A stretch of 63,747 nucleotides of DNA, counting the filler. It is 13 parts of 13 records of this genome, joined end to end, with 100 filler letters (N's around TTAATTAATTAA, not from the genome) between each part and the next. Parts side by side here need not be neighbours in the genome. Positions count along the whole stretch, not along the records: positions 39,144 to 47,110 come from SRR7504441_8524; 12 more parts are not named here. One strand, written 5' to 3'. Positions 1 through 63,747 of this stretch are shown here, in pieces. Position 1 is the first letter of the stretch; the number at the start of each line of letters is the position of its first letter. A program made the translations under genes and the position numbers. The notes beneath the pieces are model-generated. The model was not told the origin of the DNA and made no database searches. It saw only the letters and a program-made list of their open reading frames with translations.

Positions 1-1391
1 CACAAACAAGCTCTCCTTGCCGGCGAGTGACGGGACACTAACAGATGAGCCCTTTGCCAGCACCTATGGTTCGGTTAGGCTCGCGCGGGACTCAAGTCTG
101 AGCACCTCGCCGTCCGCTGTGACCAGCCCCTTCTCATTACTCTTTGGATGCAGCTCGAACGAGCTCACACGGAGCACCTCTACTGCACTGCTCTGGGTCC
201 AGTCGCCATCCTCCAGCGCCAGCAGCCCGGCGGCGAACGCGCACCGTCTGCCGAGCACCGGTCAGCCAACCAGCCAGCGAGGGCATGTACCCAGCATCGG
301 CACGAACCAAGACCAGATGTACCTCCCCCGAGCCAAGCTCGCACTCGGGTGCGGCTCTCACGTTGGTGGCTTGCCAGGGAATCATGCATGCGACCACAGC
401 CACAAACTGGCCATGCTCGTGCTCCCAGCTAGACTCTGGAGTTTCTTTCCATCGGATGCCTGCCTCGTAAGAGCGCAGGCAGCAGAACCTGACAAATGCC
501 TGCCAACTGAATCGGAAGTCGCCGCAGCAACGGCAGTGCTCCGACTCGATATCGCTGTCGCTCAGAAACCCGAAAGAGGAAAAGCTCAGACTGTAGTACA
601 CGTGGCTCGCTTGCTGCAGCTGCAACAAGTCCACCTCGACCGTGCTTCCGTTGATGATAGCCAGCGCCGCAGAGACAGCGTCGCACGGCTCCCCGGATGC
701 CTCGGCCAGCGACTTGGCCATGCCGTTGCCACTGCCAGCAGGTATCACGCCTGACCCGGGCTCGCGCCTCGCTACCCGGCGCCAGCCACCAATCCTGATT
801 CGTACTTGGCCGCCTTCGGAGATTAGTCCGTTGAGCGCTTCGCTGATCATCCCGTCGCCGCCCACGCACACCAGCCCGTCGCAGCTCGCCGGGTCCAGCT
901 CTCGGCACACCTCCACCGCGTGCATCTGCCCCGTGCTCACCCGCAGCTCCCGGGGGGGCACACACGTGGTGCGTAGTGACCGTCGCGTCCGTTGAGATCC
1001 CCGCCAGCCCGAACATCGGCTCGAGCTCCCGCCAGGTGGCCTCCGCTCTCCCGGGGCCGCCCACTGGGTTCACCAGCACCCTGAGTCGCTTGGGCCGGCC
1101 GGCCCGGAGGGAACGGTCCAGGTTCTCGAACAGCTCGCCGGTGTCCCCGTGCCGCTCGAACGTGTGGGTCACCCAGCGGCGGCGGCTGCTGCCGCAGCAG
1201 CCAGCAGGATCCAACGGCCAGCAGTGGAGCTCAAAGCGAGCTGGGCCACCGACGGCGGCCACAATGTCCCGCCGGCGGAGGCAGCTGGTTGGGAGCAAGC
1301 TGTCGGCGGCGTGGTGCCACTGGAGGCACTCCCCGTCCCACTGAACACCCGCAGGAGCCTGGCCGTCAACACTGAACGACCCCTGCTCCAT
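1..1391 (-). CDS. Sphingosine/ceramide kinase-like (DAGK catalytic domain), multi-exon, runs off the window start
   Basis: Motifs VLVNPVGG, VCVGGDG, VIPAGSGNG and ADGE lie in successive frames joined by ~40-nt GT-AG introns (e.g. 64-105). Start MEQGSF at 1391. Confidence 0.85.
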
Positions 1392-1463
1392 CTGGAGTGC
1401 TGTGCAGCTGCAGGCGCCCGCCGGCCGGTCCGCTCTTCTCGCGACCTTTGCAGCGCTGATGAG

Positions 1464-3559
1464 ATGGAGTCGACCCACACCAGTGCATCAAGGCTGCTCT
1501 CTCTGCTGGACCGGCAGACACTCGTCAGCGCCTTGAAGCGTGGCGGCCTGGTGGCGGCGCTCGGGGCGGCGCTCGAGCGGGTTTACCGCTACTGCAACTA
1601 CCTCTGGCCCGGGCTGCCCGCTACCCACCCGGGCACCGCCGCCTGGCGGGCGCTGCGCGACAACCCTCGGATCCCCGCCGGGGACTTTGAGGCCCGGTTC
1701 ATAGCTCGGCCCGCGCTGGCCGACCGGGCGTTCGATTTCGTGATCGTGGGGGCTGGGTCGGCCGGGTGCGTTCTGGCCCCGCCCCCCCCGGGGTCAACTC
1801 TGCCAGTGCCCGTCGGTCAAGGTGCTGCTGATCGAGGCCGGGGGGGAGGCGCAGAACGCGCCAGTGGTGATGAGCCCGCACCAGGCGCTCTCACTGTGGC
1901 GGTCCGAGGCCGACTGGGGCTTCCGATCGAGCCCGCAGCCGCATCTGATCCCCAAGGGCCGGAGCGTCAATCTGGAAAGGGGGCTCACTCTGGGCGGCTC
2001 TTCGACCATCAACTGGCTGATGTGGGTGCAAGGCCAGCGGGAGGACTTTGAGAGGTGGGCGACTCAGATGGGCTGCGGCCAGGAGTGGGGCTGGGAGTCG
2101 GTCGCGAGAGATTTTGCGGCTATCGAACGGCTCTCGCGCGCTTCGTTTGGGTCGGCGACGCCTGCGGGCCACCGTGGGACCGAGGGCGCTGGCATAGAGG
2201 TCAGCACCATGCACCCGCAGCTGCCCGAGGTCGTCAACTACATGCAGGCGGCTCAGCGAGTGCTCGGGGTGCCTAGAGTGGATGACAGCAACGACCAGAA
2301 GGGCACCGGCGCTCTGCAGTACTCGTGCGGACCGTCGGGCCGGCGAGCTGACGCATTCAACACCTATGTTGAGACGCAGCTCAGGAGCCACCCGAATCTT
2401 GAAGTGGTGAGCGAATGCTTTGTGAGGAGAATCATGTTCGACCAGGCTGCTCGTGCAACAGGCGTCCAAATCGAGCTCAACGATGGGCAGACGTTCACCG
2501 TTGAAGCCACCAAAGAGGTCGTGCTTTGTGCCGGAGCGATCGGTTCGCCTCACATCTTGATGCACTCTGGCGTGGGCGATCGCGATGAGCTCGCGGCGGT
2601 TGGGATTCAATTAGTGGCGCACGCTCCAGCAGTTGGCAAGAACATGCAAGACCATGTCTCTGGCGGCGTGGCAATCACAGTCAAAGACGCGCTCCCCAAA
2701 GTTCAAGCCAACCCGGGCCCGTGTGGCATTGCATTCGCTGGCTCCCCGGTTGATGCCAAGATTGCACAGACTGAGGGCCACGACCGCGGACCAGGTGCAT
2801 TGTAATGTGGTAGATAATGACAACCGGTGTGCAGATTGCGAGTTTATTATGCTCAGTCGCGTGCCGCATGGGTTTGGAGCCGCTGTAGCGCAAGAGGCCC
2901 TGAGCAAAGCGGTTCAGTCGATGGGGCTGCCGGATCCGTGGCGCAGCAGCGCAGCTTGGCGGGCGCTCACGAGCATTAGCAGGCCGCTATCAACTCTGCA
3001 GAGCAGCGTAGATCTGATTGATAGAACAGTTTGGATGGGTGTGATGCTCAACCACATTGAATCGCGCGGCTCGGTCACTCTCGCGAGTGCAGATCCACAT
3101 GTGCCTCCTATTATTGATCCCGGCTACCTGTCTGATGACCGCGACTTGGGCAAACTGAAGTGGGCCGTACGGCAGTGCATTGCCATGATCAAAACACCTG
3201 AGATTCTGCAGCACGTAGAAAGTGTCAGCTTCCCCGCCCCAAAGGAGCAGCAGCCAATAGAATGCCTTGATGGTGAAATTTCAGATGACGTGCTGGAGGA
3301 TCATTGCAGAAGGCTTGCAAGCACCACTTGGCACTACAGCTGCACACTCCGGATGGGTGCTCCAACGGACGAGAGCTGCGCCTGCGACCCGCAGCTGCGT
3401 GTGAAGGGGGTCGCAGGGCTCCGGTGTGCAGACGCTTCTGTAATGCCATTCGTAGTTTCTGCCAACACAAATGCTGCATCCATGATGATTGGCCACAAAG
3501 CCGCACACATGATCATGCGAGAGCACAACTTACAACAAGTGTTGAATAGCAAGCTGTGA
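1464..3559 (+). CDS. GMC (glucose-methanol-choline) oxidoreductase
   Basis: FDFVIVGAGSAG FAD motif, LLIEAG, RGLTLGGSSTIN, VGKNMQDH, TWHYSCTLRMG, LRCADASVMP, ANTNA. Intron 2795-2834. There is an unexplained frame change near 1778-1806. Confidence 0.9.
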
Positions 3560-3811
3560 TCATTATACGAGGAAATAACAGCAATAATTATGTATGAGAG
3601 ACCGATTATTAGTGGCTAAACAGGGTTTAAAACTCACTTCAGGGGGGACTCAAAACTCGAGAAAATGTCAATGTAGGCCTCCCATAGAATCCTTGTTTAA
3701 ACCCCGCTCAACGATTCAGGTCCTACACTAATAATATGAGATATCATAATTGTCTCATAATTGTACACGGATGAATCATAATTGCGCGACGATTAAACCA
3801 GTGGCGCAATC

Positions 3812-3911
3812 NNNNNNNNNNNNNNNNNNNNNNNNNNNNNNNNNNNNNNNNNNNNTTAATTAATTAANNNNNNNNNNNNNNNNNNNNNNNNNNNNNNNNN
3901 NNNNNNNNNNN
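3812..3911. other. Artificial contig-joining spacer (N44-TTAATTAATTAA-N44), first of 12
   Basis: Identical spacers at 3812-3911, 7381-7480, 11472-11571, 20265-20364, 23819-23918, 27901-28000, 35857-35956, 39044-39143, 47111-47210, 50318-50417, 54238-54337 and 57590-57689. The 12-mer puts stop codons in all six frames, and genes are truncated at spacers. Confidence 0.99.
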
Positions 3912-3927
3912 ACGTCCAGCTCCCGGG

Positions 3928-6102
3928 ATGCAGTGGCAGTGGCTCTTGCTTGCGCTGGCGTGGCCGGGCCGGGCGCTGGAAGTCCGGTGCCCGCGGACCA
4001 ACGACACTATCCGGATCGAGCCGTGGGGCGCCAACAGCCTCCGAGTGCGCGTGGGGCTGGCCGGCACCCCGATCGACGTCAACGCGCCGGGGGCCTTGAT
4101 CCTTCCTGGCTCCGACAACAAAGGCGCCCCGCGCGCCCGCAGCGAGCCGGCGGGTGACTCGAACAGCCGGGCAACCAGCGTGACCAACGGCAACATCGTC
4201 GGATCGGTGGGGGCTGACGGGGCGGTGAGCATTCACCGGGCGGACGGCAGACTGGTAACCACAGAGCTGACACGGCACAGCGGGGACGACAGCGACAACA
4301 ACGCGCCCAACGGCACAGTGGTCGCGTTCAGCAGCGGCCGGTCGGACCGAGTCTACGGGATGGGCGAACATCAGCACGGGATATTAAACCAGAAAGGGTA
4401 CGGTCTACCGGTTTATAACGACTCCAAGCTGCCGATTCCGAGCAAGAATGTGAGCTACAACTTCCACCAGTGCCTGGTCTACCGGGGGCGAGTCAGTCAC
4501 AACAACCTGCCCGGCAACGCGGGCGGCTCGGTGTGCATTCCTTGGATTCTGGTGGCAGAGCCCAGCACGAAGACAGCGGGAGGGTTTGAAATGTCGTATG
4601 GATTCCTCTGGAACATGCCAAACTATGGCACCGTTGGTTTCTATCCAGACAACACCACCTGGCTGGCGCAGGACGCGAGTCAGATAGACTATTTCGTGAC
4701 AGTACCCCCGGCAAGTGCGAGCCTGGCGCAGGCAGGCAACTCAATCATGCACGCGTTCGTGGACGCAGTGGGGCACGCCCCGGTCCTGCCAGAGTGGGCG
4801 GTAGGGTACTGGCACAGCCGGAACCGGTATTCGAGCCAAGAGATGCTGATGCAGGCTGCGAATGGCTTTCATGCCCGAGGGGTCCCGGTCTCTGTGATCG
4901 TAGTTGACTATCATCATTGGGTGCATATGGGCGATTACACGTTCGACCAATCGGCCTGGCCGGACGTGCCGGGGATGGTCAAACAGCTCGGTGCAATGGG
5001 GATGCGAGTAATGGTGAGCGCCTGGCCGTTCCAAGCGGAAGGTTCCGACTCGATCGAAACAGTGCGAAACCACAGCTGGGCCGTGACAAACCTGAATACT
5101 GCAGACCCTGCTGGATGGAACGACAACAACTGCGACGCGCCCTGCGTTCTGTACGATGCGACCCAGCAGCAAGCACGCGCTTACATCTGGAGTCGGCTCA
5201 AGCGAGGGTACTATGATAACGGGATCAAGATCTTCTGGCTGGACGCCTCAGAACCTGAGGTGAGCACAGGAGGTGCGTACAAGGCCTCGAGCGCGTATAA
5301 CAACAGCCTCGGCTCGGGGCAACAGACCGGGATGATGTATCCGTACTTCCACTCGCAGATGGTGCACGACGGGCTCAAGTCGGAGGGCGAGGAAGACGTG
5401 GTGATGCTCACTCGTAGCGCCTGGGCCGGGATGCAGCGATGGGGCTCGGCGCTCTGGTCTGGCGACACACAGAGCCAGTGGGCCTCACTCAAGGTGTCGA
5501 TACAAGCTGGCTTGAACACCCAAATGAGCGGGATTGCATGGTGGACCACCGATATTGTAAGCTGCATAATGATAACTATTGCCGAATGACTCAGCGTGGG
5601 CTTGCAGGGTGGGTACGGCGGTGGCAAGCCGGACGACCCTGTCTTCCGGGAATTGATTGTGAGATGGTTCCAATACGGGCTGACCTGCCCGCTCTTCAGA
5701 CAACACGGCAACCGACCGACCGAGATCTGGCTACTGGGCAATGTGAGTGAGGCGGCAGTCACCAAAGCGATCATGCTGCGACAGCAGCTTGCACCGTACA
5801 TTTCAGCCCAGATGGAAGCGGTGAGTGCAACAGGAGTGCCCGTGAACCGTCCACTGTTTTGGGACTTCCCCGAAGACCCCAAGGCGTGGAGTGTGACCGA
5901 CGCCTACATGTTTGGGGCTGATTATATTGTAGCTCCGGTGAGTGACATGGGTGCGAGGAATTGGACAGCTTATCTGCCTGCCGGCGCCAAGTACACTCAT
6001 TTCTTCACAAACGAGAGCTACACAGGTGGGCAGAATGTCACGGTCCCAGCACCGCTCGACGAGTTTCCCTTGTTCCACGTGCACCGAATTGCGGATTTCT
6101 GA
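3928..6102 (+). CDS. Secreted glycoside hydrolase family 31 (alpha-xylosidase/alpha-glucosidase-like)
   Basis: Signal peptide; YGMGEHQ, GYWHSRNRY, FWLDASEPE (nucleophile), TRSAWAGMQR, WSGD (acid/base), WTTDI|GG across intron 5557-5607, ELIVRWFQYG, PVNRPLFWDFP. Confidence 0.92.
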
Positions 6103-6315
6103 ATGAGCTGGCACGTCGGGAGATAGATGCGTCTAAGAATTGATTTGATGCAAACTCGTCACGTGCGAAACTCAATACGAGTACACGTATCAGTAAAATA
6201 TTTATAAAAACTCGTAATTTCATGCTCTATGTGAGAAATATTCTCTCCTACGTGTATCTACTCGACACGCGTTCGACTGCCTCCACTTGCACCCAGGTTC
6301 AACCTAGGTTCAAGC

Positions 6316-7320
6316 CTAATTTTGAGCCGCTGGGAACCACGGGACGAGACACGAAGTGTTCTCGATGTAGTGGGTGTACGCCTTGTCTTTCCCCCACTTG
6401 GCCAGCCCGGCTTTCTCGACCATTGGGACTCCGGAAACGAACAGCAGCAGCATTGTGGTGAAGGCGGGCGAGCCCCAGGCCCACAGCAGCGTGTTGTTGC
6501 CAGTCTGCCAGCCAACCCACGAGACACAGACTGCCATTGCCACCCACATCAGAATCTCGCCGAAGTAGTTGGGATGCCGGGACAGACTCCACAGCCCCGT
6601 GGTGATGAACTTGCTCTTGTTGCGCGGGTCGGCCCGGAAGGTGGCCTTCTCAACGTCGGCCACAAACTCACACAGGAATCCTGCCACCCACAGCCCAAGG
6701 CAGACATAATCCACGGGCCCGATCGGGGTGCTGTCATCTTGGTTGTTGATCAGGACCACCGGCAGCTGGACCAGCGTCACCCAGCAGGCCTGCAGGGTCC
6801 AGGCCCCCAGGAACGAGAGCCAGACCCGCTTGATCGCATCGAACCGCTCGTCCTTGCCGTCCTTCTGGATCCTCGCGTACAGGAAGGTGCCCAGCCGGGT
6901 CATCCAGACCACCGACAGCAGCGCCAGCAGCGCCTGGCGCGGACTCCGGGCCCGCGGGGCGGCAGAGAGGGCGTAAGCGACCAGCGAGAAATGGGTACAG
7001 GAGCCGGATAAATCGTAGAACCGTTCGCTGCTGAAAGGCAGTCCGTGGGCCAGGAAGACCGCCAGCTGGATGCCGGTGGCCAGGGCCGCGTACGGGTAGA
7101 TGTCCAACCCCCATGCGCAGAGGGCGAGCAGCCCAAGCCCGAGCCCGTTGCTGAAGCACCCGCGCAGATAAAGCTTGGCCACTCCGGAGCTCTTGGCCGG
7201 CTTGACCGGCTTGGGCGGGGTGGTCACGAAGCACTCCTCGCGGTAGGTGCTAGGGCCAGAGCTGTCAGGAGATGCTGCGGCGCGCCTGGCCGCAAGGCGA
7301 GGCGATGAGCGAGCTGACAT
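6316..7320 (-). CDS. DUF1295 / steroid 5-alpha-reductase-like membrane protein
   Basis: FYDLSGS, RLGTFLYARI..DGKDERFD, FITTGLWSLSRHPNYFGE, SGVPMVEK; multiple TM segments; intronless ORF. Confidence 0.88.
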   Translation of the reverse strand: MSARSSPRLAARRAAASPDSSGPSTYREECFVTTPPKPVKPAKSSGVAKLYLRGCFSNGLGLGLLALCAWGLDIYPYAALATGIQLAVFLAHGLPFSSERFYDLSGSCTHFSLVAYALSAAPRARSPRQALLALLSVVWMTRLGTFLYARIQKDGKDERFDAIKRVWLSFLGAWTLQACWVTLVQLPVVLINNQDDSTPIGPVDYVCLGLWVAGFLCEFVADVEKATFRADPRNKSKFITTGLWSLSRHPNYFGEILMWVAMAVCVSWVGWQTGNNTLLWAWGSPAFTTMLLLFVSGVPMVEKAGLAKWGKDKAYTHYIENTSCLVPWFPAAQN

Positions 7321-7480
7321 GAGGAGGACGCTTCGCGAGTTGACCAGCCCGTAACCGAAAATAACGGCACTCGGAGAGCANNNNNNNNNNNNNNNNNNNN
7401 NNNNNNNNNNNNNNNNNNNNNNNNTTAATTAATTAANNNNNNNNNNNNNNNNNNNNNNNNNNNNNNNNNNNNNNNNNNNN

Positions 7481-9274
7481 GGGCACGTGGACCACGGCAA
7501 GACCACCCTGCTCGACGCGCTGCGCGACTCGCAGCTTGCGGAGGCCGAGGCCGGCGGGATCACCCAGCGGATTGGGGCTTTCTCAGTGGAGCGCGAAGGC
7601 CAGCTGATGACGGTGCGGGCACAGCCGGCCTCAGCCCAGCCGGCCCAGGTGTTCGATACGCCCGGGCACGCCTCGTTCAGCGGGATGCGGGCCAGCTCGG
7701 TGCAGCTGACTGATGTGGCTGTGCTCTGTGTGGCGGCCGACGATGGGCTCAAGCCGCAGAGCATTGAGTGCATCGAGATGATCCAGCGGTCCGGTAGCCG
7801 CCCTGCCAGCCGGGCCCGGCCCAACCAGGTGCGCAGGGGCCCAACTGGTGGTGGCGCTCACCAAGTGCGACAAGCCGGACGCCCAGCCGGACAAAGTCCG
7901 GTGCTGAGTGCGAGCTGGCCGGGGCTGATTGTGCCCAGCGAGGAGCTGATGCAGCACGGGGTGATCTCGGATGAGCTCGGCGGGGAGGCCATGATCGTGG
8001 AGGCGCGGCCGAAGCAGGACCGGGCCGATGGCGGGGGCAGGTGTCGGCGGTGAGCAAGCAGGGGCTGGACCAGCTGCTCGATGCGATAGTGCTGCAATCG
8101 GAGATGCTTGAGCTCAAGGCACCCACCACCGGCCCAGTCGAAGGCTCGGTGGTAGACTCGTGGTCAGCCCCGCCCGAGCCTGGGGCTGAGTTGGACGCAG
8201 GATGAGCGCCGGCTCTGGGAACGCGAGCTCCGTGCTGGTGCGCTCTGGCTCGCTGGCGGCGGGTGACGTGCTGGTGGCTGGAGCGGCGTGGGGCAAAGTG
8301 CGGGCCATGTACGACGACAAGGGCCAGGCTGTGCCCAACTGCGCCCCGGGGATGGTGGTCGAGGCCACAGGGTGGAAGAGCACCCCCCAGGTGGGCGAGA
8401 TGGTGCTGCAAGTCGAATCCGAGTCGCGTGCCAAGCAAGTGGTGGCCGGTCGCCAGCAACGGCAGCAGGCGCTCCAGCAGCATGCCATGGCGGTGGCAGC
8501 GCGGCGGGTGTCCAAGCCGGGGCTACGACAGCTCAAGGTGACTGGAGGCTGCCGTGGGAGTCGAGTGCCAGTGCAGGTGATGCTCAAGGCGGCGAGCATC
8601 GGCCAGCTGCAGGCGCTGGGCAGCTCGCTCAACGGGCTACTAAACGACGAAGTCGCGGTGCGGGCAACCGGCCCGGAGGCCGGATGGGGCGACAGGTGTA
8701 CTTGATCTCGCAGGGGGTGGGAAATGTGTCCAAGTTTGACGTCGACATGGCCTTAGCATCCGAGGCGATGGTGATTGCATTTGGAGTGAACGTGCCGAAC
8801 TTGATCAAGAAGCAAGCCGAGCACCAGCAAGTGCAGCTGCTGCAGGACAAGGTGGTGTATCGAATAGTAGACCAGGTGGAGGCGATGCTCGGAAAGATGC
8901 TCCCGCTGGCCGAGCAGTACGAGCTGCAGGGCCAGGCCGAGGTGCTCCAGGTGTTCCCAATTCGCGGCAAGAAGCGCAACTCGGCAGTGATCAACGCTGC
9001 TGGCTGCAAGGTGGTGCAGGGCAACCTCAGCTTCAAGCATGTGATTCGGGTGTACCGTGAGGGCGAGTCCGACTCGCTCGAGGAAGAGAGCCCTCCTGTA
9101 TTTGAGGGCTCAGTGCTCGAGCTGCGGCATTTCAAGGAGCAGCGCGACTCGATTTCAAGTGGGCATGAGTGTGGGGTGCAATTGAATGGCTGGCATGAGT
9201 TTCGAGTTGGCGACAAAATTCAGTCGTATGTGGTGCATCACATACCACGCAAATTCGAGGTTGCTAATGAATAG
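7481..9274 (+). CDS. Organellar (likely mitochondrial) translation initiation factor IF-2, 5'-truncated
   Basis: [33 protein letters not shown] and VSA G-domain motifs; C-terminal AGCKV and ECGV; about 7 mini-introns including GC-AG 8003-8040. Confidence 0.92.
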
Positions 9275-9519
9275 CTAACTAATAGCTAACGAAGCCGGCC
9301 GACCGAGCGATCCTCCGGCACTTGTTGACCAATGACCGGTTGATCCGCCTACATTTGAACACGCATCGGTGTAGCATCGGTGTTGCTAGCAATACACCAT
9401 GCGTTCTTCAATTAAATCATTCGTAGTGCGCACTGATTAATAATTTATGATAGCATTACTCGTATGACAACCACCGGTGTCAGGGCGACTGAAGGCGTAC
9501 GTTGGGATTGACGTCGATC

Positions 9520-10227
9520 ATGGATTCTCGATCCCGAGCTGCTGCCACGCTGCTGTTGCTGGGGTATGCCAGTGGCTTCTTCGACCCGAGGCAAATGATG
9601 GAGCAGATGAATCCGCAGCCGATGCCCGAGGGTCAGATAAACCGATAAACCTGCACACGCAAATGCTCACCGCTGGGGCCAGGCACCGAGGGGGTCACTG
9701 AGGAGCAACGCGAGGACCAAAGCAGGTTTCTGGCGCTCGAGGACGAATACTTTGGGTTGAGGGAGATCGACCCTGTGAACGGCGAGTTCTCTGACAAAGC
9801 CCTGGAGGTGCTGGAGAAAATGCTCCGAATCTCCCCGGTCCAGTTCCACCCGAACCTCATGCGGGCCGGCTGGTGCGCAACAGCCCGCTGAGCCTCCGAT
9901 TGGTGGGGGCCCAGGCTGCTACACCACCACCGGTTCAAGGAGGCCCGCGCCCAGTTCGAGGCCACCAGCAAGGCTGTCAACTGCCCTCCTGACGCGCTCC
10001 CGGTACTCACCAAGTATCGCCAAGTCTGTGAGAAGCTGATCCGGAACGACGACCAGAAAGACGACAAGGTCAGCTGTCTAGCCGCTGGGTAGCTGATCCA
10101 GGCGTGGCAGGAGGCGGCCATGCTCGTGCTGGGCAGCCTGTCCCGAGAAGAACACCCATTGCAGCACATTGCGGCAGCGCTCAACCGATATCTAATCCAT
10201 CGACAAAACGATGTCAAGGAGCTCTAG
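9520..10227 (+). CDS. Putative secretory-pathway TPR-like protein (not resolved in the ORF track)
   Basis: Hand-spliced with 3 GT-AG introns: MDSRSRAAATLLLLGYASG signal peptide, TPR-like KALEVLEKMLRISP...LLHHHRFKEARAQFE, ends NDVKEL*. Confidence 0.55.
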
Positions 10228-10374
10228 ATTGCGAGTGGTAGTAGAGCTATAGATTTTAGCTTAATTAAAACGCGTGTGTGTACGAGTGGCAGATACTACG
10301 TACGAGTACTCGTACGTACGTACTCGTACGAGTCTTTTTATTTATAATAGGTGTTCGATGATTTATCGGGCGTA

Positions 10375-10963
10375 TCAGCCCACATTCCTAAAGTAAGGCA
10401 AGTTGCGAATAAACTGGTTGAGCATCGCCTTCCATCGCTCGGACTCGATCGGCTGGTGCACCTGCCCCCGCTCTGCTCGGAGCGGGGCCGGCCGGTCGCC
10501 TGCAGCATCGGGTTCTTGGCGATATACTTGACGTACAGCTCGCTATATATATGCATCAGGTCGTCCTGCACGCCCCAGTCGAGCCCGGTCGGGCAGCTGG
10601 GCGCCTTAGCATAGCTCTGGCCCGGGTCTGTGCGCATCACGAACTGCAGCCCGGTGCCGGACTCGAAGAAGTGCAGCCTGTAGTCTGGGGTCTTGAAGCA
10701 GTGGAAGCCTTCGCCCCTGGCCAACAGCAGATGGGCTGGGGGCAGGCTGGGAGGGGGCACGGGCGCGGGGCGATCTTGTGCGAGAACTGCTTGAGCATGT
10801 AGATCAGCCCGTGCATCAGCTTGGTCTCCTGCACCTCCGCCCGCAGCTGCACACTCCGGTGCCACTGCTCGTAGTACAGCAACGCTCCGAACCTGCCCCC
10901 GGGGCTGGCACCCCGTTTCGCCGCCGCCTGCCTGTTGAAGATCCAAAAGTCAAACACTGTCAT
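10375..10963 (-). CDS. TRAPPC1: TRAPP complex subunit 1 (Bet5, sybindin-like)
   Basis: Spliced product MTVFDFWIFNRFGALLYYEQW...KLMHGLIYMLKQFSHKI...FKTPDYRLHFFESGTGLQFVMRTD...LMHIYSELYVKYIAKNP; 4 introns, 3 with GC donors. Confidence 0.88.
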
Positions 10964-11053
10964 ACCGCAGCCCCCCGCTCTGGGCTCAGCCCTGCCGCCC
11001 CTGCGCCACTCGAGCCAACGGAAGAATTGAACTCGGGCACACTGGCGGGAGGA

Positions 11054-11471
11054 ATGGAGCACGATAACATCGATCCGACTCCAAACCGGGTCGCAAAGAA
11101 GCAGCCTCGGCTGTCGGCACCCCGCCGATCGGCCGCGCTGCCATCCGCCGCAAAGAAGCCTCGGCTGTCCTCGCCGGAGAACTTTGACTTCGCCACCGAT
11201 GAGTTTGACGGAGGCACTCGCTTGCAGGTGGAAGAGGACGGCTCGTGGCGCGATTGCTCCATTTATCGCAAGCTGGAATCGTCAACTGCAGCTGTGGTCC
11301 TCTGGTACGGCGGTGACGAATACGAAGGAATGGCTGGAGACTACACGATGACTGACGGCGTTCTTCTGGACGGCGACGGAGAACTGATCGAAACCCGGTC
11401 GTTGCCGGGAGCTGACAATCCCGCCACGAATGTGACAGTGCAGAAGACAGCCACGAAGAAGAAGACTGTGG
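11054..11471 (+). CDS. Hypothetical protein, 3'-truncated, with a duplicated basic NLS-like motif
   Basis: Open frame from MEHDNID to the contig end; AKKQPRLS / AKKPRLS repeat. Confidence 0.5.
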
Positions 11472-11571
11472 NNNNNNNNNNNNNNNNNNNNNNNNNNNNN
11501 NNNNNNNNNNNNNNNTTAATTAATTAANNNNNNNNNNNNNNNNNNNNNNNNNNNNNNNNNNNNNNNNNNNN

Positions 11572-12276
11572 CAGTCGCAGTGCGAGCCCTGCGCAACAGG
11601 CACTATGTCCTTTCAAGGGCTTGCACAGTGCGAAGCGTGTGCTCCTGGGAAATTTGCGGATAGTTCTGGCTCTCACAGATGCGATCCGTGCGTTGTGGGC
11701 AAAGTGGCCGAGCATCCGGGTTCGAGCTCTTGTTCCCCATGCGGACAAGGCAAGGTTGCTGTAAGGCACGGCAAGGCGCAGCAAGTGGGATCCACGGCTT
11801 GCTCCAAATGTGCGGCCGGCAGAGTGCCATCTGGAGACGGGCTCGGCGAGTGTGTGGCCTGCACAGCTGGCACCTTCGCGGCTGTAGACGGTTCACATGA
11901 GTGCAGCCCTTGCCCAGCGGGCCGGTTTGCTAGGGATCGGGCATCCCGTGAGTGCAGCCCTTGTGATCAAGGCAAATATGCAGAGAATGGAGGTGAAGCT
12001 ACATGTGCAAAGTGCGACACAGGGCGCTTCGCTTCTGACCCCGGCTCGGCGACTTGTCATTTGTGCTTGCCTGGGACCATAGCTGCTTCTAAAGGAATGC
12101 CAAGCTGCATTGGTTGTGTTCCAGGCAAGGTTGTGCAGGAAGCTGGGGCGTCGGTATGCACAGAATGCGCCTTTGGGAAATACCAGAGCGAGGCGAATCA
12201 GGAGGAATGCGAGAGCTGCCTTGATTCTACGACAACCTTGTACACAGGTTCGACTTCCCGTGATTTGTGCATCTAA
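11572..12276 (+). CDS. C-terminal part of a cysteine-rich repeat protein (ephrin-receptor-like / GCC2-GCC3-type CxxCxxG repeats)
   Basis: Tandem ~17-aa CxxC-x-x-G-(K/R/T)-(F/Y)-A repeats ending TGSTSRDLC. Confidence 0.8.
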   Translation, partial: QSQCEPCATGTMSFQGLAQCEACAPGKFADSSGSHRCDPCVVGKVAEHPGSSSCSPCGQGKVAVRHGKAQQVGSTACSKCAAGRVPSGDGLGECVACTAGTFAAVDGSHECSPCPAGRFARDRASRECSPCDQGKYAENGGEATCAKCDTGRFASDPGSATCHLCLPGTIAASKGMPSCIGCVPGKVVQEAGASVCTECAFGKYQSEANQEECESCLDSTTTLYTGSTSRDLCI

Positions 12277-12553
12277 CCGACACAACACAACAAGAGTCTG
12301 GCATGATTCCAACCTAATCCTTGGATTCGCGGGCTTGTATAATGCTTGTACATTAGCACTCGTTGTTACCAACATAGAATTTATTACATTCATCAAATCG
12401 TGCGAGCCGTCCTTAAAATTACTTGGCTGACATTATTCCTCTATTATTCCTCTATTCTAACCACGGGTTATTCGTGAACGCTGGCCAAGTTGGTTCTCCA
12501 AGACTCAACGAGAGGACATGGGGGACATTGCTGGTTGAGTTCCTAGGTACCAG

Positions 12554-14713
12554 TCAACTGAACGGATCGATGAGTCTGATCAGATCCAACGGATGCTCCT
12601 CAGCCCACGCCCGCCATGTGCGCATCGAAATGCCTTCGGCCACCTCGTCCTCGGCTTCAGCGACACTCATCTCCTTGCCGATTGAAACCACCTGCACTAA
12701 TCCACACACCACAGCGTCGACCATAGCTGCAAGTAAGTCGGACTCGTCTTCGGGTTTGCCGTCCAGCCAGTTCAGGATCTCGGCACAATCGGCGCTTGCC
12801 AGCTGCCCACTCTTGACCAAACATTGCAGCAGCATTGCACAAAAGTCCCTGTAGCTCTCAAGGAAACGCCTGATCTCTTTGCTTGAGACTCGGCCAGTGT
12901 GCTGCTGGTCAATTGCAATGAACGATAGCATTGCTCGGCTCTGCAGATCGCCGATTCGGATGAGGCTTAGCGCGGCGCTAATCAGTCCAAACCTGTAGGG
13001 CACAGTGACCCCTCGCTGCTGGAGTGTCTTGAGTGCTTTGTGAGCCATGTCAGCTGACGCCCCGGCTGCAGGGTCCTTGTACAAAGCCTCTACGTCCACC
13101 TGGACTGCGCTGAAGATTTCGAGCAACGCCCGCGGATCCGGCTCGCTGGCTATTCTGGAAGCCCACTGGTGGATGATGCTGGTAACAGCACTGAGCTCTA
13201 CCTCGTGACTAGCCTGGACTGCCGCTGTACTCACAGGCTGGGCGCCTGGGAGCCACGCCAGCAGCTCCGGTCGGTTGAGCATGGCCAGGTCGCGCATCTG
13301 GCCTGGGTGGTCCTGGACCCACTGACTCCACCGGGTCCCGTCCACCGGATGCCCGTCTGGACTGAGTGAAGCCCAAAGCTCCGCAGCCTCCTCGACCGAG
13401 CCATCCAGCGAACTCGGCTGCAAGCTTTTCTCAAACTCGCGAGCCAGCTGGTGGTACGGCGCGGCCTGGCTAGTGGGCAGCTCCCGGTTGAAAAAGGAGA
13501 TCTCAAACAGCATCCCGCCAATCAATTTGAGACCGTAAAACCGGAAATTCCGAACAAACTCTGTCACGTCGTGCTGTGAAATCATCCCGTCGCCATCGGT
13601 ATCCATCGACGAAAACAGCAGCGAGATCAGTGCCTGCAGGTCTGCCCGAGACTGGGGGTAGTCCGCGCTGAGCGCAGACACGATGGTCGCCCAATGCCAA
13701 GGCTCAATTACCAGTGTCGTCGTGTCTATTGGCAGAACCGCCGCACTGAGAGTAATAAGCTTAGAAACTCCCTTGGGGTCAGGCAGGGCTTCGTACAGCC
13801 GATTCTTAATCGCACGGATCCCGACACTTCGTTGGAAGTGGGCCGCGCGTGCTTTGAACGAGCAGAGTAGCGGCTGGAGCCCCGGCTGTGAGACTGGCCA
13901 GCAATGGCGCGCAATGAGCTCGAGCTGGGTCTTATACAGCTGCGGGAACCTCTGTCCTGGCCGTACCAGCTCATTGATCACGTCCCATCCCTCCGGGGTC
14001 CCCCCGTACAGCTTTAAGTCGTAAATCTGGACTGAGCTAGGGAGCGGTGCGCCAGGCTCGCACCCTAGCAGCCTCGCCACACCAGACACCAACCGGTGCA
14101 CCCGCCCGGCCCGCTCATCAGGGTCCATCCCGAGCCCGTGCTCGGCCAGCCAGCCGGCCATCCCGCCCAGCGGCCCTGGTTCGTCCACCTCGAGCACCTG
14201 GCGTGCCGCCCGGTCCGGGACCAGTCTGAGCCCCGCCGCGGCCAGCGCCCCGAAGGCTTGGTTGTGCAGGTCCACCCAGCGGTGCAGCTCGCCCACCGCT
14301 ATCTCCTCGGCGGTAGCGGGGACCGATTGCTCGATGGCTATCAGCGTGCAGAGTGACCGCTGGGCTCGATCTGCCCACCTCTCGGTGGAAAGCGCCAGCA
14401 GCCCGGCAGCGAAGCCGTGGATCGAGAGGGTCCCGTCGGCGGCACCGGTGGCCTGGGCGATGGCCTCGGCCAGGGCCTGGCAGCTCGCCCCGGACGGGTC
14501 GAGCCCGGTGGCGGCAGCGGCGTCCTCGAGCAGTTGACCCGCCCCCTGGACGCTCATCTCGATGGGCGGCCCGGCGTCTGGCGGGCAGTTGCGGTAGACC
14601 GAGAGGAGCAGGTCGCATCCGGTCGACTCGAACCCGGCGTGGCTCTGGAGATCCCGGATCAGAGGCAGCGCAGCCTCGGCAGCCTGATGAGGGACACCCC
14701 GGGGGCTGGCCAT
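12554..14713 (-). CDS. EF-hand protein with two degenerate calcium-sensor-like modules (~719 aa)
   Basis: LFSSMDTDGDGMISQHDV and FIAIDQQHTGRVSSKEI loops, followed by WSQWVQDHP and WRAWAEEHP respectively; likely start MASPRG at 14713; intronless. Confidence 0.65.
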   Translation of the reverse strand: MASPRGVPHQAAEAALPLIRDLQSHAGFESTGCDLLLSVYRNCPPDAGPPIEMSVQGAGQLLEDAAAATGLDPSGASCQALAEAIAQATGAADGTLSIHGFAAGLLALSTERWADRAQRSLCTLIAIEQSVPATAEEIAVGELHRWVDLHNQAFGALAAAGLRLVPDRAARQVLEVDEPGPLGGMAGWLAEHGLGMDPDERAGRVHRLVSGVARLLGCEPGAPLPSSVQIYDLKLYGGTPEGWDVINELVRPGQRFPQLYKTQLELIARHCWPVSQPGLQPLLCSFKARAAHFQRSVGIRAIKNRLYEALPDPKGVSKLITLSAAVLPIDTTTLVIEPWHWATIVSALSADYPQSRADLQALISLLFSSMDTDGDGMISQHDVTEFVRNFRFYGLKLIGGMLFEISFFNRELPTSQAAPYHQLAREFEKSLQPSSLDGSVEEAAELWASLSPDGHPVDGTRWSQWVQDHPGQMRDLAMLNRPELLAWLPGAQPVSTAAVQASHEVELSAVTSIIHQWASRIASEPDPRALLEIFSAVQVDVEALYKDPAAGASADMAHKALKTLQQRGVTVPYRFGLISAALSLIRIGDLQSRAMLSFIAIDQQHTGRVSSKEIRRFLESYRDFCAMLLQCLVKSGQLASADCAEILNWLDGKPEDESDLLAAMVDAVVCGLVQVVSIGKEMSVAEAEDEVAEGISMRTWRAWAEEHPLDLIRLIDPFS

Positions 14714-14786
14714 CCCGAGTGCGCCGTGTATAACGGACAACTGCAGCTGGCCGAGAGGCGCCTCAAGCTCCCGCGTCGACAACTGA

Positions 14787-16094
14787 ATGGCTTGGGGGAG
14801 TGCTGCTCGGGTGCTGCTCCTCTCCGGGTGGGCCGTGCGCTGCTTGGGCTGTCTCTCGTCGCTGGATTGTTCGCTCAACGGGGCGTGCGTCGACGCCACC
14901 TGCCAGTGCGAGCCGGCCTGGACTGGAGCCCAATGCGAAGTGCTCAACCAACTACCTGCCCCGCCCGCAGCCGAGATCAAGCTGCCCGGGGTCTCTACCT
15001 GGGGCGGTGGCCCGCTGCAGCGGTCGGTGGCCGGCGAGTTCCACCTTTGGGCCTCCGAGATCGCCGGTAACTGCGGCATCACCACCTGGATGACCAATTC
15101 GCTCGTGAGTCACTTCACAGCCCCAGCCCCGACCGGCCCATGGCGCAGGCGGGACCAGGCTCTCCCAGTGTGGTCGCACTGCCCGTCTGCCGCCCTCACG
15201 CCCAACGGCGCAGTGGTGATGTGGGCGTTTCACGGCTCCCGGGCGCCCCGAAGCGGGCCGGATGCCTGGGGCAACCGCTGCCAGGCTGGCGCCTCCCCGT
15301 GTGGCTTCGCCAAACACGGCTGCGGACCGGACGCGCCCCCGCCGCCTCGGATTCACCAGCAGCTGCGTGCACGATCTGCTGAGCTGCCGGTGTGGGTAGC
15401 CGCTGGCCCCGGTGGTGGATGGAAGCAGCAGATTCTGCCAATCGAGGAGCCTGTGACGTACTCGATTGCAGCCCCTTGGGTGCTTGATAACGGCACGGCG
15501 TTCTGGGTGCTCCAGGCCGAGTGCCCGGCTGATTTCTGCCCCGGTGGAGCCTGTCAGGGCACGTGCGGTACTGTGATTCGCGGCGAGACGTGGGAAGGGC
15601 CCTACAGAGTGGTTGCACGGGGTGCCTGCTCACTAGGCGAGGATCACTCGATGTACGTAGATGGCTCAGGAGGCTTCCACTGCCTGACGCACCGCTTCTC
15701 GAATGCATCGCTGCCGGCTGGGCCGTTTGACGCGGCGAGAAACGGCGGGCATGCCTTCTCTCCGGACGGGCGAGACCCGTGGTTTTGTGTGGATGGTAAT
15801 GGTGGACATGGTCGGTGTACACTAGACTCGCCAATAGCATACAACTCTACAGTGGTCTACCAGGAGAGCGGGGTGAACAGGTTTGGGACGAGAGAGCGCC
15901 CTCACATGCTGTTCGACAAAGGCAAGCCAGTGGCGTTAATCACTTCTGTTCAGCATTGCCAGCCACCTCAGGTGCCGGATGCTTGCACGGCCGATCCTCG
16001 GAGCTGTAATCAATCGAACCTGCTTTGCCACAACAATTGGCCTGGGTACATGGATCGTTCGTGGACCTCCATCGTCCCGTTGGGCACTAGGTAG
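14787..16094 (+). CDS. Secreted EGF-like + putative beta-propeller (GH43-like clan) protein
   Basis: Signal peptide; CSLNGACVDATCQCEPAWTGAQC; STWGG, FHLWASE, PTGPW, GEDHSMY and RERPH motifs. Confidence 0.65.
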   Translation: MAWGSAARVLLLSGWAVRCLGCLSSLDCSLNGACVDATCQCEPAWTGAQCEVLNQLPAPPAAEIKLPGVSTWGGGPLQRSVAGEFHLWASEIAGNCGITTWMTNSLVSHFTAPAPTGPWRRRDQALPVWSHCPSAALTPNGAVVMWAFHGSRAPRSGPDAWGNRCQAGASPCGFAKHGCGPDAPPPPRIHQQLRARSAELPVWVAAGPGGGWKQQILPIEEPVTYSIAAPWVLDNGTAFWVLQAECPADFCPGGACQGTCGTVIRGETWEGPYRVVARGACSLGEDHSMYVDGSGGFHCLTHRFSNASLPAGPFDAARNGGHAFSPDGRDPWFCVDGNGGHGRCTLDSPIAYNSTVVYQESGVNRFGTRERPHMLFDKGKPVALITSVQHCQPPQVPDACTADPRSCNQSNLLCHNNWPGYMDRSWTSIVPLGTR

Positions 16095-16448
16095 TCCAAG
16101 CAGTATCACTAAGTGTATCCAAGCGAATGCGAGCGGTTTAGTGCCCCTATTCGGTGAGCCGCATATTACGTATAACGTACTTAATAGTACACGAGAAATT
16201 AGAATGATGTCGGTAATGAGAGTTTTTCATTCTACTACATGACAGTTGTATGTATACAATCATGTAGATCTAGAACATATCTATAGCCAGAACCGCCATT
16301 ATTATATATAAGAGGTTCTGTATACGTACTCGTATTCATCCATACATGTCGTTGGAATTCCAGTACATGTACTTTGTCCACCCTTCCGGCTCCGCACCAG
16401 ATGGTGGGCGGACAACAAGGCGCCACCGGACCACGAAGTGGGACACGG

Positions 16449-19400
16449 CTAACACCATTTTTTGCGTTTCGAGGCGTCATCGTAGGTAGCCTGCCAACAG
16501 TAGATATTGTTGTACGGTTTCTCGTAATTCTTGCAAGCTTGGTTGCATGGGCTTGCCCACCCGCAACCCTGGGCAGCATTTGGATTGGGGCAGCCACCTC
16601 CAATCCAATTTGGGCATCTATATCCCCAGGGCAGATGGTTGTCGGTGGCGTTACACATGTAGGTGCCAGGGTTCGTATCTTTCCCACTGCATGGGTTGTA
16701 ATCGTAGTACTTGTTGTTGGGCGCTATTGTGCCCGCTTGATTTGGCCCGACAGGATGGCATTGGCCGCTTTGGGCCTTGGCAGCCTCTTGAACGTCCTTG
16801 ATGAATATTGAGTACCCATTTGCCGCATTGGCAATCCAGTTGCCGCATTGGTAACTCTTGAGGTAGCAAGTGGAGTATGTGTCGCTGCCTTGCCATGTCC
16901 CAAAAAACAGACTCCCATACGAACAAGTCATCAGCTGCTGGCACGCCTTCTGGCACGCCGCCATCGCAGAAGCTCTGTCAGAGTAGAGGCCAGGTCCGTC
17001 AAAGGCACTCAGGGCTCCGTTGCCGATGTTGCCATACGGGCAGCTGTAACCTGATACCCACAGGTCTTGAGTCGCTTTCCCGGTCTGCCAAACTTCACAC
17101 AGCTTGCTGGAGCTGTCCGTGTAGCAGCAGCCGCCGTTTGGCTGGGTGGTGTCCCCGTAGGTTGCATCTTTGTTGTAGTTGAGTGCCGCGGCGTCAACGC
17201 AGCCGGTCACTTTCGTCCTCTTGAAAATAGCAGCCGAGATTGATGTGCCGGGCGCGGGGTTGAACGGGTTGTCCAAGTATCCCTTCTTCCCCCCAGTGCC
17301 ATGAGCTGGGCAGTCGTCGAACATGATGGTGCAGACAGCATAGGTGCCCGACTCAAGTGGTTGTGTTCCGCCGGACGAACCTGTGCCATAAGGGTCGTAG
17401 GACGTCATCTGGCCGTAAAAGAAGTTGGCATGGTTGCATGGACGGAATGGTTTGCCATCTTTCAGGAATGGCTTTTCCTCGCAATACTTCTGGCACAGGC
17501 ACTCGGCCTCGTTGCGGCTCGCAACGCCCAGTTCCTCTATTGTCATTGGCTTGCCATCAGAATGCGTAAATACGTTTGATGCGTACTGCGCACGAGGCTT
17601 GCCCACATTCAACCCTACATCTTGAATGTAGGGACAGCTGTAGCCATCGTCCCATCCCCCTTGGTGTATCCACTTCCTGTATGTTGGTGCCCAGTATGTT
17701 GGATTTTCGTAGAAAGTTCTTGGAATACCGACCAGCTCTGTGTTAGCTGGGCAATCGGACAGCCTGGTGGGAGGAGGTGTTGTCGGCGCACCAGTTGGGT
17801 TTTGGGTTGGCGCTCCTGTAGGGCTGTTTGTTGCCTTTGTGGGTGCGTTTGTCGGAGACGTGGTTGGGCCTTCTCCAACATACTCAAGCTTCCAGAGTGT
17901 CACGTCGTCTCCTGGCCGAGCGACCACATAAGCTGAGACGCTGTTCCGCTCGCGATAAGCAGTCAGGCCCCAGCTCTGCTTGTCAGCTGTCTTGATAGCG
18001 TATATGCCCGTCTTGTCGCCTACCTCTGTAATTGTCCAATCCGATTGCCAGCCCTTGGTCCCTGAACGCGCTGCGACCCACGAGAAAGGGTCAGAAGTAG
18101 TCGACATCGCAGCCAGGGAAAATCCGGAAGGCATGTACCCTCCAGCTGGACCTTGGTGTGTGGTCTTGATTGTATAGGTCCCGTCTGTCGTGGTTGATGG
18201 CTGAATGTTCCACTCCATGGCCCAAAAGAGGTCCTTGTGCACGGTGACCCATTCTGAGGGCTTGTTTTTTTCTCCAAAGCCTGAAAGCAACGCCGAGAGC
18301 CCCCATTCTTTTTGAGCGTCTGAGCCATCCTTGTCAGACTTTGGACCCTTCGCAATCGTGAGCTTGTAATTCCCCGATTTCATCATTCGTTGCCCATCGC
18401 TCGTATAATGCTCTCCGATGCTTGCAGGATTACACGAGAGCTCGTTGGAAGTCCAAACATGCGGCGAGGACCACTCGTAGAAGGTGACCTCGCCCCAACG
18501 CTTCCATTCACGTTCAATTTTCCACTTCCAGAAGCAAATCCAGCAGCCTTTGACCTTGATTTTGATTTTCTTGATCCTGTCCACGAAGCCATAGATTCTG
18601 CCGCCGAGCGTCTCTGCCTTGAGGTACACCCCGCTGCAGCTGCCGCCCTGCTGTTCCTCCGAGGTGGCTGGGAATTTCTCCGAGGTGGCTGGGAGCGAGA
18701 ACTTGGCCACGATAACATTGATACCCACTCCACCTTTCACCAGCGCGAGATCGAGTGATAGTTCTCCCGTGAGAGTGGCTTGTGCATACGGTATAGCAAA
18801 GACAATGTAGCCAGTCTGGCACATCTCGTCAGGATTGCCTACGTTTGGATCCCCCAGATTGCCGTAGCCGGTCTTAATGCCAATCTCGCCTTCCATTTTG
18901 ATCAGCCCGTGGATTGGTACGCCACCAACCTTGAAGGTCTTCTCTTTCTCGAAAAAGGTCCAGTCAAACGAGATTTCAATGACCAGATCGGAAGCATCCA
19001 CATTCATTTGACACTTTCCTTGCTGATCGCCAGCCTGGCTGAACTGTGCGGGATTCGGATGTCTATCCCCAATTCTGTCGGATGGCCAGACGATGATTCC
19101 AAGAACCGAGACATACTTTTGGAACTTTTTACATTCTTTCTGTTGTTCGTAGTTCCCCTTGCACTTTCCAAAGCACTTTTCCCCACCAGCTTGAACCAAC
19201 GAAACAGTCCATGTCCAGGCTTTACCATCAACCCCAGCATATCCGTGAAGGCAATATTTGTCATCTTTTTTCTTAATCTCTACACCGACTTTAACTTCAG
19301 CTCGAATATCGCCAGTGCCAATTGGCCACACCTTTTCTCGTGTAATGCCAAAGTTTGAGCCCGACATCGTCTCAGCTGATTCTAGTTCTATCAGCTCCTC

Positions 19401-20264
19401 GACATCGTTCTTAGCCTGCAAAGCCTGCTGTTGGGCGGTGACCCGACGCTTGTCGCCTCGCACAAGGTGCTCCCCAGTGAGCGCTCTGGTCGCCTCTTTC
19501 TGGATCAGAGCTTCCAAATCAGATACAGCGGCGGGCCTTGCGAGCTTCGACAAGTGGTGCAGCGCTGGTCCCGTCCACAGCTTACCCAGTGTCTTGATTG
19601 CGTGCAGCCGAAGGTCTGGAGACAGTGCCTCGTGACTAGCAACAGCAGCGATAGAGGCTGTGTCGTCTGGGTGTTGCGAGTTTGAGTTCCCGATAGCAGC
19701 CAACCAAAGGAGAGCGGCATCTTCGTCGCCATCCGCGACAGCGTGTGACAAGCGCTTGCGAGACATCTGAAGCAGCTCCTGGAATTGGTCTGCACTGGTG
19801 TACTCGCCATTGGCACAGTGCTCGGAATGTCCCATAAGCCCATGCTGCACGTGAAGCGCCATCTTCTCTACCGTGGAGATCGGGTCTTGAGCCAGGCGCT
19901 GCAGGGCTTGGATCACTGGCTTGTGGTCGTAGCATTTGGCTTGAATAAGTGCCATCAGTGCCTGCTGCCTGGCTCTCGGATACATAGCATGGCTGTTCGC
20001 GAGGTCGACCAACTGCATCATGGCCTCTGGCTGCCTTGTCCCAACCCGTCCAATCGTATGCATCAGTGACTGCACAGCGCGGCTGTTCTGTATTCCATTG
20101 TTCGCCATCTCGGACACCACACGGCTCCTAATCTGGGGCACGCCCAATGTCTTCTCAAGCTCTTGCCTCACCTTGCTCTGGGTAAATTCGGAAGCCGGGG
20201 CCTTCTCAAGAAACTCAAGGAAGTCCGGCATGCCTTCGTCAACGTCCTCCGGCTTGTTGGGTTC
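16449..20264 (-). CDS. Large modular extracellular protein: vitellogenin/LLTP-like helical and beta region, beta-trefoil-like region, PT repeats, PAN/apple-like and Cys-rich domains; 5'-truncated
   Basis: Intronless frame of >1260 aa; LMHTIGRVGT, LAAIGN, LRLHAIKTLGKL; PTTSPTNAPTKATNSPT; CQKYC..CNHANF and CQKAC..CSYGSL; GCVDAAALNYNKDA motif. Confidence 0.7.
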   Translation of the reverse strand, partial: EPNKPEDVDEGMPDFLEFLEKAPASEFTQSKVRQELEKTLGVPQIRSRVVSEMANNGIQNSRAVQSLMHTIGRVGTRQPEAMMQLVDLANSHAMYPRARQQALMALIQAKCYDHKPVIQALQRLAQDPISTVEKMALHVQHGLMGHSEHCANGEYTSADQFQELLQMSRKRLSHAVADGDEDAALLWLAAIGNSNSQHPDDTASIAAVASHEALSPDLRLHAIKTLGKLWTGPALHHLSKLARPAAVSDLEALIQKEATRALTGEHLVRGDKRRVTAQQQALQAKNDVEELIELESAETMSGSNFGITREKVWPIGTGDIRAEVKVGVEIKKKDDKYCLHGYAGVDGKAWTWTVSLVQAGGEKCFGKCKGNYEQQKECKKFQKYVSVLGIIVWPSDRIGDRHPNPAQFSQAGDQQGKCQMNVDASDLVIEISFDWTFFEKEKTFKVGGVPIHGLIKMEGEIGIKTGYGNLGDPNVGNPDEMCQTGYIVFAIPYAQATLTGELSLDLALVKGGVGINVIVAKFSLPATSEKFPATSEEQQGGSCSGVYLKAETLGGRIYGFVDRIKKIKIKVKGCWICFWKWKIEREWKRWGEVTFYEWSSPHVWTSNELSCNPASIGEHYTSDGQRMMKSGNYKLTIAKGPKSDKDGSDAQKEWGLSALLSGFGEKNKPSEWVTVHKDLFWAMEWNIQPSTTTDGTYTIKTTHQGPAGGYMPSGFSLAAMSTTSDPFSWVAARSGTKGWQSDWTITEVGDKTGIYAIKTADKQSWGLTAYRERNSVSAYVVARPGDDVTLWKLEYVGEGPTTSPTNAPTKATNSPTGAPTQNPTGAPTTPPPTRLSDCPANTELVGIPRTFYENPTYWAPTYRKWIHQGGWDDGYSCPYIQDVGLNVGKPRAQYASNVFTHSDGKPMTIEELGVASRNEAECLCQKYCEEKPFLKDGKPFRPCNHANFFYGQMTSYDPYGTGSSGGTQPLESGTYAVCTIMFDDCPAHGTGGKKGYLDNPFNPAPGTSISAAIFKRTKVTGCVDAAALNYNKDATYGDTTQPNGGCCYTDSSSKLCEVWQTGKATQDLWVSGYSCPYGNIGNGALSAFDGPGLYSDRASAMAACQKACQQLMTCSYGSLFFGTWQGSDTYSTCYLKSYQCGNWIANAANGYSIFIKDVQEAAKAQSGQCHPVGPNQAGTIAPNNKYYDYNPCSGKDTNPGTYMCNATDNHLPWGYRCPNWIGGGCPNPNAAQGCGWASPCNQACKNYEKPYNNIYCWQATYDDASKRKKWC

Positions 20265-20364
20265 NNNNNNNNNNNNNNNNNNNNNNNNNNNNNNNNNNNN
20301 NNNNNNNNTTAATTAATTAANNNNNNNNNNNNNNNNNNNNNNNNNNNNNNNNNNNNNNNNNNNN

Positions 20365-20375
20365 TCTTCCGATCT
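20365..20375 (+). other. Illumina adapter remnant at a contig start
   Basis: The contig begins TCTTCCGATCT, the 3' end of the TruSeq adapter (...GCTCTTCCGATCT). Confidence 0.8.
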
Positions 20376-20425
20376 AACATTAATTAATTAAGACCACCGT
20401 TCGTTTTTATATAATAATGAATACG

Positions 20426-23400
20426 TCACTTGCCCATGCACAGATGGCCAAGCTCTTGACAAAGAGATGCCGGTTCTGTTTCTAGTAGCACCGCCGAAGA
20501 GCCGTGGCAAGTCAGCTGGAGCGCCTCTTGCCGATGCTTTCTGAAGATGTCGTACATTGACCCTTTTTGTTGCTTGTATTTCGCGTCCTGAGGCCGGGAG
20601 TCGTAGGCCTTGGCCGCTTGCTTGGAGCTTTCTTCTTTTTCATGGTCCGCAAGCACACTGCCCATTTGCCGGGTAGTCTTGCTAAGTTCGTTTGAGGACG
20701 CCGGCCTGTCCTTTGAAGGCCGAGCCGTCCCCAGCAGTCTAGCCACAACTTGAGCTTGGTTGTATTTGGAACGAGCCCGGCCATACAGCTCAACGCGGAC
20801 CTTGGAGAACACAGCAAGCTCTATTGAGCAATGCTGCTGGCTTGAGCCAAGCTTGAGCACCCCAGCTTGCGGGTCGGCTTCCTCAATGGTGTCAAACATG
20901 CTGCTTTCATTCACAAACACTGGTGCTTTGAGGTTGAAGTCAGGAACAAACACCAGCAGGCCGTTGCGACGAAGCGAGAAGACAATCGCTTCTGCCTCCT
21001 GTGGGAACTGGGTAAAGTAGAGCCCGGAAAACAGCGCAGTGCACGCCATCTGCACCCGCTTAGAGGCTGCGTTCCGCTCGTTGATGTGCTCAGCGGTCTT
21101 CTCGAGGTATAGCTGAGAGTACTCATGACCGAGCGCGAGCAGTTCACGGTGCACTAAAACGTCGGCATAGCGCCGAATCGGGGAGGTGAAGTGCGTATAG
21201 AAATCAAGCGCCAGCCCATGATGCTTGAAGTCCCGTGGGTCCGGAAGAGTACCTATAGCCGCGCCGCCTCATGGCCCATGCAACTCACGCCGCCCACCGG
21301 TGCAAAAGTAAGTCGCTTCTTCCATGGCGGTCACGGCCAGCCGGCGGAGCAGCTTCAGCTCTTGGGGTGGGACTTGGGTGGCCAGTGCGGCCAAGTGCTT
21401 GCCGAACCCTTGTGCACTGGTATCCAACTCGAGCCCCATCTCGCCGAGCAGCTGCCAACCCATTAGCCTCTATTCACAGCACACTAGTAGGTGCCTGACG
21501 CAGCCCATCGAATTTAGCCCGATCGCTCGGCATCGGGTGCCGCCGGAGCAGCGCAGAGAGCGGGTTGGCGCGATACACCTGCTCAGCCACGCAAGAGTTG
21601 GCAGAGATCATCCATTCGGCGATCATTTGGTTTACCTGTCCCCAATCAGCGTCGGGCATGAGCCGCTGAGCGAGCACCTCGAGGTCCTCGTGCGCCTCGA
21701 TCGCCACGGGACGCAGCTTAGCGTCAAGCTTGAAATCAACCTCGCCACCAGCCAGCTCAATCGCTCCATCCACCGCTCTCTGACTCCGCCGCTTCCGAGC
21801 GACGGCCCGCAGTGCCTCAAGTGAAGGCCGGAGCTCGCTGGCTTGCTCAGCTGGCAACTGGCCAGTCCCCCCAGACAGGATGTCATCAGCCTGAGAGTAC
21901 GCGAGCTGGTGCGCCGACCGGATCACGCTGCGGCCCATCCACGGCTCACCCTTGACTGCGAGCGTCTCGCCATCCAGTGTCCATATGACTGAGACCGCCA
22001 GCCGGTCTTGTTTCTCGAGCAAGGAGCACAGCCCCTCTGAGAGAAGCGTGGGCAGCATGTTAATTCTTCGGTCGGTCAGGTAGATGGTGGTGGCTCGGAG
22101 CTTGGCCTCTTCATCCAGCTTGCTCCCCTCAGCCACGTAATAAGTCACATCTGCGATGTGCACCCCGCACTCAAGATCCCCGTTCGGCAGCGTGTGTGCA
22201 TGCAGCGCGTCATCAACGTCTCGGCATCCGGGTGGGTCGATTGAGCAGATCAATCGCGTCTCGCGTAGGTCCCTCCGGGCGACAATCTCCTCCGGTGGAA
22301 TGCTCCACTCAGGATCGGCAAATTGGACGAGATCGGCCATCACATTGGATGTAAAGTCGGTTGAGTCAAGATCTGCCTCGACCAGCAGCGCCTCAGTCTC
22401 CGTTGATATAGCCCCAACGTCGCCCAGAGAGCGCACCAAATGCCCAGATGGGTGCTTGCTCCCGGGCTGCCAGTCATCTACTGAGACCACAAGTCTCTGG
22501 TCTTTTAGCTGCTGCAGCCGACGAGACCGGAGCCGAATCCGTTCAAACCGAGGGTCCAGAGGGCAGCAGAGCGCCACAAATCCATCTGGCACCGACCCGT
22601 TTTCGTCGACCTGCAAGGTGGCCACCAACGGCCGCCATCTCCGCTCGACCACGGCTTCTACCACGCCGGTCGGCACCAGCTCACCTGAGCTGGTGTCGGC
22701 CTGTGCACCATCCTGCACCAACTGTGAGCCATGTACGCACACGGGCGCACCTCCAGGGCACCGCCCATGATGTCTCCCCGCGCATTGATCCGACGCCGGA
22801 GCCACTCAGCTGCAGGCAGCAGCTTGACGGCCACCACGTCCCCGTGCATTGCATTCCTTCTATGCTCCTTGCTAGGTATGAGCACCCATCTGTGCTCAGA
22901 CCCGGGCGCATTCGGGACCAAACCCTCCCTCAAATGGTGCCGATCTACCCTAAGCGTCCCCTGCACAAGCGACCCCGTCTCCAGTCCGCTGACCACTGCT
23001 GCCTCGCCTATCTCTGACCGGCCACCACTTAGCTTCTGCATCTGCCGCTCCTCATACGCCAGCCATAGAGAGTCAAATGCCGCAACAACGGCCGGCTGCT
23101 CGGCCCAAAACTCCGCCACATACTCGGCCAGTCCCATCGCTCGCACCCCCTCCGCCGTCTCTTCAGGCTCCAGCAGGCCCGCCCGGTGAAGCGCGCGAGC
23201 TTCCAGCCTCACTTCGTCCGCCCGACCCATCTCCCCTGCCCTCTCCAGACGCTCAGCCCGGATCAACCGTCCTGCGGCCCGCTGGCGCTGGCGCATCTGC
23301 GCGGCTTGCTCCGGGGTGGCATGCAGCACCATCACAGGCACCCCTGTCCTCTCCCTGTACCAGTTGCCCACACTCCAGAGCTGCCTGGCTCGAAAGTCAA

Positions 23401-23818
23401 TATCCGGCTCCCAAGGCATCTGGGCGCAGCTCGTGTCGGCCAGACTGTCGTCCATGAACAGCACCGCGCACCGCTTCGGGTCGCGCACCAGAGAAGTGAG
23501 CCTCTCCAAATCTCTGTAGTGCTTCTTCTCCTGGAGCGGCTCGAGCTGCGACTGTAAGATGATCAGATTTCTCCAGACTCCAAGCCCGAACAGCTCCCTG
23601 AACCCGACCAGCGTCTCGCCGGTGGGGATCAGATAGTGCGCGGCGTCGGGCTCGAGTACGCCTTCGCCCCACGAAATATCGGATCGCATGTACCGCTCGT
23701 GCGGCCGAGTGATCAGCCGCGGTCCGCTGCGGAAGGCCCGCACCCGCACCTTGCTGTGCACGCCGACCCACCCGGCCTGCTCCGGCGCTGGTTCTGGCTC
23801 GGGCTCCGGCTCGGGCTC
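20426..23818 (-). CDS. DIS3/Rrp44-family RNB exoribonuclease (DIS3L-like), 5'-truncated
   Basis: ERYMRSDI, degenerate [14 protein letters not shown] (CSD), [62 protein letters not shown]-terminal S1-like region; several mini-introns. Confidence 0.9.
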
Positions 23819-24265
23819 NNNNNNNNNNNNNNNNNNNNNNNNNNNNNNNNNNNNNNNNNNNNTTAATTAATTAANNNNNNNNNNNNNNNNNNNNNNNNNN
23901 NNNNNNNNNNNNNNNNNNGTACAGTATTTCAGTATCGACAGCCCTCTGAATAAAAATTCATCTCCTCGCGTCAACCGGATGTTTTATACATGTATGTACC
24001 ATCATTGGAGTTTCGAATCTTGATGAGATTGAAGATCGCGTGCGAGGCATGATTATTTGGCCCGGCTTCGTAAGGTACTTGACATTGTCATCCTAATCAA
24101 TATCGTTCTCAGCTGGCAATTTTTTATAATTAAGAAGTACAGCTGTACTTGAAATACCGGCAGCTGACCGGTCGTCGAGTCGTGCAAATAAAACCTTTGC
24201 TGGACTGCTGGACTCGGGGGAGGTGCAGTCACTGCGCAGTGCAGCCTGGCGTGCTTTGCACACTG

Positions 24266-24794
24266 ATGTCAAGAGCCTCAATCGCACCGTCGGCTCGGCT
24301 CGTAGTGCTCGGTTTGCTCGTGACCTTGATCTACGTCTGCGTTCATACAGCCTGGACGCGCAGCGATAGGCTGCAGCGGCTCGAACAGCGCTTGAGTAGT
24401 CTGGACCTCCGCTTTCCAACGAGCGACCGCCAGCTTGACTGTGCGGCCACACGCACCTCCACAGTGCACCGCGAGCCGTTCTGGCCGGCCAGCCAGGTGC
24501 TGGTATGGCCGCGGCGCGCTCACGGCCGCTGGCCAGGGCCAGAGCGTCACTGGTGGGGCCTCTGTGTGGGGTCCATCGCTGGCCTGCAGGTCGGTGGTGC
24601 GGCTGGGTGCGGCCGGCACGGTGGCAGGCTGGATGGGGACCGGTGCGGCGGCATGCCATAGCAACCACGGCACCGCGCAGCCATGCAGCAGCAGCAGCGC
24701 CGCGCAGCCGATGCAGTACTGCCTCCGGACCATCACTGCATCACAGCCAAGCTTTCTGTGTGAACGACGTCAGGCCGATGGGCGCCCGTACTAG
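24266..24794 (+). CDS. Small hypothetical type II membrane or secreted protein
   Basis: N-terminal hydrophobic segment LVVLGLLVTLIYVCV, short coiled coil, one predicted 40-nt intron, Cys-containing C-terminus. Confidence 0.4.
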
Positions 24795-25001
24795 TGCGAG
24801 GGCTGAGTTCCGACTCGATCAGATGTAGATCATTTAGTGAATGTCTCGTTTCTATCTAAGCACTTGGGTAAATGTAGACCTAATTTGTAAAGTTTGAGGG
24901 GATCAAACTTGTGATGATGCATACGTAGCATGACTGATTCGATGATTAGGATCGCTTTGGCACCGCGCTGATGCTGAGCTAGTGAAGCGTCTATTTCAGG
25001 T

Positions 25002-25740
25002 TCATTCGTCCACCAGGTCGTTGAAACTCTCTTGCAGCTGGTTAAGCCCGCGCACCTGCAGTAGCTTTGACTCCGCGTCGACCTCGCCCACAAGCCTATG
25101 GACATGCCCAACGTCTGTGATCAGGAATGCCACTCCCGTCAGCAATGCCACGATCAGAACCATGTACAGCATGCACCAGATCAGACACTTGGGCGGCCCC
25201 TGCCGCCAAATCAGCCTGAGAGCGCTCCGGGGCGGCGCACGAATAGGCTCAGGTCGTCCGCGAGAACTTTGCCAGTCTCCGCGATCTGGTCGATCGTCCC
25301 CGCAAGCTCCTCCAGGACCACACCCTGCCGGGCGCCGCTCCGCATGGGTGGACCGGGCAGTCCGGCTCACCTGGTGTTCCACCTTGGCCGTGGCCTGGGC
25401 GATCGCCTCCCTCTGCTCCATCTGCTTGCGCTCTGCCTCCTGCGTGACCGCTCGCTCGCTCCCGCCGCCCGGCCGGTTGGCACCCGTAGCAGGCTGCGTT
25501 TGTCTACTTGGCTGGAGGAGATGACCCGGCACGACTCGAGCGCCGCCTCGAGGGTGGCCTCACGCTGGTGGTTGCTCTGTACCCAGCTGAGAAGCCCATC
25601 CCGCAGCCGGCCCAGCGACGTCTTGGCCTGCTCCTGGCCCGCGGACACGATCGGGGTGGCCTCGTCGGGCAGCCCGGTCTCGTCTGGCACCAGGGTCAGC
25701 CTGCTGCCGGCGGCCCGCACGCCGCACCAGCGGCAGCCAT
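25002..25740 (-). CDS. SNARE-like coiled-coil membrane protein
   Basis: Spliced MAAADETGLP...QGVVLEELAGTIDQIAETGKVLADDL, then TM LIWCMLYMVLIVALLTGVAFLI; 4 GT-AG mini-introns. Confidence 0.5.
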
Positions 25741-25820
25741 GGCGACCTCAGCACGCTGGATCTCCTCCCATTGCGCAAACCGAAAACGAAAGAATTTTAT
25801 GCGATCACGATGCGGGCACG

Positions 25821-26464
25821 ATGAGTAGCGGGCCTCTGAGCCACGCGCGGGCGATCCAGCTGTCCAGCGACGTGGGCGGGATCATCGGGGAGAACGATCA
25901 GCTGCGCGCGGCGCTGGCCGGGCTCGAGCGCCAGAACGCTGAGCTGCACGACCGGCTGCGGCTGGCCGGGCTGCGCGAGCACCGGGACGGGATGCTTCAG
26001 GCCGCGATCGCCGCCAGACCCGAGCCAGAGCCGGAACCCGGGCTGCTCGGGAAGCTGATGGCGCTCGGGGAGGAGAACGGGCTGATGGGCAGCCGGCTGG
26101 CCGAGCTGGAGGCCCGGCTAAAGGGGGACAAGCGGGTGGCCCAGGCGCTCCACGCGGCCGACCTGCGGCGAGTCGGGCTCCAGCGGTTGCGGCTGTTGGC
26201 CTGGGGGCACTGGCTGGGGTGTGTGGCCGCGGCAGTCCGCTGTTGGTCTGTGAGGTGCCGCTGGGGGCACCGGGCCGTCGGTGTAGCCGGGCGGCAGGTG
26301 CCTGCGCGGTGTGCGCGAGCGGATGGCGGCCGACTGGCGGGCTGAGGAGCGGGCGCTGCGAGCTCAGGCGCGGCCCAGTATCGGCTGCGCTGATAGCTCG
26401 GTAACAGGTTGGCCAGATTAAGGAGGAGCTAGCACGGTTAGCATTCGCCAGTGGGTGTTCGTAA
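25821..26464 (+). CDS. Hypothetical coiled-coil protein
   Basis: MSSGPLSH...ENDQLRAALAGLERQNAEL; an intron starting near 26254 and possibly a GC-AG intron at 26368-26407. Confidence 0.5.
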
Positions 26465-26889
26465 GCTGTGATGAGGCCGCAGTGTACTCGTCGTACGTAG
26501 CCGTAATGAGGGCCCCGCACAAGTCGACGTGGCTCTCAGTTTAATATGTAACCTTATAGTTTATTTGCTCAGTAATGTTCATTGGTCTCAGCCGACTGTA
26601 ACTATAGTACAATGTCACATAGAATTTTGTACGAGTACATGACTGTACGATCGCGAGTACGTACGTACGGTACATGATATGGTACTTTGTAGTACATGAT
26701 TGTTACATGATTGTAAGCTTACTCACTGACAGAGTGATTGTGTACCCGTACTGTCAGACATGTACGTATTCGTACGAGTACTCGTGTAAGTACAGGTCTA
26801 CTTACATACAAGTTACTAGTACTTACTATCTACTTTGCAAGAACTTCGGATACAACTCCGCCTCGATTAATTGCAACACCTGCCAGCGA

Positions 26890-27900
26890 TCAGGCCGTAA
26901 CCACCCCAGTCCGGTTCACCTCTTCCATCACCGGGTCGAACACATGACTCAGCTCGCCCGTCGGCTCGCCGCACTCGCTCTCCACCAGGGCCAGCACATC
27001 CGCCGGCAGCACGATCCGACTCTCAGCTGCAACGGCTCGCACCAGCCCGGGCATGCGGGCACCGGTGGCCGCCAGATACTTTTCGAATATCACCCCGGCG
27101 GTCTGGGAGAGCACCAGATTCTCTTCCGGCCCCAGCGATTCGGCCAGCTCGCAGTGATCCTTAACGTCCTGCCAGAACACCAGCCACCGCTCGCCCTCCG
27201 GCTGCTCCCGCCTGCCCGGCCTGCGCGTCCAGCCAGCCCTGTGCTGCACCTGGCGAACTCTCGCAGCTCAGCGAGCCGGTCCGAACTCCCCAGCAGCGCC
27301 TTCAGCTCAGATTCCGCCGGCTGACTAGCGCGGCACTCATCCAGCGCTGCCCCAAGCTCGGCCGTCTTGGCCAGCAGCTCCGCCCGCTCTCGCTCCGCCT
27401 CGGCCAGCTGCGCACTCACCTGCATGCGTGCTCAGCCCAGTACACTGCTCGCTGGCAGCACCGTCTCCAGCTGGGCGCTCTGCTCTCCTAGTTTGGTCTG
27501 AAGCTCCGCCGCGCTCGCCTGCGCCTCGGCCGCCCGCTGCTCCAACTGCAGCTTGTCCTGGCGCAGCTGGCCGTTCTTGGCCTGCTCCGCGGTGTAGTCC
27601 TCCCGAAGCCGTTCCTCCCGCTGGCCTGCACTGGTCAAATGCTCTCGCAGCGTCGCCAGCTGCCACCCAGTCAGCTGCGCCCGGGGGGATCGCACCTCCG
27701 AGCACTTGGCCTCGAGCGATGCCTGAGTCTCGTCCCTGGCCGCCTCCATCTGGCCCATCTGGGCGGCCAGAGTGGCGGCCTCCCCCTTGCACTCAGCCCT
27801 GAGCCGTTCAAGCTCCACCCTCGCCTTGGACCCGGACGCCTCGTGCGCCTCGACTACGGCGGCCAGCTCGGCGTGCTGTGCCGACTTGGCCAGCAGCTCG
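26890..27900 (-). CDS. Coiled-coil protein with a C-terminal RGS-like domain, 5'-truncated
   Basis: LAELREFA...ERWLVFWQDVKDH...AGVIFEKYL...IVLPADVL...VFDPVMEEV follows the RGS pattern (FL..E.L.FW..V...A..IY.KY..FD.A..EV). Confidence 0.6.
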
Positions 27901-28000
27901 NNNNNNNNNNNNNNNNNNNNNNNNNNNNNNNNNNNNNNNNNNNNTTAATTAATTAANNNNNNNNNNNNNNNNNNNNNNNNNNNNNNNNNNNNNNNNNNNN

Positions 28001-30300
28001 AGTGCCGCATCTGCCTGAGCCTGCCACTGCCCCGGGGCTGGCATAGCTTCACCCAAGCCCACAGCATGCTCAAAGGGGTGTACCGTGACCGCTTCGTCCA
28101 GCGCCTTGAGAGCCACCGCCAACTCATCGCGCAACTGCCTCTCAACTACCACCTGCTCATCCCTGCTTGCCACTGCCTCCTCCCTGGCTGCCTCTGCTGC
28201 CAGCCACTTGGTCTGCAACAGCTTGCCTGACTCATGCAGCTCGTCTGCTTCCTGCCGAGCCGAGTCCCACTCCCTCTGCAGCTGCGCTTGCATGGCCAGA
28301 GCCTGCTCACACGCCGCTGCAGCCACGTCCCTCTCGATCTGAAGCTGCTCGCTCGGCTCAACAGCCTCACTCCTGGCCAGCGCTGTGTCCCTCTCACTCA
28401 GCAGCCTGGCCTGCGCTGCCACTGCAAAATCCCTCGCTTTGAGCGCGCTGGCCACCTCGCCACGCAGTTGCTCCTCCATTTCGTCCATGGCCGTCACAGT
28501 TGCATCCCTCGCTTCGAGCGCTCTCAAAACTTCAATTTTAGACTGTTCTACCAGAGCCTGCAGCTGCCTGTGCACCGACTCCTTGTCACCCGCCCTCTCA
28601 TTCTCTCTGGCCTCTGCTACAGCTGCCGCCCTATTCATGACCGTTAGCCGCTCTCGCAGCCTCGTGTTCTCTGCCTCCAGAGACTGCTTAGCTGCCTCGC
28701 TGGCCTGCTCTCGTAGAGTGGACGCTTCCAGCCTGCTTGTGAGCACACTGCCCTCCTCTGCCATTGCCATCAGCTGAGAGCTCATCTCGCTCACCCGCGT
28801 GCTCTCACCCGCCCCCATCAGTGCTGACATCCCCGCACCTAGCCCGGGCTGCGAACGACACAGCAGTGCGTCTGAATGGAGCGCCCTAGCATGCTCCATC
28901 TGCCTGCTCTTCTCGGCCAGCTCCCAAGCTGCTGCGCTCATCTGTTGCTGCACCTGCCCTGCCGTAAGCCCAGCGCTTACAAGGCACATGCCTGCTGCGC
29001 CACCGCCCGCAGCTCGTTGTACATGCCTTCCATACGAGCTATTCGTGCCTCCATCCCACCGACCTCGCTCTGCCCCAGAGCTCAACGCCGCCCACCCGGC
29101 TGTCCACCTTGGCTGCCGCCCCCCGGCCTTCATTGAGTGAGATGCTCTGTTCTAGACCGAGCAGCCCGGCGCTAATGTCTACTCTAGCCTGCCCGAGACC
29201 CGCTACCCTCTCCTGCAGACCTATTTGCCTCTGCAACAGCCCACTCTGCGTCTGCTCCAACCCGCCGAGCGCCGACTCGAGCACCGCCAGTCTGCCCTCC
29301 GCCTCCTTCCGCCCTGCTGTGGCCGCGCGCGCCGCCTGCTCTGCCTCCTCCCTCCTTGCTCTCTCGTGCTCCAGCCGGAACCTCGAACAAACCGCACCGA
29401 GCTTGGCTTGAGCCAGCTCAGACCGGGCCACGCGCGCCTGCTGCTGGCTGTGCTGCTGCTGCCAGCTCCGCAGCTGCTGATCGGCCTGGGCTGCCTGCGC
29501 GGTCATCCGCGCCTGCTGCTCTGCCATTGCACCAACGAACCCCATTTCCATCTCCTTGAGCTCCTTGCTGTGCGCCCGCGCCGCCGCCGTCAGCGCCTTA
29601 GAGTGCTCGCACGCCGCCTCGGCCGCCTCGGCCCGAAGTTCCCGCAGCTGCTCGCCCGAGTCGGCACGGAGCTTGATTAACTCCAGCTCGAGTGCTCGCC
29701 GCTTCGCTTCGACTACTGCCCCAGACTGCCCGGCAGGCTCCGTGTCGACCGGCCCGGTCTGGCTGTCACAGTAGTCCGCCAGCCGGTCCCGCCACCGCGG
29801 CTCGGGCTCGGACCTGACCGCCTGCTCCACCACCTCGGCCGCTGTCCGCGCCAGCGAGTCTGGTGCGCTCTGCTCGGCCCGGGCGGCCGCTGGGACCTCG
29901 GTGACTGCCAGCCAGCGCCGGGCGGCCTGGGCGGCGGCCTGGCCAACAGGTCAGCCAGCCCGGCCGGTGGCGCGCACCAGCAGAGCCCCGGGCCGCTGAG
30001 ACACCCGCAGATTCGCGCCGTCGTCGCCGTCGCTGTCGTCACTCCAGCGCTGCGCCGCGGGCTTAGCAGGGAAGCGGCGGTGCAGGCGGACCGGCTGGCT
30101 GCTGGCGGAAGGGCGCGGCCCGGGCGGGGAAGGCTCGTCGTCGACAGTGTCGGTGTCGGAGGAAGTGCCGGTGAACAGCAGGCTGGCTCGGGTTGCCAGC
30201 GGCCGATCCTGTCCGCAGTCAGCCGCTGGCGGCAGTGGGCGCGCACCTTCATGGCGCTAGCCCAGGTGCGGCGGAGCCGGCTGTCCCTCCGCGGCGGCAT
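28001..30300 (-). CDS. Long coiled-coil protein, multi-exon, 3'-truncated; start uncertain
   Basis: E/A/R/Q-rich heptad ORFs 29039-29833 and 28001-29133 linked by mini-introns. Confidence 0.55.
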
Positions 30301-30581
30301 GGCCTACCGCGGCGGGAGGCGCCGAGCAGTGCTCGCCGCGGGGCGGTGTGCGATTCGTACAAACGGCAAGGAGGGTCGGAGGAAACTGGCTTGAAAACCC
30401 GCCGTCCAGCTCGCCGCCTGGCTCCTCACTCGACCCGGGCAAATTGGCCATCACAATATTTCAGATATATTTTAATTTTAGACTAAGTTTGAGGAGTGTC
30501 TAGTCCTCATGTGCCACAAACTGTAGCACTGTGAACAATCGAATCGGTCGATCGCAGTTGCTCGGCGCGGCCGAGTTTGGC

Positions 30582-32931
30582 TCATTCCTCCATCATGAAC
30601 CCAAACGTCTCGTTCTCAATCACCATCTTCAAGTGCTTGGCCATGGTCTTCTTGTCCTTGTACTCTTGGATGTCGATCCTGTTGAAGCACGTATGCGACC
30701 TCGGGATAGCATGAGTGCAGCTCGGATCGATCGCGAGCGTGAACATGCAGCTCTTGCCCTTGGCCGACTGCAGCCCCTTGAAACCCTCCACCGGCACCCT
30801 GGACGATCCGGTGGCAAACTGGAGCAGCTTGCCCCTGTCCTCCATCGAGAAGCTCTCTACAACTTGCCAGAACCACTCGACCACTTGGCTAGAGTCCTTG
30901 AACTCGCCTGTGTACTGGGTGTAAGTCCGCCACTGGCCGAGATCCAGCTCGTGCTGCCCACTCAGCAGCAAGTCAAACTCGTCGACGTCGAATATCGTCA
31001 GCAGCTTGTCACACTCGGGCACCACCTGCCAGCCAAACTCATCACACAGCGGCCGAGCAGCACACCTCCCAGAAACCCTCACAGAAGCTGACCAGCTGAG
31101 CTTTGAAGGCCGTCTGCAGATACCATCGGGCCTTGAGCTCGATGAAGTCCTCCTTGTTCTCATCGGTCACGACCAGCTCCACGCCGCCCGCGATCAGCTC
31201 GTGAGGCTGCTCTTCGCCCTCGATCGTCACGGAGAACGTTTCGAACAAAACATCCTGCACCGCGTGCTGGCGCATCCAGACCAGAGAGCTGTGCATCGCC
31301 GGGTCCAGGTCCTGCAGGTCGTCCAGCCCCACCGCGATCCGGAGCAGATGTTTCCTCATCGGGCCGGCCAGCCGTGCAGTGATGTTGTACCCGTCTATCA
31401 GGGCCTTGCCAAACACCCGACCTGTGAACCGGTAGAACTCCAGAGTCTCAGGCGCATCTCCGGAGCGCGGGTCGATCATGTAGCACACCTCCTCGCACGG
31501 GGCTTGCGTAAACAGCCCCACGATTGGCGAGAAGAACGCCTCAGTGAACAGCATGTACACCTCCCGCGTCACCCCGCCCACGTCCTGATAGAAATCCGTC
31601 TCACGCTGCATCCTGTAACGGAACGTCCGGCAGAACTCGGCCGGCTCGATCGCCAGGAAACGGTCCCTAGCGTGCTCGAGCATGCCTGCCCCGAGGCTCA
31701 GCGGGCGCTCGGCAGTGCGGCACACCGGTTCGCATTATCTCTAGCCGGATAGGGCCGTCCGGCGCCTCAGCCGGGATCATGTACTGCTCGAGCTGGTGCC
31801 GGAACCACTCGGTCTTCTGGCCGAGAGGCAGGTTGGCCACATCGAGCACCTTCAACCCGCCAAACCGCGCTGCGAGCTGCAGGTCATCCGAGCGCACCTG
31901 CGGGCGATCAGCAGGGCCAAGGCGCAGCGAGCCACCTGCCACTTGCTCCCGTCGAGCCCGCTGCGCGCCACCCAGGTGACCGGCTCCGCGGGCGGCAAGG
32001 CGCTCTGCTCGACCCGAAGGGCTTGGACCTCAATCCACTGAACTGAGCTCTTCCGATCAGCTGCCCGAACCCAACGGATGGCCGCGTGCTCATGCTTGCA
32101 GCGCAGCTTGAACTCGCGCGCCGCGTGGATAAAGCCCCAGCCCTTCGGGGCCCCGAAGCTCCGCCTTGGAGGCTCATGTGGCCGGGCTTCAGCCGCTGGA
32201 ACTGCCGAGAGAGGCAAAGCTTCGCTCCGACTCGACTGTCGCTGGGTGGACGCGCTGGCTTGCATCATGAATTGCTGCCCGCACCGCATACACATGTTGA
32301 TCGTGCCCGGCAGCGCCATGAGGTGTGAGCTGCATTGTGGGCAGACCGTCCTCACAGAGAGCTGCCGACCCACCCTCTGGCCAGGCGGGAGCGCCAGGCT
32401 GTCTTGCAGATGCCTCGGCAACTGCACTTGGAACGTGGCCGAGCAGTCCCCGCACCGCATCATTCCCATCGACTGCAACAGCTCTCCGGTCTTCGCCGAC
32501 AGCACCTGTTGGCAGCCCGGACATTGCACTTGAACAATCCGCTCGGCTTGCCGCCGCTGACGCGTGGCCGTGACCTCGTGATCGAACCGGGCTTGCTCCG
32601 CCATCAACGCCGCTCGCCGCTGTGTCGGAGATAACGGCCCCACGTGCTCGCTCGGCGGCGGCGGCGGCGGGGATTGGCCGGATGCTCGGTGCGGGCAGGC
32701 CTGGGTGCGGTTGTCGTTCAGGTTCGACGAAGAAGGGGCCATGAACCGCTGGCCGCAGGGGCACATATTGACCACCCCGACTTGGGCCATCAGCGTCTGG
32801 TAACACTTTGGGCACTGAACGTAGGTGTTCTGCGAGCTCGACCGGCCGTTTGAGGACGAGGTGGCATTCTGGGCGCCCTCCTCCTCGGCGCTCGAGTCGC
32901 TGCCCATGGAGTCACTCACACAAAGCCCCAT
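30582..32931 (-). CDS. HECT E3 ubiquitin ligase with N-terminal CxxC zinc ribbons
   Basis: DVGGVTRE, FTGRVFGKAL, VTDENKEDFI, WFWQVV, LLQFATGSSRVP, PRSHTCFNRID (catalytic Cys); N-terminal MGLCVS and three CxxC...CxxC units. Confidence 0.92.
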
Positions 32932-33149
32932 GTCTTCCCCGTCTTGAACGGGTTATCGCGCGCCGGTGCGCGCGCAACAAGTGAGCAGCCGCGTCACCGC
33001 GTGCGCGAGAGCGCCATCAACTTGCTGCAAGACCTTCAGTTCCGTTGAGCGACACTTGATCGACTTGAGAAAAGAAAAATGCGTGAAAAATGCTTTTAAT
33101 TCCTATCGAGGAGCCACTCTACCCTAGCTCCTTCGGGCCGACAGCTAAG

Positions 33150-34693
33150 TTAGTACAAATCTTCCAAGAGCGCACACTGGCAGTAAACATCGGGCATCAC
33201 TTCAAACTGCCGCATCAGCAGCGGCCGAGTCCCTTCAAACAGCGACCGCGCGCCAGCATTGAGCAAGTCTTCTATGTGGGTCAGAATCGTGCTCTCATGC
33301 GACCCCATCACTGCGACCGCCTTCTTCCGGGTCTGCATGTACCCCTCATACACCCCAAGCGCAGTCATGTCCTGATCCACAGCGGTGAGCACCGCAGCCG
33401 CCTCCGCCTCGTCCTGTTCTAGACTCTCCAACAGAGCCTTCCGGTTGACTTGGCCTTCGTTGATATCGATAATCTTGCCGGTCACATCCTTGAGCACCTT
33501 GTGCAGGTGCGCCTGCATCTCCCGCAGCTGCGCCTGCTCCTGCTGCAGCTTGAGCGACATCGCATCCGCCGCCGCCGTCTTGGTACTCCTAACCTCATCC
33601 ATGTCGGCCGTCACCTTGGCGCTGTACGCGCGCAGGGCCGCCCGGTGCACCGCTTCGATCTCCTCGAGCGCCTGATCGTATCCGGCCAGCTCCTGTTCCC
33701 GCTCCGCCTTGAGCTCAGCTTGCTTTGAGAGTAGCCCTAATGGGTCGTACAAGCTGTCCTGCTGCTTGGCCAGCGCCTCCAGCTCCGCCCTGCCAGCCCT
33801 GTCAGCCACGCCCCCCGGCGGCCGGCCCACCGCTCGCTGTTGTCGAGCGCTTTGGACGGGTCCAGCATGTTGTCGTACACTGACACGTGAGGGCCTTCGA
33901 CGTGCTGCATGCTCGGGCGGACGAAATCGCCCCACGACACCTGCTCCCGCAGCTGCAGCACGAACCGCACCACGCTCCGCAGGATCTCAATGCATCGCAT
34001 CTGGCCGCTCGGCTCAGCGCCGGGCGCGCTGGTGAACTGCACCTCTGTCTCTGGGCTGTCAGTCGACTCCAGGAGCTCGTATACCGCGCCGGTCGAGTCA
34101 CGGATGCTCTGCAGAATCACCTGGTCGCCCGGCAGCGGGGCCTGCGACGCTTTGATGATCTGCTCCAGCCTGGCGTACACGTGCTCGCCCAGACCTTGAG
34201 CACCGCCGGGGAGCTCCGGCCGGCCGCTGCCACGCCCCCAGTGAGCACGCACCGGCCCGAGCAGCGCGGGGGCACACCCTGGCTGCTTGAAGTGCGGCTC
34301 GGTCAGCCCGAGGGGCGCCAGCCGGTCTGGAAAGTGTTTGCCGGTGATGAGCCGGCCGGTCAGCTCGCCGACGATCATCTCGCCGTTGGAGATGAGCCCG
34401 TCCATCTGAAGGCTGAGCGCCTCGATCGACTCGACTTTGGCCTCGATGATCTCCCCCGCGGTCGAGCTGGTGGTCTCGATCTCTTGCTTGGCGATCGAGA
34501 GCAGCCGCTGCTTCTCGGCCGCGTGCTTGTGCGCCTGCTCGGCCATCGCGGCCTTGAGCGCCTCGACCTCGGCGTTCTTCTCCTGCAGCCGCTTGAACAG
34601 CTCGATCTCGCCCTCTTGCATCTTAGCCTCGTGCCGCAGCAGCGAGCGCGAGCCCGTCTCCTTGGCCAGCTGCGAGAGCTCCTCAAGCACCAT
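33150..34693 (-). CDS. Hypothetical coiled-coil protein, multi-exon
   Basis: ORFs 33737-34693 and 33150-33935 with coding-like composition, joined by GT-AG mini-introns. Confidence 0.55.
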
Positions 34694-35162
34694 CGCGCTA
34701 ACGGCGTCGCGCCTCAGAATTTTCAGGGCTCGTCATCACTTGAGGTTTCAGCAGAGTTGTCGGTGGCACTGACTGAATTCGTGAATTACTGGAGTAACTG
34801 GACGGAGTGGATGTAGAGTGGATGGCTACTGATCCGCGCACGCGCTGGCGTGCCGGGGTAGGCTCTGGACGTTCGGTTGTACACCTGCGGCCTCCCGGCT
34901 ATTCAGCACGGTTTGAGCACTCGTGGTGAGCTCGAGCGGGTGCTCGCGAGCCTACAGCACGTAGCACAGCCAACATCCCCAGTGCCAATAAATCGCCGAC
35001 CTTCAGATCATCGATCTGAGCGTCATGGAGTGGAGGCGGACGGCAGCAGGGCTGGTGGTGGCGCTGGTGTGCGTGGCGGTGGCGCAGTCGGAGGGTGCCT
35101 GGCCCGCCCGAACCGCATTGCGGCAACACGCACGTCGACAAGCAAACCTTTCTGAACTATGT

Positions 35163-35856
35163 TCAATGGATGGAACACCGAATCAAGAATGAAGCTGCAC
35201 TTGAGTTCATCGACCAAGAGGTTGTTGAAGAAGAGCAGGACGAGGAGGAAGAGGTGACAGAGCCAGAGGAGGGGTCCTGGCAAGTTGTGCGCCAGTCCTT
35301 AAAATTCCGCCTTTGTGCATGAAAGTGGTGCTTTGTATCCGCATATACAAGCCCATTCTTTGTAGAGATACACTTCTGCCCATAACCTCTTAGCCATGAA
35401 GTAGTGAACCATAGCTTCAATTCGTGCCACTTCAGCATCGCTTGCTGCCGTAGCTGATACTGTCGATTCTTTTCGGCATTCCATCTCTGCCAACTGTCTT
35501 GGTAAGAGGAAATATGATATGTTCGCCAGCCATCCAGGGACATATTCCATGCATCCTCTTCTCTGCGGTATTCTGTCCCTTCGAGTTTGACAAGGTCTGC
35601 GATTCCAAGGTTCACTTCACAATATTCAAGCCCATCAAGGCACACTTCGTTGGCAAATTTCATGAAAGTATCAGAATTGTACCTCTGAAGCTTGCGGAGT
35701 TGAGCCAGCATGCCACTGTGTTCCAGATGAAAGACGCGGCTGACCTCTTCGAGGTCGACAGACTGTAGGGAACCACTGCCGTCCCAGTCTAAATGGTCAT
35801 ATGCAGCAAGGCATCGATGCGCAAAGAATTTGTGGAACGCCTCTCTAGAAATCTGC
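35163..35856 (-). CDS. Hypothetical protein fragment (5'-truncated)
   Basis: ORF 35163-35711, W/Q/R-rich; no recognisable domain. Confidence 0.35.
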
Positions 35857-36109
35857 NNNNNNNNNNNNNNNNNNNNNNNNNNNNNNNNNNNNNNNNNNNN
35901 TTAATTAATTAANNNNNNNNNNNNNNNNNNNNNNNNNNNNNNNNNNNNNNNNNNNNGACCGCGCGGGTGGTGGGGCGGACCCCAGCTGACCGAAGCCTCG
36001 CCCGGCCAGAAAAGGTCAGCTCCGATCGGCTGGCTTGCCGCCGTTTGGCCCTGACACTCCGCCTGCTAGGGGCGAGTACCCGCTGAGCGCCTCGACTTTC
36101 TTGAGATCG

Positions 36110-39043
36110 ATGCCCAAGGCGGCGCTGCTCGGTAAGCTCGGCAAGCGGGGCGCCAAGAAGGCGGCCCAGCGGGCTGCGGCCAGCACGCTGAGCCCATCCG
36201 GCCAACCTGCAGCGAAGAACAAGCCCCCGCCGGACGATGAGCCAGAGCCGACCGGATGGAGCCAGGAGCAGCTCTGGGCTCTGTACCCCCGTCGGGCGTG
36301 CAGGAAGTTAATTGAAATCCCAAGAGACCAGCTGCCCACACTGCACGAAGCCGCTCGGGATGGGGATCTCCAAGCGATCCAGCAGCTCGTGGCCGATCCG
36401 GCAGTGGCGCTGGATGCACTTGAGGCCGACGGGAGGACAGCGCTGCACGAAGCGGCTCGGTGCGGGCACGGCAACGCGGTGGGGCTGCTGCTGGAGGCCA
36501 AGGCGTCGGTGGATGCGGCCACCAGGAGCCGGTCCACCCCACTGCACTTTGCGGCGGTGAGCGGGAACCGGGCGGCGGTGGCGGCGCTGCTGGCGGCCAA
36601 GGCGGCAGTGGATGCGTGCACGGGAGACGGAATTTCGCCACTACACTGGGCGGCGCGGTACAACCAGGCTGAGGCGGCAGCAGCACTGCTTGACGGTGGG
36701 GCTGAGCTGGATAAGCAGACGATGCTCGGATGGACTCCTGCACACCTCGCGGCAGGGGAGGGTCACGTGGCAGTAGCCAAGGACTCTGACTGATTTTTAA
36801 CGGTACCGGTCAGGTGATCGAGCTGCTGCTGCGGTGGGGGGCGGCGTTGGATCTGAAGGACAAGGATGGTCGGACAGCAGTGAAAATGGCGCGCGAGTAC
36901 CGCCAGCAGGCGGTGCGTGCCTGATTTGATACTTTTATTCCCCATTTTTATTGGTCAGCAATCGAAGCTGGTACAGGTGCTGGACGCGTTTGAGGCGGCA
37001 GAGGATGCTGGTGGGGATTTGTTCAACGCTGTGGCTATGAACGACATTAAGTTGGTTAAGCACCTAATTGCCCAGCCGGGGGTGGCTTCGTGCACAAGAT
37101 ACGCGCAGGGCGTAGCCGGAGAGACGATGTTGCACGTTGCGGCGCGGAGAGGTAATGCGTAAACGTGGGCCAATGACCATCAGGCTGCAGGACACATGGC
37201 GATAGTAGAGATCTTGATGGCCGTTGAGGGCAGTGCAATCTGTGGGCTGGTTCATGAGCACGACCAGCATGGCTGGCTGCCGCAGCACTGGGCCGCCCGT
37301 TGCGGGCACCAGGAGGTGCTCAAGGCACTGTTGGAGGCCAACGGACAGCTTGAGGTCCCCGGTCGTGACGGTGCAACGGTACAATAGAGCTTTTCTTGCT
37401 AAGTCTATGTAAATGGGTGGAGATTTGATTAGTCCTGTTGTACTAGGCGCTGCACTGGGCAGCAATAGGGCAGCACACGGGGATCGTGGCGGAGCTGTTG
37501 GGTATGTCTGAGGACAAGGAGCGGTTTCTGGCGGCGCAGGACCGGGACAGCTGGCAAGCACTGCACTTTTCAGCGGGTCATGGAAACTATGAAGTGACCA
37601 AAATACTGCTCGACGCCCGGTGCGGGGTGGACTACATGGGTGCCGAGAGCGGGGGATAGATCGGAGCTGGACGCACAGACCAACCATGGGTGTACTCCGC
37701 TCTTCTTGGCGGTCTGTGAACCATATTGCGCAATTGGAAAGCAGTGCTTAACTAGTGAGGTTTAGGTCCGGGACGGGCACCTTGACCTGGCTCGGCTGTT
37801 GCTCTGCCGGCGGGCCTTCATCGACGCTCAGACAAAGAATGGCCGCTCAGTTCTATTGTTCGCGGCCCAGAATGCTAATCCGACTGTCGTCGATCTCCTG
37901 CTCAAGGCGGGGTATCTAGCTGACAGAACTAAACATAACGGTAATTGTGGCGGTCAGGGGTGACTGTAAGCTACAGGATGATTCTGGGCAGACTGCGCTG
38001 CATTTGGCTGCCACCGAGGGGGCTGGGCTGCACCTGGAGGACTCGCTGGCCACCATGCAGCTCCTGCTGAGCGGGGGCAAGAAGCATTTTAGCTGCAATT
38101 CGAACGGCACGGGTGCAGGTGCCGCTGTGGACGCAAGAGACAAGCAGAGTAAGACAGCGCTGCACACGGCGGCCGAGGCTGGGCATGCAAGGGTAGTCCA
38201 GGCAACTTTTGGCCTGAAAGCGGCCCAACTGCAGTTTGGCAGGCACTGCTCGAGGCTAAAATAGATGTGGATAGTGAGCTGGAGGATGGATCGACTGCTC
38301 TGCATCTCGCGGCCGAGGCGGACCATCCAGTCGTGCTGAGTGTTCTGCTCCAGGCGGGCGCCGAGGTTGCTAACCTCAGTTGCAATTAAAATGCTGAGTG
38401 TAGTGGTTGGTTGCTGAACACATTTTAATTGCAGCTGAGCAAGAAGAATCGTCGGGGGGTGACACCATTCAAGGCAGCCCAGGCAATGAAAGAATCATTC
38501 ATTCAAGTGCTGAGTGCGGGCTGTTCAGTTGAGAAAGAGCCTGGATGCTTCTCAACTTCTCAACGACGCCAGGCGCAAGGCGCTGGAGCTGCACGAGGCC
38601 GCTGCGGCCGGCAATGTGCCGCGAGTTGAGCTGATAATGAGCCAGGCAAGTATGCCGATTGGGCTGGGCTGTTGAAGCTACAACCCGTCAGCTGATTTGG
38701 AGCATGCAGGAGCTAGCGGCAGTTCATATCCAAGATGAGTCCGGGGCGACTGCGCTGCACTCAGCAGTGCGTGAGGGGTACAGCGAGGTGGTGGAGCGGC
38801 TATTGGCGGTGAAGGCGGCTGTGAATGCTCCAACCAAGGCGCTCTGGACAGCCTTGCACTTTGCCGCGCGAGAGGGGCATACGGCTGCTGCCAGGCTGTT
38901 GATTGGGGGCGGGAGCGCCATCAACGCTCAGACCCAGTACGGCCAGACTGCGCTGATCATGTCAGCGTCCAAGGGCCACACATCCATGGTGCAGCTACTG
39001 ATCGGGACCTCAGCTAGCGTGGAACCGCAGGTATTTTCCCAAT
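36110..39043 (+). CDS. Ankyrin repeat protein, many exons, 3'-truncated
   Basis: Repeated G-x-T-(A/P)-L-H-x-A-A-x-x-G-H...LL-x-x-G-A-x-V-D units throughout; about 12 mini-introns. Confidence 0.9.
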
Positions 39044-39143
39044 NNNNNNNNNNNNNNNNNNNNNNNNNNNNNNNNNNNNNNNNNNNNTTAATTAATTAAN
39101 NNNNNNNNNNNNNNNNNNNNNNNNNNNNNNNNNNNNNNNNNNN

Positions 39144-41833
39144 ACCGAAGACCACAACTCGTAACCGGTCACAGCACTCCCGTTGGCCAGTGGAACAGGC
39201 CAGCCAATTGCGACAGCACCGGTCTCTATGACCTCGCATCGCATGATCACTGGGGCTGCAGCAGGCAGCGGCATAGGCAGTGTGATATCCAGCGTCTCAG
39301 ACCATGGGCTGTCGCCAGCATTCGAGAAAGCACAGTATCGGAACGCAAGTGTGGCGCCTGGTTCGATATCGTCCGTCATGGTCCACTCGAGCACATCAGG
39401 AGGGAGTTCGCAGACCTGAACAGCACAAGACACATCAGTCAGCCGGCTCCAACCGCTGGAGACACACCGAGAACCACCCCGCGACGTCCTTGAGCTCGCC
39501 GGTCTGGCTGTCTGCCGAATACCAGGGCTTGGTGGTGCGGCGCTGGAGTGAGTAGCCTCGGACCGGTGCGCCAAACAGCTCGGGCTCAGTCAGCTTGAGA
39601 GTAAGCTTATTGAACTGCGGCTTGCCCACCACGGCCAGGCACTCCGGCTGGCTGGGCGGCTCGGAGAGAGTCATCACAGACGTGGGCTCCGACCACTCGC
39701 CGAACCCCTCTGCGTTCTGTGCTCTCACGCGGAACTGATACTCAGAGCCCGCGAGCAGCTCGTTCACAGTCAGCTGGTTGGCTGCCACACCGGCCGGGTG
39801 CCACAGGTGGGCGTCCTGCTCTCCGTCCGCCGCCCAGGTCCGGACGTGGTTGAACTTATTGTTGGCCACTGTCCGCCACTCTGTCCGGAGCAGCCTCTTG
39901 TCTCGGACCTGGACCTCCCAATGTGTCACGGCTGGGCCGTCAAAGTCTGCCATCAGCAACGGGCCCCACTGGAGCGTCACTGCGTTCAGCCCGAGCTTGG
40001 CCTCCACACAGGCTGGTGGGTGCGCCTTGGCCGGCATCGCTGCTGTCCTGGTGAGAACCGTCAGTCCTGCGCTCTCGAGAGACGATCCAGCCACGGACTC
40101 AGCTGCCAGCCTGAACACGTACGCCGTGCCCGGCTCCAGCTGGTGCTGGGTGTGCTCGCGGACGTATGGCGGGTAAGAGCCCACTGGTACCCACCCCTTG
40201 TGTGAAGAGAGCATCTCGACTCGCATCGCAGTGATGTCCGCTCCACGCATCTCTGGGTACACCCATCCGATCGTCGCTGCCCCAAACTCAGAGCGCAGCA
40301 CAGCGGGCGGCCGCACCGTGGAAGAACGACTCGCCCACCGAGAATGGGGTGCTCGGCTGGAGCGGAGGCTTGGGCTGCTCCGTGATCTGTCGTCAGCTCT
40401 GAGAGCGAGCTGAGGGCGGAGCCGCACCACGGTGAGGCTTGAGGGCTGGCCACTCCCAGCGCTGTTGACTGCGACCACCGCCACGTGGTACGACATGTCC
40501 GGCTCGAGCGCATGGATTGAGTACTCAAGCTGGTCCGTCTGGCCGACCTGCCCGACCGCTCAGGCTGGACTCGACTCACTCCGGACCTCGCAGAGCTTCT
40601 TGTTGCCGGTCTCGCAGCAGTAGATTTTGTACTTGCTGATAGCGAAGCTGTGGTCCTCGGGCGCCAGCCACTTGAGCCGCACGGTGTCGTGGCTGGCAGA
40701 GACCAACTGCCCGGCTCGTGAGCGGCTGGTTGCAGCTGCCTGAACCTCGAGCTGCTCCGGAGCCTCGGCCACGACCGGACTCAGCGTGCTCAGCTCGACG
40801 AAGCTGGATATGGCCGAGTCCCGCCCCTCGGCGTCGCAGCACAGACAGGCCACCCCGAAGGCGTACCGGCGGCCCGGCTGCAGCCCCTCAGCCTGCCGCT
40901 GGTGAGTCACGGAGCTCACGAGCATCGCACCGTGTATTGGACTGTTTCCGGATGGGACGCGTCGCACGGCGAGCGGTAGGTGTGGTCCGGGGCCGGCCGG
41001 ATGGTGTCTAGGTGCATGGCCCCGCCCACTGCATGGCAGTCGACTCCTTCGAATGGCTTGTGGCTCAGAGAGCCGTCGTCAGCGACCAGATAGATGCCAA
41101 ACCCCGCCAGCCGGTCGCAGTACTTGCGGTCGTAGCAGGACTGCGGCACCCGCCAGGCGAACGTCAGCGTGCACGGCGTGGCCTCGACCAGCCTGCAACC
41201 AGTCATGCCCTCACAGCACTGCGCGCACCAGGGCGCCTCCGGTGCTTCGAGGGTGAACGCTGGGACCGGCTCCTCCAGCACAGCGGCTGGGTCCGCAAAG
41301 GTGGCCTTCGCGTCGAAGAACAGGCTCCGGTACATCCCGAGCGACTCCTCGGGGGTCCGAGCGGCCAGAAGCGCCCCGTAGTCGGCCTGCCCGCCCAGTC
41401 GGCCGCGGCGGGGGGCGTGCGGGACTTCGAGCGGGTTGCCCTGGAGCGCGAGCGATCGGAGCCGGGTGAGGTTGCCCAGCGTCCACGGCAGCCGCCGCAG
41501 CTTGTTCTCGCTCAGATCGAGCGCGGCCAGGTTGCTGAATCCGCCGAGGGCCACTGGCAGCTCCTCGAGCCGATTGCCCGCCAGCGAGAGGTGCACCAGG
41601 TGGTGCATCTGGAAGGTCCGGTCCGGTATCTGCCGCCCCGGGCTCCCAGCCGGTCCGGGGGGCGGGCCGCACCGTGAACAGGCTGAGCCGGTCCAGCCGG
41701 AGCACCCCGCTGGTCTCGGCCGCCTCGAGCGCGTGGCCCACCGCCACGAACTTGTCGTACCTGCGGCCAGCGAGTCGGTCGAGCGCAGCAGGGCCGCGCA
41801 CCCAGGGTTCGGGGCCGTCGGACGCATCGTCAT
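39144..41833 (-). CDS. LRR + tandem fibronectin type III protein, 3'-truncated
   Basis: LxxLSLAGNRLEELP and LDLSENKLRRLP LRRs; FN3 motifs (W..P, LEPGTAYVFRLAAES, YQFRVRAQNAEGFGEWS). Confidence 0.85.
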
Positions 41834-42003
41834 CCCCTGCGAATCAGCGGCCAGGAACTGCTCTCCTCCGCAGCCTCTGGTGGGCCCTCTGGCTGCACTC
41901 GTAACAGCGCAGCTGCAGCAGATCTAACGGATTCTAGACAGCTCACATTGCGCCGCGGGTCGCTCTTTGAAGAGAGCTCCGAACACTACTGGGGCGTACC
42001 GTG

Positions 42004-45000
42004 ATGGCGTCGGGCGGAGACCTGGAGGTGGGGCGTCCTTGTTCTCCTCCTAAGCGGTCGTTCTACCCCCCGGGATGTTCGTACAACGACCAACCGGGCT
42101 ACGTCGGGAACCTGTCGGTGGACCAGAGGATCGCCCTTAAATTGCTCAAGACCCGACTGCGCGAGGCCGGAATTGACCTGCATGTGGGCAACTGCAAACA
42201 TCCCAAGGAGAACAAGGACGCCTTCCTGCTACGCTTTCTGCGGGCACGCAACTTTCACGTCGAGAACGCCAAAAAGCTGCTTGTGGCCGACGTTCAGTGG
42301 CGGGTGGAGCAGGGGATCGAAGAGCTGACCAACCGGACTGCCCGGTGGGGCGCGCGCATGGGACGGGTGAGGGAGTTGCGGGGCAGGTCGATACTTGAGT
42401 GTGACCCGGTGGACGTCAACCGGCACTACCCTCACTGGACTCACAAGACCGACAAGTTCGGGAGGCCTGTCCTGTTTGAGAAGACCGCCGACTGCAACAT
42501 GGACAAGGTGCTCGAGCTGACCGAACAGAAGAACGTGGTCGACTACCACATATGGCGGGCCGAGCGCAACTGCCGCAAGCTGCACCGGCAGACTGAGTGC
42601 ACCGGCTACCAGGTGCCTGATTTGAACTGATTTGAACTCGCTCTAAAGTCTGATGTGTCAGGTGGATACATTCTGTTCTGTGGTTGACGTCAAGGGGATG
42701 GGCCTCTCGCAGGTATCCCGTAAGTTCCTGTCAGTGGTGCAAGAGATTGCAGCCATTGACCAAGACCACTACCCTGAGCGGCTGGGAGTTCTCTTCATCT
42801 GTAACATACCTCGGATCTTTTGGATGGTCTGGGCCGGAGTCAAGCCGTGGCTCTCCGAGCGCACCACCGACAAGATCAAAATCTTGACCAGCTCGGAGGT
42901 GAATGAGGAACTGGCCAAACACATCGATCTGGCTAATTTGCCTGAGGAATACGGAGGCACTTGCCGATGCGAGGGCGGATGCTTGTCCGAGCGGTACGAT
43001 CCGGACGAGGCTGAGAGACTCGACGAGGCGGCTGTGCTGCCGGAGCCAAGCATGCTAAGCAAGCACAGGCGGATGCACAGCCGTGATGTCGGCCATCGTA
43101 GAGCGCAGAGCTGTGACAGCCAGGCAGAGATGAGCTTTCACTCCGCTCTGGATCTGGATGAGCAGAATGGCGACCTGACATCGATGGCGGACTCGGAGTT
43201 CGACGATGAGGAGCTTACCCCGGAGGAGGCAGCTGCCCTTGAGGCAACGCGGCAGGCCCTCAAGAAAAACCAGTGTTTGTTTCGGTGGTGTAACACTGCA
43301 CCATATGCTCTTGCAGTGGTGCTGATTACGCTCGCTATCTATGCGCGAGCGGCGTTGTGGTGGGATAACGGTGCGGGACGCCGGGTAACTGCCTGGTGTG
43401 TTGCTGGGAGTTTCATGCTTGGGTGCGTGCTGTTGCTCACTGGCTTTATTGGCAACTATGGTGTGAATGCATCACGGCCTATGGTGCTGCAGGCCTATGG
43501 TATGCTCGCGTCAGTGTTTGCACTTCAAATCCTCGCGCTCGGCATCGCAGTCCTTGGTTGCCATCAAGAGATAGCAGACATGGTGAGTGCAACTAAGGAG
43601 GAGAAGGCAAATCTGCAGGACTACTCGATTGCATATGGGAGCTGTGCCGTAGTGGCAGCCGTACTGCTGGGCCTGAACGGATACTTGGCCTTCTCATTGA
43701 AGTCCAAGATCGAGCAGCAGCCTGACCCAGTCCCTGAGGACACTCAGCTTCGGTTCATGCTGCGTATTATATCAGCTGCCATCCTGCTCATGGCCACGGT
43801 CTCATTTGCTCTCGGGTGGAGCTGCTCGCTTCTGGCATCCTATACCTCGAATTATGTCTTTGGCATTTTTGTTTTCACTGTAGGCTCCCTGGTGATGGCT
43901 GTTGTGGCAACAGCTAGTATAGTGATAGCTTCATCGTCAAAGACACAATCTTCCTTGAGCAAGCTGAATATACTCTGGTGGACCATTGTGGTGGTGCTTC
44001 TTGGGTTGATCGGTTACACAATTGCCACGGGGATTTCTATCAATGAGATACAAGGCGAAATAGCTTCCAACTGGCAATCAATCAAAGTGCAGCTCAATAA
44101 GCACGACGATTGGAGGAATAAAACCCAAGACGAGATTGTGGCCACACTCGAGTGGAATCGGATATTTGTGGTGGCAGCCTGTTGCATGCAATGGACTCTA
44201 TTCGGGTTTCTGCTGTTCATGCTGGGCAAGTTTGTGCTGCACGTTAAAGAGCACGCGGTGGAATCAACCCAAAGGCAAGTATTGACCCTCACAAACAAGC
44301 TGATCGTGATCTGGGCTTGCGTGGCCGCGTTCTTTCAACTCTTCTGGCAAAGCCAGTATCTGCTCTTCATGAACTGGCTATCTGTGGACAGTTCAGCCAA
44401 AAGTGATTACAGTCAAAGTTGGTTTGTTGCTTCTTGGTTTCTCATGGGTGATGCTGACGATCGATACTCGCATGAAGATCACATGCTGTGGACCCTAGAA
44501 CTATTTGCTGTGATACTCGGTGTGCCCCTCTGCTTGCTATTGGCTTGGGGCATCTGCGAGAAGCTTCCATCACGTTACGTTGTCGGGCTGATGGCGTCTG
44601 CGCTTCAGATCTACCATGCCCTACTTTACTTCATCTCTGAGGCCTCGGACTCTTTCGACAATACGCCAGGAGTCAACACAGTCGAATTCTGGATGATTTT
44701 CGTGCTTGTCACTCTTCTTCGATTTGTGGTACCAATTCCAATTTTTGTTCACTGCTGGCGGATTCTGGTACGGAGTGTTGCAATCATGGATGCCCAGCCT
44801 GTCGAGCACTCCCAACCAGATGACAAGAAATCATTTGTGGAGGCTTGCATGCCCGAGGAGAATACCTCGACCGAGGGAGCAGACGCCAAGCCCTCTACCG
44901 ACGATGCTCGTAGTGATGCCCCATGGTTCCACAGCACTGAATCTGTGCCGCCAGACGAAGCTGGAGTGGAATTGAGCAGTCCATTGTCGCAAATTGCGAG

Positions 45001-45292
45001 TCCGACCAATTTCGAGACACCAGCCCATACACCTTGCATTACTGCTGAAGGAGCAACACCTGGAGCTCCGTCGCCATCAGTGCTTGAATTGCGCTCAGAG
45101 CCAGCTCAGCCTGAGGCGAGCACATTCAAACAGCTCAGTGTCGCAGCACTTCCAGTTGCTGGCATGGAAAGGGTGGAAGCAGGAGCTCAAGCAGAAGACA
45201 CAGATGAGATGCCAGAGCTCGTCATGTACAATGAAGATCAAACGACCGACCCACCAAGGCCTCTAGCGCCTGAGGTAGTGGAGGGATCATGA
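42004..45292 (+). CDS. Sec14/CRAL-TRIO domain fused to a multipass membrane region (tetraspanin-like x2 + EBP/EXPERA-like)
   Basis: DAFLLRFLRARNF, TDKFGRPV, DQDHYPERLG..FICN.P..F..VW..VKPWL..RT..KI, LPEEYGG; two introns, then an intronless TM region containing WFLMGDADDRY...LE...GVPL...QIYHALLYFISE. Confidence 0.85.
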
Positions 45293-45397
45293 TATGTGGA
45301 ATTAATGTGGAATTGTCGTTTATAGATTAGTTTATAGATGATTGCATTATTACTTAAATGTAATATGATTATATTGAGGTTGTCTTGGGTTTGACGA

Positions 45398-45428
45398 TTA
45401 CTTACTTACTTGCTTACTTACTTACCTA
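45398..45428. repeat. (TTAC)n microsatellite
   Basis: ttacttacttacttgcttacttacttacc. Confidence 0.8.
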
Positions 45429-45701
45429 CGACCTAGAAAAGGAGGCCCCGGCGGGGCTTTATACAACTGTACATGTAAGTGAACTGCTTGATAGAGCAGA
45501 GCCGTGACTAATTAATCTCCAAAACGTGAAGCTTGATTAATATTTCGAGCTCGAGCTTGATTGAGTAGACAATCATAGAGTATACACTCGTTTTCCAAAT
45601 TGATTTATTTTAAACTGTGGAGCCGATCATGATCAATCTAAGATGTGATCGGTTGAAGATTAAATTCCGAGCCGCGCAGGGTGACTCTCGTGAGTCCCGT
45701 C

Positions 45702-47110
45702 TCAAGGAGCTCGTTCGCACACAAAAGGGTAGGTCTCGGCACATCCTTTGGAGTACCAACTCGCACCCTTTTTGGCAGCACACCTGCGCAGGAAGGTGAG
45801 CCAGAATGACACTGGCCTGGCAGATACCTCGGCGAGCCGTCATTCGACGTGGCTGGCTGGTTCCCGGCCCAGCTAGTGTACAAGCCATCAGCAGTGAACG
45901 CCACTTCACCAGTCACCCAGCGCCATTGTGTGCTTACCTCTGCGATCCCAAGCGTCAATAGACTCGGTGGGGCAGTGCTAAAATACCAGCATCTGTATAG
46001 CCGATCCAGTAGGTTGTGGCGGTGTTGTTGACCAGTGCGCTGACATATGCCTCCTCCGCAGCATCTTGGAAAGTTACTAGATGCGCCCCATCGGCAGTGC
46101 ACACAGCATAGGCGTCCAAATAGCTCCGAGCACTGGCGTAGTACTCATCTGCAAACGATATCAGAATTACGCTTGGTACAAGGGTAGACTCACAGCAGTG
46201 CCGGCTCGTGTAGTGCAGCTTCCTCCGGTTGCCGCCGTCGCACTTCTGGTAGATGCTGTCGGCCACAATATCTCCTTGGAAAACCGCGCCACCTACAAGC
46301 ACTCAGAATGCACTGGGCAAGGTAAGCACCCGCGAGCTCCATGTTTCCGGATGCATCGACAGCCATCAAAACTTCAGACTTCTTTGGGTCAGAGCAGAGC
46401 TCAGCCTCGACCGAAGGATCCGTGGTGTAGCACCTGCAGAGCAAATTATGAGGCTGTGAAGCAGATTTAGTCACCAAAGCCTGCCGCTCTGCGATGGGTC
46501 GCGGCAGTAGTTGTGATCGCCAGTGCCAGTGGCGCTGTCTGGGCCTGGGACGTAGTAGTTGTGCGCATGGGGGACTTGGACTGACCACTTCTGACACAGC
46601 CGGCCACTCTGGGTGACTGAGACCGTACCGCGGTACTTGGATAAGTCTAGGTCAAGCTGTTCACCCCGCTGGATTTCGTACCTTGAAGTGGTGCCAATAG
46701 CACCCACCCGCCAAAGATCGGCGTTGGTCCCCTGGAAAGAGATTGTGGCGTCTTTGACCTCGCCAGCTGTCAGGGAGATGCTGGCATGGTCGTGTTTGGA
46801 AGCCACGTTCATGATTGCTTCTCCTGAGGTCGATCCTTCAGCAGGCTGAGCGAGCAGATCGAACGAAACGTGGCTCGATGAAGCCGGGTTGGTCGAGAGT
46901 ACAGTGAGAGCTGCTCCTGCTGACCCAGCCGTCTGCAACATCATGTCGGCTTTCCCTGTGGGGTGTGTCGTCTTGAATTCGGTGGTGGCATCTCCGCCTC
47001 CTGACTCCATGTTCACTCTAACATTCTGGTGCTTCGAGTAAATCCGGACAGTCGCATCGCCTGATGTTGAAGAATCGCCCGAGGGCTCAGCAAGCACATC
47101 GAGGGTTGCG
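45702..47110 (-). CDS. Fibre-like beta repeat + kringle + C-type lectin protein, 5'-truncated
   Basis: Kringle YRGTVSVTQSGRLCQKW...HNYCRDP...W|CYTTD...ELC. Spliced CTL: HCY...AYAVC...GAHLVTF...YWIG...WRW...W...QP...RCA...WYSKGC...PFVCE*. Confidence 0.85.
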
Positions 47111-47314
47111 NNNNNNNNNNNNNNNNNNNNNNNNNNNNNNNNNNNNNNNNNNNNTTAATTAATTAANNNNNNNNNNNNNNNNNNNNNNNNNNNNNNNNNN
47201 NNNNNNNNNNCCTGCGCGCTCGGCCGGCCTCCCAGGCGAGGCCCAACCCGCCCAACCCGCCGCGCCATTCGCTGCCGTTTCTCCGCCGAGCCGAGGCTTC
47301 GTTTCACTCGCGAC

Positions 47315-48214
47315 ATGTTCATCCCGCGTCCGCCCGAAGAACTGTACCGCCCGCACCCGACCTGGGCGCCGTTCCCAGGAAGCCCGCCGCCGCCACCACC
47401 GCTGCCGATGGCCCCCGAGTTCCCGCGCAAGTCCTGGATGCTCGCTTCGCTGGCCCAGGCCCCGGCGGCGGCCGAGCCCGAGATCAAACTGACATACTTT
47501 GCGATCGCCGGAGTGGCCGAGCGGATCCGACTGGCTTTCCACATGTGCGCCGGCTGGGCCGCCGGGGACTCACGGCCCGGGCAGTGGCGGAATCCCGTTC
47601 GTGGACGAGCGGATCCAGTTCGCCGACTGGCCGGCGCTCAAGCCCACCACGCCGAACGGGCAGCTGCCGATCATGACCATTGGCAGCGGTCCAGCCATGT
47701 GCCAATCGAACGCGATGCTGCGGTACGCTGAGAAGCTGGCCGGTAGCAAACTAGCCGGCGACCTGCTCAAGACCGAGGTTGCGATCGGATACGCGCAGGA
47801 CTTCGATAAGGCTTGGGAGTGCGCCGGCCCGGCCGTATGGGGCTCAATGGCCGGGGCAGGCCATGTCTGTACCTAGGGATGCGGCCGACCAAGTATGGCT
47901 ACCCCGAGGATTTTAACAAGACCGAGTCGGGCAAGCAGCTGATCCAGTCAATGCGAGAGAAGTTTGTGGCTGAGACGCTGCCAGGGCTTCTGGAGACGTA
48001 CTCCAACATGATCACAGAGAACGGGGGCAAGTTCATCGCCGGACCCAGGCCCACTATCGCGGATTGCTGGATCGTGCCGCAGTTGAAGAATTTCACAAAG
48101 GGACACATTGACCATGTGCCGACCACAGTGCTGGAAGGGCACCCTGTGATCTTGGAGTACATGCAGCGGTTCTACAGCATCCCGGAGGTTGCCAAGTACA
48201 TGGACTCCCAGTGA
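47315..48214 (+). CDS. Glutathione S-transferase (sigma-like) with a Pro-rich N-terminal extension
   Basis: KLTYFAIAGVAERIRLAF, FVDERI, PNGQLP, QSNAMLRY, TIAD; two mini-introns; the true start may be further downstream. Confidence 0.88.
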
Positions 48215-48514
48215 GCAACCAAGTACAATATCTGATATTGATACGCACGGTACATGGTGGATTGAGCCAGAGAAGAATTAGATAGAGCCGCGGTCACGTA
48301 CGAGTAGCAACGATCGGGTCATCAATTACAAGTAGTATAGTATTTAAATGAATGCAAGCGAAACAGTTCGCCATAGCCTGCGGAGAACTCCCGGCTGCAT
48401 TGTCAGTAGATGTTGTACAGAGCGCTCTCATAACGCAGTGAGCACTCAACTGCTCAAGACTTGACCGGAATGAGATATCCGCGCCCGGTGTGCCCAAACG
48501 TGACCCAATGGCTG

Positions 48515-49248
48515 TCAGGGTTCTCGTGCACGGACCCAATCATACAGTTCCAGCGCTCCCTGTCGCCCCGCGTGTACGCCGTCTCTCCCATCCGGAGCTT
48601 GGGCTGCGATAGCCGGTTGCTCCAGTGCTCCGCTGGCAGCTGGCCGCTCGGGTGCGGTGTGCGCCCCCGCGGCGCTTGCGTCCACCTGGCACCACCCTCA
48701 GCCCCGACACACCGTTAGAGCGCACCCGTGCTTGCAGTGCTGCCGGGGCGGCATCTCCCGTGGTTGGACTGACGGCAGCGGGATCGTGGGCGTTTGTGAC
48801 CTCAAGGCTCCACCCTGAATGCTCCGCACCCGGTCGCGCAGCTTGGTCAGGTGCCGTCGGACCGTCAGATCACCCAGGGGGAGAGACGACCGCCCGAGCA
48901 GCGCGGCGGCCGCCGGACTGAGTGGCATTGGCGGCGGGGTGCTGCCCGGGATCGCCGGCGGGTCTGCTGCCGGGGTGCTGCCTCGCGAGGAGAGCCCTAC
49001 CTTGTGGTTGAAGGCCCGGCGAGCTGGCCCGAGCCTCCTAAGACCGAGCGGCCGCGCGGCGCACCTCGGAGCTCGGTGTCGATCACGGCGCGCCAGTTGA
49101 GGTCTTTGACCACCTCGCTGAACTTGTTTTCTCCTTTGAAGTGCAAGCCGCCCATCGAGGGGCCCCAGGACGGTCCGAGCGCGGTCGGGCCGAACATGGT
49201 CGGCACCGGTAAGAGCAGCTCGTCCGGGTGCACCGGCCGGCGAGACAT
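48515..49248 (-). CDS. Hypothetical Pro-rich protein, multi-exon; 3' end uncertain
   Basis: MSRRPVHPDELL... continues through a GT-AG intron into ARRAFNHK...LTKLRDR. Confidence 0.4.
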
Positions 49249-49334
49249 GATCTTAAGTTGTCCCCCGACAGGGCTTATTCGGGCCGGTCACAACGGCAAC
49301 TGAATCCCAAAGCGGCAGCCTGTGGTAGGCGGCG

Positions 49335-49974
49335 ATGGGCGGAGGCCAGTCAATCAACAAAATAGACAGGGACCGGTACAGATACGGGCTTTGCACCTGC
49401 GCGCCGCACGGCGCCACCAAGCCGGTCGGCAGCAGAATGAGCAGGGCCGACTTCGAGGTGACCTCCAGCCGCGGCTCGGCGCCAGCCCCGGGTGCAGCGA
49501 AAGATCGGGAGCCTCGGGTTCGGCGTGCTGGACCGGAATGTGGCCGCTGGGCTGGCCGGCTGTGAGGCGTGGACTGCAGGGATCGGAGAAGCTGTCTGCC
49601 AAAGAGTGGGTGAAGGCCTTTGACGAGATCGATACAGACCACGGTGCGCGGCTCGGGGTGGGCAAAGGGAGCCGGCTGCAGATGGCGTGATCACGCAGCG
49701 TGAGTGGGAGAGCTGCTTTGGACGAAACAGCACCTTTAGAGTCTGGGACTCGGACCATAGCGGCGCTATAGACTACGACGAGTGGAAGAAAATATTTAAG
49801 AGCCGCAGGATACCTCGGCGTGAGCCAGGTGGTCCAGCCCCAGTGGTGGCCAGGAATCCTTTTGCTGACCCTAACCACCAAGCGTGTGATCGGCAAGGAG
49901 CCGTGGTTCAAAAAACACACCTGAGCACTGGGGAGACGTGCGACGCCGACAAGTATAGTCATCTACGCCGATGA
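49335..49974 (+). CDS. N-myristoylated EF-hand protein
   Basis: MGGGQS N-terminus; AFDEIDTDH|DGVITQREW and WDSDHSGAIDYDEW EF-hands after splicing. Confidence 0.7.
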
Positions 49975-50195
49975 TTCAATACTAGTAAAGGTCCTAACGA
50001 CACCCACGACGGCGCACGGTGCCCAGGTAGGTGCGCTCGTTGGGCGTGTTGTAGCACGAGCATACCGTACTTCTACCGTTCTACCGGGCCAGCCGCCCGA
50101 GCCGCCGGGGAGACCAGGACCTCGGCAGGTGGGTTGGGACTAAAATCTCAACGGACTTTCAGCTCCATTGAACAGGCCACGCGCGGCGCACCCCG

Positions 50196-50317
50196 ATGGA
50201 GGATCCCTTGTTTCTCGGGCCTCGGGCCTCCGAGGAGGTCGAGATGATTGTCACTCCGTCGCACTCATCGGAGATGTACGTGCGGGTGGACGACGGCGAC
50301 GAGCTCTCCCCGACCTC
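50196..50317 (+). CDS. 5' end of a hypothetical protein
   Basis: MEDPLFLGPRASEEVEMIV... open to the contig end. Confidence 0.3.
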
Positions 50318-50638
50318 NNNNNNNNNNNNNNNNNNNNNNNNNNNNNNNNNNNNNNNNNNNNTTAATTAATTAANNNNNNNNNNNNNNNNNNNNNNNNNNN
50401 NNNNNNNNNNNNNNNNNATAGATTTGATGGGTCCCAACTGCGCAAACCCAATAAACCGAGGGCTGTAGGCCCGTATACAGTCCCGAGGGGTCCTTCCTTA
50501 TACATGTACTATTTTAATAGAAGCGTCGTGTGCTTGGTTTGAGCCCGCCCTGACTCGTACGCTCTCGTACTGACAACAAACCGAAATCAAATGACGTTGA
50601 TTGAAGCGCTAGCCTCGATCCCGCACGAACAGCCGCAC

Positions 50639-50671
50639 GCAGCCCCGCAGCCCCGCAGCCCCCGCAGCCCC
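50639..50671. repeat. (GCAGCCCC)4 tandem repeat
   Basis: Four near-perfect 8-9 nt units upstream of the PQ-loop gene. Confidence 0.7.
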
Positions 50672-50810
50672 TGGGAGACACAGCCAGCCGTCGAGTGGGC
50701 AGACCAGGACGGCCAGTGTCCTTCAGCCGGCCCCGCCTGTGAGCACTACCGATACCTCAGAACGCGAGTGAGCTGCTCGGAGCCCGCTGCTCGGTGCGGG
50801 CGGCTGTGCG

Positions 50811-51361
50811 ATGTCCGATGACCTGTTTAAGTGGCTGGGCCTTATCGGCGGCTGCAGCATCTCGGCCTCCCTAGTGCCGCAGCTCTGGAAGACGTTGGCC
50901 ACCCGGAGCACAGCCGACCTCGCATGGTCGTGGCAGATTATATACATCTTCGGGCTTTCGCTGGCGCTGGCGTACGCGCTCAAGTTCAACTTGTGGCCCA
51001 TGTACGACCCTAAAGTTACATAGAGGATATGTTGTGAGAGCTCAAGGGCTTGTTGGGCCAGGTACGTGCCCGGCATTTTCGAGCAACTCTGCATTATGTG
51101 GCTCACCTGGCTCAAGGTGTGATTTAAACTCCAATCAACTCCGCCGACGAGCGCTTGTGATCTGGTTCTGGGCAGTTTTACTACGAGGTCCTGGGTTATG
51201 GGCCCAAGCAAGAGGCATCAAGCGACGGCATGCCGAGGGGTCAGGACGGCTCCGGCTCTAGCACGCCAATTAGCGAGACGAAGAGCACCGACAGCAATCA
51301 TGTGATGATGCCCGATTCTGAAGTAGTTGTTGAGAGCAATAGAATGCACCATTCTACATAA
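50811..51361 (+). CDS. SemiSWEET/PQ-loop-like 3-TM protein
   Basis: LGLIGG...LVPQLWKTLATRSTADLAW...GLSLALAYAL...PM|YVPG...LTWLK|FYY; two introns; hydrophilic C-terminal tail. Confidence 0.75.
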
Positions 51362-51588
51362 ATGTAAGAATCGTGCGCGAGATAAATTTATGGCATGGAG
51401 TATATTTGCAGCTGTAACTGCTCCTTTTGTGTTATACTTGTACCGTACTTGTACCGGAAATTCAATCGCTTCGAATCGGATTACTGTAGGATTATTGTAG
51501 GTCTACCGTTGATAACATTAATACGGATTTTATGAACCTAGGTACGGATTAGCTTAGTATCTATTATTGGATTCCATCATTAGCATCG

Positions 51589-54237
51589 CTAGCCTTTCGA
51601 GTCAACGAGCGGAATTGTAAATTGGAAGACATGACCTTGAGCGTCGCCTACCCAAAGCGCCTGATGCGTCTCGTCCCTTGGAATGTGCAGTGCAGTTATT
51701 GCGATATCTTGATTACAGACCTGCAATACACCACTCAACCGCATCTAATCCAGTGCATGTGTACCTTGATGGTACGAAGCCTCATTTTCCTGCCAGTGAC
51801 ATCATCAGCGATAGAAATTGTTCTTCGCTCGTCGCATGAAATGCTCCAAAAACGGACAGACCCATCTACATGGCCAGATACATAGACGTTGTCCTCGTCC
51901 CAATCGTCACCGCACGAATAGGCGACACAGGTTATCTGCGGCACGTCCATGCGTACTACACCTCCGTGAGAAATACAATCCTCTGTTATCCCCAGCAGCC
52001 GCCCATTGATAGTCCACACCAGCAAATTGTCCTCAGTTGCCACGAGCAACGCTCCAGTGCACACGTGCACCTCACAGCAAACAATTGGCGCCTTTAACTT
52101 GCATACTGTCCGGATGTGGCGCATCTTCACCAAGTCCCACCTATCACATTCAAATCAGAATTTGTCACGCTAGGCAACAGGCCACTTACAGCATCACCAG
52201 ACCGTCCCTATCGCCAGAGAGCACTACACCGAAGTCCTTTGACACAGCCACGGTTGTAATCATTGCATTGTGCCCACATAATGATCCCCTGTGCTTGAGC
52301 CGCCACGGTTCCTCCTTCTTCGGGTCGGAGATAAGGTCCCAAACGTGCACCAGGGTGTCCTCCCCTCCGCTCACCACACACTTTGAATCGCGAGTGGCGC
52401 ACAGGGCGGATATCCGACCTTGATGAAGCCGATCAATCGGATTGAACTCGTGCTTGCGCTTCTCCTTGACCAACCCAAAGGTAACGCACCCGTCGTCCCT
52501 CCACCAGGACATATAGGTCTCGGCTTTGGGCAATAACATGACACTATGAAGAGGACAGCAACGGACTTTGGAATCCTTGGTCTTCATACCTCCAATTCCA
52601 TAGCTTGCATGACTGACCTGCTTGCCTACGACGCTCTCCGGTGCCTTGTGTAATGCCTGGGCTTGAAGATTCCGCGGGAGTCTCGAGGGATGGGGATCCT
52701 CAAAGATCTGGGATGGGGTTTGGCCAAAGTTGGTGATTTGGTCTGTCAATGCCCTCCGCTCAACTTCGTCGGCCACTTCATCGATGTTAACAGCGCCTTC
52801 ATAGGTCAGGTGATAGAATACATTGAGGGCATCGATTGCGGCTTGGCCAAGCTGCTTGTATCCAAAAATCAGGTCTATCCACTGGTGCAAGTGCAAAGAG
52901 ACATACTCCGACTCCAGTGCCTGTCGGTTCTTTTGAATGAATACTAGAGGATCCCCATGAGCCCATGGTGGTAACAAGCAATCGTCGACAACTCTGCCAT
53001 ACTGCGTGGTACCTAACTTGACATCATTCGAATTAACCAGAAAGTCTGGCAGATAGAAGAACTCAGGGATCAGTTCCTTCACATCCGATAAGTTAGCAGC
53101 GTCGTTCTTTCCTGATGCTGCCTCCCATGACTCTTGGATGGACTGAAACAGCCGGTCAGCGACATCGAAGTTACCGCCCTGAAATTGCTTGGCAAACTTG
53201 GTAAAGGGTTCCAGTCGGACTAGGAAATGGAGTACAATGCCCGCAGAAGAGTAATGCGAGCCGTAGTGAAATTGAGGTATCTCGCCAGACGGGTCTTCCC
53301 ATCCGTCGTAGCGCTGCGCAAAAGCTCTAGCGCGGGTGGGCATTTGAGCCCCCATTGGCTTTGACAGATCACGGTACGCGCGCTCGTCTTGTAGGTCGAT
53401 TTCTTGAGATGAATAGTCCGCTAACACCCATGGAAACACTGGGTAACAATTCAGCTCATTGTAAGATCGTCCAGCGATCATATTCAGCTGCATCAAATAG
53501 TCAAAATTTGAGATGTCGCGCTCTTGCCAGCGCTGCGTCACACTCTTGTGAAAGTTGAGGATGCGCTTGACTACAGTAAATGCACTCTGATGCTTACCGA
53601 CCTCGTGGCCCACTTGCAAGGCCACGTGATTAGGAAGCTCAAGCTTCCCAAACTGCTTGAACACCTTGTTCCGTTCCTTTGGACTGTCAAGCACCACGTA
53701 CATTGATCTTCCGTTCGTCCGGAAGACCTCCAGTCCAGTAGCACAGAGCAAGTAATTTCTCTTGAGGAAATCTCTGATGTCACTGTACATCCACCTCGTG
53801 CGTCCTGTTGCACTGTCTACACCAAACCCACTGCCTTCGTCTGCTTCGTCAATCTCGCAGATCTCGCCATTCTCGCTCACAGAGAAGTGATCAAGCACAT
53901 ACAGACTTAGTTGGCCGAAAAGAAGAATTCCCCTGACTTTGTCCAGACCTCTGATCGATGTGCAGTTGAAGCAGCATCTGATGGTGTCGTCGCGGTCTAG
54001 CATCTGTTTGACCCGTTTGCTCACAGAAATCAGCTTCATTTTCTTCTTCCTTGTTGACTCAGATCGCATCCGCACAATTCTGGCTGGAGATGTCTCCATC
54101 AGCATGTCTAGATTGTCTTGACTGTCCCTAAGATCCACAGTATCTTCGCTGTCCCTTCGGTCTGGCTCCTCGCTGTCCTGTCTTACCTTGTGCGAGCCTG
54201 GGCTGAAAGTAGCTTCGGGGGCTGCTCCAACCGGGCT
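51589..54237 (-). CDS. PH-BEACH-WD40 protein (BEACH family), 5'-truncated
   Basis: ISNFDYLMQLN..AGRSYN, YPVFPWVL, RDLSKPMG, HYGSHYSS, DVKELIPEFF, HLHQWIDLIFGYKQ, FGQTP, followed by WD40 repeats. Confidence 0.95.
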
Positions 54238-54337
54238 NNNNNNNNNNNNNNNNNNNNNNNNNNNNNNNNNNNNNNNNNNNNTTAATTAATTAANNNNNNN
54301 NNNNNNNNNNNNNNNNNNNNNNNNNNNNNNNNNNNNN

Positions 54338-54560
54338 GCTGGAGGAGGTGGCGGTGGCCAACACGGTGCCGCTCAAACCGGACGTGGCAGCCAAATGTAA
54401 GAAGATTCAGATGCTGTCGGTGGGCAAGCTGCTGGCTGAGACAATCAAGCGCGTGCACTGCGGGGCGTCGCTCTCTGAGATGTTTGACAGCTCGAGCAAC
54501 GGACTGCTCAGCTCGCCCGCATCGCCCATGGCTAGCCCCATGCCCGCGGCGTCTTGCTAG
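54338..54560 (+). CDS. PRPS: Ribose-phosphate pyrophosphokinase C-terminal fragment
   Basis: LEEVAVANTVP...KIQMLSVGKLLAETIKRVH...SLSEMF. Confidence 0.8.
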
Positions 54561-54820
54561 ACGCTTGCTATAGTCCAAGCAAATTAAGCCGACACGACAC
54601 ACCCTCGATTGTGCATTAACTTAGATAGTAGAGGGCGGACAGAGTTCCCTGTAGGAAGGTCATTAGTTAGAAGGAAGTTCCCTAGAAATTCCCCATCAAC
54701 CGCGAATAATTTAAATCAAATGGAACATACGGAGTTTAGTATCATCAAAAAACCGATCAAACGCACTTGGCCATGCTGATTGCTGATCGACCGTTGTAGG
54801 CTCGCTGGCCTTTCGAGGAC

Positions 54821-56215
54821 ATGAGCGGCAGAACTCCTCGGCGTCGGTCGGCGACCGAGTGCACGCCACCGGCATCATTCACCAGCTCATTCAGCAGCGT
54901 GGCGAGTGACTCCAAGCTGGCTTCGCTCGGCGAGCTCGGCAAGCGGAAGACCGGGTCCTCCGGTGAGCAGCAGGACGACGAGCCGTGCCGCGTGGGGCTG
55001 CTGGACGACGAACGATATACCAGCGAGGACAAGTGGCAGATTGGCTGCTTCTGGCTGGCTGGGCTGCTCAACAACAGCAGCTACGTGATCATGATCGCGG
55101 CCGCCAAGGAGATCATCAGCGGGGGGGTGGGTCTCGTCTTCCTGGCCGGCACCGTGCCTTCCTTCCTGGTGAGCACCACCGCGCCGTACTGGTTCCACCG
55201 GGTGCCGTACGGGATCCGCTTCGTGGTGGCCGGGTTACTCATGTGCGGCTCATACCTCACTGTAGCCTTGGCGCCTGACCAGACCGTAGCGCTGATCGGC
55301 GTGGTGTTCGCCTCCATCCAGGGTGGGCTCGGGGAACCTTCGTTCCTCGCGCTGGCCTCGCTCTACAGGAAGAAAGAGGCCTACCTGACCGCCTGGTCCA
55401 GCGGGACCGGCTTCGCTGGCGTGTTCGGGTATGGCTGGCTCACGTTCCTGCATCAGATAGGTGGGCTCTCATTCAGGGACACAATGCTCATAGCCAACTC
55501 CCTGGCCGTCTGCTGGCTGGTCGGGTGCCACTGGCTGGTGGTCCGCCCACCAGGGGTTGGATGGTACTGTCGGTCCGACGAGCACAGGCTTGTGCCGGGT
55601 GAGGCGCCCGAGGTGGCTCGACAGGAATCATTCGACGAGGGCGAGGAGGAGGACGACCCCGTGATGACCTCCTGCTTCAGCCGGTTTAGATTCGTTGTGA
55701 CCAAGCTGTGGCCGTACACCATACCGCTGGTAGTGGTGTACGTTTCCGAGTACGCCATGCAGTCAGGCTGCTGGGCCGCTATAGGCTTCCCTGTGCATGA
55801 AAAGTCTGCTAGGGACAAGTTCTACTTGTATGGCAACTTCTGCTACCAAGGCGGCGTGTTTGTGTCCCGCTCCTCGGGGATGCTCTTCAGAGCCAACCGA
55901 GCTACCCTTTGGGCAATGCCAGCATTGCAGGCAGCGCTGCTTGTCTTTTTCTATACCGACGCCCAGTGGCAGTACTGGTATGATTGGGGGCTACTCGGCC
56001 CGTGTGTCATGTCCGGGCTGCTGGGTGGAGCGGTATACGTCAATGCGCTCACCCTGATCTGCGCCGAGGTGGAGCCCAAGTATCAAGAGTTTTCACTGAC
56101 GGCTGTGGCCACCGCCTTCTCTTTGGGAATCGTGATTGCAAATGGCGTTGGGCTTATCATGCAATGCGAGCTATACAAGGTGCACAGCATCTCTGGCGCC
56201 TCGCTGAGCTGCTGA
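54821..56215 (+). CDS. CLN3: CLN3/battenin (BTN1) family transporter
   Basis: FWLAGLLNNSSYVIM, GGLGE, AWSSGTGFAG, PLVVVYVSEY, YQGGVFVSRSS, GLLGGAVYVN; intronless. Confidence 0.92.
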   Translation: MSGRTPRRRSATECTPPASFTSSFSSVASDSKLASLGELGKRKTGSSGEQQDDEPCRVGLLDDERYTSEDKWQIGCFWLAGLLNNSSYVIMIAAAKEIISGGVGLVFLAGTVPSFLVSTTAPYWFHRVPYGIRFVVAGLLMCGSYLTVALAPDQTVALIGVVFASIQGGLGEPSFLALASLYRKKEAYLTAWSSGTGFAGVFGYGWLTFLHQIGGLSFRDTMLIANSLAVCWLVGCHWLVVRPPGVGWYCRSDEHRLVPGEAPEVARQESFDEGEEEDDPVMTSCFSRFRFVVTKLWPYTIPLVVVYVSEYAMQSGCWAAIGFPVHEKSARDKFYLYGNFCYQGGVFVSRSSGMLFRANRATLWAMPALQAALLVFFYTDAQWQYWYDWGLLGPCVMSGLLGGAVYVNALTLICAEVEPKYQEFSLTAVATAFSLGIVIANGVGLIMQCELYKVHSISGASLSC

Positions 56216-56414
56216 TTGCATGCATGCATCAGCCTGGCATCAGGCAATCAATTCAAAATTACATTTTATGCAAGTTTGTACAATGCAATTACATTTCATG
56301 CATTTCTTCGCATGCATTTCGAGGTTTTATTTTCTATATTTGTTTTCAAATTCGTACAATCCTATGATTGTAATGATCTATAAGCAGTGCCTCCAACAAG
56401 TGCATTTAGATCTG

Positions 56415-57589
56415 TCATCGCTGTCTTGGTGTGAAAACCTTGCGCTCTTGCATCTCTAAAGACGATTCAGAATCAAGTTCAGCTAGAGCAGGCTCGGCCA
56501 AATTGAGCCTCTCTAAGCTAGCTTCGATCGACAAACTCATTGAGTCGGTCGTGGCTGACAGCACTGGCAAGGTTCAACAACTAATCACTTCCTACAAGTA
56601 TATGGTTACCAGGTGAGCGCTGTTCGTGGCTTCGACTTCGTGACGATCGGTCACGGTTTGGGGTTGATGTTTGAGATAGTTGTTGAGTGGCTCTCAGAAC
56701 TGAACGAACCCTCGAATCCCTGGGACTCCAGATCTTCCGATTTTGATCCTGAAGTGAACATGAAAACGTGGACAAGAGCAGCCACTGTTAGAGGGGGCTG
56801 CATACCTTGCGAATTGCAAGTCCAGCCTCTGTTTCGAGTTTGTTCTTCCAGTGTGTGATTTTTGCATGGAGTTCACTGTACGACAAGCAATTGTCCGGAT
56901 CGGCGTACTCACTTGCTGGATTGTCACAGCCGTCCATCAGCTCGAAAATCTCAGTCAGCATCCAATCACTGTTCTTTGTGTTGACCAGGCCTCGGCAGCC
57001 TTCCAACCATTCGTCTAGTTCTAGTCGGCCATCCGCATTCCGGTTCAGCCTCTGGAATAGCCTGTATCCGGAGCGGTGGACCATCACCTGCAGCGATTCG
57101 GGGTCCAGTTGGATCCGTTGGGTGATCTTGAATTCGGCCCGCCCCGACAGTGCTCCGACCTGCCACCCGCCTCAGGTGGGCACCCCGGCAGGCACCGGCT
57201 CGGGGCTCCCTGTGGCAGTCGGTTGGATGCTGACCTGCTCCTCGCTGCCCTTAGACACTAGCCGGCAGCCCCATCCGCAGCTCGCACTCATCCGCTCCAC
57301 GCAGCGCCACCTGCCGCTTTTGTCCTTGCCGACCGTTAAAGAAGACCGTTGAATGTGCGGCAGTTATCTACAGTTAGGTTGACTCTCAGCCGTCTCAGGT
57401 TTGCCCGACTCGACGTGTAGCTGATTCTTCTCCATGTGGACCGCTGGTGGCTTCTCAGGCTCCAAGTGTACCGTGCGCAGCTTCTTGGTGGCCGCGACCT
57501 TGGGCAACGTCAGTGGCGCTATCAGGGTATCCAAGGGTCATCCTGATGGTGTTTAAGGTCATGGATAGATGACCGAACGTCCATAAGTG
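56415..57589 (-). CDS. EF-hand-containing protein, multi-exon, 5'-truncated
   Basis: LFQRLNRNADGRLELDEW and FELMD...DNCLSYSEL; exon boundaries approximate. Confidence 0.55.
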
Positions 57590-57785
57590 NNNNNNNNNNN
57601 NNNNNNNNNNNNNNNNNNNNNNNNNNNNNNNNNTTAATTAATTAANNNNNNNNNNNNNNNNNNNNNNNNNNNNNNNNNNNNNNNNNNNNGCTGGGTCAGA
57701 TCCTTGTTGGCCGGCATTGGCGCGCGATCGAGATGGCCGTTTTCTTGTTTGCCGTTGACGTTAACGGCAAGTTCCCGCGCGAAAG

Positions 57786-59718
57786 ATGGAACCCGACAGC
57801 TTCGAGCAGCGCAAACTCAAGATCGTGGCCGACCTGGCGGCCGGGGCGAACGACCAGTCGCCCAAGGGCTCGCTGGATCCGCCGGTGATCCCGCTGGTTG
57901 GCTGCCTCAACGGCCACCCGGACTACGTCACCACCTCCTCCTGCTCGGGCCGGGTGGCCGCCTTCCTCTCGGCCGACGCCGACCGCAAGGGCGGCCGCTG
58001 GGCCTTCATCTCGCACGAGCCGGCCGACCCGGCCGACCTGCTCGCCCGGCTCTCCGCGGACCTCCCGACCCACCCGGCCGGGGGCGAGCTCTGCTTCAAG
58101 TTCGAGCCGTTCGTGATGCACGTCGAGTGCCGCTCGCTGCTCGCTGCCAGCCGGCTGCTCCAGCTGTCGCTCGGGTGCGGGTTCCGGGAGTCTGGGATAA
58201 TGAACGCCGACAGACGGTTCATGCTCGCGGTCCGGGGCTCGCTCCGACTCGAAGCCCCGCTGGCGTCGGGCGGGTGCTGGCTGGTCCCTGAGGATTACGT
58301 ACTCCGGCTGACAGAGCTGGCCAACGGAAAGATGGCCCAGAATCTGGCCAGGATCGACCGATTCTATAAGGCGGTGAGCGGGGCGCTCCAAGGAGCTGGG
58401 CCTGAAGAGGAGCTCCCCAGCCAGCTGGGGCTGCTCGTACCAGCGCGCGCCACTGAGCAGCTGCGAGTGGCGCTCGACCGACGAGGCTGGCTGGACGGCA
58501 CTCGGGGGATCGGCAAGCAGCCAGACGGCCGGATGGGCCTCCCGGTGACAGTGGCCGGCGCGGCGGTGCTTGTAGACGCTTTGGAGAGCGGACTGGCAGA
58601 CGATCCTCTGATCAGCGCAATTCTCGAGGCAGGTGGCGGGCAAATCGCGGCGGTGGACAGCTGCGCCGTAGTGAGCCAGAAGCGGCGGGCCTCGCCGTAC
58701 CAGCGGTTGGTGGCCAGCTGCGAGCGAGTGCTCGGGCCGATTTCAGAGCAGGAGAGATCGTCGCTACTTAAGGAGGTGCCAAGCCGGTGGGAGACTCTAG
58801 GCGACCTGGTGCTGCTGCCGGCCGACGCATTCGCCTCGGAGGCGCGCTGGGTGGAGCTGGCCGGTGGGGCGGAGCGGCTGTGGGCGGGAGTGGCCGGAGC
58901 GCTCAAGGTGAAAGTCGAGATCAGTGTGTTGTTGCTGAGGCGAGGGGTGCAGGCGAGCAGGCTGGCAAGGCAGGCCGCGGTGGATCCAGGCCGGATGCGG
59001 CAGAGCCGCGTGCGGCTGCTGCTTGGGTCGGACGGCTGGGTGAGCACCAAGCAGCACGGGGTGGTTTATGAGCTCGACGTGACAAAGGTGATGTTCTCGT
59101 CCGGCAACACCACCGAGCGAAGGTGCCGCCGGCTCGGGAGGCCGGCTGAGCCGGTCGTGCAGGCGGATGGGCCAACTGGCTTGCGATGGGCAGACGGTGG
59201 TGGATCTCTACTGCGGGATAGGTGCCCGGCGACACCGGTTGGCGTGAGGGTCAGCAGGGTATTTATCGATCCCGATCCTCGTTCGCTGCGGCTCCGCGCG
59301 GCTGCATGCTTGTGAGATCAACCCCGACTCCGTTGAAGCGCTGCAACGGAGCCTGGCAGCCAACAGGGTGGCCGATCGGTGCACGGTGCACCACGGGGAC
59401 AACAGGGAGGTGGCGCCTGAGGGGGTGGCTGATAGAGTACTGCTGGGACTCATCCCTTCGAGTCGGGACGGCTGGCCGGTGGCGGTCAGAGCGCTCAAGC
59501 CGGAGGGAGGCTGGCTGCATGTTCACGAGAATGTGCCACACGGCGAGCAAGAGCAGTTTGGGGCTGAGTTGTTAGGAGAGCTTGAGCGGCTGATAGCGTG
59601 CCGGGGGAGCCCGGAGGTGGAGATTGTGCACGTGGAGAACGTCAAGCAGTATGCACCGCGGGTCGACCACTTAGTTTACGACGTCCGAGTGAGAATACAC
59701 GCACCCGAGTCAGAATAA
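57786..59718 (+). CDS. tRNA wybutosine synthesis TYW3-TYW2 fusion protein
   Basis: TYW3: DQSPKGSLD, TTSSCSGRV, EPFVMHVEC, GFRESG, AVRGSLRLEAP. TYW2: VMFSSGNTTER, VVDLYCGIGY, ACEINP, GDNR, ADRVLLGLIPSS, WLHVHENV. Confidence 0.92.
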
Positions 59719-59939
59719 GCTGCAATTACCTGCAATAACCAGCTGCAATCTTACTGCAATCTTGAGTCCCAAATTCGTGTAGACTTTGAGTTTAATCTAA
59801 AACAAATATGTTGCTCGTGCTTTAAAGCACTATTCTTCTAAGAATGAGTCCGCTTGTGACGGTGTACAAGTTGTGTACAAGTCATGTACGGCTCAATTGC
59901 ATTCGATCATAGTTAGATCATAGTTGGATCAGTGGGCTA

Positions 59940-60888
59940 CTAAAGTTGGTCATCGGGCGCCGCGGGGGGCGGTCCATCCTGGGCCCCAGCGGTCTCGGTG
60001 GCCGTTGCCGTCTCCGTGGTGCCCGCAAACCACGGCTCAGAGGACGGCTTGGCCTGCGTTGCAGCGGGTGCTGCTGGGGACGTTTCTTTCATGGCACTCT
60101 CAGTCACGCCCCATTCGTACTGCTTGGGGCAAGGGCAGATCATGAAGAAGACGGCGACGATCCAGGTTAGAACGAACGCAGCCAGGCAGAACCACCAGCC
60201 GGGCCCGTAAGTGGGGCTCCACATAGAGTCGACCTCGCGATGACAATCGAATGAGAACCTAAGCAGAGCGAACCCGAGCAGGAATATTTGGATGCAGCTG
60301 CTCAGGATAGAGCCCAGCTTGGCGCACCCGTTGTCCTGGTTGGTTCCGCGCACGTAGCATGGATAGAGGAGCTGACCGGGCCGGCTGGCAGCCAACCGGG
60401 GGCGGGCCGCACCCAGGCTTTCATGATGCAGGCGAGGGCCATACTAACTTGCATGCTGGTGGCGGCGTCCTTGCAGTTCTTGACGTTGTCGTTGTTGAGG
60501 AACACGCCGTCAATGTCCGTGCCGCTGTCGTTGACGTCGTCCCACTTGGAGATGGAATTGTAGAGACCGCACCCGCCGTTCAGATACAAGCCTCCGATAT
60601 TGGCCCACAGGTCGAACTCGCAGTTGTTGATCTGCCCGTCGTACTTCATCCAAAAGAAATTCTCAATGATCGACCTGCCCAGCACCGGTTGGCCAGAGCG
60701 CCCGGCCCGAAGGTCTGCCTGTTGATGGAGATGCCGATGCAGGCCAGGATGGAGCACACGAGGGCCAGGAAGGTCATGATGCCGCACGCGACGGTTATGC
60801 ACCAGAACCGGCGATCGCCGATGACTTGTGAACCGCATGAGCCCAGTGACGAATCGAAGCAGGTGCAACTGGAGAAGAGCGTGCCCAT
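59940..60888 (-). CDS. Four-TM claudin/PMP22-superfamily-like membrane protein
   Basis: TM1, a loop with W...GL and Cys residues, TM2-3, and YGPGW before TM4; GC-AG intron 60675-60718. Confidence 0.5.
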
Positions 60889-61270
60889 CAGGCAACGCGT
60901 GCTGATTCAGCGGACGTACCCAAAATCCTGAAATCCGTAACGGCCTTTATATAGGGTTCTGATTTTTTTTTATTCTGAAGCGATTCAGGTACTCGTACCT
61001 AAGTACTCGTACTCGTACCAGCCGCAACATTCGCAATACATTCGCAACATATTCGCAACATTCATCAATTTAGAATATGTAGCAAATACGTCGGTACCAT
61101 GATATACCTATTAAGTCTGTCCAACTGTGTTGTTAGTAAGCTAGCTTAGGTGAATCATTGAATCTAGGTACCATAATTACGTATACAAGTACATGGTTTG
61201 GTATCGAACTATTGATCTAATCAGACGACAGACATCAGTACGCCGTTTTGTTCCACGCCGGCGCACGTAC

Positions 61271-62845
61271 TTAGTCAAGCTCGAGCTTGCCCATCAGGTG
61301 CTTCTGGATGAACTGCTGTACCGTGTGTTTGATCCGCGGCACCAACGCCTCGGCATGCTTGCCAATGATCAGCCGGACGTAATCCCGCCGGGTGGTACAC
61401 CGCTCCTTCCGCTCGTGCTCAATCTCATACACCCACTCGTCCATGACCGTCCCGTGCGTCACGTTGCCTAGTTTGATTACACCAAACACCGGCTGGCAGT
61501 GCCCTATGATCCCTTTGAAGTGCACATTCACCTTGATCTCGTAAAACAGCGAGCTCTGCCCGGATCCGTGCTTGACCATCGCGTACGAGTCGGCCCAGTC
61601 CTTCTCCGGGTCCAGCTCGCACGGCTTGACCAGCCCGGCCTCGGGCTCGTGCACCCACTCAGCACACTGATGCGGATCCAGCAACATCTCGCTCAACTTC
61701 TTCTTGGCCCATACAGTCCAGTCCTTCTCGCCGCCCCCCTGGAAGCCAGTGGACTTGCCCGCCCCCGCCGAGTTGGCTTTCACCACTCCAGTCGACCGCA
61801 CCTGCCCTGGCTCCCCCGCGCCTACCAACTGCGGTCACCTCCTCTCGTGCATCCACTGCCGCCCTCGCCGCCTCAATCTCTGCTCGCTCCTCCTCGACAA
61901 GCCGCACCACCCGCTCATCCCCGGCCTCCTGCGCCAGCCGCTCCGCTGTCTCCAGGTCCTGCCCCACCCGGTCAGGCCAGCCCCGGCCGCCAGTAGCCTT
62001 CAGGCCAGACTCCCACTTCTGAAGCTTGCCTTGGGCCATCCCGCGACGCAGCCACACCAGTGTGTAATCGGTCTTCAAAGCCAACGCGGCGCTGCAGGCG
62101 TGGATCGCGTACCGCCACTGCCGCTGGCGCAACTCGCTCAGTCCGATGTTGGCGTGCAACGTGGCAGCCCCGTACTCGCCCACACTCTGCTCATCAGCTT
62201 CAGCCAGGAGCACCAGACCCCGGCGGTACGCCTTGACTGCGCGATCGTACTGCCCCTGCGCGAACAGCCGGGTGCCCAGCCGCTTGGCGAGCAACGGCTC
62301 GGTGATCGCCTGGAGCTCGTCCGGGTCCTCCTCTGTCTCCAGCACCTGGCCGACGACTCGCCGGGGCCCGACGGGCGGGCCGCCTTGTCCTCGGCCTCCG
62401 CGTGCTCCATGTCCTCGTAGTCCACCTCCACCGCCACCCCGGACATCGCCGCCATGATCTGCACCGCGCGCGGGTCGCCCATCCGAACGTACGCGTCCAG
62501 CAGCATCGGGTTGGCCTATACCTAGCGGTCAGGCCGGGGGGTTCGGGGGAGCTGGACCTGCACGTTGTTGACTAGCTGGACGAAACCCGGATCCTTCATC
62601 CGGCGGGCGGTCGCCGGCACCTCGAGCAGCTTCTGGTGGAGGTTGCTGCCCACCCTGGCGTAAACGTGATCGTTCCGAACGCTCTCGCGGAGCTCGGCGC
62701 GCTCGCGTGCAGTCAGCTTGGGCTCGGCCGGCTCGCTCGGGGCGTTCTCGAGCAGCTCGTCCGCCGAGACCACCCCCAGGTCATCCGCCGACTCGGGCCC
62801 GGTGCTGCCGACTGGGGGCTCCTCCAGCTCCTGGATCTGCACCAT
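61271..62845 (-). CDS. STI1/DP-like + TPR + Aha1_N-like co-chaperone
   Basis: MKDPGFVQLVNNVQ..ANPMLL...DPRAVQIM; AKRLGTRLFAQGQYDRAVKAYRRGL, LHANIGLSEL, VWLRRGMA; EKDWTVWAKKKLSEML...LFYEIKVNVHFKG. Confidence 0.7.
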
Positions 62846-62893
62846 GAGCCTCCGCCGGGAGTGACCTCTGGAGCACAACGGACATTTACCGCT

Positions 62894-63598
62894 ATGCGCC
62901 GGTGCGACCGGTGCGCGTGCCCGGTGCTTCCTCCGGGGGCACCAGCGCCGGCCGCACCCCGGCACCGCCCGCCACCGCGCTTCTGCAGCCCTCGGCCCCC
63001 GAGCTCCACTTTCGGCCCGGCCCAGCTGCGCACCGGGCTGAAGCAGGCCGGCCGAGCGCTCCGCCGGGTCCAGGCAGGCATCAAGCGGGCCGCTGTCGGT
63101 TGCTGGGCCCGGCGAGCCCAGTGCGATGCCGAGCGCCGGAGGTGTGCGAGGCTCGGGCTGCGCTGAGCCGGTTGAAGGTACATGCGGCAGCTGAGCCGGC
63201 TGGCGGCCACTGAGAGGGCGGGCTGGATCGCGCTGGTCGCCTGCCAGCGGTGGCCCACGGGAGTGATCTAGCGGCTGACGAGCGGGGACAGCCGGGCGGT
63301 GCGGGTTGGGCTGCGCCAGGCGATCGAGCGCTGGATGCTCGGCTGGTTACGGAGCCAAGCCGGGGTGCGCTGGCGGGCGCGAGCGCTGTGGCACGAGGCC
63401 GCGAGCGCGGTGGCTGAGTGTGGGACGCCTGGTTTGACTGCCAGGTTCCGGCGGTGGGCCGATGGGGGTGCCGGCCGGAGAGCTGGGCAGGTGGCGGGTG
63501 GTGGCCGCCGACTTGGCGCTGGCGAAGGCTGCAGAAGTAGCGGGAGCGCACGGTTTCGTGTACTGCCGATGGCGCCGATGGCGTCGACGGCGCGCTAA
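62894..63598 (+). CDS. Hypothetical Arg/Trp-rich protein, multi-exon
   Basis: ATG divergent from the 62845 start; fragments such as AIERWMLGWLR; exon structure not resolved. Confidence 0.3.
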
Positions 63599-63747
63599 CA
63601 GGCCTTTCGCCGAGCAGTCCGGCTAGTGTTATGTAAATTTCGATCAAGCTGTAAATTGCGATTCGCCCAATCGAACATGAGTGTGCGAGTGCTGCGTATA
63701 ATCATACAATGTCATTATGCAACGGAGCTGGAGAAAGGCGATAGCCG

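Follow-up and report, generated by a model that had tools for sequence, protein, structure and literature searches.

Why should one membrane protein carry a soluble lipid-binding domain of the Sec14 type at one end and a relative of a sterol isomerase towards the other? The question is raised by a gene at 42004..45292 (plus strand) in the window, the whole stretch of 63,747 nucleotides (filler included) that was analysed. This marine-protist nuclear gene encodes a 1065-amino-acid polytopic membrane protein in which a Sec14 (CRAL-TRIO) domain is followed by an acidic linker, two tetraspanin-like blocks, an EXPERA domain and a C-terminal tail. The initial annotation, made from the DNA letters, had outlined the same gene, and the coordinates it gave for the transmembrane blocks and the EXPERA domain fit those in the table.

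The gene is a single eukaryotic gene of three exons and two short GT..AG introns, and removal of both introns leaves 3198 nt. From the ORF listing and the sequence, translation begins at the ATG at 42004 and ends at the stop codon at 45290-45292, and the N-terminus of the protein aligns with that of P0002, the closest full-length homologue. The only break in frame within the gene is the second intron, which contains a stop codon; its excision joins ...GYQ to VDTF..., to be compared with ...GYQVDTL... in P0002. The first intron is in frame and reads as a 14-residue insertion that is missing from P0002. BLASTP against P0002 gives 56% identity over 189 columns with one 14-residue gap, exactly at this position, and none of the 20 full-length relatives in the alignment has an insertion there. 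No RNA reads cover this intron. The two introns, the duplication of the transmembrane blocks and the linker motif are additions to the initial annotation.

Features of the gene and its protein, with positions along the window
Feature	Position	Strand	Evidence or remark
Exon 1	42004..42344	+	Start codon, N-terminal extension, CRAL_TRIO_N (~42208-42285)
Intron 1	42345..42386	+	42 nt, GT..AG, in frame; equals the single 14-residue gap against P0002
Exon 2	42387..42612	+	First half of CRAL-TRIO lipid-binding domain; aligns to Sec14 chain 100-150
Intron 2	42613..42661	+	49 nt, GT..AG; stop codon and 10-nt tandem repeat inside
Exon 3	42662..45292	+	Remaining CRAL-TRIO, linker, 12 TM helices, tail, stop; uninterrupted ORF
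CRAL-TRIO, second half	42662..42958	+	T236 and K239 equivalents; Pfam, Sfh1/Sec14 alignment
Acidic linker	42959..43252	+	98 aa, 25 Asp/Glu; predicted disordered
FFAT-like core SFHSALD	43133..43153	+	Ser at position 4; upstream flank from 43115
Second conserved linker element SEFDDEELTPEEAA	43193..43234	+	Family pattern [WF]x[DE]EL
Tetraspanin-like 4-TM repeat 1 (TM1-4)	43253..43720	+	AF2 helices, Pfam Tetraspanin 17 bits, profile matches
Tetraspanin-like 4-TM repeat 2 (TM5-8)	43724..44260	+	TM7 and TM8 joined by a helical loop of ~40 aa
EXPERA domain (TM9-12), predicted non-catalytic EBP homologue	44270..44800	+	Pfam, EBP alignment, superposition
H76 and E80 equivalents, both changed to Gln	44336..44350	+	Codons 44336-44338 and 44348-44350; EBP alignment
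D108, R110 and Y111 equivalents, retained	44456..44467	+	D108 codon 44456-44458; EBP alignment
N193 equivalent, changed to Thr; W196 equivalent, changed to Arg	44711..44722	+	Codons 44711-44713 and 44720-44722; EBP alignment
C-terminal tail	44801..45289	+	~165 aa, acidic, Ser/Thr/Pro-rich, predicted disordered

The N-terminal domain is a full CRAL-TRIO lipid-binding domain, as had been proposed. Both Pfam models exceed their cut-offs (CRAL_TRIO_N at residues 69-94, 35.5 bits against 23; CRAL_TRIO, 104.7 bits against 22.6, E 5.3e-30), and the protein sequence matches the structures of Sec14 and Sfh1 with E values of 1e-13 to 3e-16. The PtdIns barcode of Sec14 proteins has been given as R65, K66, T236 and K239, and the PtdCho barcode as Y111, Y122, Y151, S173 and T175 (PMC4945147). 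In the Sec14 and Sfh1 alignments, three of the four PtdIns residues are kept (R65, T236 and K239; K66 is replaced by Asn), as is none of the five PtdCho residues (Y111T, Y122L, Y151A, S173F and T175S). The CRAL_TRIO_N plus CRAL_TRIO fold is common to the window protein, the Sec14-nodulin proteins, the patellins and yeast Sec14 and Sfh1. In contrast to Sec14 and Sfh1, the window protein has no PtdCho barcode, and whereas the partner of the fold in Sec14-nodulin proteins and patellins is a nodulin or GOLD domain, here it is a module of 12 transmembrane helices.

The Sec14 domain is joined to this module by a linker whose composition (table) agrees with its earlier description as acidic. The equivalent stretch of P0002 (residues 280-353) has pLDDT below 50, and in the P0002 model the Sec14 domain sits undocked on this long disordered linker (pTM 0.49). 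The tail is similar: from residue 537 of the model onwards its pLDDT is below 50, as it is in the tail of P0002 (882-980). An FFAT motif comprises a core, E1-F2-F3-D4-A5-x6-E7, and an acidic flank, and its phospho form has Ser or Thr at position 4 (PMC7705450). The window core, S-F-H-S-A-L-D, is preceded by the flank dsqaem, has the phospho-FFAT pattern and aligns with TFHDAYS of P0002. Among 20 aligned relatives, 18 show an acidic or Ser tract followed by columns of the type [FY]-x-[DE]-small, with Asp or Glu at motif position 4 where the window protein has Ser, and the aligned motif is missing from two. By our own scoring, which is not the published matrix, the window motif has a score of 2.0, matched by 1.2% of 500 shuffles; the best linker site scores 2.5 or less in 13 of 15 proteins, and in 11 of the 15 its score is reached by at most 5% of shuffles. 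FFAT-like strings are common. Because position 4 of the window copy is Ser, not Asp, and its flank is only moderately acidic, the strength of the motif lies in its conservation across the family. We regard it as a likely ER-docking motif. The second conserved linker element has the consensus WxEEL in the family alignment. The state of the two Sec14 barcodes and the conserved FFAT-like motif in the predicted disordered acidic linker are new in this analysis.

We lean towards the view that the protein is a membrane-anchored lipid transfer or sensing protein of contact sites, analogous to STARD3, with putative ligand and VAP binding. The Sec14 domain, linker and tail would lie on the cytosolic side, and the 12-TM module would serve as an anchor in one membrane and would probably hold a sterol or similar lipid without catalysis. 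The FFAT-like motif could dock on VAP proteins of the ER, in the window protein once its position-4 serine is phosphorylated, and the tethered Sec14 domain could then exchange PtdIns and a second lipid other than PtdCho between the apposed membranes or, alternatively, present PtdIns to a kinase. A role at contact sites had been suggested initially; the conserved linker motif gives it independent support. STARD3 consists of a membrane MENTAL domain, a phospho-FFAT and a START domain (PMC7705450). The logic of STARD3 (MLN64) is the same, in that a multi-pass membrane domain is combined with a motif of FFAT type whose position 4 is Ser and with a soluble lipid-transfer domain on the cytosolic side. 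However, the folds of the window protein differ throughout: it has Sec14 where STARD3 has START, and tetraspanin-like and EXPERA domains where STARD3 has MENTAL. Its domains also run in the opposite order, the transfer domain being N-terminal, and the likeness implies no homology. Transfer proteins that are both membrane-anchored and FFAT-bearing, with STARD3 as their type, are few, and the window protein could be a further, Sec14-based example.

Alternatively, the protein might be a locally anchored phosphoinositide regulator, its Sec14 domain presenting PtdIns to a PI 4-kinase, as has been proposed for Sec14-nodulin proteins. The 12 helices would then be only an anchor or the scaffold of a tetraspanin-type membrane domain, with neither a sterol-pocket function nor a part in ER tethering. 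The mostly intact PtdIns barcode is consistent with this, as are the tetraspanin relation of the repeats (below) and the existence of multi-domain Sec14 proteins that present PtdIns and are coupled, at the C-terminus, to a module for membrane targeting (PMC4945147). What it leaves unexplained is the conservation of the FFAT-like linker motif and the constant attachment of an EXPERA domain; the equivalents of EBP residues Asp108 and Arg110 are present in all 49 EXPERA domains that accompany the tetraspanin-like module, and also in all 36 stand-alone domains. We consider such a regulator unlikely.

The contact-site reading assigns more than anchoring to the membrane part. The AF2 model of the 12 helices has pLDDT 86.7 and pTM 0.79. 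Repeats 1 and 2 match each other by hhalign (97.9%, E 5.5e-13, 150 columns; control of either repeat against EXPERA, 0.1-0.5%), and by this profile comparison the two blocks are an internal duplication. Their description as tetraspanin-like holds at the level of the family: the family profile matches the solved tetraspanins CD53 (2e-11), TSPAN15 (1.6e-8), TSPAN7 (4.4e-7), CD81 (7.6e-7), CD9 (3e-4) and UPK1B (3.8e-4), 15 of 20 family members match Pfam Tetraspanin (PF00335) at E<=10, and the relatives P0006 (46.4), P0025 (36.7), P0136 (34.8) and P0010 (32.2) pass its cut-off of 32.1 bits. The window protein's own Pfam score falls below that cut-off. Structural matches by VIA include PRPH2-ROM1 (Z 17.2) and uroplakin (Z 15.3). 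The four-helix membrane bundle is what the protein has in common, by profile and by structure, with tetraspanins such as CD53, CD81, CD9, TSPAN15, peripherin-2 and the uroplakins. Unlike them, it has two tandem copies of the bundle and lacks a large extracellular loop, the CCG motif (absent, as first noted, throughout the 879-aa ORF of exon 3) and loop cysteines (none in the predicted extracytosolic loops). Lys and Arg number 10 in the putative cytosolic loops and 8 in the outer loops; this positive-inside count is uninformative, so the predicted topology is drawn from the soluble domain at the N-terminus and from the number of helices, which is even. The tetraspanin CD81 has an intramembrane cholesterol pocket.

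A more ambitious version of the contact-site reading would have the 12-helix module lift a sterol or other lipid from the bilayer and pass it to the tethered Sec14 domain while the (phospho-)FFAT motif docks on the ER, which would make the protein a new class of contact-site machine. The EXPERA pocket would be catalytically dead and would bear, across from the invariant Asp, an Arg that is specific to the family. This version seems to us quite unlikely. If true, it would provide a eukaryotic counterpart of LetA-LetB and PqiA-TULIP systems, made from tetraspanin and EBP parts, and the handling of lipids within the membrane could be a general role of tetraspanins and of EXPERA proteins that are non-catalytic.

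The tandem repeats, with or without the EXPERA domain, might also be an intramembrane lipid-mobilizing device that extracts or flips lipids for the fused soluble carrier, on the model of bacterial LetA/PqiA with LetB/PqiB and of the protist PqiA-TULIP "TUPAL" proteins. Modules of 8 TM helices that consist of two 4-TM units and are fused to lipid-transfer domains have been described, and tetraspanins have been presented as remote homologues of PqiA and LetA (10.64898/2026.09.11.750981). However, Pfam PqiA (PF04403) is found in none of 20 family members, and hhalign puts the match between the family profile and E. coli PqiA at 0.09%. Either repeat against PqiA-N or PqiA-C (profiles of 31 gammaproteobacterial sequences) gives 0.1-0.7%, compared with 98.8% for the control of PqiA-N against PqiA-C. 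LetA (9n8w), which is in the library, is not among the 50 structural matches listed (Z of at least 8.9), and the undocked Sec14 domain of the P0002 model also argues against a device of this kind, which we find decidedly improbable. PfTUPA, for example, joins a PqiA-like unit of 8 TM helices to a TULIP domain, whereas the window protein has no detectable PqiA similarity and an extra EXPERA domain, and its transfer domain is Sec14 and would be cytosolic, not luminal.

Does the EXPERA domain still act on sterols, or does it only hold them, as the contact-site reading would have it? The EBP-like domain of the initial annotation is found by Pfam (EXPERA/EBP, PF05241; 36.3 bits, cut-off 25.7), by phmmer, which aligns it with human EBP 6oht (E 2.9e-9), and by the family profile against EBP (E 2.6e-33). 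When the AF2 model is placed on human EBP, the last four helices superpose with a VIA Z of 18.5 and an rmsd of 1.9 Å over 160 residues at 25% identity (Foldseek: E 8.6e-5, TM-score 0.71, rmsd 2.2). The phmmer alignment reproduces four substitutions first read by eye: FFQLFWQ holds H76Q and E80Q, and VTLLRF holds N193T and W196R. An Ala scan of EBP singled out 11 residues as required: H76, E80, W101, Y104, D108, R110, Y111, E122, T125, N193 and W196 (PMC4263179). Five of these are kept, namely W101, D108, R110 and Y111 (the last three in "DDRY") and E122 (in "LE"), and six are changed (H76Q, E80Q, Y104M, T125A, N193T and W196R). In a tree, the 26 canonical stand-alone EBP-like rows all lie on the same side of a branch (SH-aLRT 91), none of the rows that bear the module falls among them, and the window row groups outside them with P0002, P0129 and P0005 (support 100). 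The domain keeps the predicted EBP fold, and because the equivalents of His76, Glu80, Asn193 and Trp196 are lost, we predict that it is not a sterol delta8-delta7 isomerase. Human EBP (6oht, 8w0r), with which it has the EXPERA four-helix fold in common, is in contrast a stand-alone protein of ~230 aa; the window protein has 12 TM helices and 1065 aa, and the domain forms its C-terminal third.

The domain could still be an enzyme, with a sterol or some other isoprenoid as its substrate and an altered mechanism, and the Sec14 domain could supply that substrate. The five retained residues would fit this, as would the four relatives that keep both His76 and Glu80, and it has been argued that an acidic residue at position 80 and another at position 108 mark catalysis across the EXPERA superfamily (PMC4263179). 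The window protein has Asp at 108, but Gln at both 80 and 76. Further, Trp196 is found in none of the 49 module-bearing domains (Arg in 35) compared with 25 of 36 stand-alone domains, Thr125 is found in only 3 of the 49, and the module-bearing domains fall outside the canonical EBP group. For the window protein we think an enzymatic role very unlikely. E80Q is specific to it; the nearest relatives, P0002 and P0129, have Glu, and P0006, P0008, P0010 and P0011 keep both His76 and Glu80, so the module-bearing subfamily may not be uniformly inert.

EXPERA domains reported as linked to sterols, and not as isomerases, occur in the sigma-2 receptor (TMEM97) and in TM6SF1 and TM6SF2, the last described as "cholesterol-bound". 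One structural match to the model, with Z 12.3, is the sigma-2 receptor of cattle (7m93). The window sequence is nonetheless closer to EBP, with no TMEM97 chain among the 60 family-profile matches listed, and its family is distinguished from TMEM97 and TM6SF1/2 by the specific Arg at the Trp196 position and by fusion to other modules.

A search for the same architecture, as proposed initially, found CRAL_TRIO and the TM module together in 18 of 39 scanned cluster representatives, and the architecture recurs in Telonema subtile transcripts and in three ochrophyte algae. The literature searched held no description of a Sec14, tetraspanin-like and EXPERA architecture, which is conserved, likely unstudied, and would serve to move membrane lipids or to sense them. 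The lipid-handling roles of tetraspanins and of non-catalytic EXPERA proteins (TMEM97, TM6SF1/2 and EBPL) are still debated. Here, from Telonemia to ochrophyte algae, evolution has preserved proteins in which both kinds of module are fused with a classical lipid-transfer domain and with what looks like a motif for docking on the ER, and this natural fusion hints that soluble lipid carriers work together with membrane modules of these kinds. As a compact system, the family could be used to ask whether a dead EBP pocket binds sterol, whether tetraspanin-like bundles mobilize lipids, and how phosphoinositide signalling is coupled to sterol status in protists.

That a Sec14 gene and an adjacent membrane-protein gene were read as one is scarcely credible: although no RNA contig bridges the domains, a single stop-free ORF of 879 codons in exon 3 encodes the second half of CRAL-TRIO, the linker and every one of the 12 helices. 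The domain order is identical in the 18 cluster representatives, among which are Trinity transcripts of Telonema subtile, and this agrees with the single gene first proposed. None of the three outcomes that the initial annotation had named as contrary to its reading (no EXPERA hit or fold, catalytic residues intact, transcripts of two separate genes) was observed. The metatranscriptome contigs match pieces of exon 3 only, and none spans an intron or a domain boundary. One covers 43072-43222, in the linker, including the FFAT-like core, and an RNA-library contig covers 44294-44633, including the codons equivalent to H76 and E80, with no differences.

The window protein has an N-terminal Sec14 domain, an acidic linker, two tetraspanin-like blocks (TM1-4 and TM5-8) and an EXPERA (EBP-like) domain (TM9-12). 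The initial annotation had proposed this order, and Pfam upheld its two ends, with CRAL_TRIO_N at 35.5 bits, CRAL_TRIO at 104.7 bits (E 5.3e-30) and EXPERA/EBP (PF05241) at 36.3 bits against a cut-off of 25.7, but not its middle, where Tetraspanin scored 17 bits, under the cut-off of 32.1. In the PDB, sequence matches were to human EBP and to solved structures of the Sec14 family. Twelve long helices appear in an AlphaFold2 model that spans residues 201-760 of the exon-3 ORF and had 39 homologues in the input (mean pLDDT 86.7, pTM 0.79), and a hydropathy scan also pointed to 4+4+4 membrane segments. ORF parts and the closest full-length natural homologue, P0002, were used for searches and folding in place of the spliced window protein.

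The same architecture, which the initial annotation had suggested looking for elsewhere, does recur. A word-indexed search of 5.8 billion proteins returned P0002 as the sole full-length relative (41% identity, the same four Pfam domains), and 126 proteins reached E<=0.001 when 1.84 billion representatives were searched exhaustively. CRAL_TRIO and the C-terminal module occur together in 18 of the 39 proteins scanned with Pfam, and every long match has the order block 1, block 2, EXPERA. Fragments account for some of the shorter entries that lack a Sec14 domain. One such entry, P0025 (619 aa), falls in the same 90% cluster as P0136 (1054 aa), a protein in which CRAL_TRIO, Tetraspanin (34.8 bits) and EBP are all over their cut-offs. 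Named sources are Telonema subtile (Trinity transcripts, 42% identity), Tribonema gayanum (transcript), Chrysophaeum taylorii, Pelagophyceae sp. CCMP2097 and Chrysoparadoxa australica. NCBI lists these relatives as 'hypothetical protein' or 'CRAL-TRIO domain-containing protein', public databases give no functional names, and the matches listed in a full-text literature search, which covers neither subscription journals nor supplements, included no description of Sec14/CRAL-TRIO fused to EXPERA or to tetraspanin-like repeats.

The linker between the Sec14 domain and TM1 is as acidic as originally described, with 25 Asp/Glu in 98 residues. Across the 20 full-length relatives it is unalignable apart from one short motif, consensus S..S..F.DA. 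The pattern [FY]-x-[DE]-small follows an acidic or serine-rich tract in the same columns of 18 of 20 rows (17 of 19 without the near-duplicate P0130), for example as EFVDARD, EFFDVMA, AFYDAVE, KFSDAQD and TFHDAYS. As described in PMC7705450, the FFAT motif is E-F-F-D-A-x-E with an acidic flank and binds the MSP domain of ER VAP proteins; a 'phospho-FFAT' with Ser/Thr at position 4, as in STARD3, binds only when phosphorylated. Judged by its sequence, the conserved linker motif is a match to FFAT. Under a home-made simple penalty scheme, distinct from the published matrix, the best linker site scores 2.5 or better in 13 of the 15 proteins whose linker was delimited by script, and in 11 of the 15 the observed score is reached by <=5% of 500 composition-preserving shuffles (1.2% for the window). 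In a full-length model of P0002, pLDDT is <50 at 280-353, the linker, and at 882-980, the C-terminal tail; the conserved motif sits in the predicted disordered linker. With an overall pTM of 0.49, the model gives the Sec14 domain no fixed position against the membrane part. A second conserved element lies 15-25 residues past the FFAT-like motif, just upstream of TM1, and is a poor FFAT match.

We suspect that the window protein acts in lipid transfer or sensing at membrane contact sites, a reading that we rate somewhat better than even. With no signal peptide-like start before the N-terminal Sec14 domain and twelve helices after it, the protein would have its Sec14 domain, linker and tail all in the cytosol. 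In that case both the tetraspanin-like repeats, with an N-in, C-in orientation, and the EXPERA domain would have the usual topology of tetraspanins and EBP; the positive-inside count (10 vs 8) is uninformative on topology. The FFAT-type motif, present here on a membrane protein, suggests residence in a non-ER membrane and a bridge to the ER via VAP, in the manner of STARD3. From its tether, the Sec14 domain could shuttle PtdIns and another lipid from one membrane to the other, or could offer PtdIns to a kinase. A sterol or similar lipid might be held without turnover by the EXPERA pocket, perhaps also by the tetraspanin-like bundles, and this lipid would be either sensed or fed to the Sec14 carrier. 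Docking of the Sec14 domain onto the membrane module is no part of the contact-site reading. The window protein may belong with the membrane-anchored, FFAT-bearing lipid-transfer proteins, here assembled from parts that include tetraspanin-like bundles and a dead EBP.

The ligands of the Sec14 domain were considered through the PtdIns and PtdCho barcode residues of Sec14 reported in PMC4945147, read out from HMMER alignments of the window domain to Sec14 and Sfh1. Because the PtdIns set is largely retained (R65 -> R, K66 -> N, T236 -> T, K239 -> K) and the PtdCho set is altered throughout (Y111T, Y122L, Y151A, S173F, T175S), the domain may plausibly bind PtdIns or a derivative, with PtdCho an unlikely second ligand. 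PtdIns binding would also suit a locally anchored regulator that presents PtdIns; the FFAT-type motif points to a bridge between membranes, and we consider such a regulator unlikely. Two relatives, P0043 and P0100, have two tandem CRAL-TRIO domains ahead of the membrane module (two Pfam stretches, and the alignment).

From profile comparison, the two tetraspanin-like blocks are an internal duplication: profiles from the family alignment match each other with hhalign at 97.9% probability (E 5.5e-13, 150 columns), against 0.1% and 0.5% for the blocks vs EXPERA. The latter values also led us to reject the blocks as extra EXPERA copies of the kind in TM6SF proteins. The family profile matches six solved tetraspanins (CD53 2e-11, TSPAN15 1.6e-8, TSPAN7 4.4e-7, CD81 7.6e-7, CD9 3e-4, UPK1B 3.8e-4), and Pfam Tetraspanin is over its cut-off in four relatives and matches 15 of the 20 full-length members at E<=10. 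In structure comparison, tetraspanin-type matches came from the exhaustive VIA search only, and none from Foldseek. On block 2, VIA gave peripherin-2/ROM1 at Z 17.2 and uroplakin at Z 15.3, with other four-helix membrane bundles (Fc-epsilon-RI beta, sarcospan chains, CD20, synaptogyrin) scoring nearly equal; helical bundles score high in VIA from arrangement alone. The three best ESM Atlas clusters for the 8-TM part are labelled 'Tetraspanin family' at scores of 0.81-0.82, where the meaningful level is 0.9. Tetraspanins have a defining outer loop, whereas the window protein lacks one, and it has neither a CCG motif nor a cysteine in any predicted outer loop. 'Tetraspanin-like', the wording of the initial annotation, which had also noted the missing CCG, is an apt term for these sequences, and we do not claim canonical tetraspanin membership.

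A TUPAL preprint (10.64898/2026.09.11.750981) presents tetraspanins as remote homologues of PqiA, and for this reason we tested the 8-TM module for PqiA-likeness. Pfam PqiA matched 0 of 20 family members, and hhalign gave 0.09% for the family profile vs E. coli PqiA and 0.1-0.7% for each block vs PqiA-N and PqiA-C profiles (31 gammaproteobacterial sequences), compared with 98.8% for the positive control, PqiA-N vs PqiA-C. LetA (9n8w), which is in the structure library, was absent among the 50 best structural matches with VIA. A PqiA/LetA identity of the module is thus without sequence support. The functional analogy is attractive; weighing it with these results, we regard a LetA/TUPAL-like machine that mobilises lipid within the membrane as quite unlikely.

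The EXPERA domain resembles EBP in fold and departs from it at catalytic positions. With the whole 560-residue model, Foldseek found human EBP alone (8w0r, 6oht; E 8.6e-5, TM-score 0.71 on target, rmsd 2.2 Å). In the exhaustive VIA search EBP ranked first, and the superposition that the initial annotation had proposed gave Z 18.5 and rmsd 1.9 Å over 160 residues (model 346-513); bovine sigma-2 receptor came next (Z 12.3). According to the alanine scanning in PMC4263179, EBP needs eleven residues: H76, E80, W101, Y104, D108, R110, Y111, E122, T125, N193 and W196. Aligned to human EBP 6oht with phmmer (E 2.9e-9), the window protein retains W101, D108, R110, Y111 and E122 and carries H76Q, E80Q, Y104M, T125A, N193T and W196R, so that the four substitutions first called by eye (H->Q, E->Q, N->T, W->R) were correct. 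As aligned, the EBP catalytic set is lost and the Asp108/Arg110/Tyr111 loop is retained.

These losses are not a quirk of a single sequence. The family alignment holds 85 EXPERA domains from the 126 exhaustive HMMER search matches and cluster members, excluding eleven near-duplicates and domains spanning <140 of 177 profile positions. Behind a tetraspanin-like module, Trp196 occurs in 0 of 49 domains (Arg in 35), Thr125 in 3, Asn193 in 15 and His76 in 18, and Asp108 and Arg110 are invariant. Among stand-alone domains, 25 of 36 carry Trp196, and the full H76/E80/E122/T125/N193/W196 set is present in 18. E80Q is peculiar to the window protein; P0002 and P0129, which are closest to it, combine Gln at 76 with Glu at 80. 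In a maximum-likelihood tree, a branch with SH-aLRT 91, short of the starred 95, sets 26 canonical stand-alone rows apart from every module-bearing row. The remaining ten 'stand-alone' rows are probably fragments, because all are short and fall among module-bearing rows. The retained loop could be read as favoring a still-active enzyme with altered chemistry; given the absence of Trp196 from all module-bearing domains, we find this improbable. The Arg at the Trp196 position is charged and, from its place in the last helix next to the invariant Asp108/Arg110 pair, could redefine the ligand of the EXPERA pocket.

The study gene is a eukaryotic protein-coding gene whose frame break is a 49-nt GT..AG intron. 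Its removal joins ...TGYQ to VDTFCSVVDV..., an exact match to P0002 (...TGYQVDTLVSVVDV...). This intron contains a perfect 10-nt tandem duplication, TGATTTGAAC twice. Upstream of it, a second GT..AG segment of 42 nt is in frame and leaves the ORF uninterrupted; BLASTP against P0002 (56% identity, 189 columns) shows one 14-residue gap exactly there, and none of the 20 full-length relatives has residues at that place in the alignment. The spliced product is 1065 aa. Ten short contigs from four marine metatranscriptome runs lie on exon 3 at 95-100% identity, and none covers either intron or crosses a domain boundary. The RNA-library contig over 44294-44633 is identical to the window and spans both Gln codons (positions 76 and 80). 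One contig, from run X2, joins 44521-44659 to 45203-45313 on opposite strands, probably an assembly chimera, because only this single low-depth contig carries the join. A gene-model artefact has next to no likelihood.

Features of the study gene and of its neighbors in the window
Feature	Position	Strand	Remarks
Study gene	42004-45292	+	three exons
First ORF	42004 to stop 42628-42630	+	starts with ATG
Second ORF	42653 to stop 45290-45292	+	879 codons
Intron 1	42345-42386	+	42 nt, in frame
Intron 2	42613-42661	+	49 nt
FFAT-like motif	43133-43153	+	SFHSALD, phospho form, Ser at position 4
Second linker element	43193-43234	+	SEFDDEELTPEEAA; family consensus [WF]x[DE]EL (alignment)
Arg at EBP Trp196 position	44720-44722	+
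Contig-covered stretches	42863-43013, 43072-43222, 43673-43809, 44294-44633, 44717-45313		four marine metatranscriptome runs
Open frame, lipoprotein/vitellogenin N-terminal region	16449-20312	-	1287 codons; 22.9 bits, just below cut-off 24
Dis3-like exonuclease ORF	21474-23866	-	conserved
LRR + fibronectin-III gene	39435-41923	-	upstream flank
Kringle domain gene	46471-47154	-	downstream flank; E 5.4e-12
BEACH/WD40 and CLN3 genes	52186-56215		E 6.8e-119 and E 8.8e-78; 7-10 kb downstream of study gene

The neighbors in the window are ordinary nuclear genes (GH31, Dis3-like exonuclease, BEACH, CLN3, TYW3, LRR/FN3 and kringle). BEACH/WD40 and CLN3 are endolysosomal trafficking genes and show no sign of functional linkage to the study gene. 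The open frame with the vitellogenin-type region may be a gene for a large lipid-transfer protein, 22 kb from the study gene in the window. Kringle, LRR and fibronectin-III are modules of extracellular type, uncommon in protists. The Dis3-like ORF has nothing above 46% identity in 5.8 billion proteins and its best matches are spread across green algae, oomycetes and fungi. The organism behind the window seems to represent a sparsely sampled lineage.
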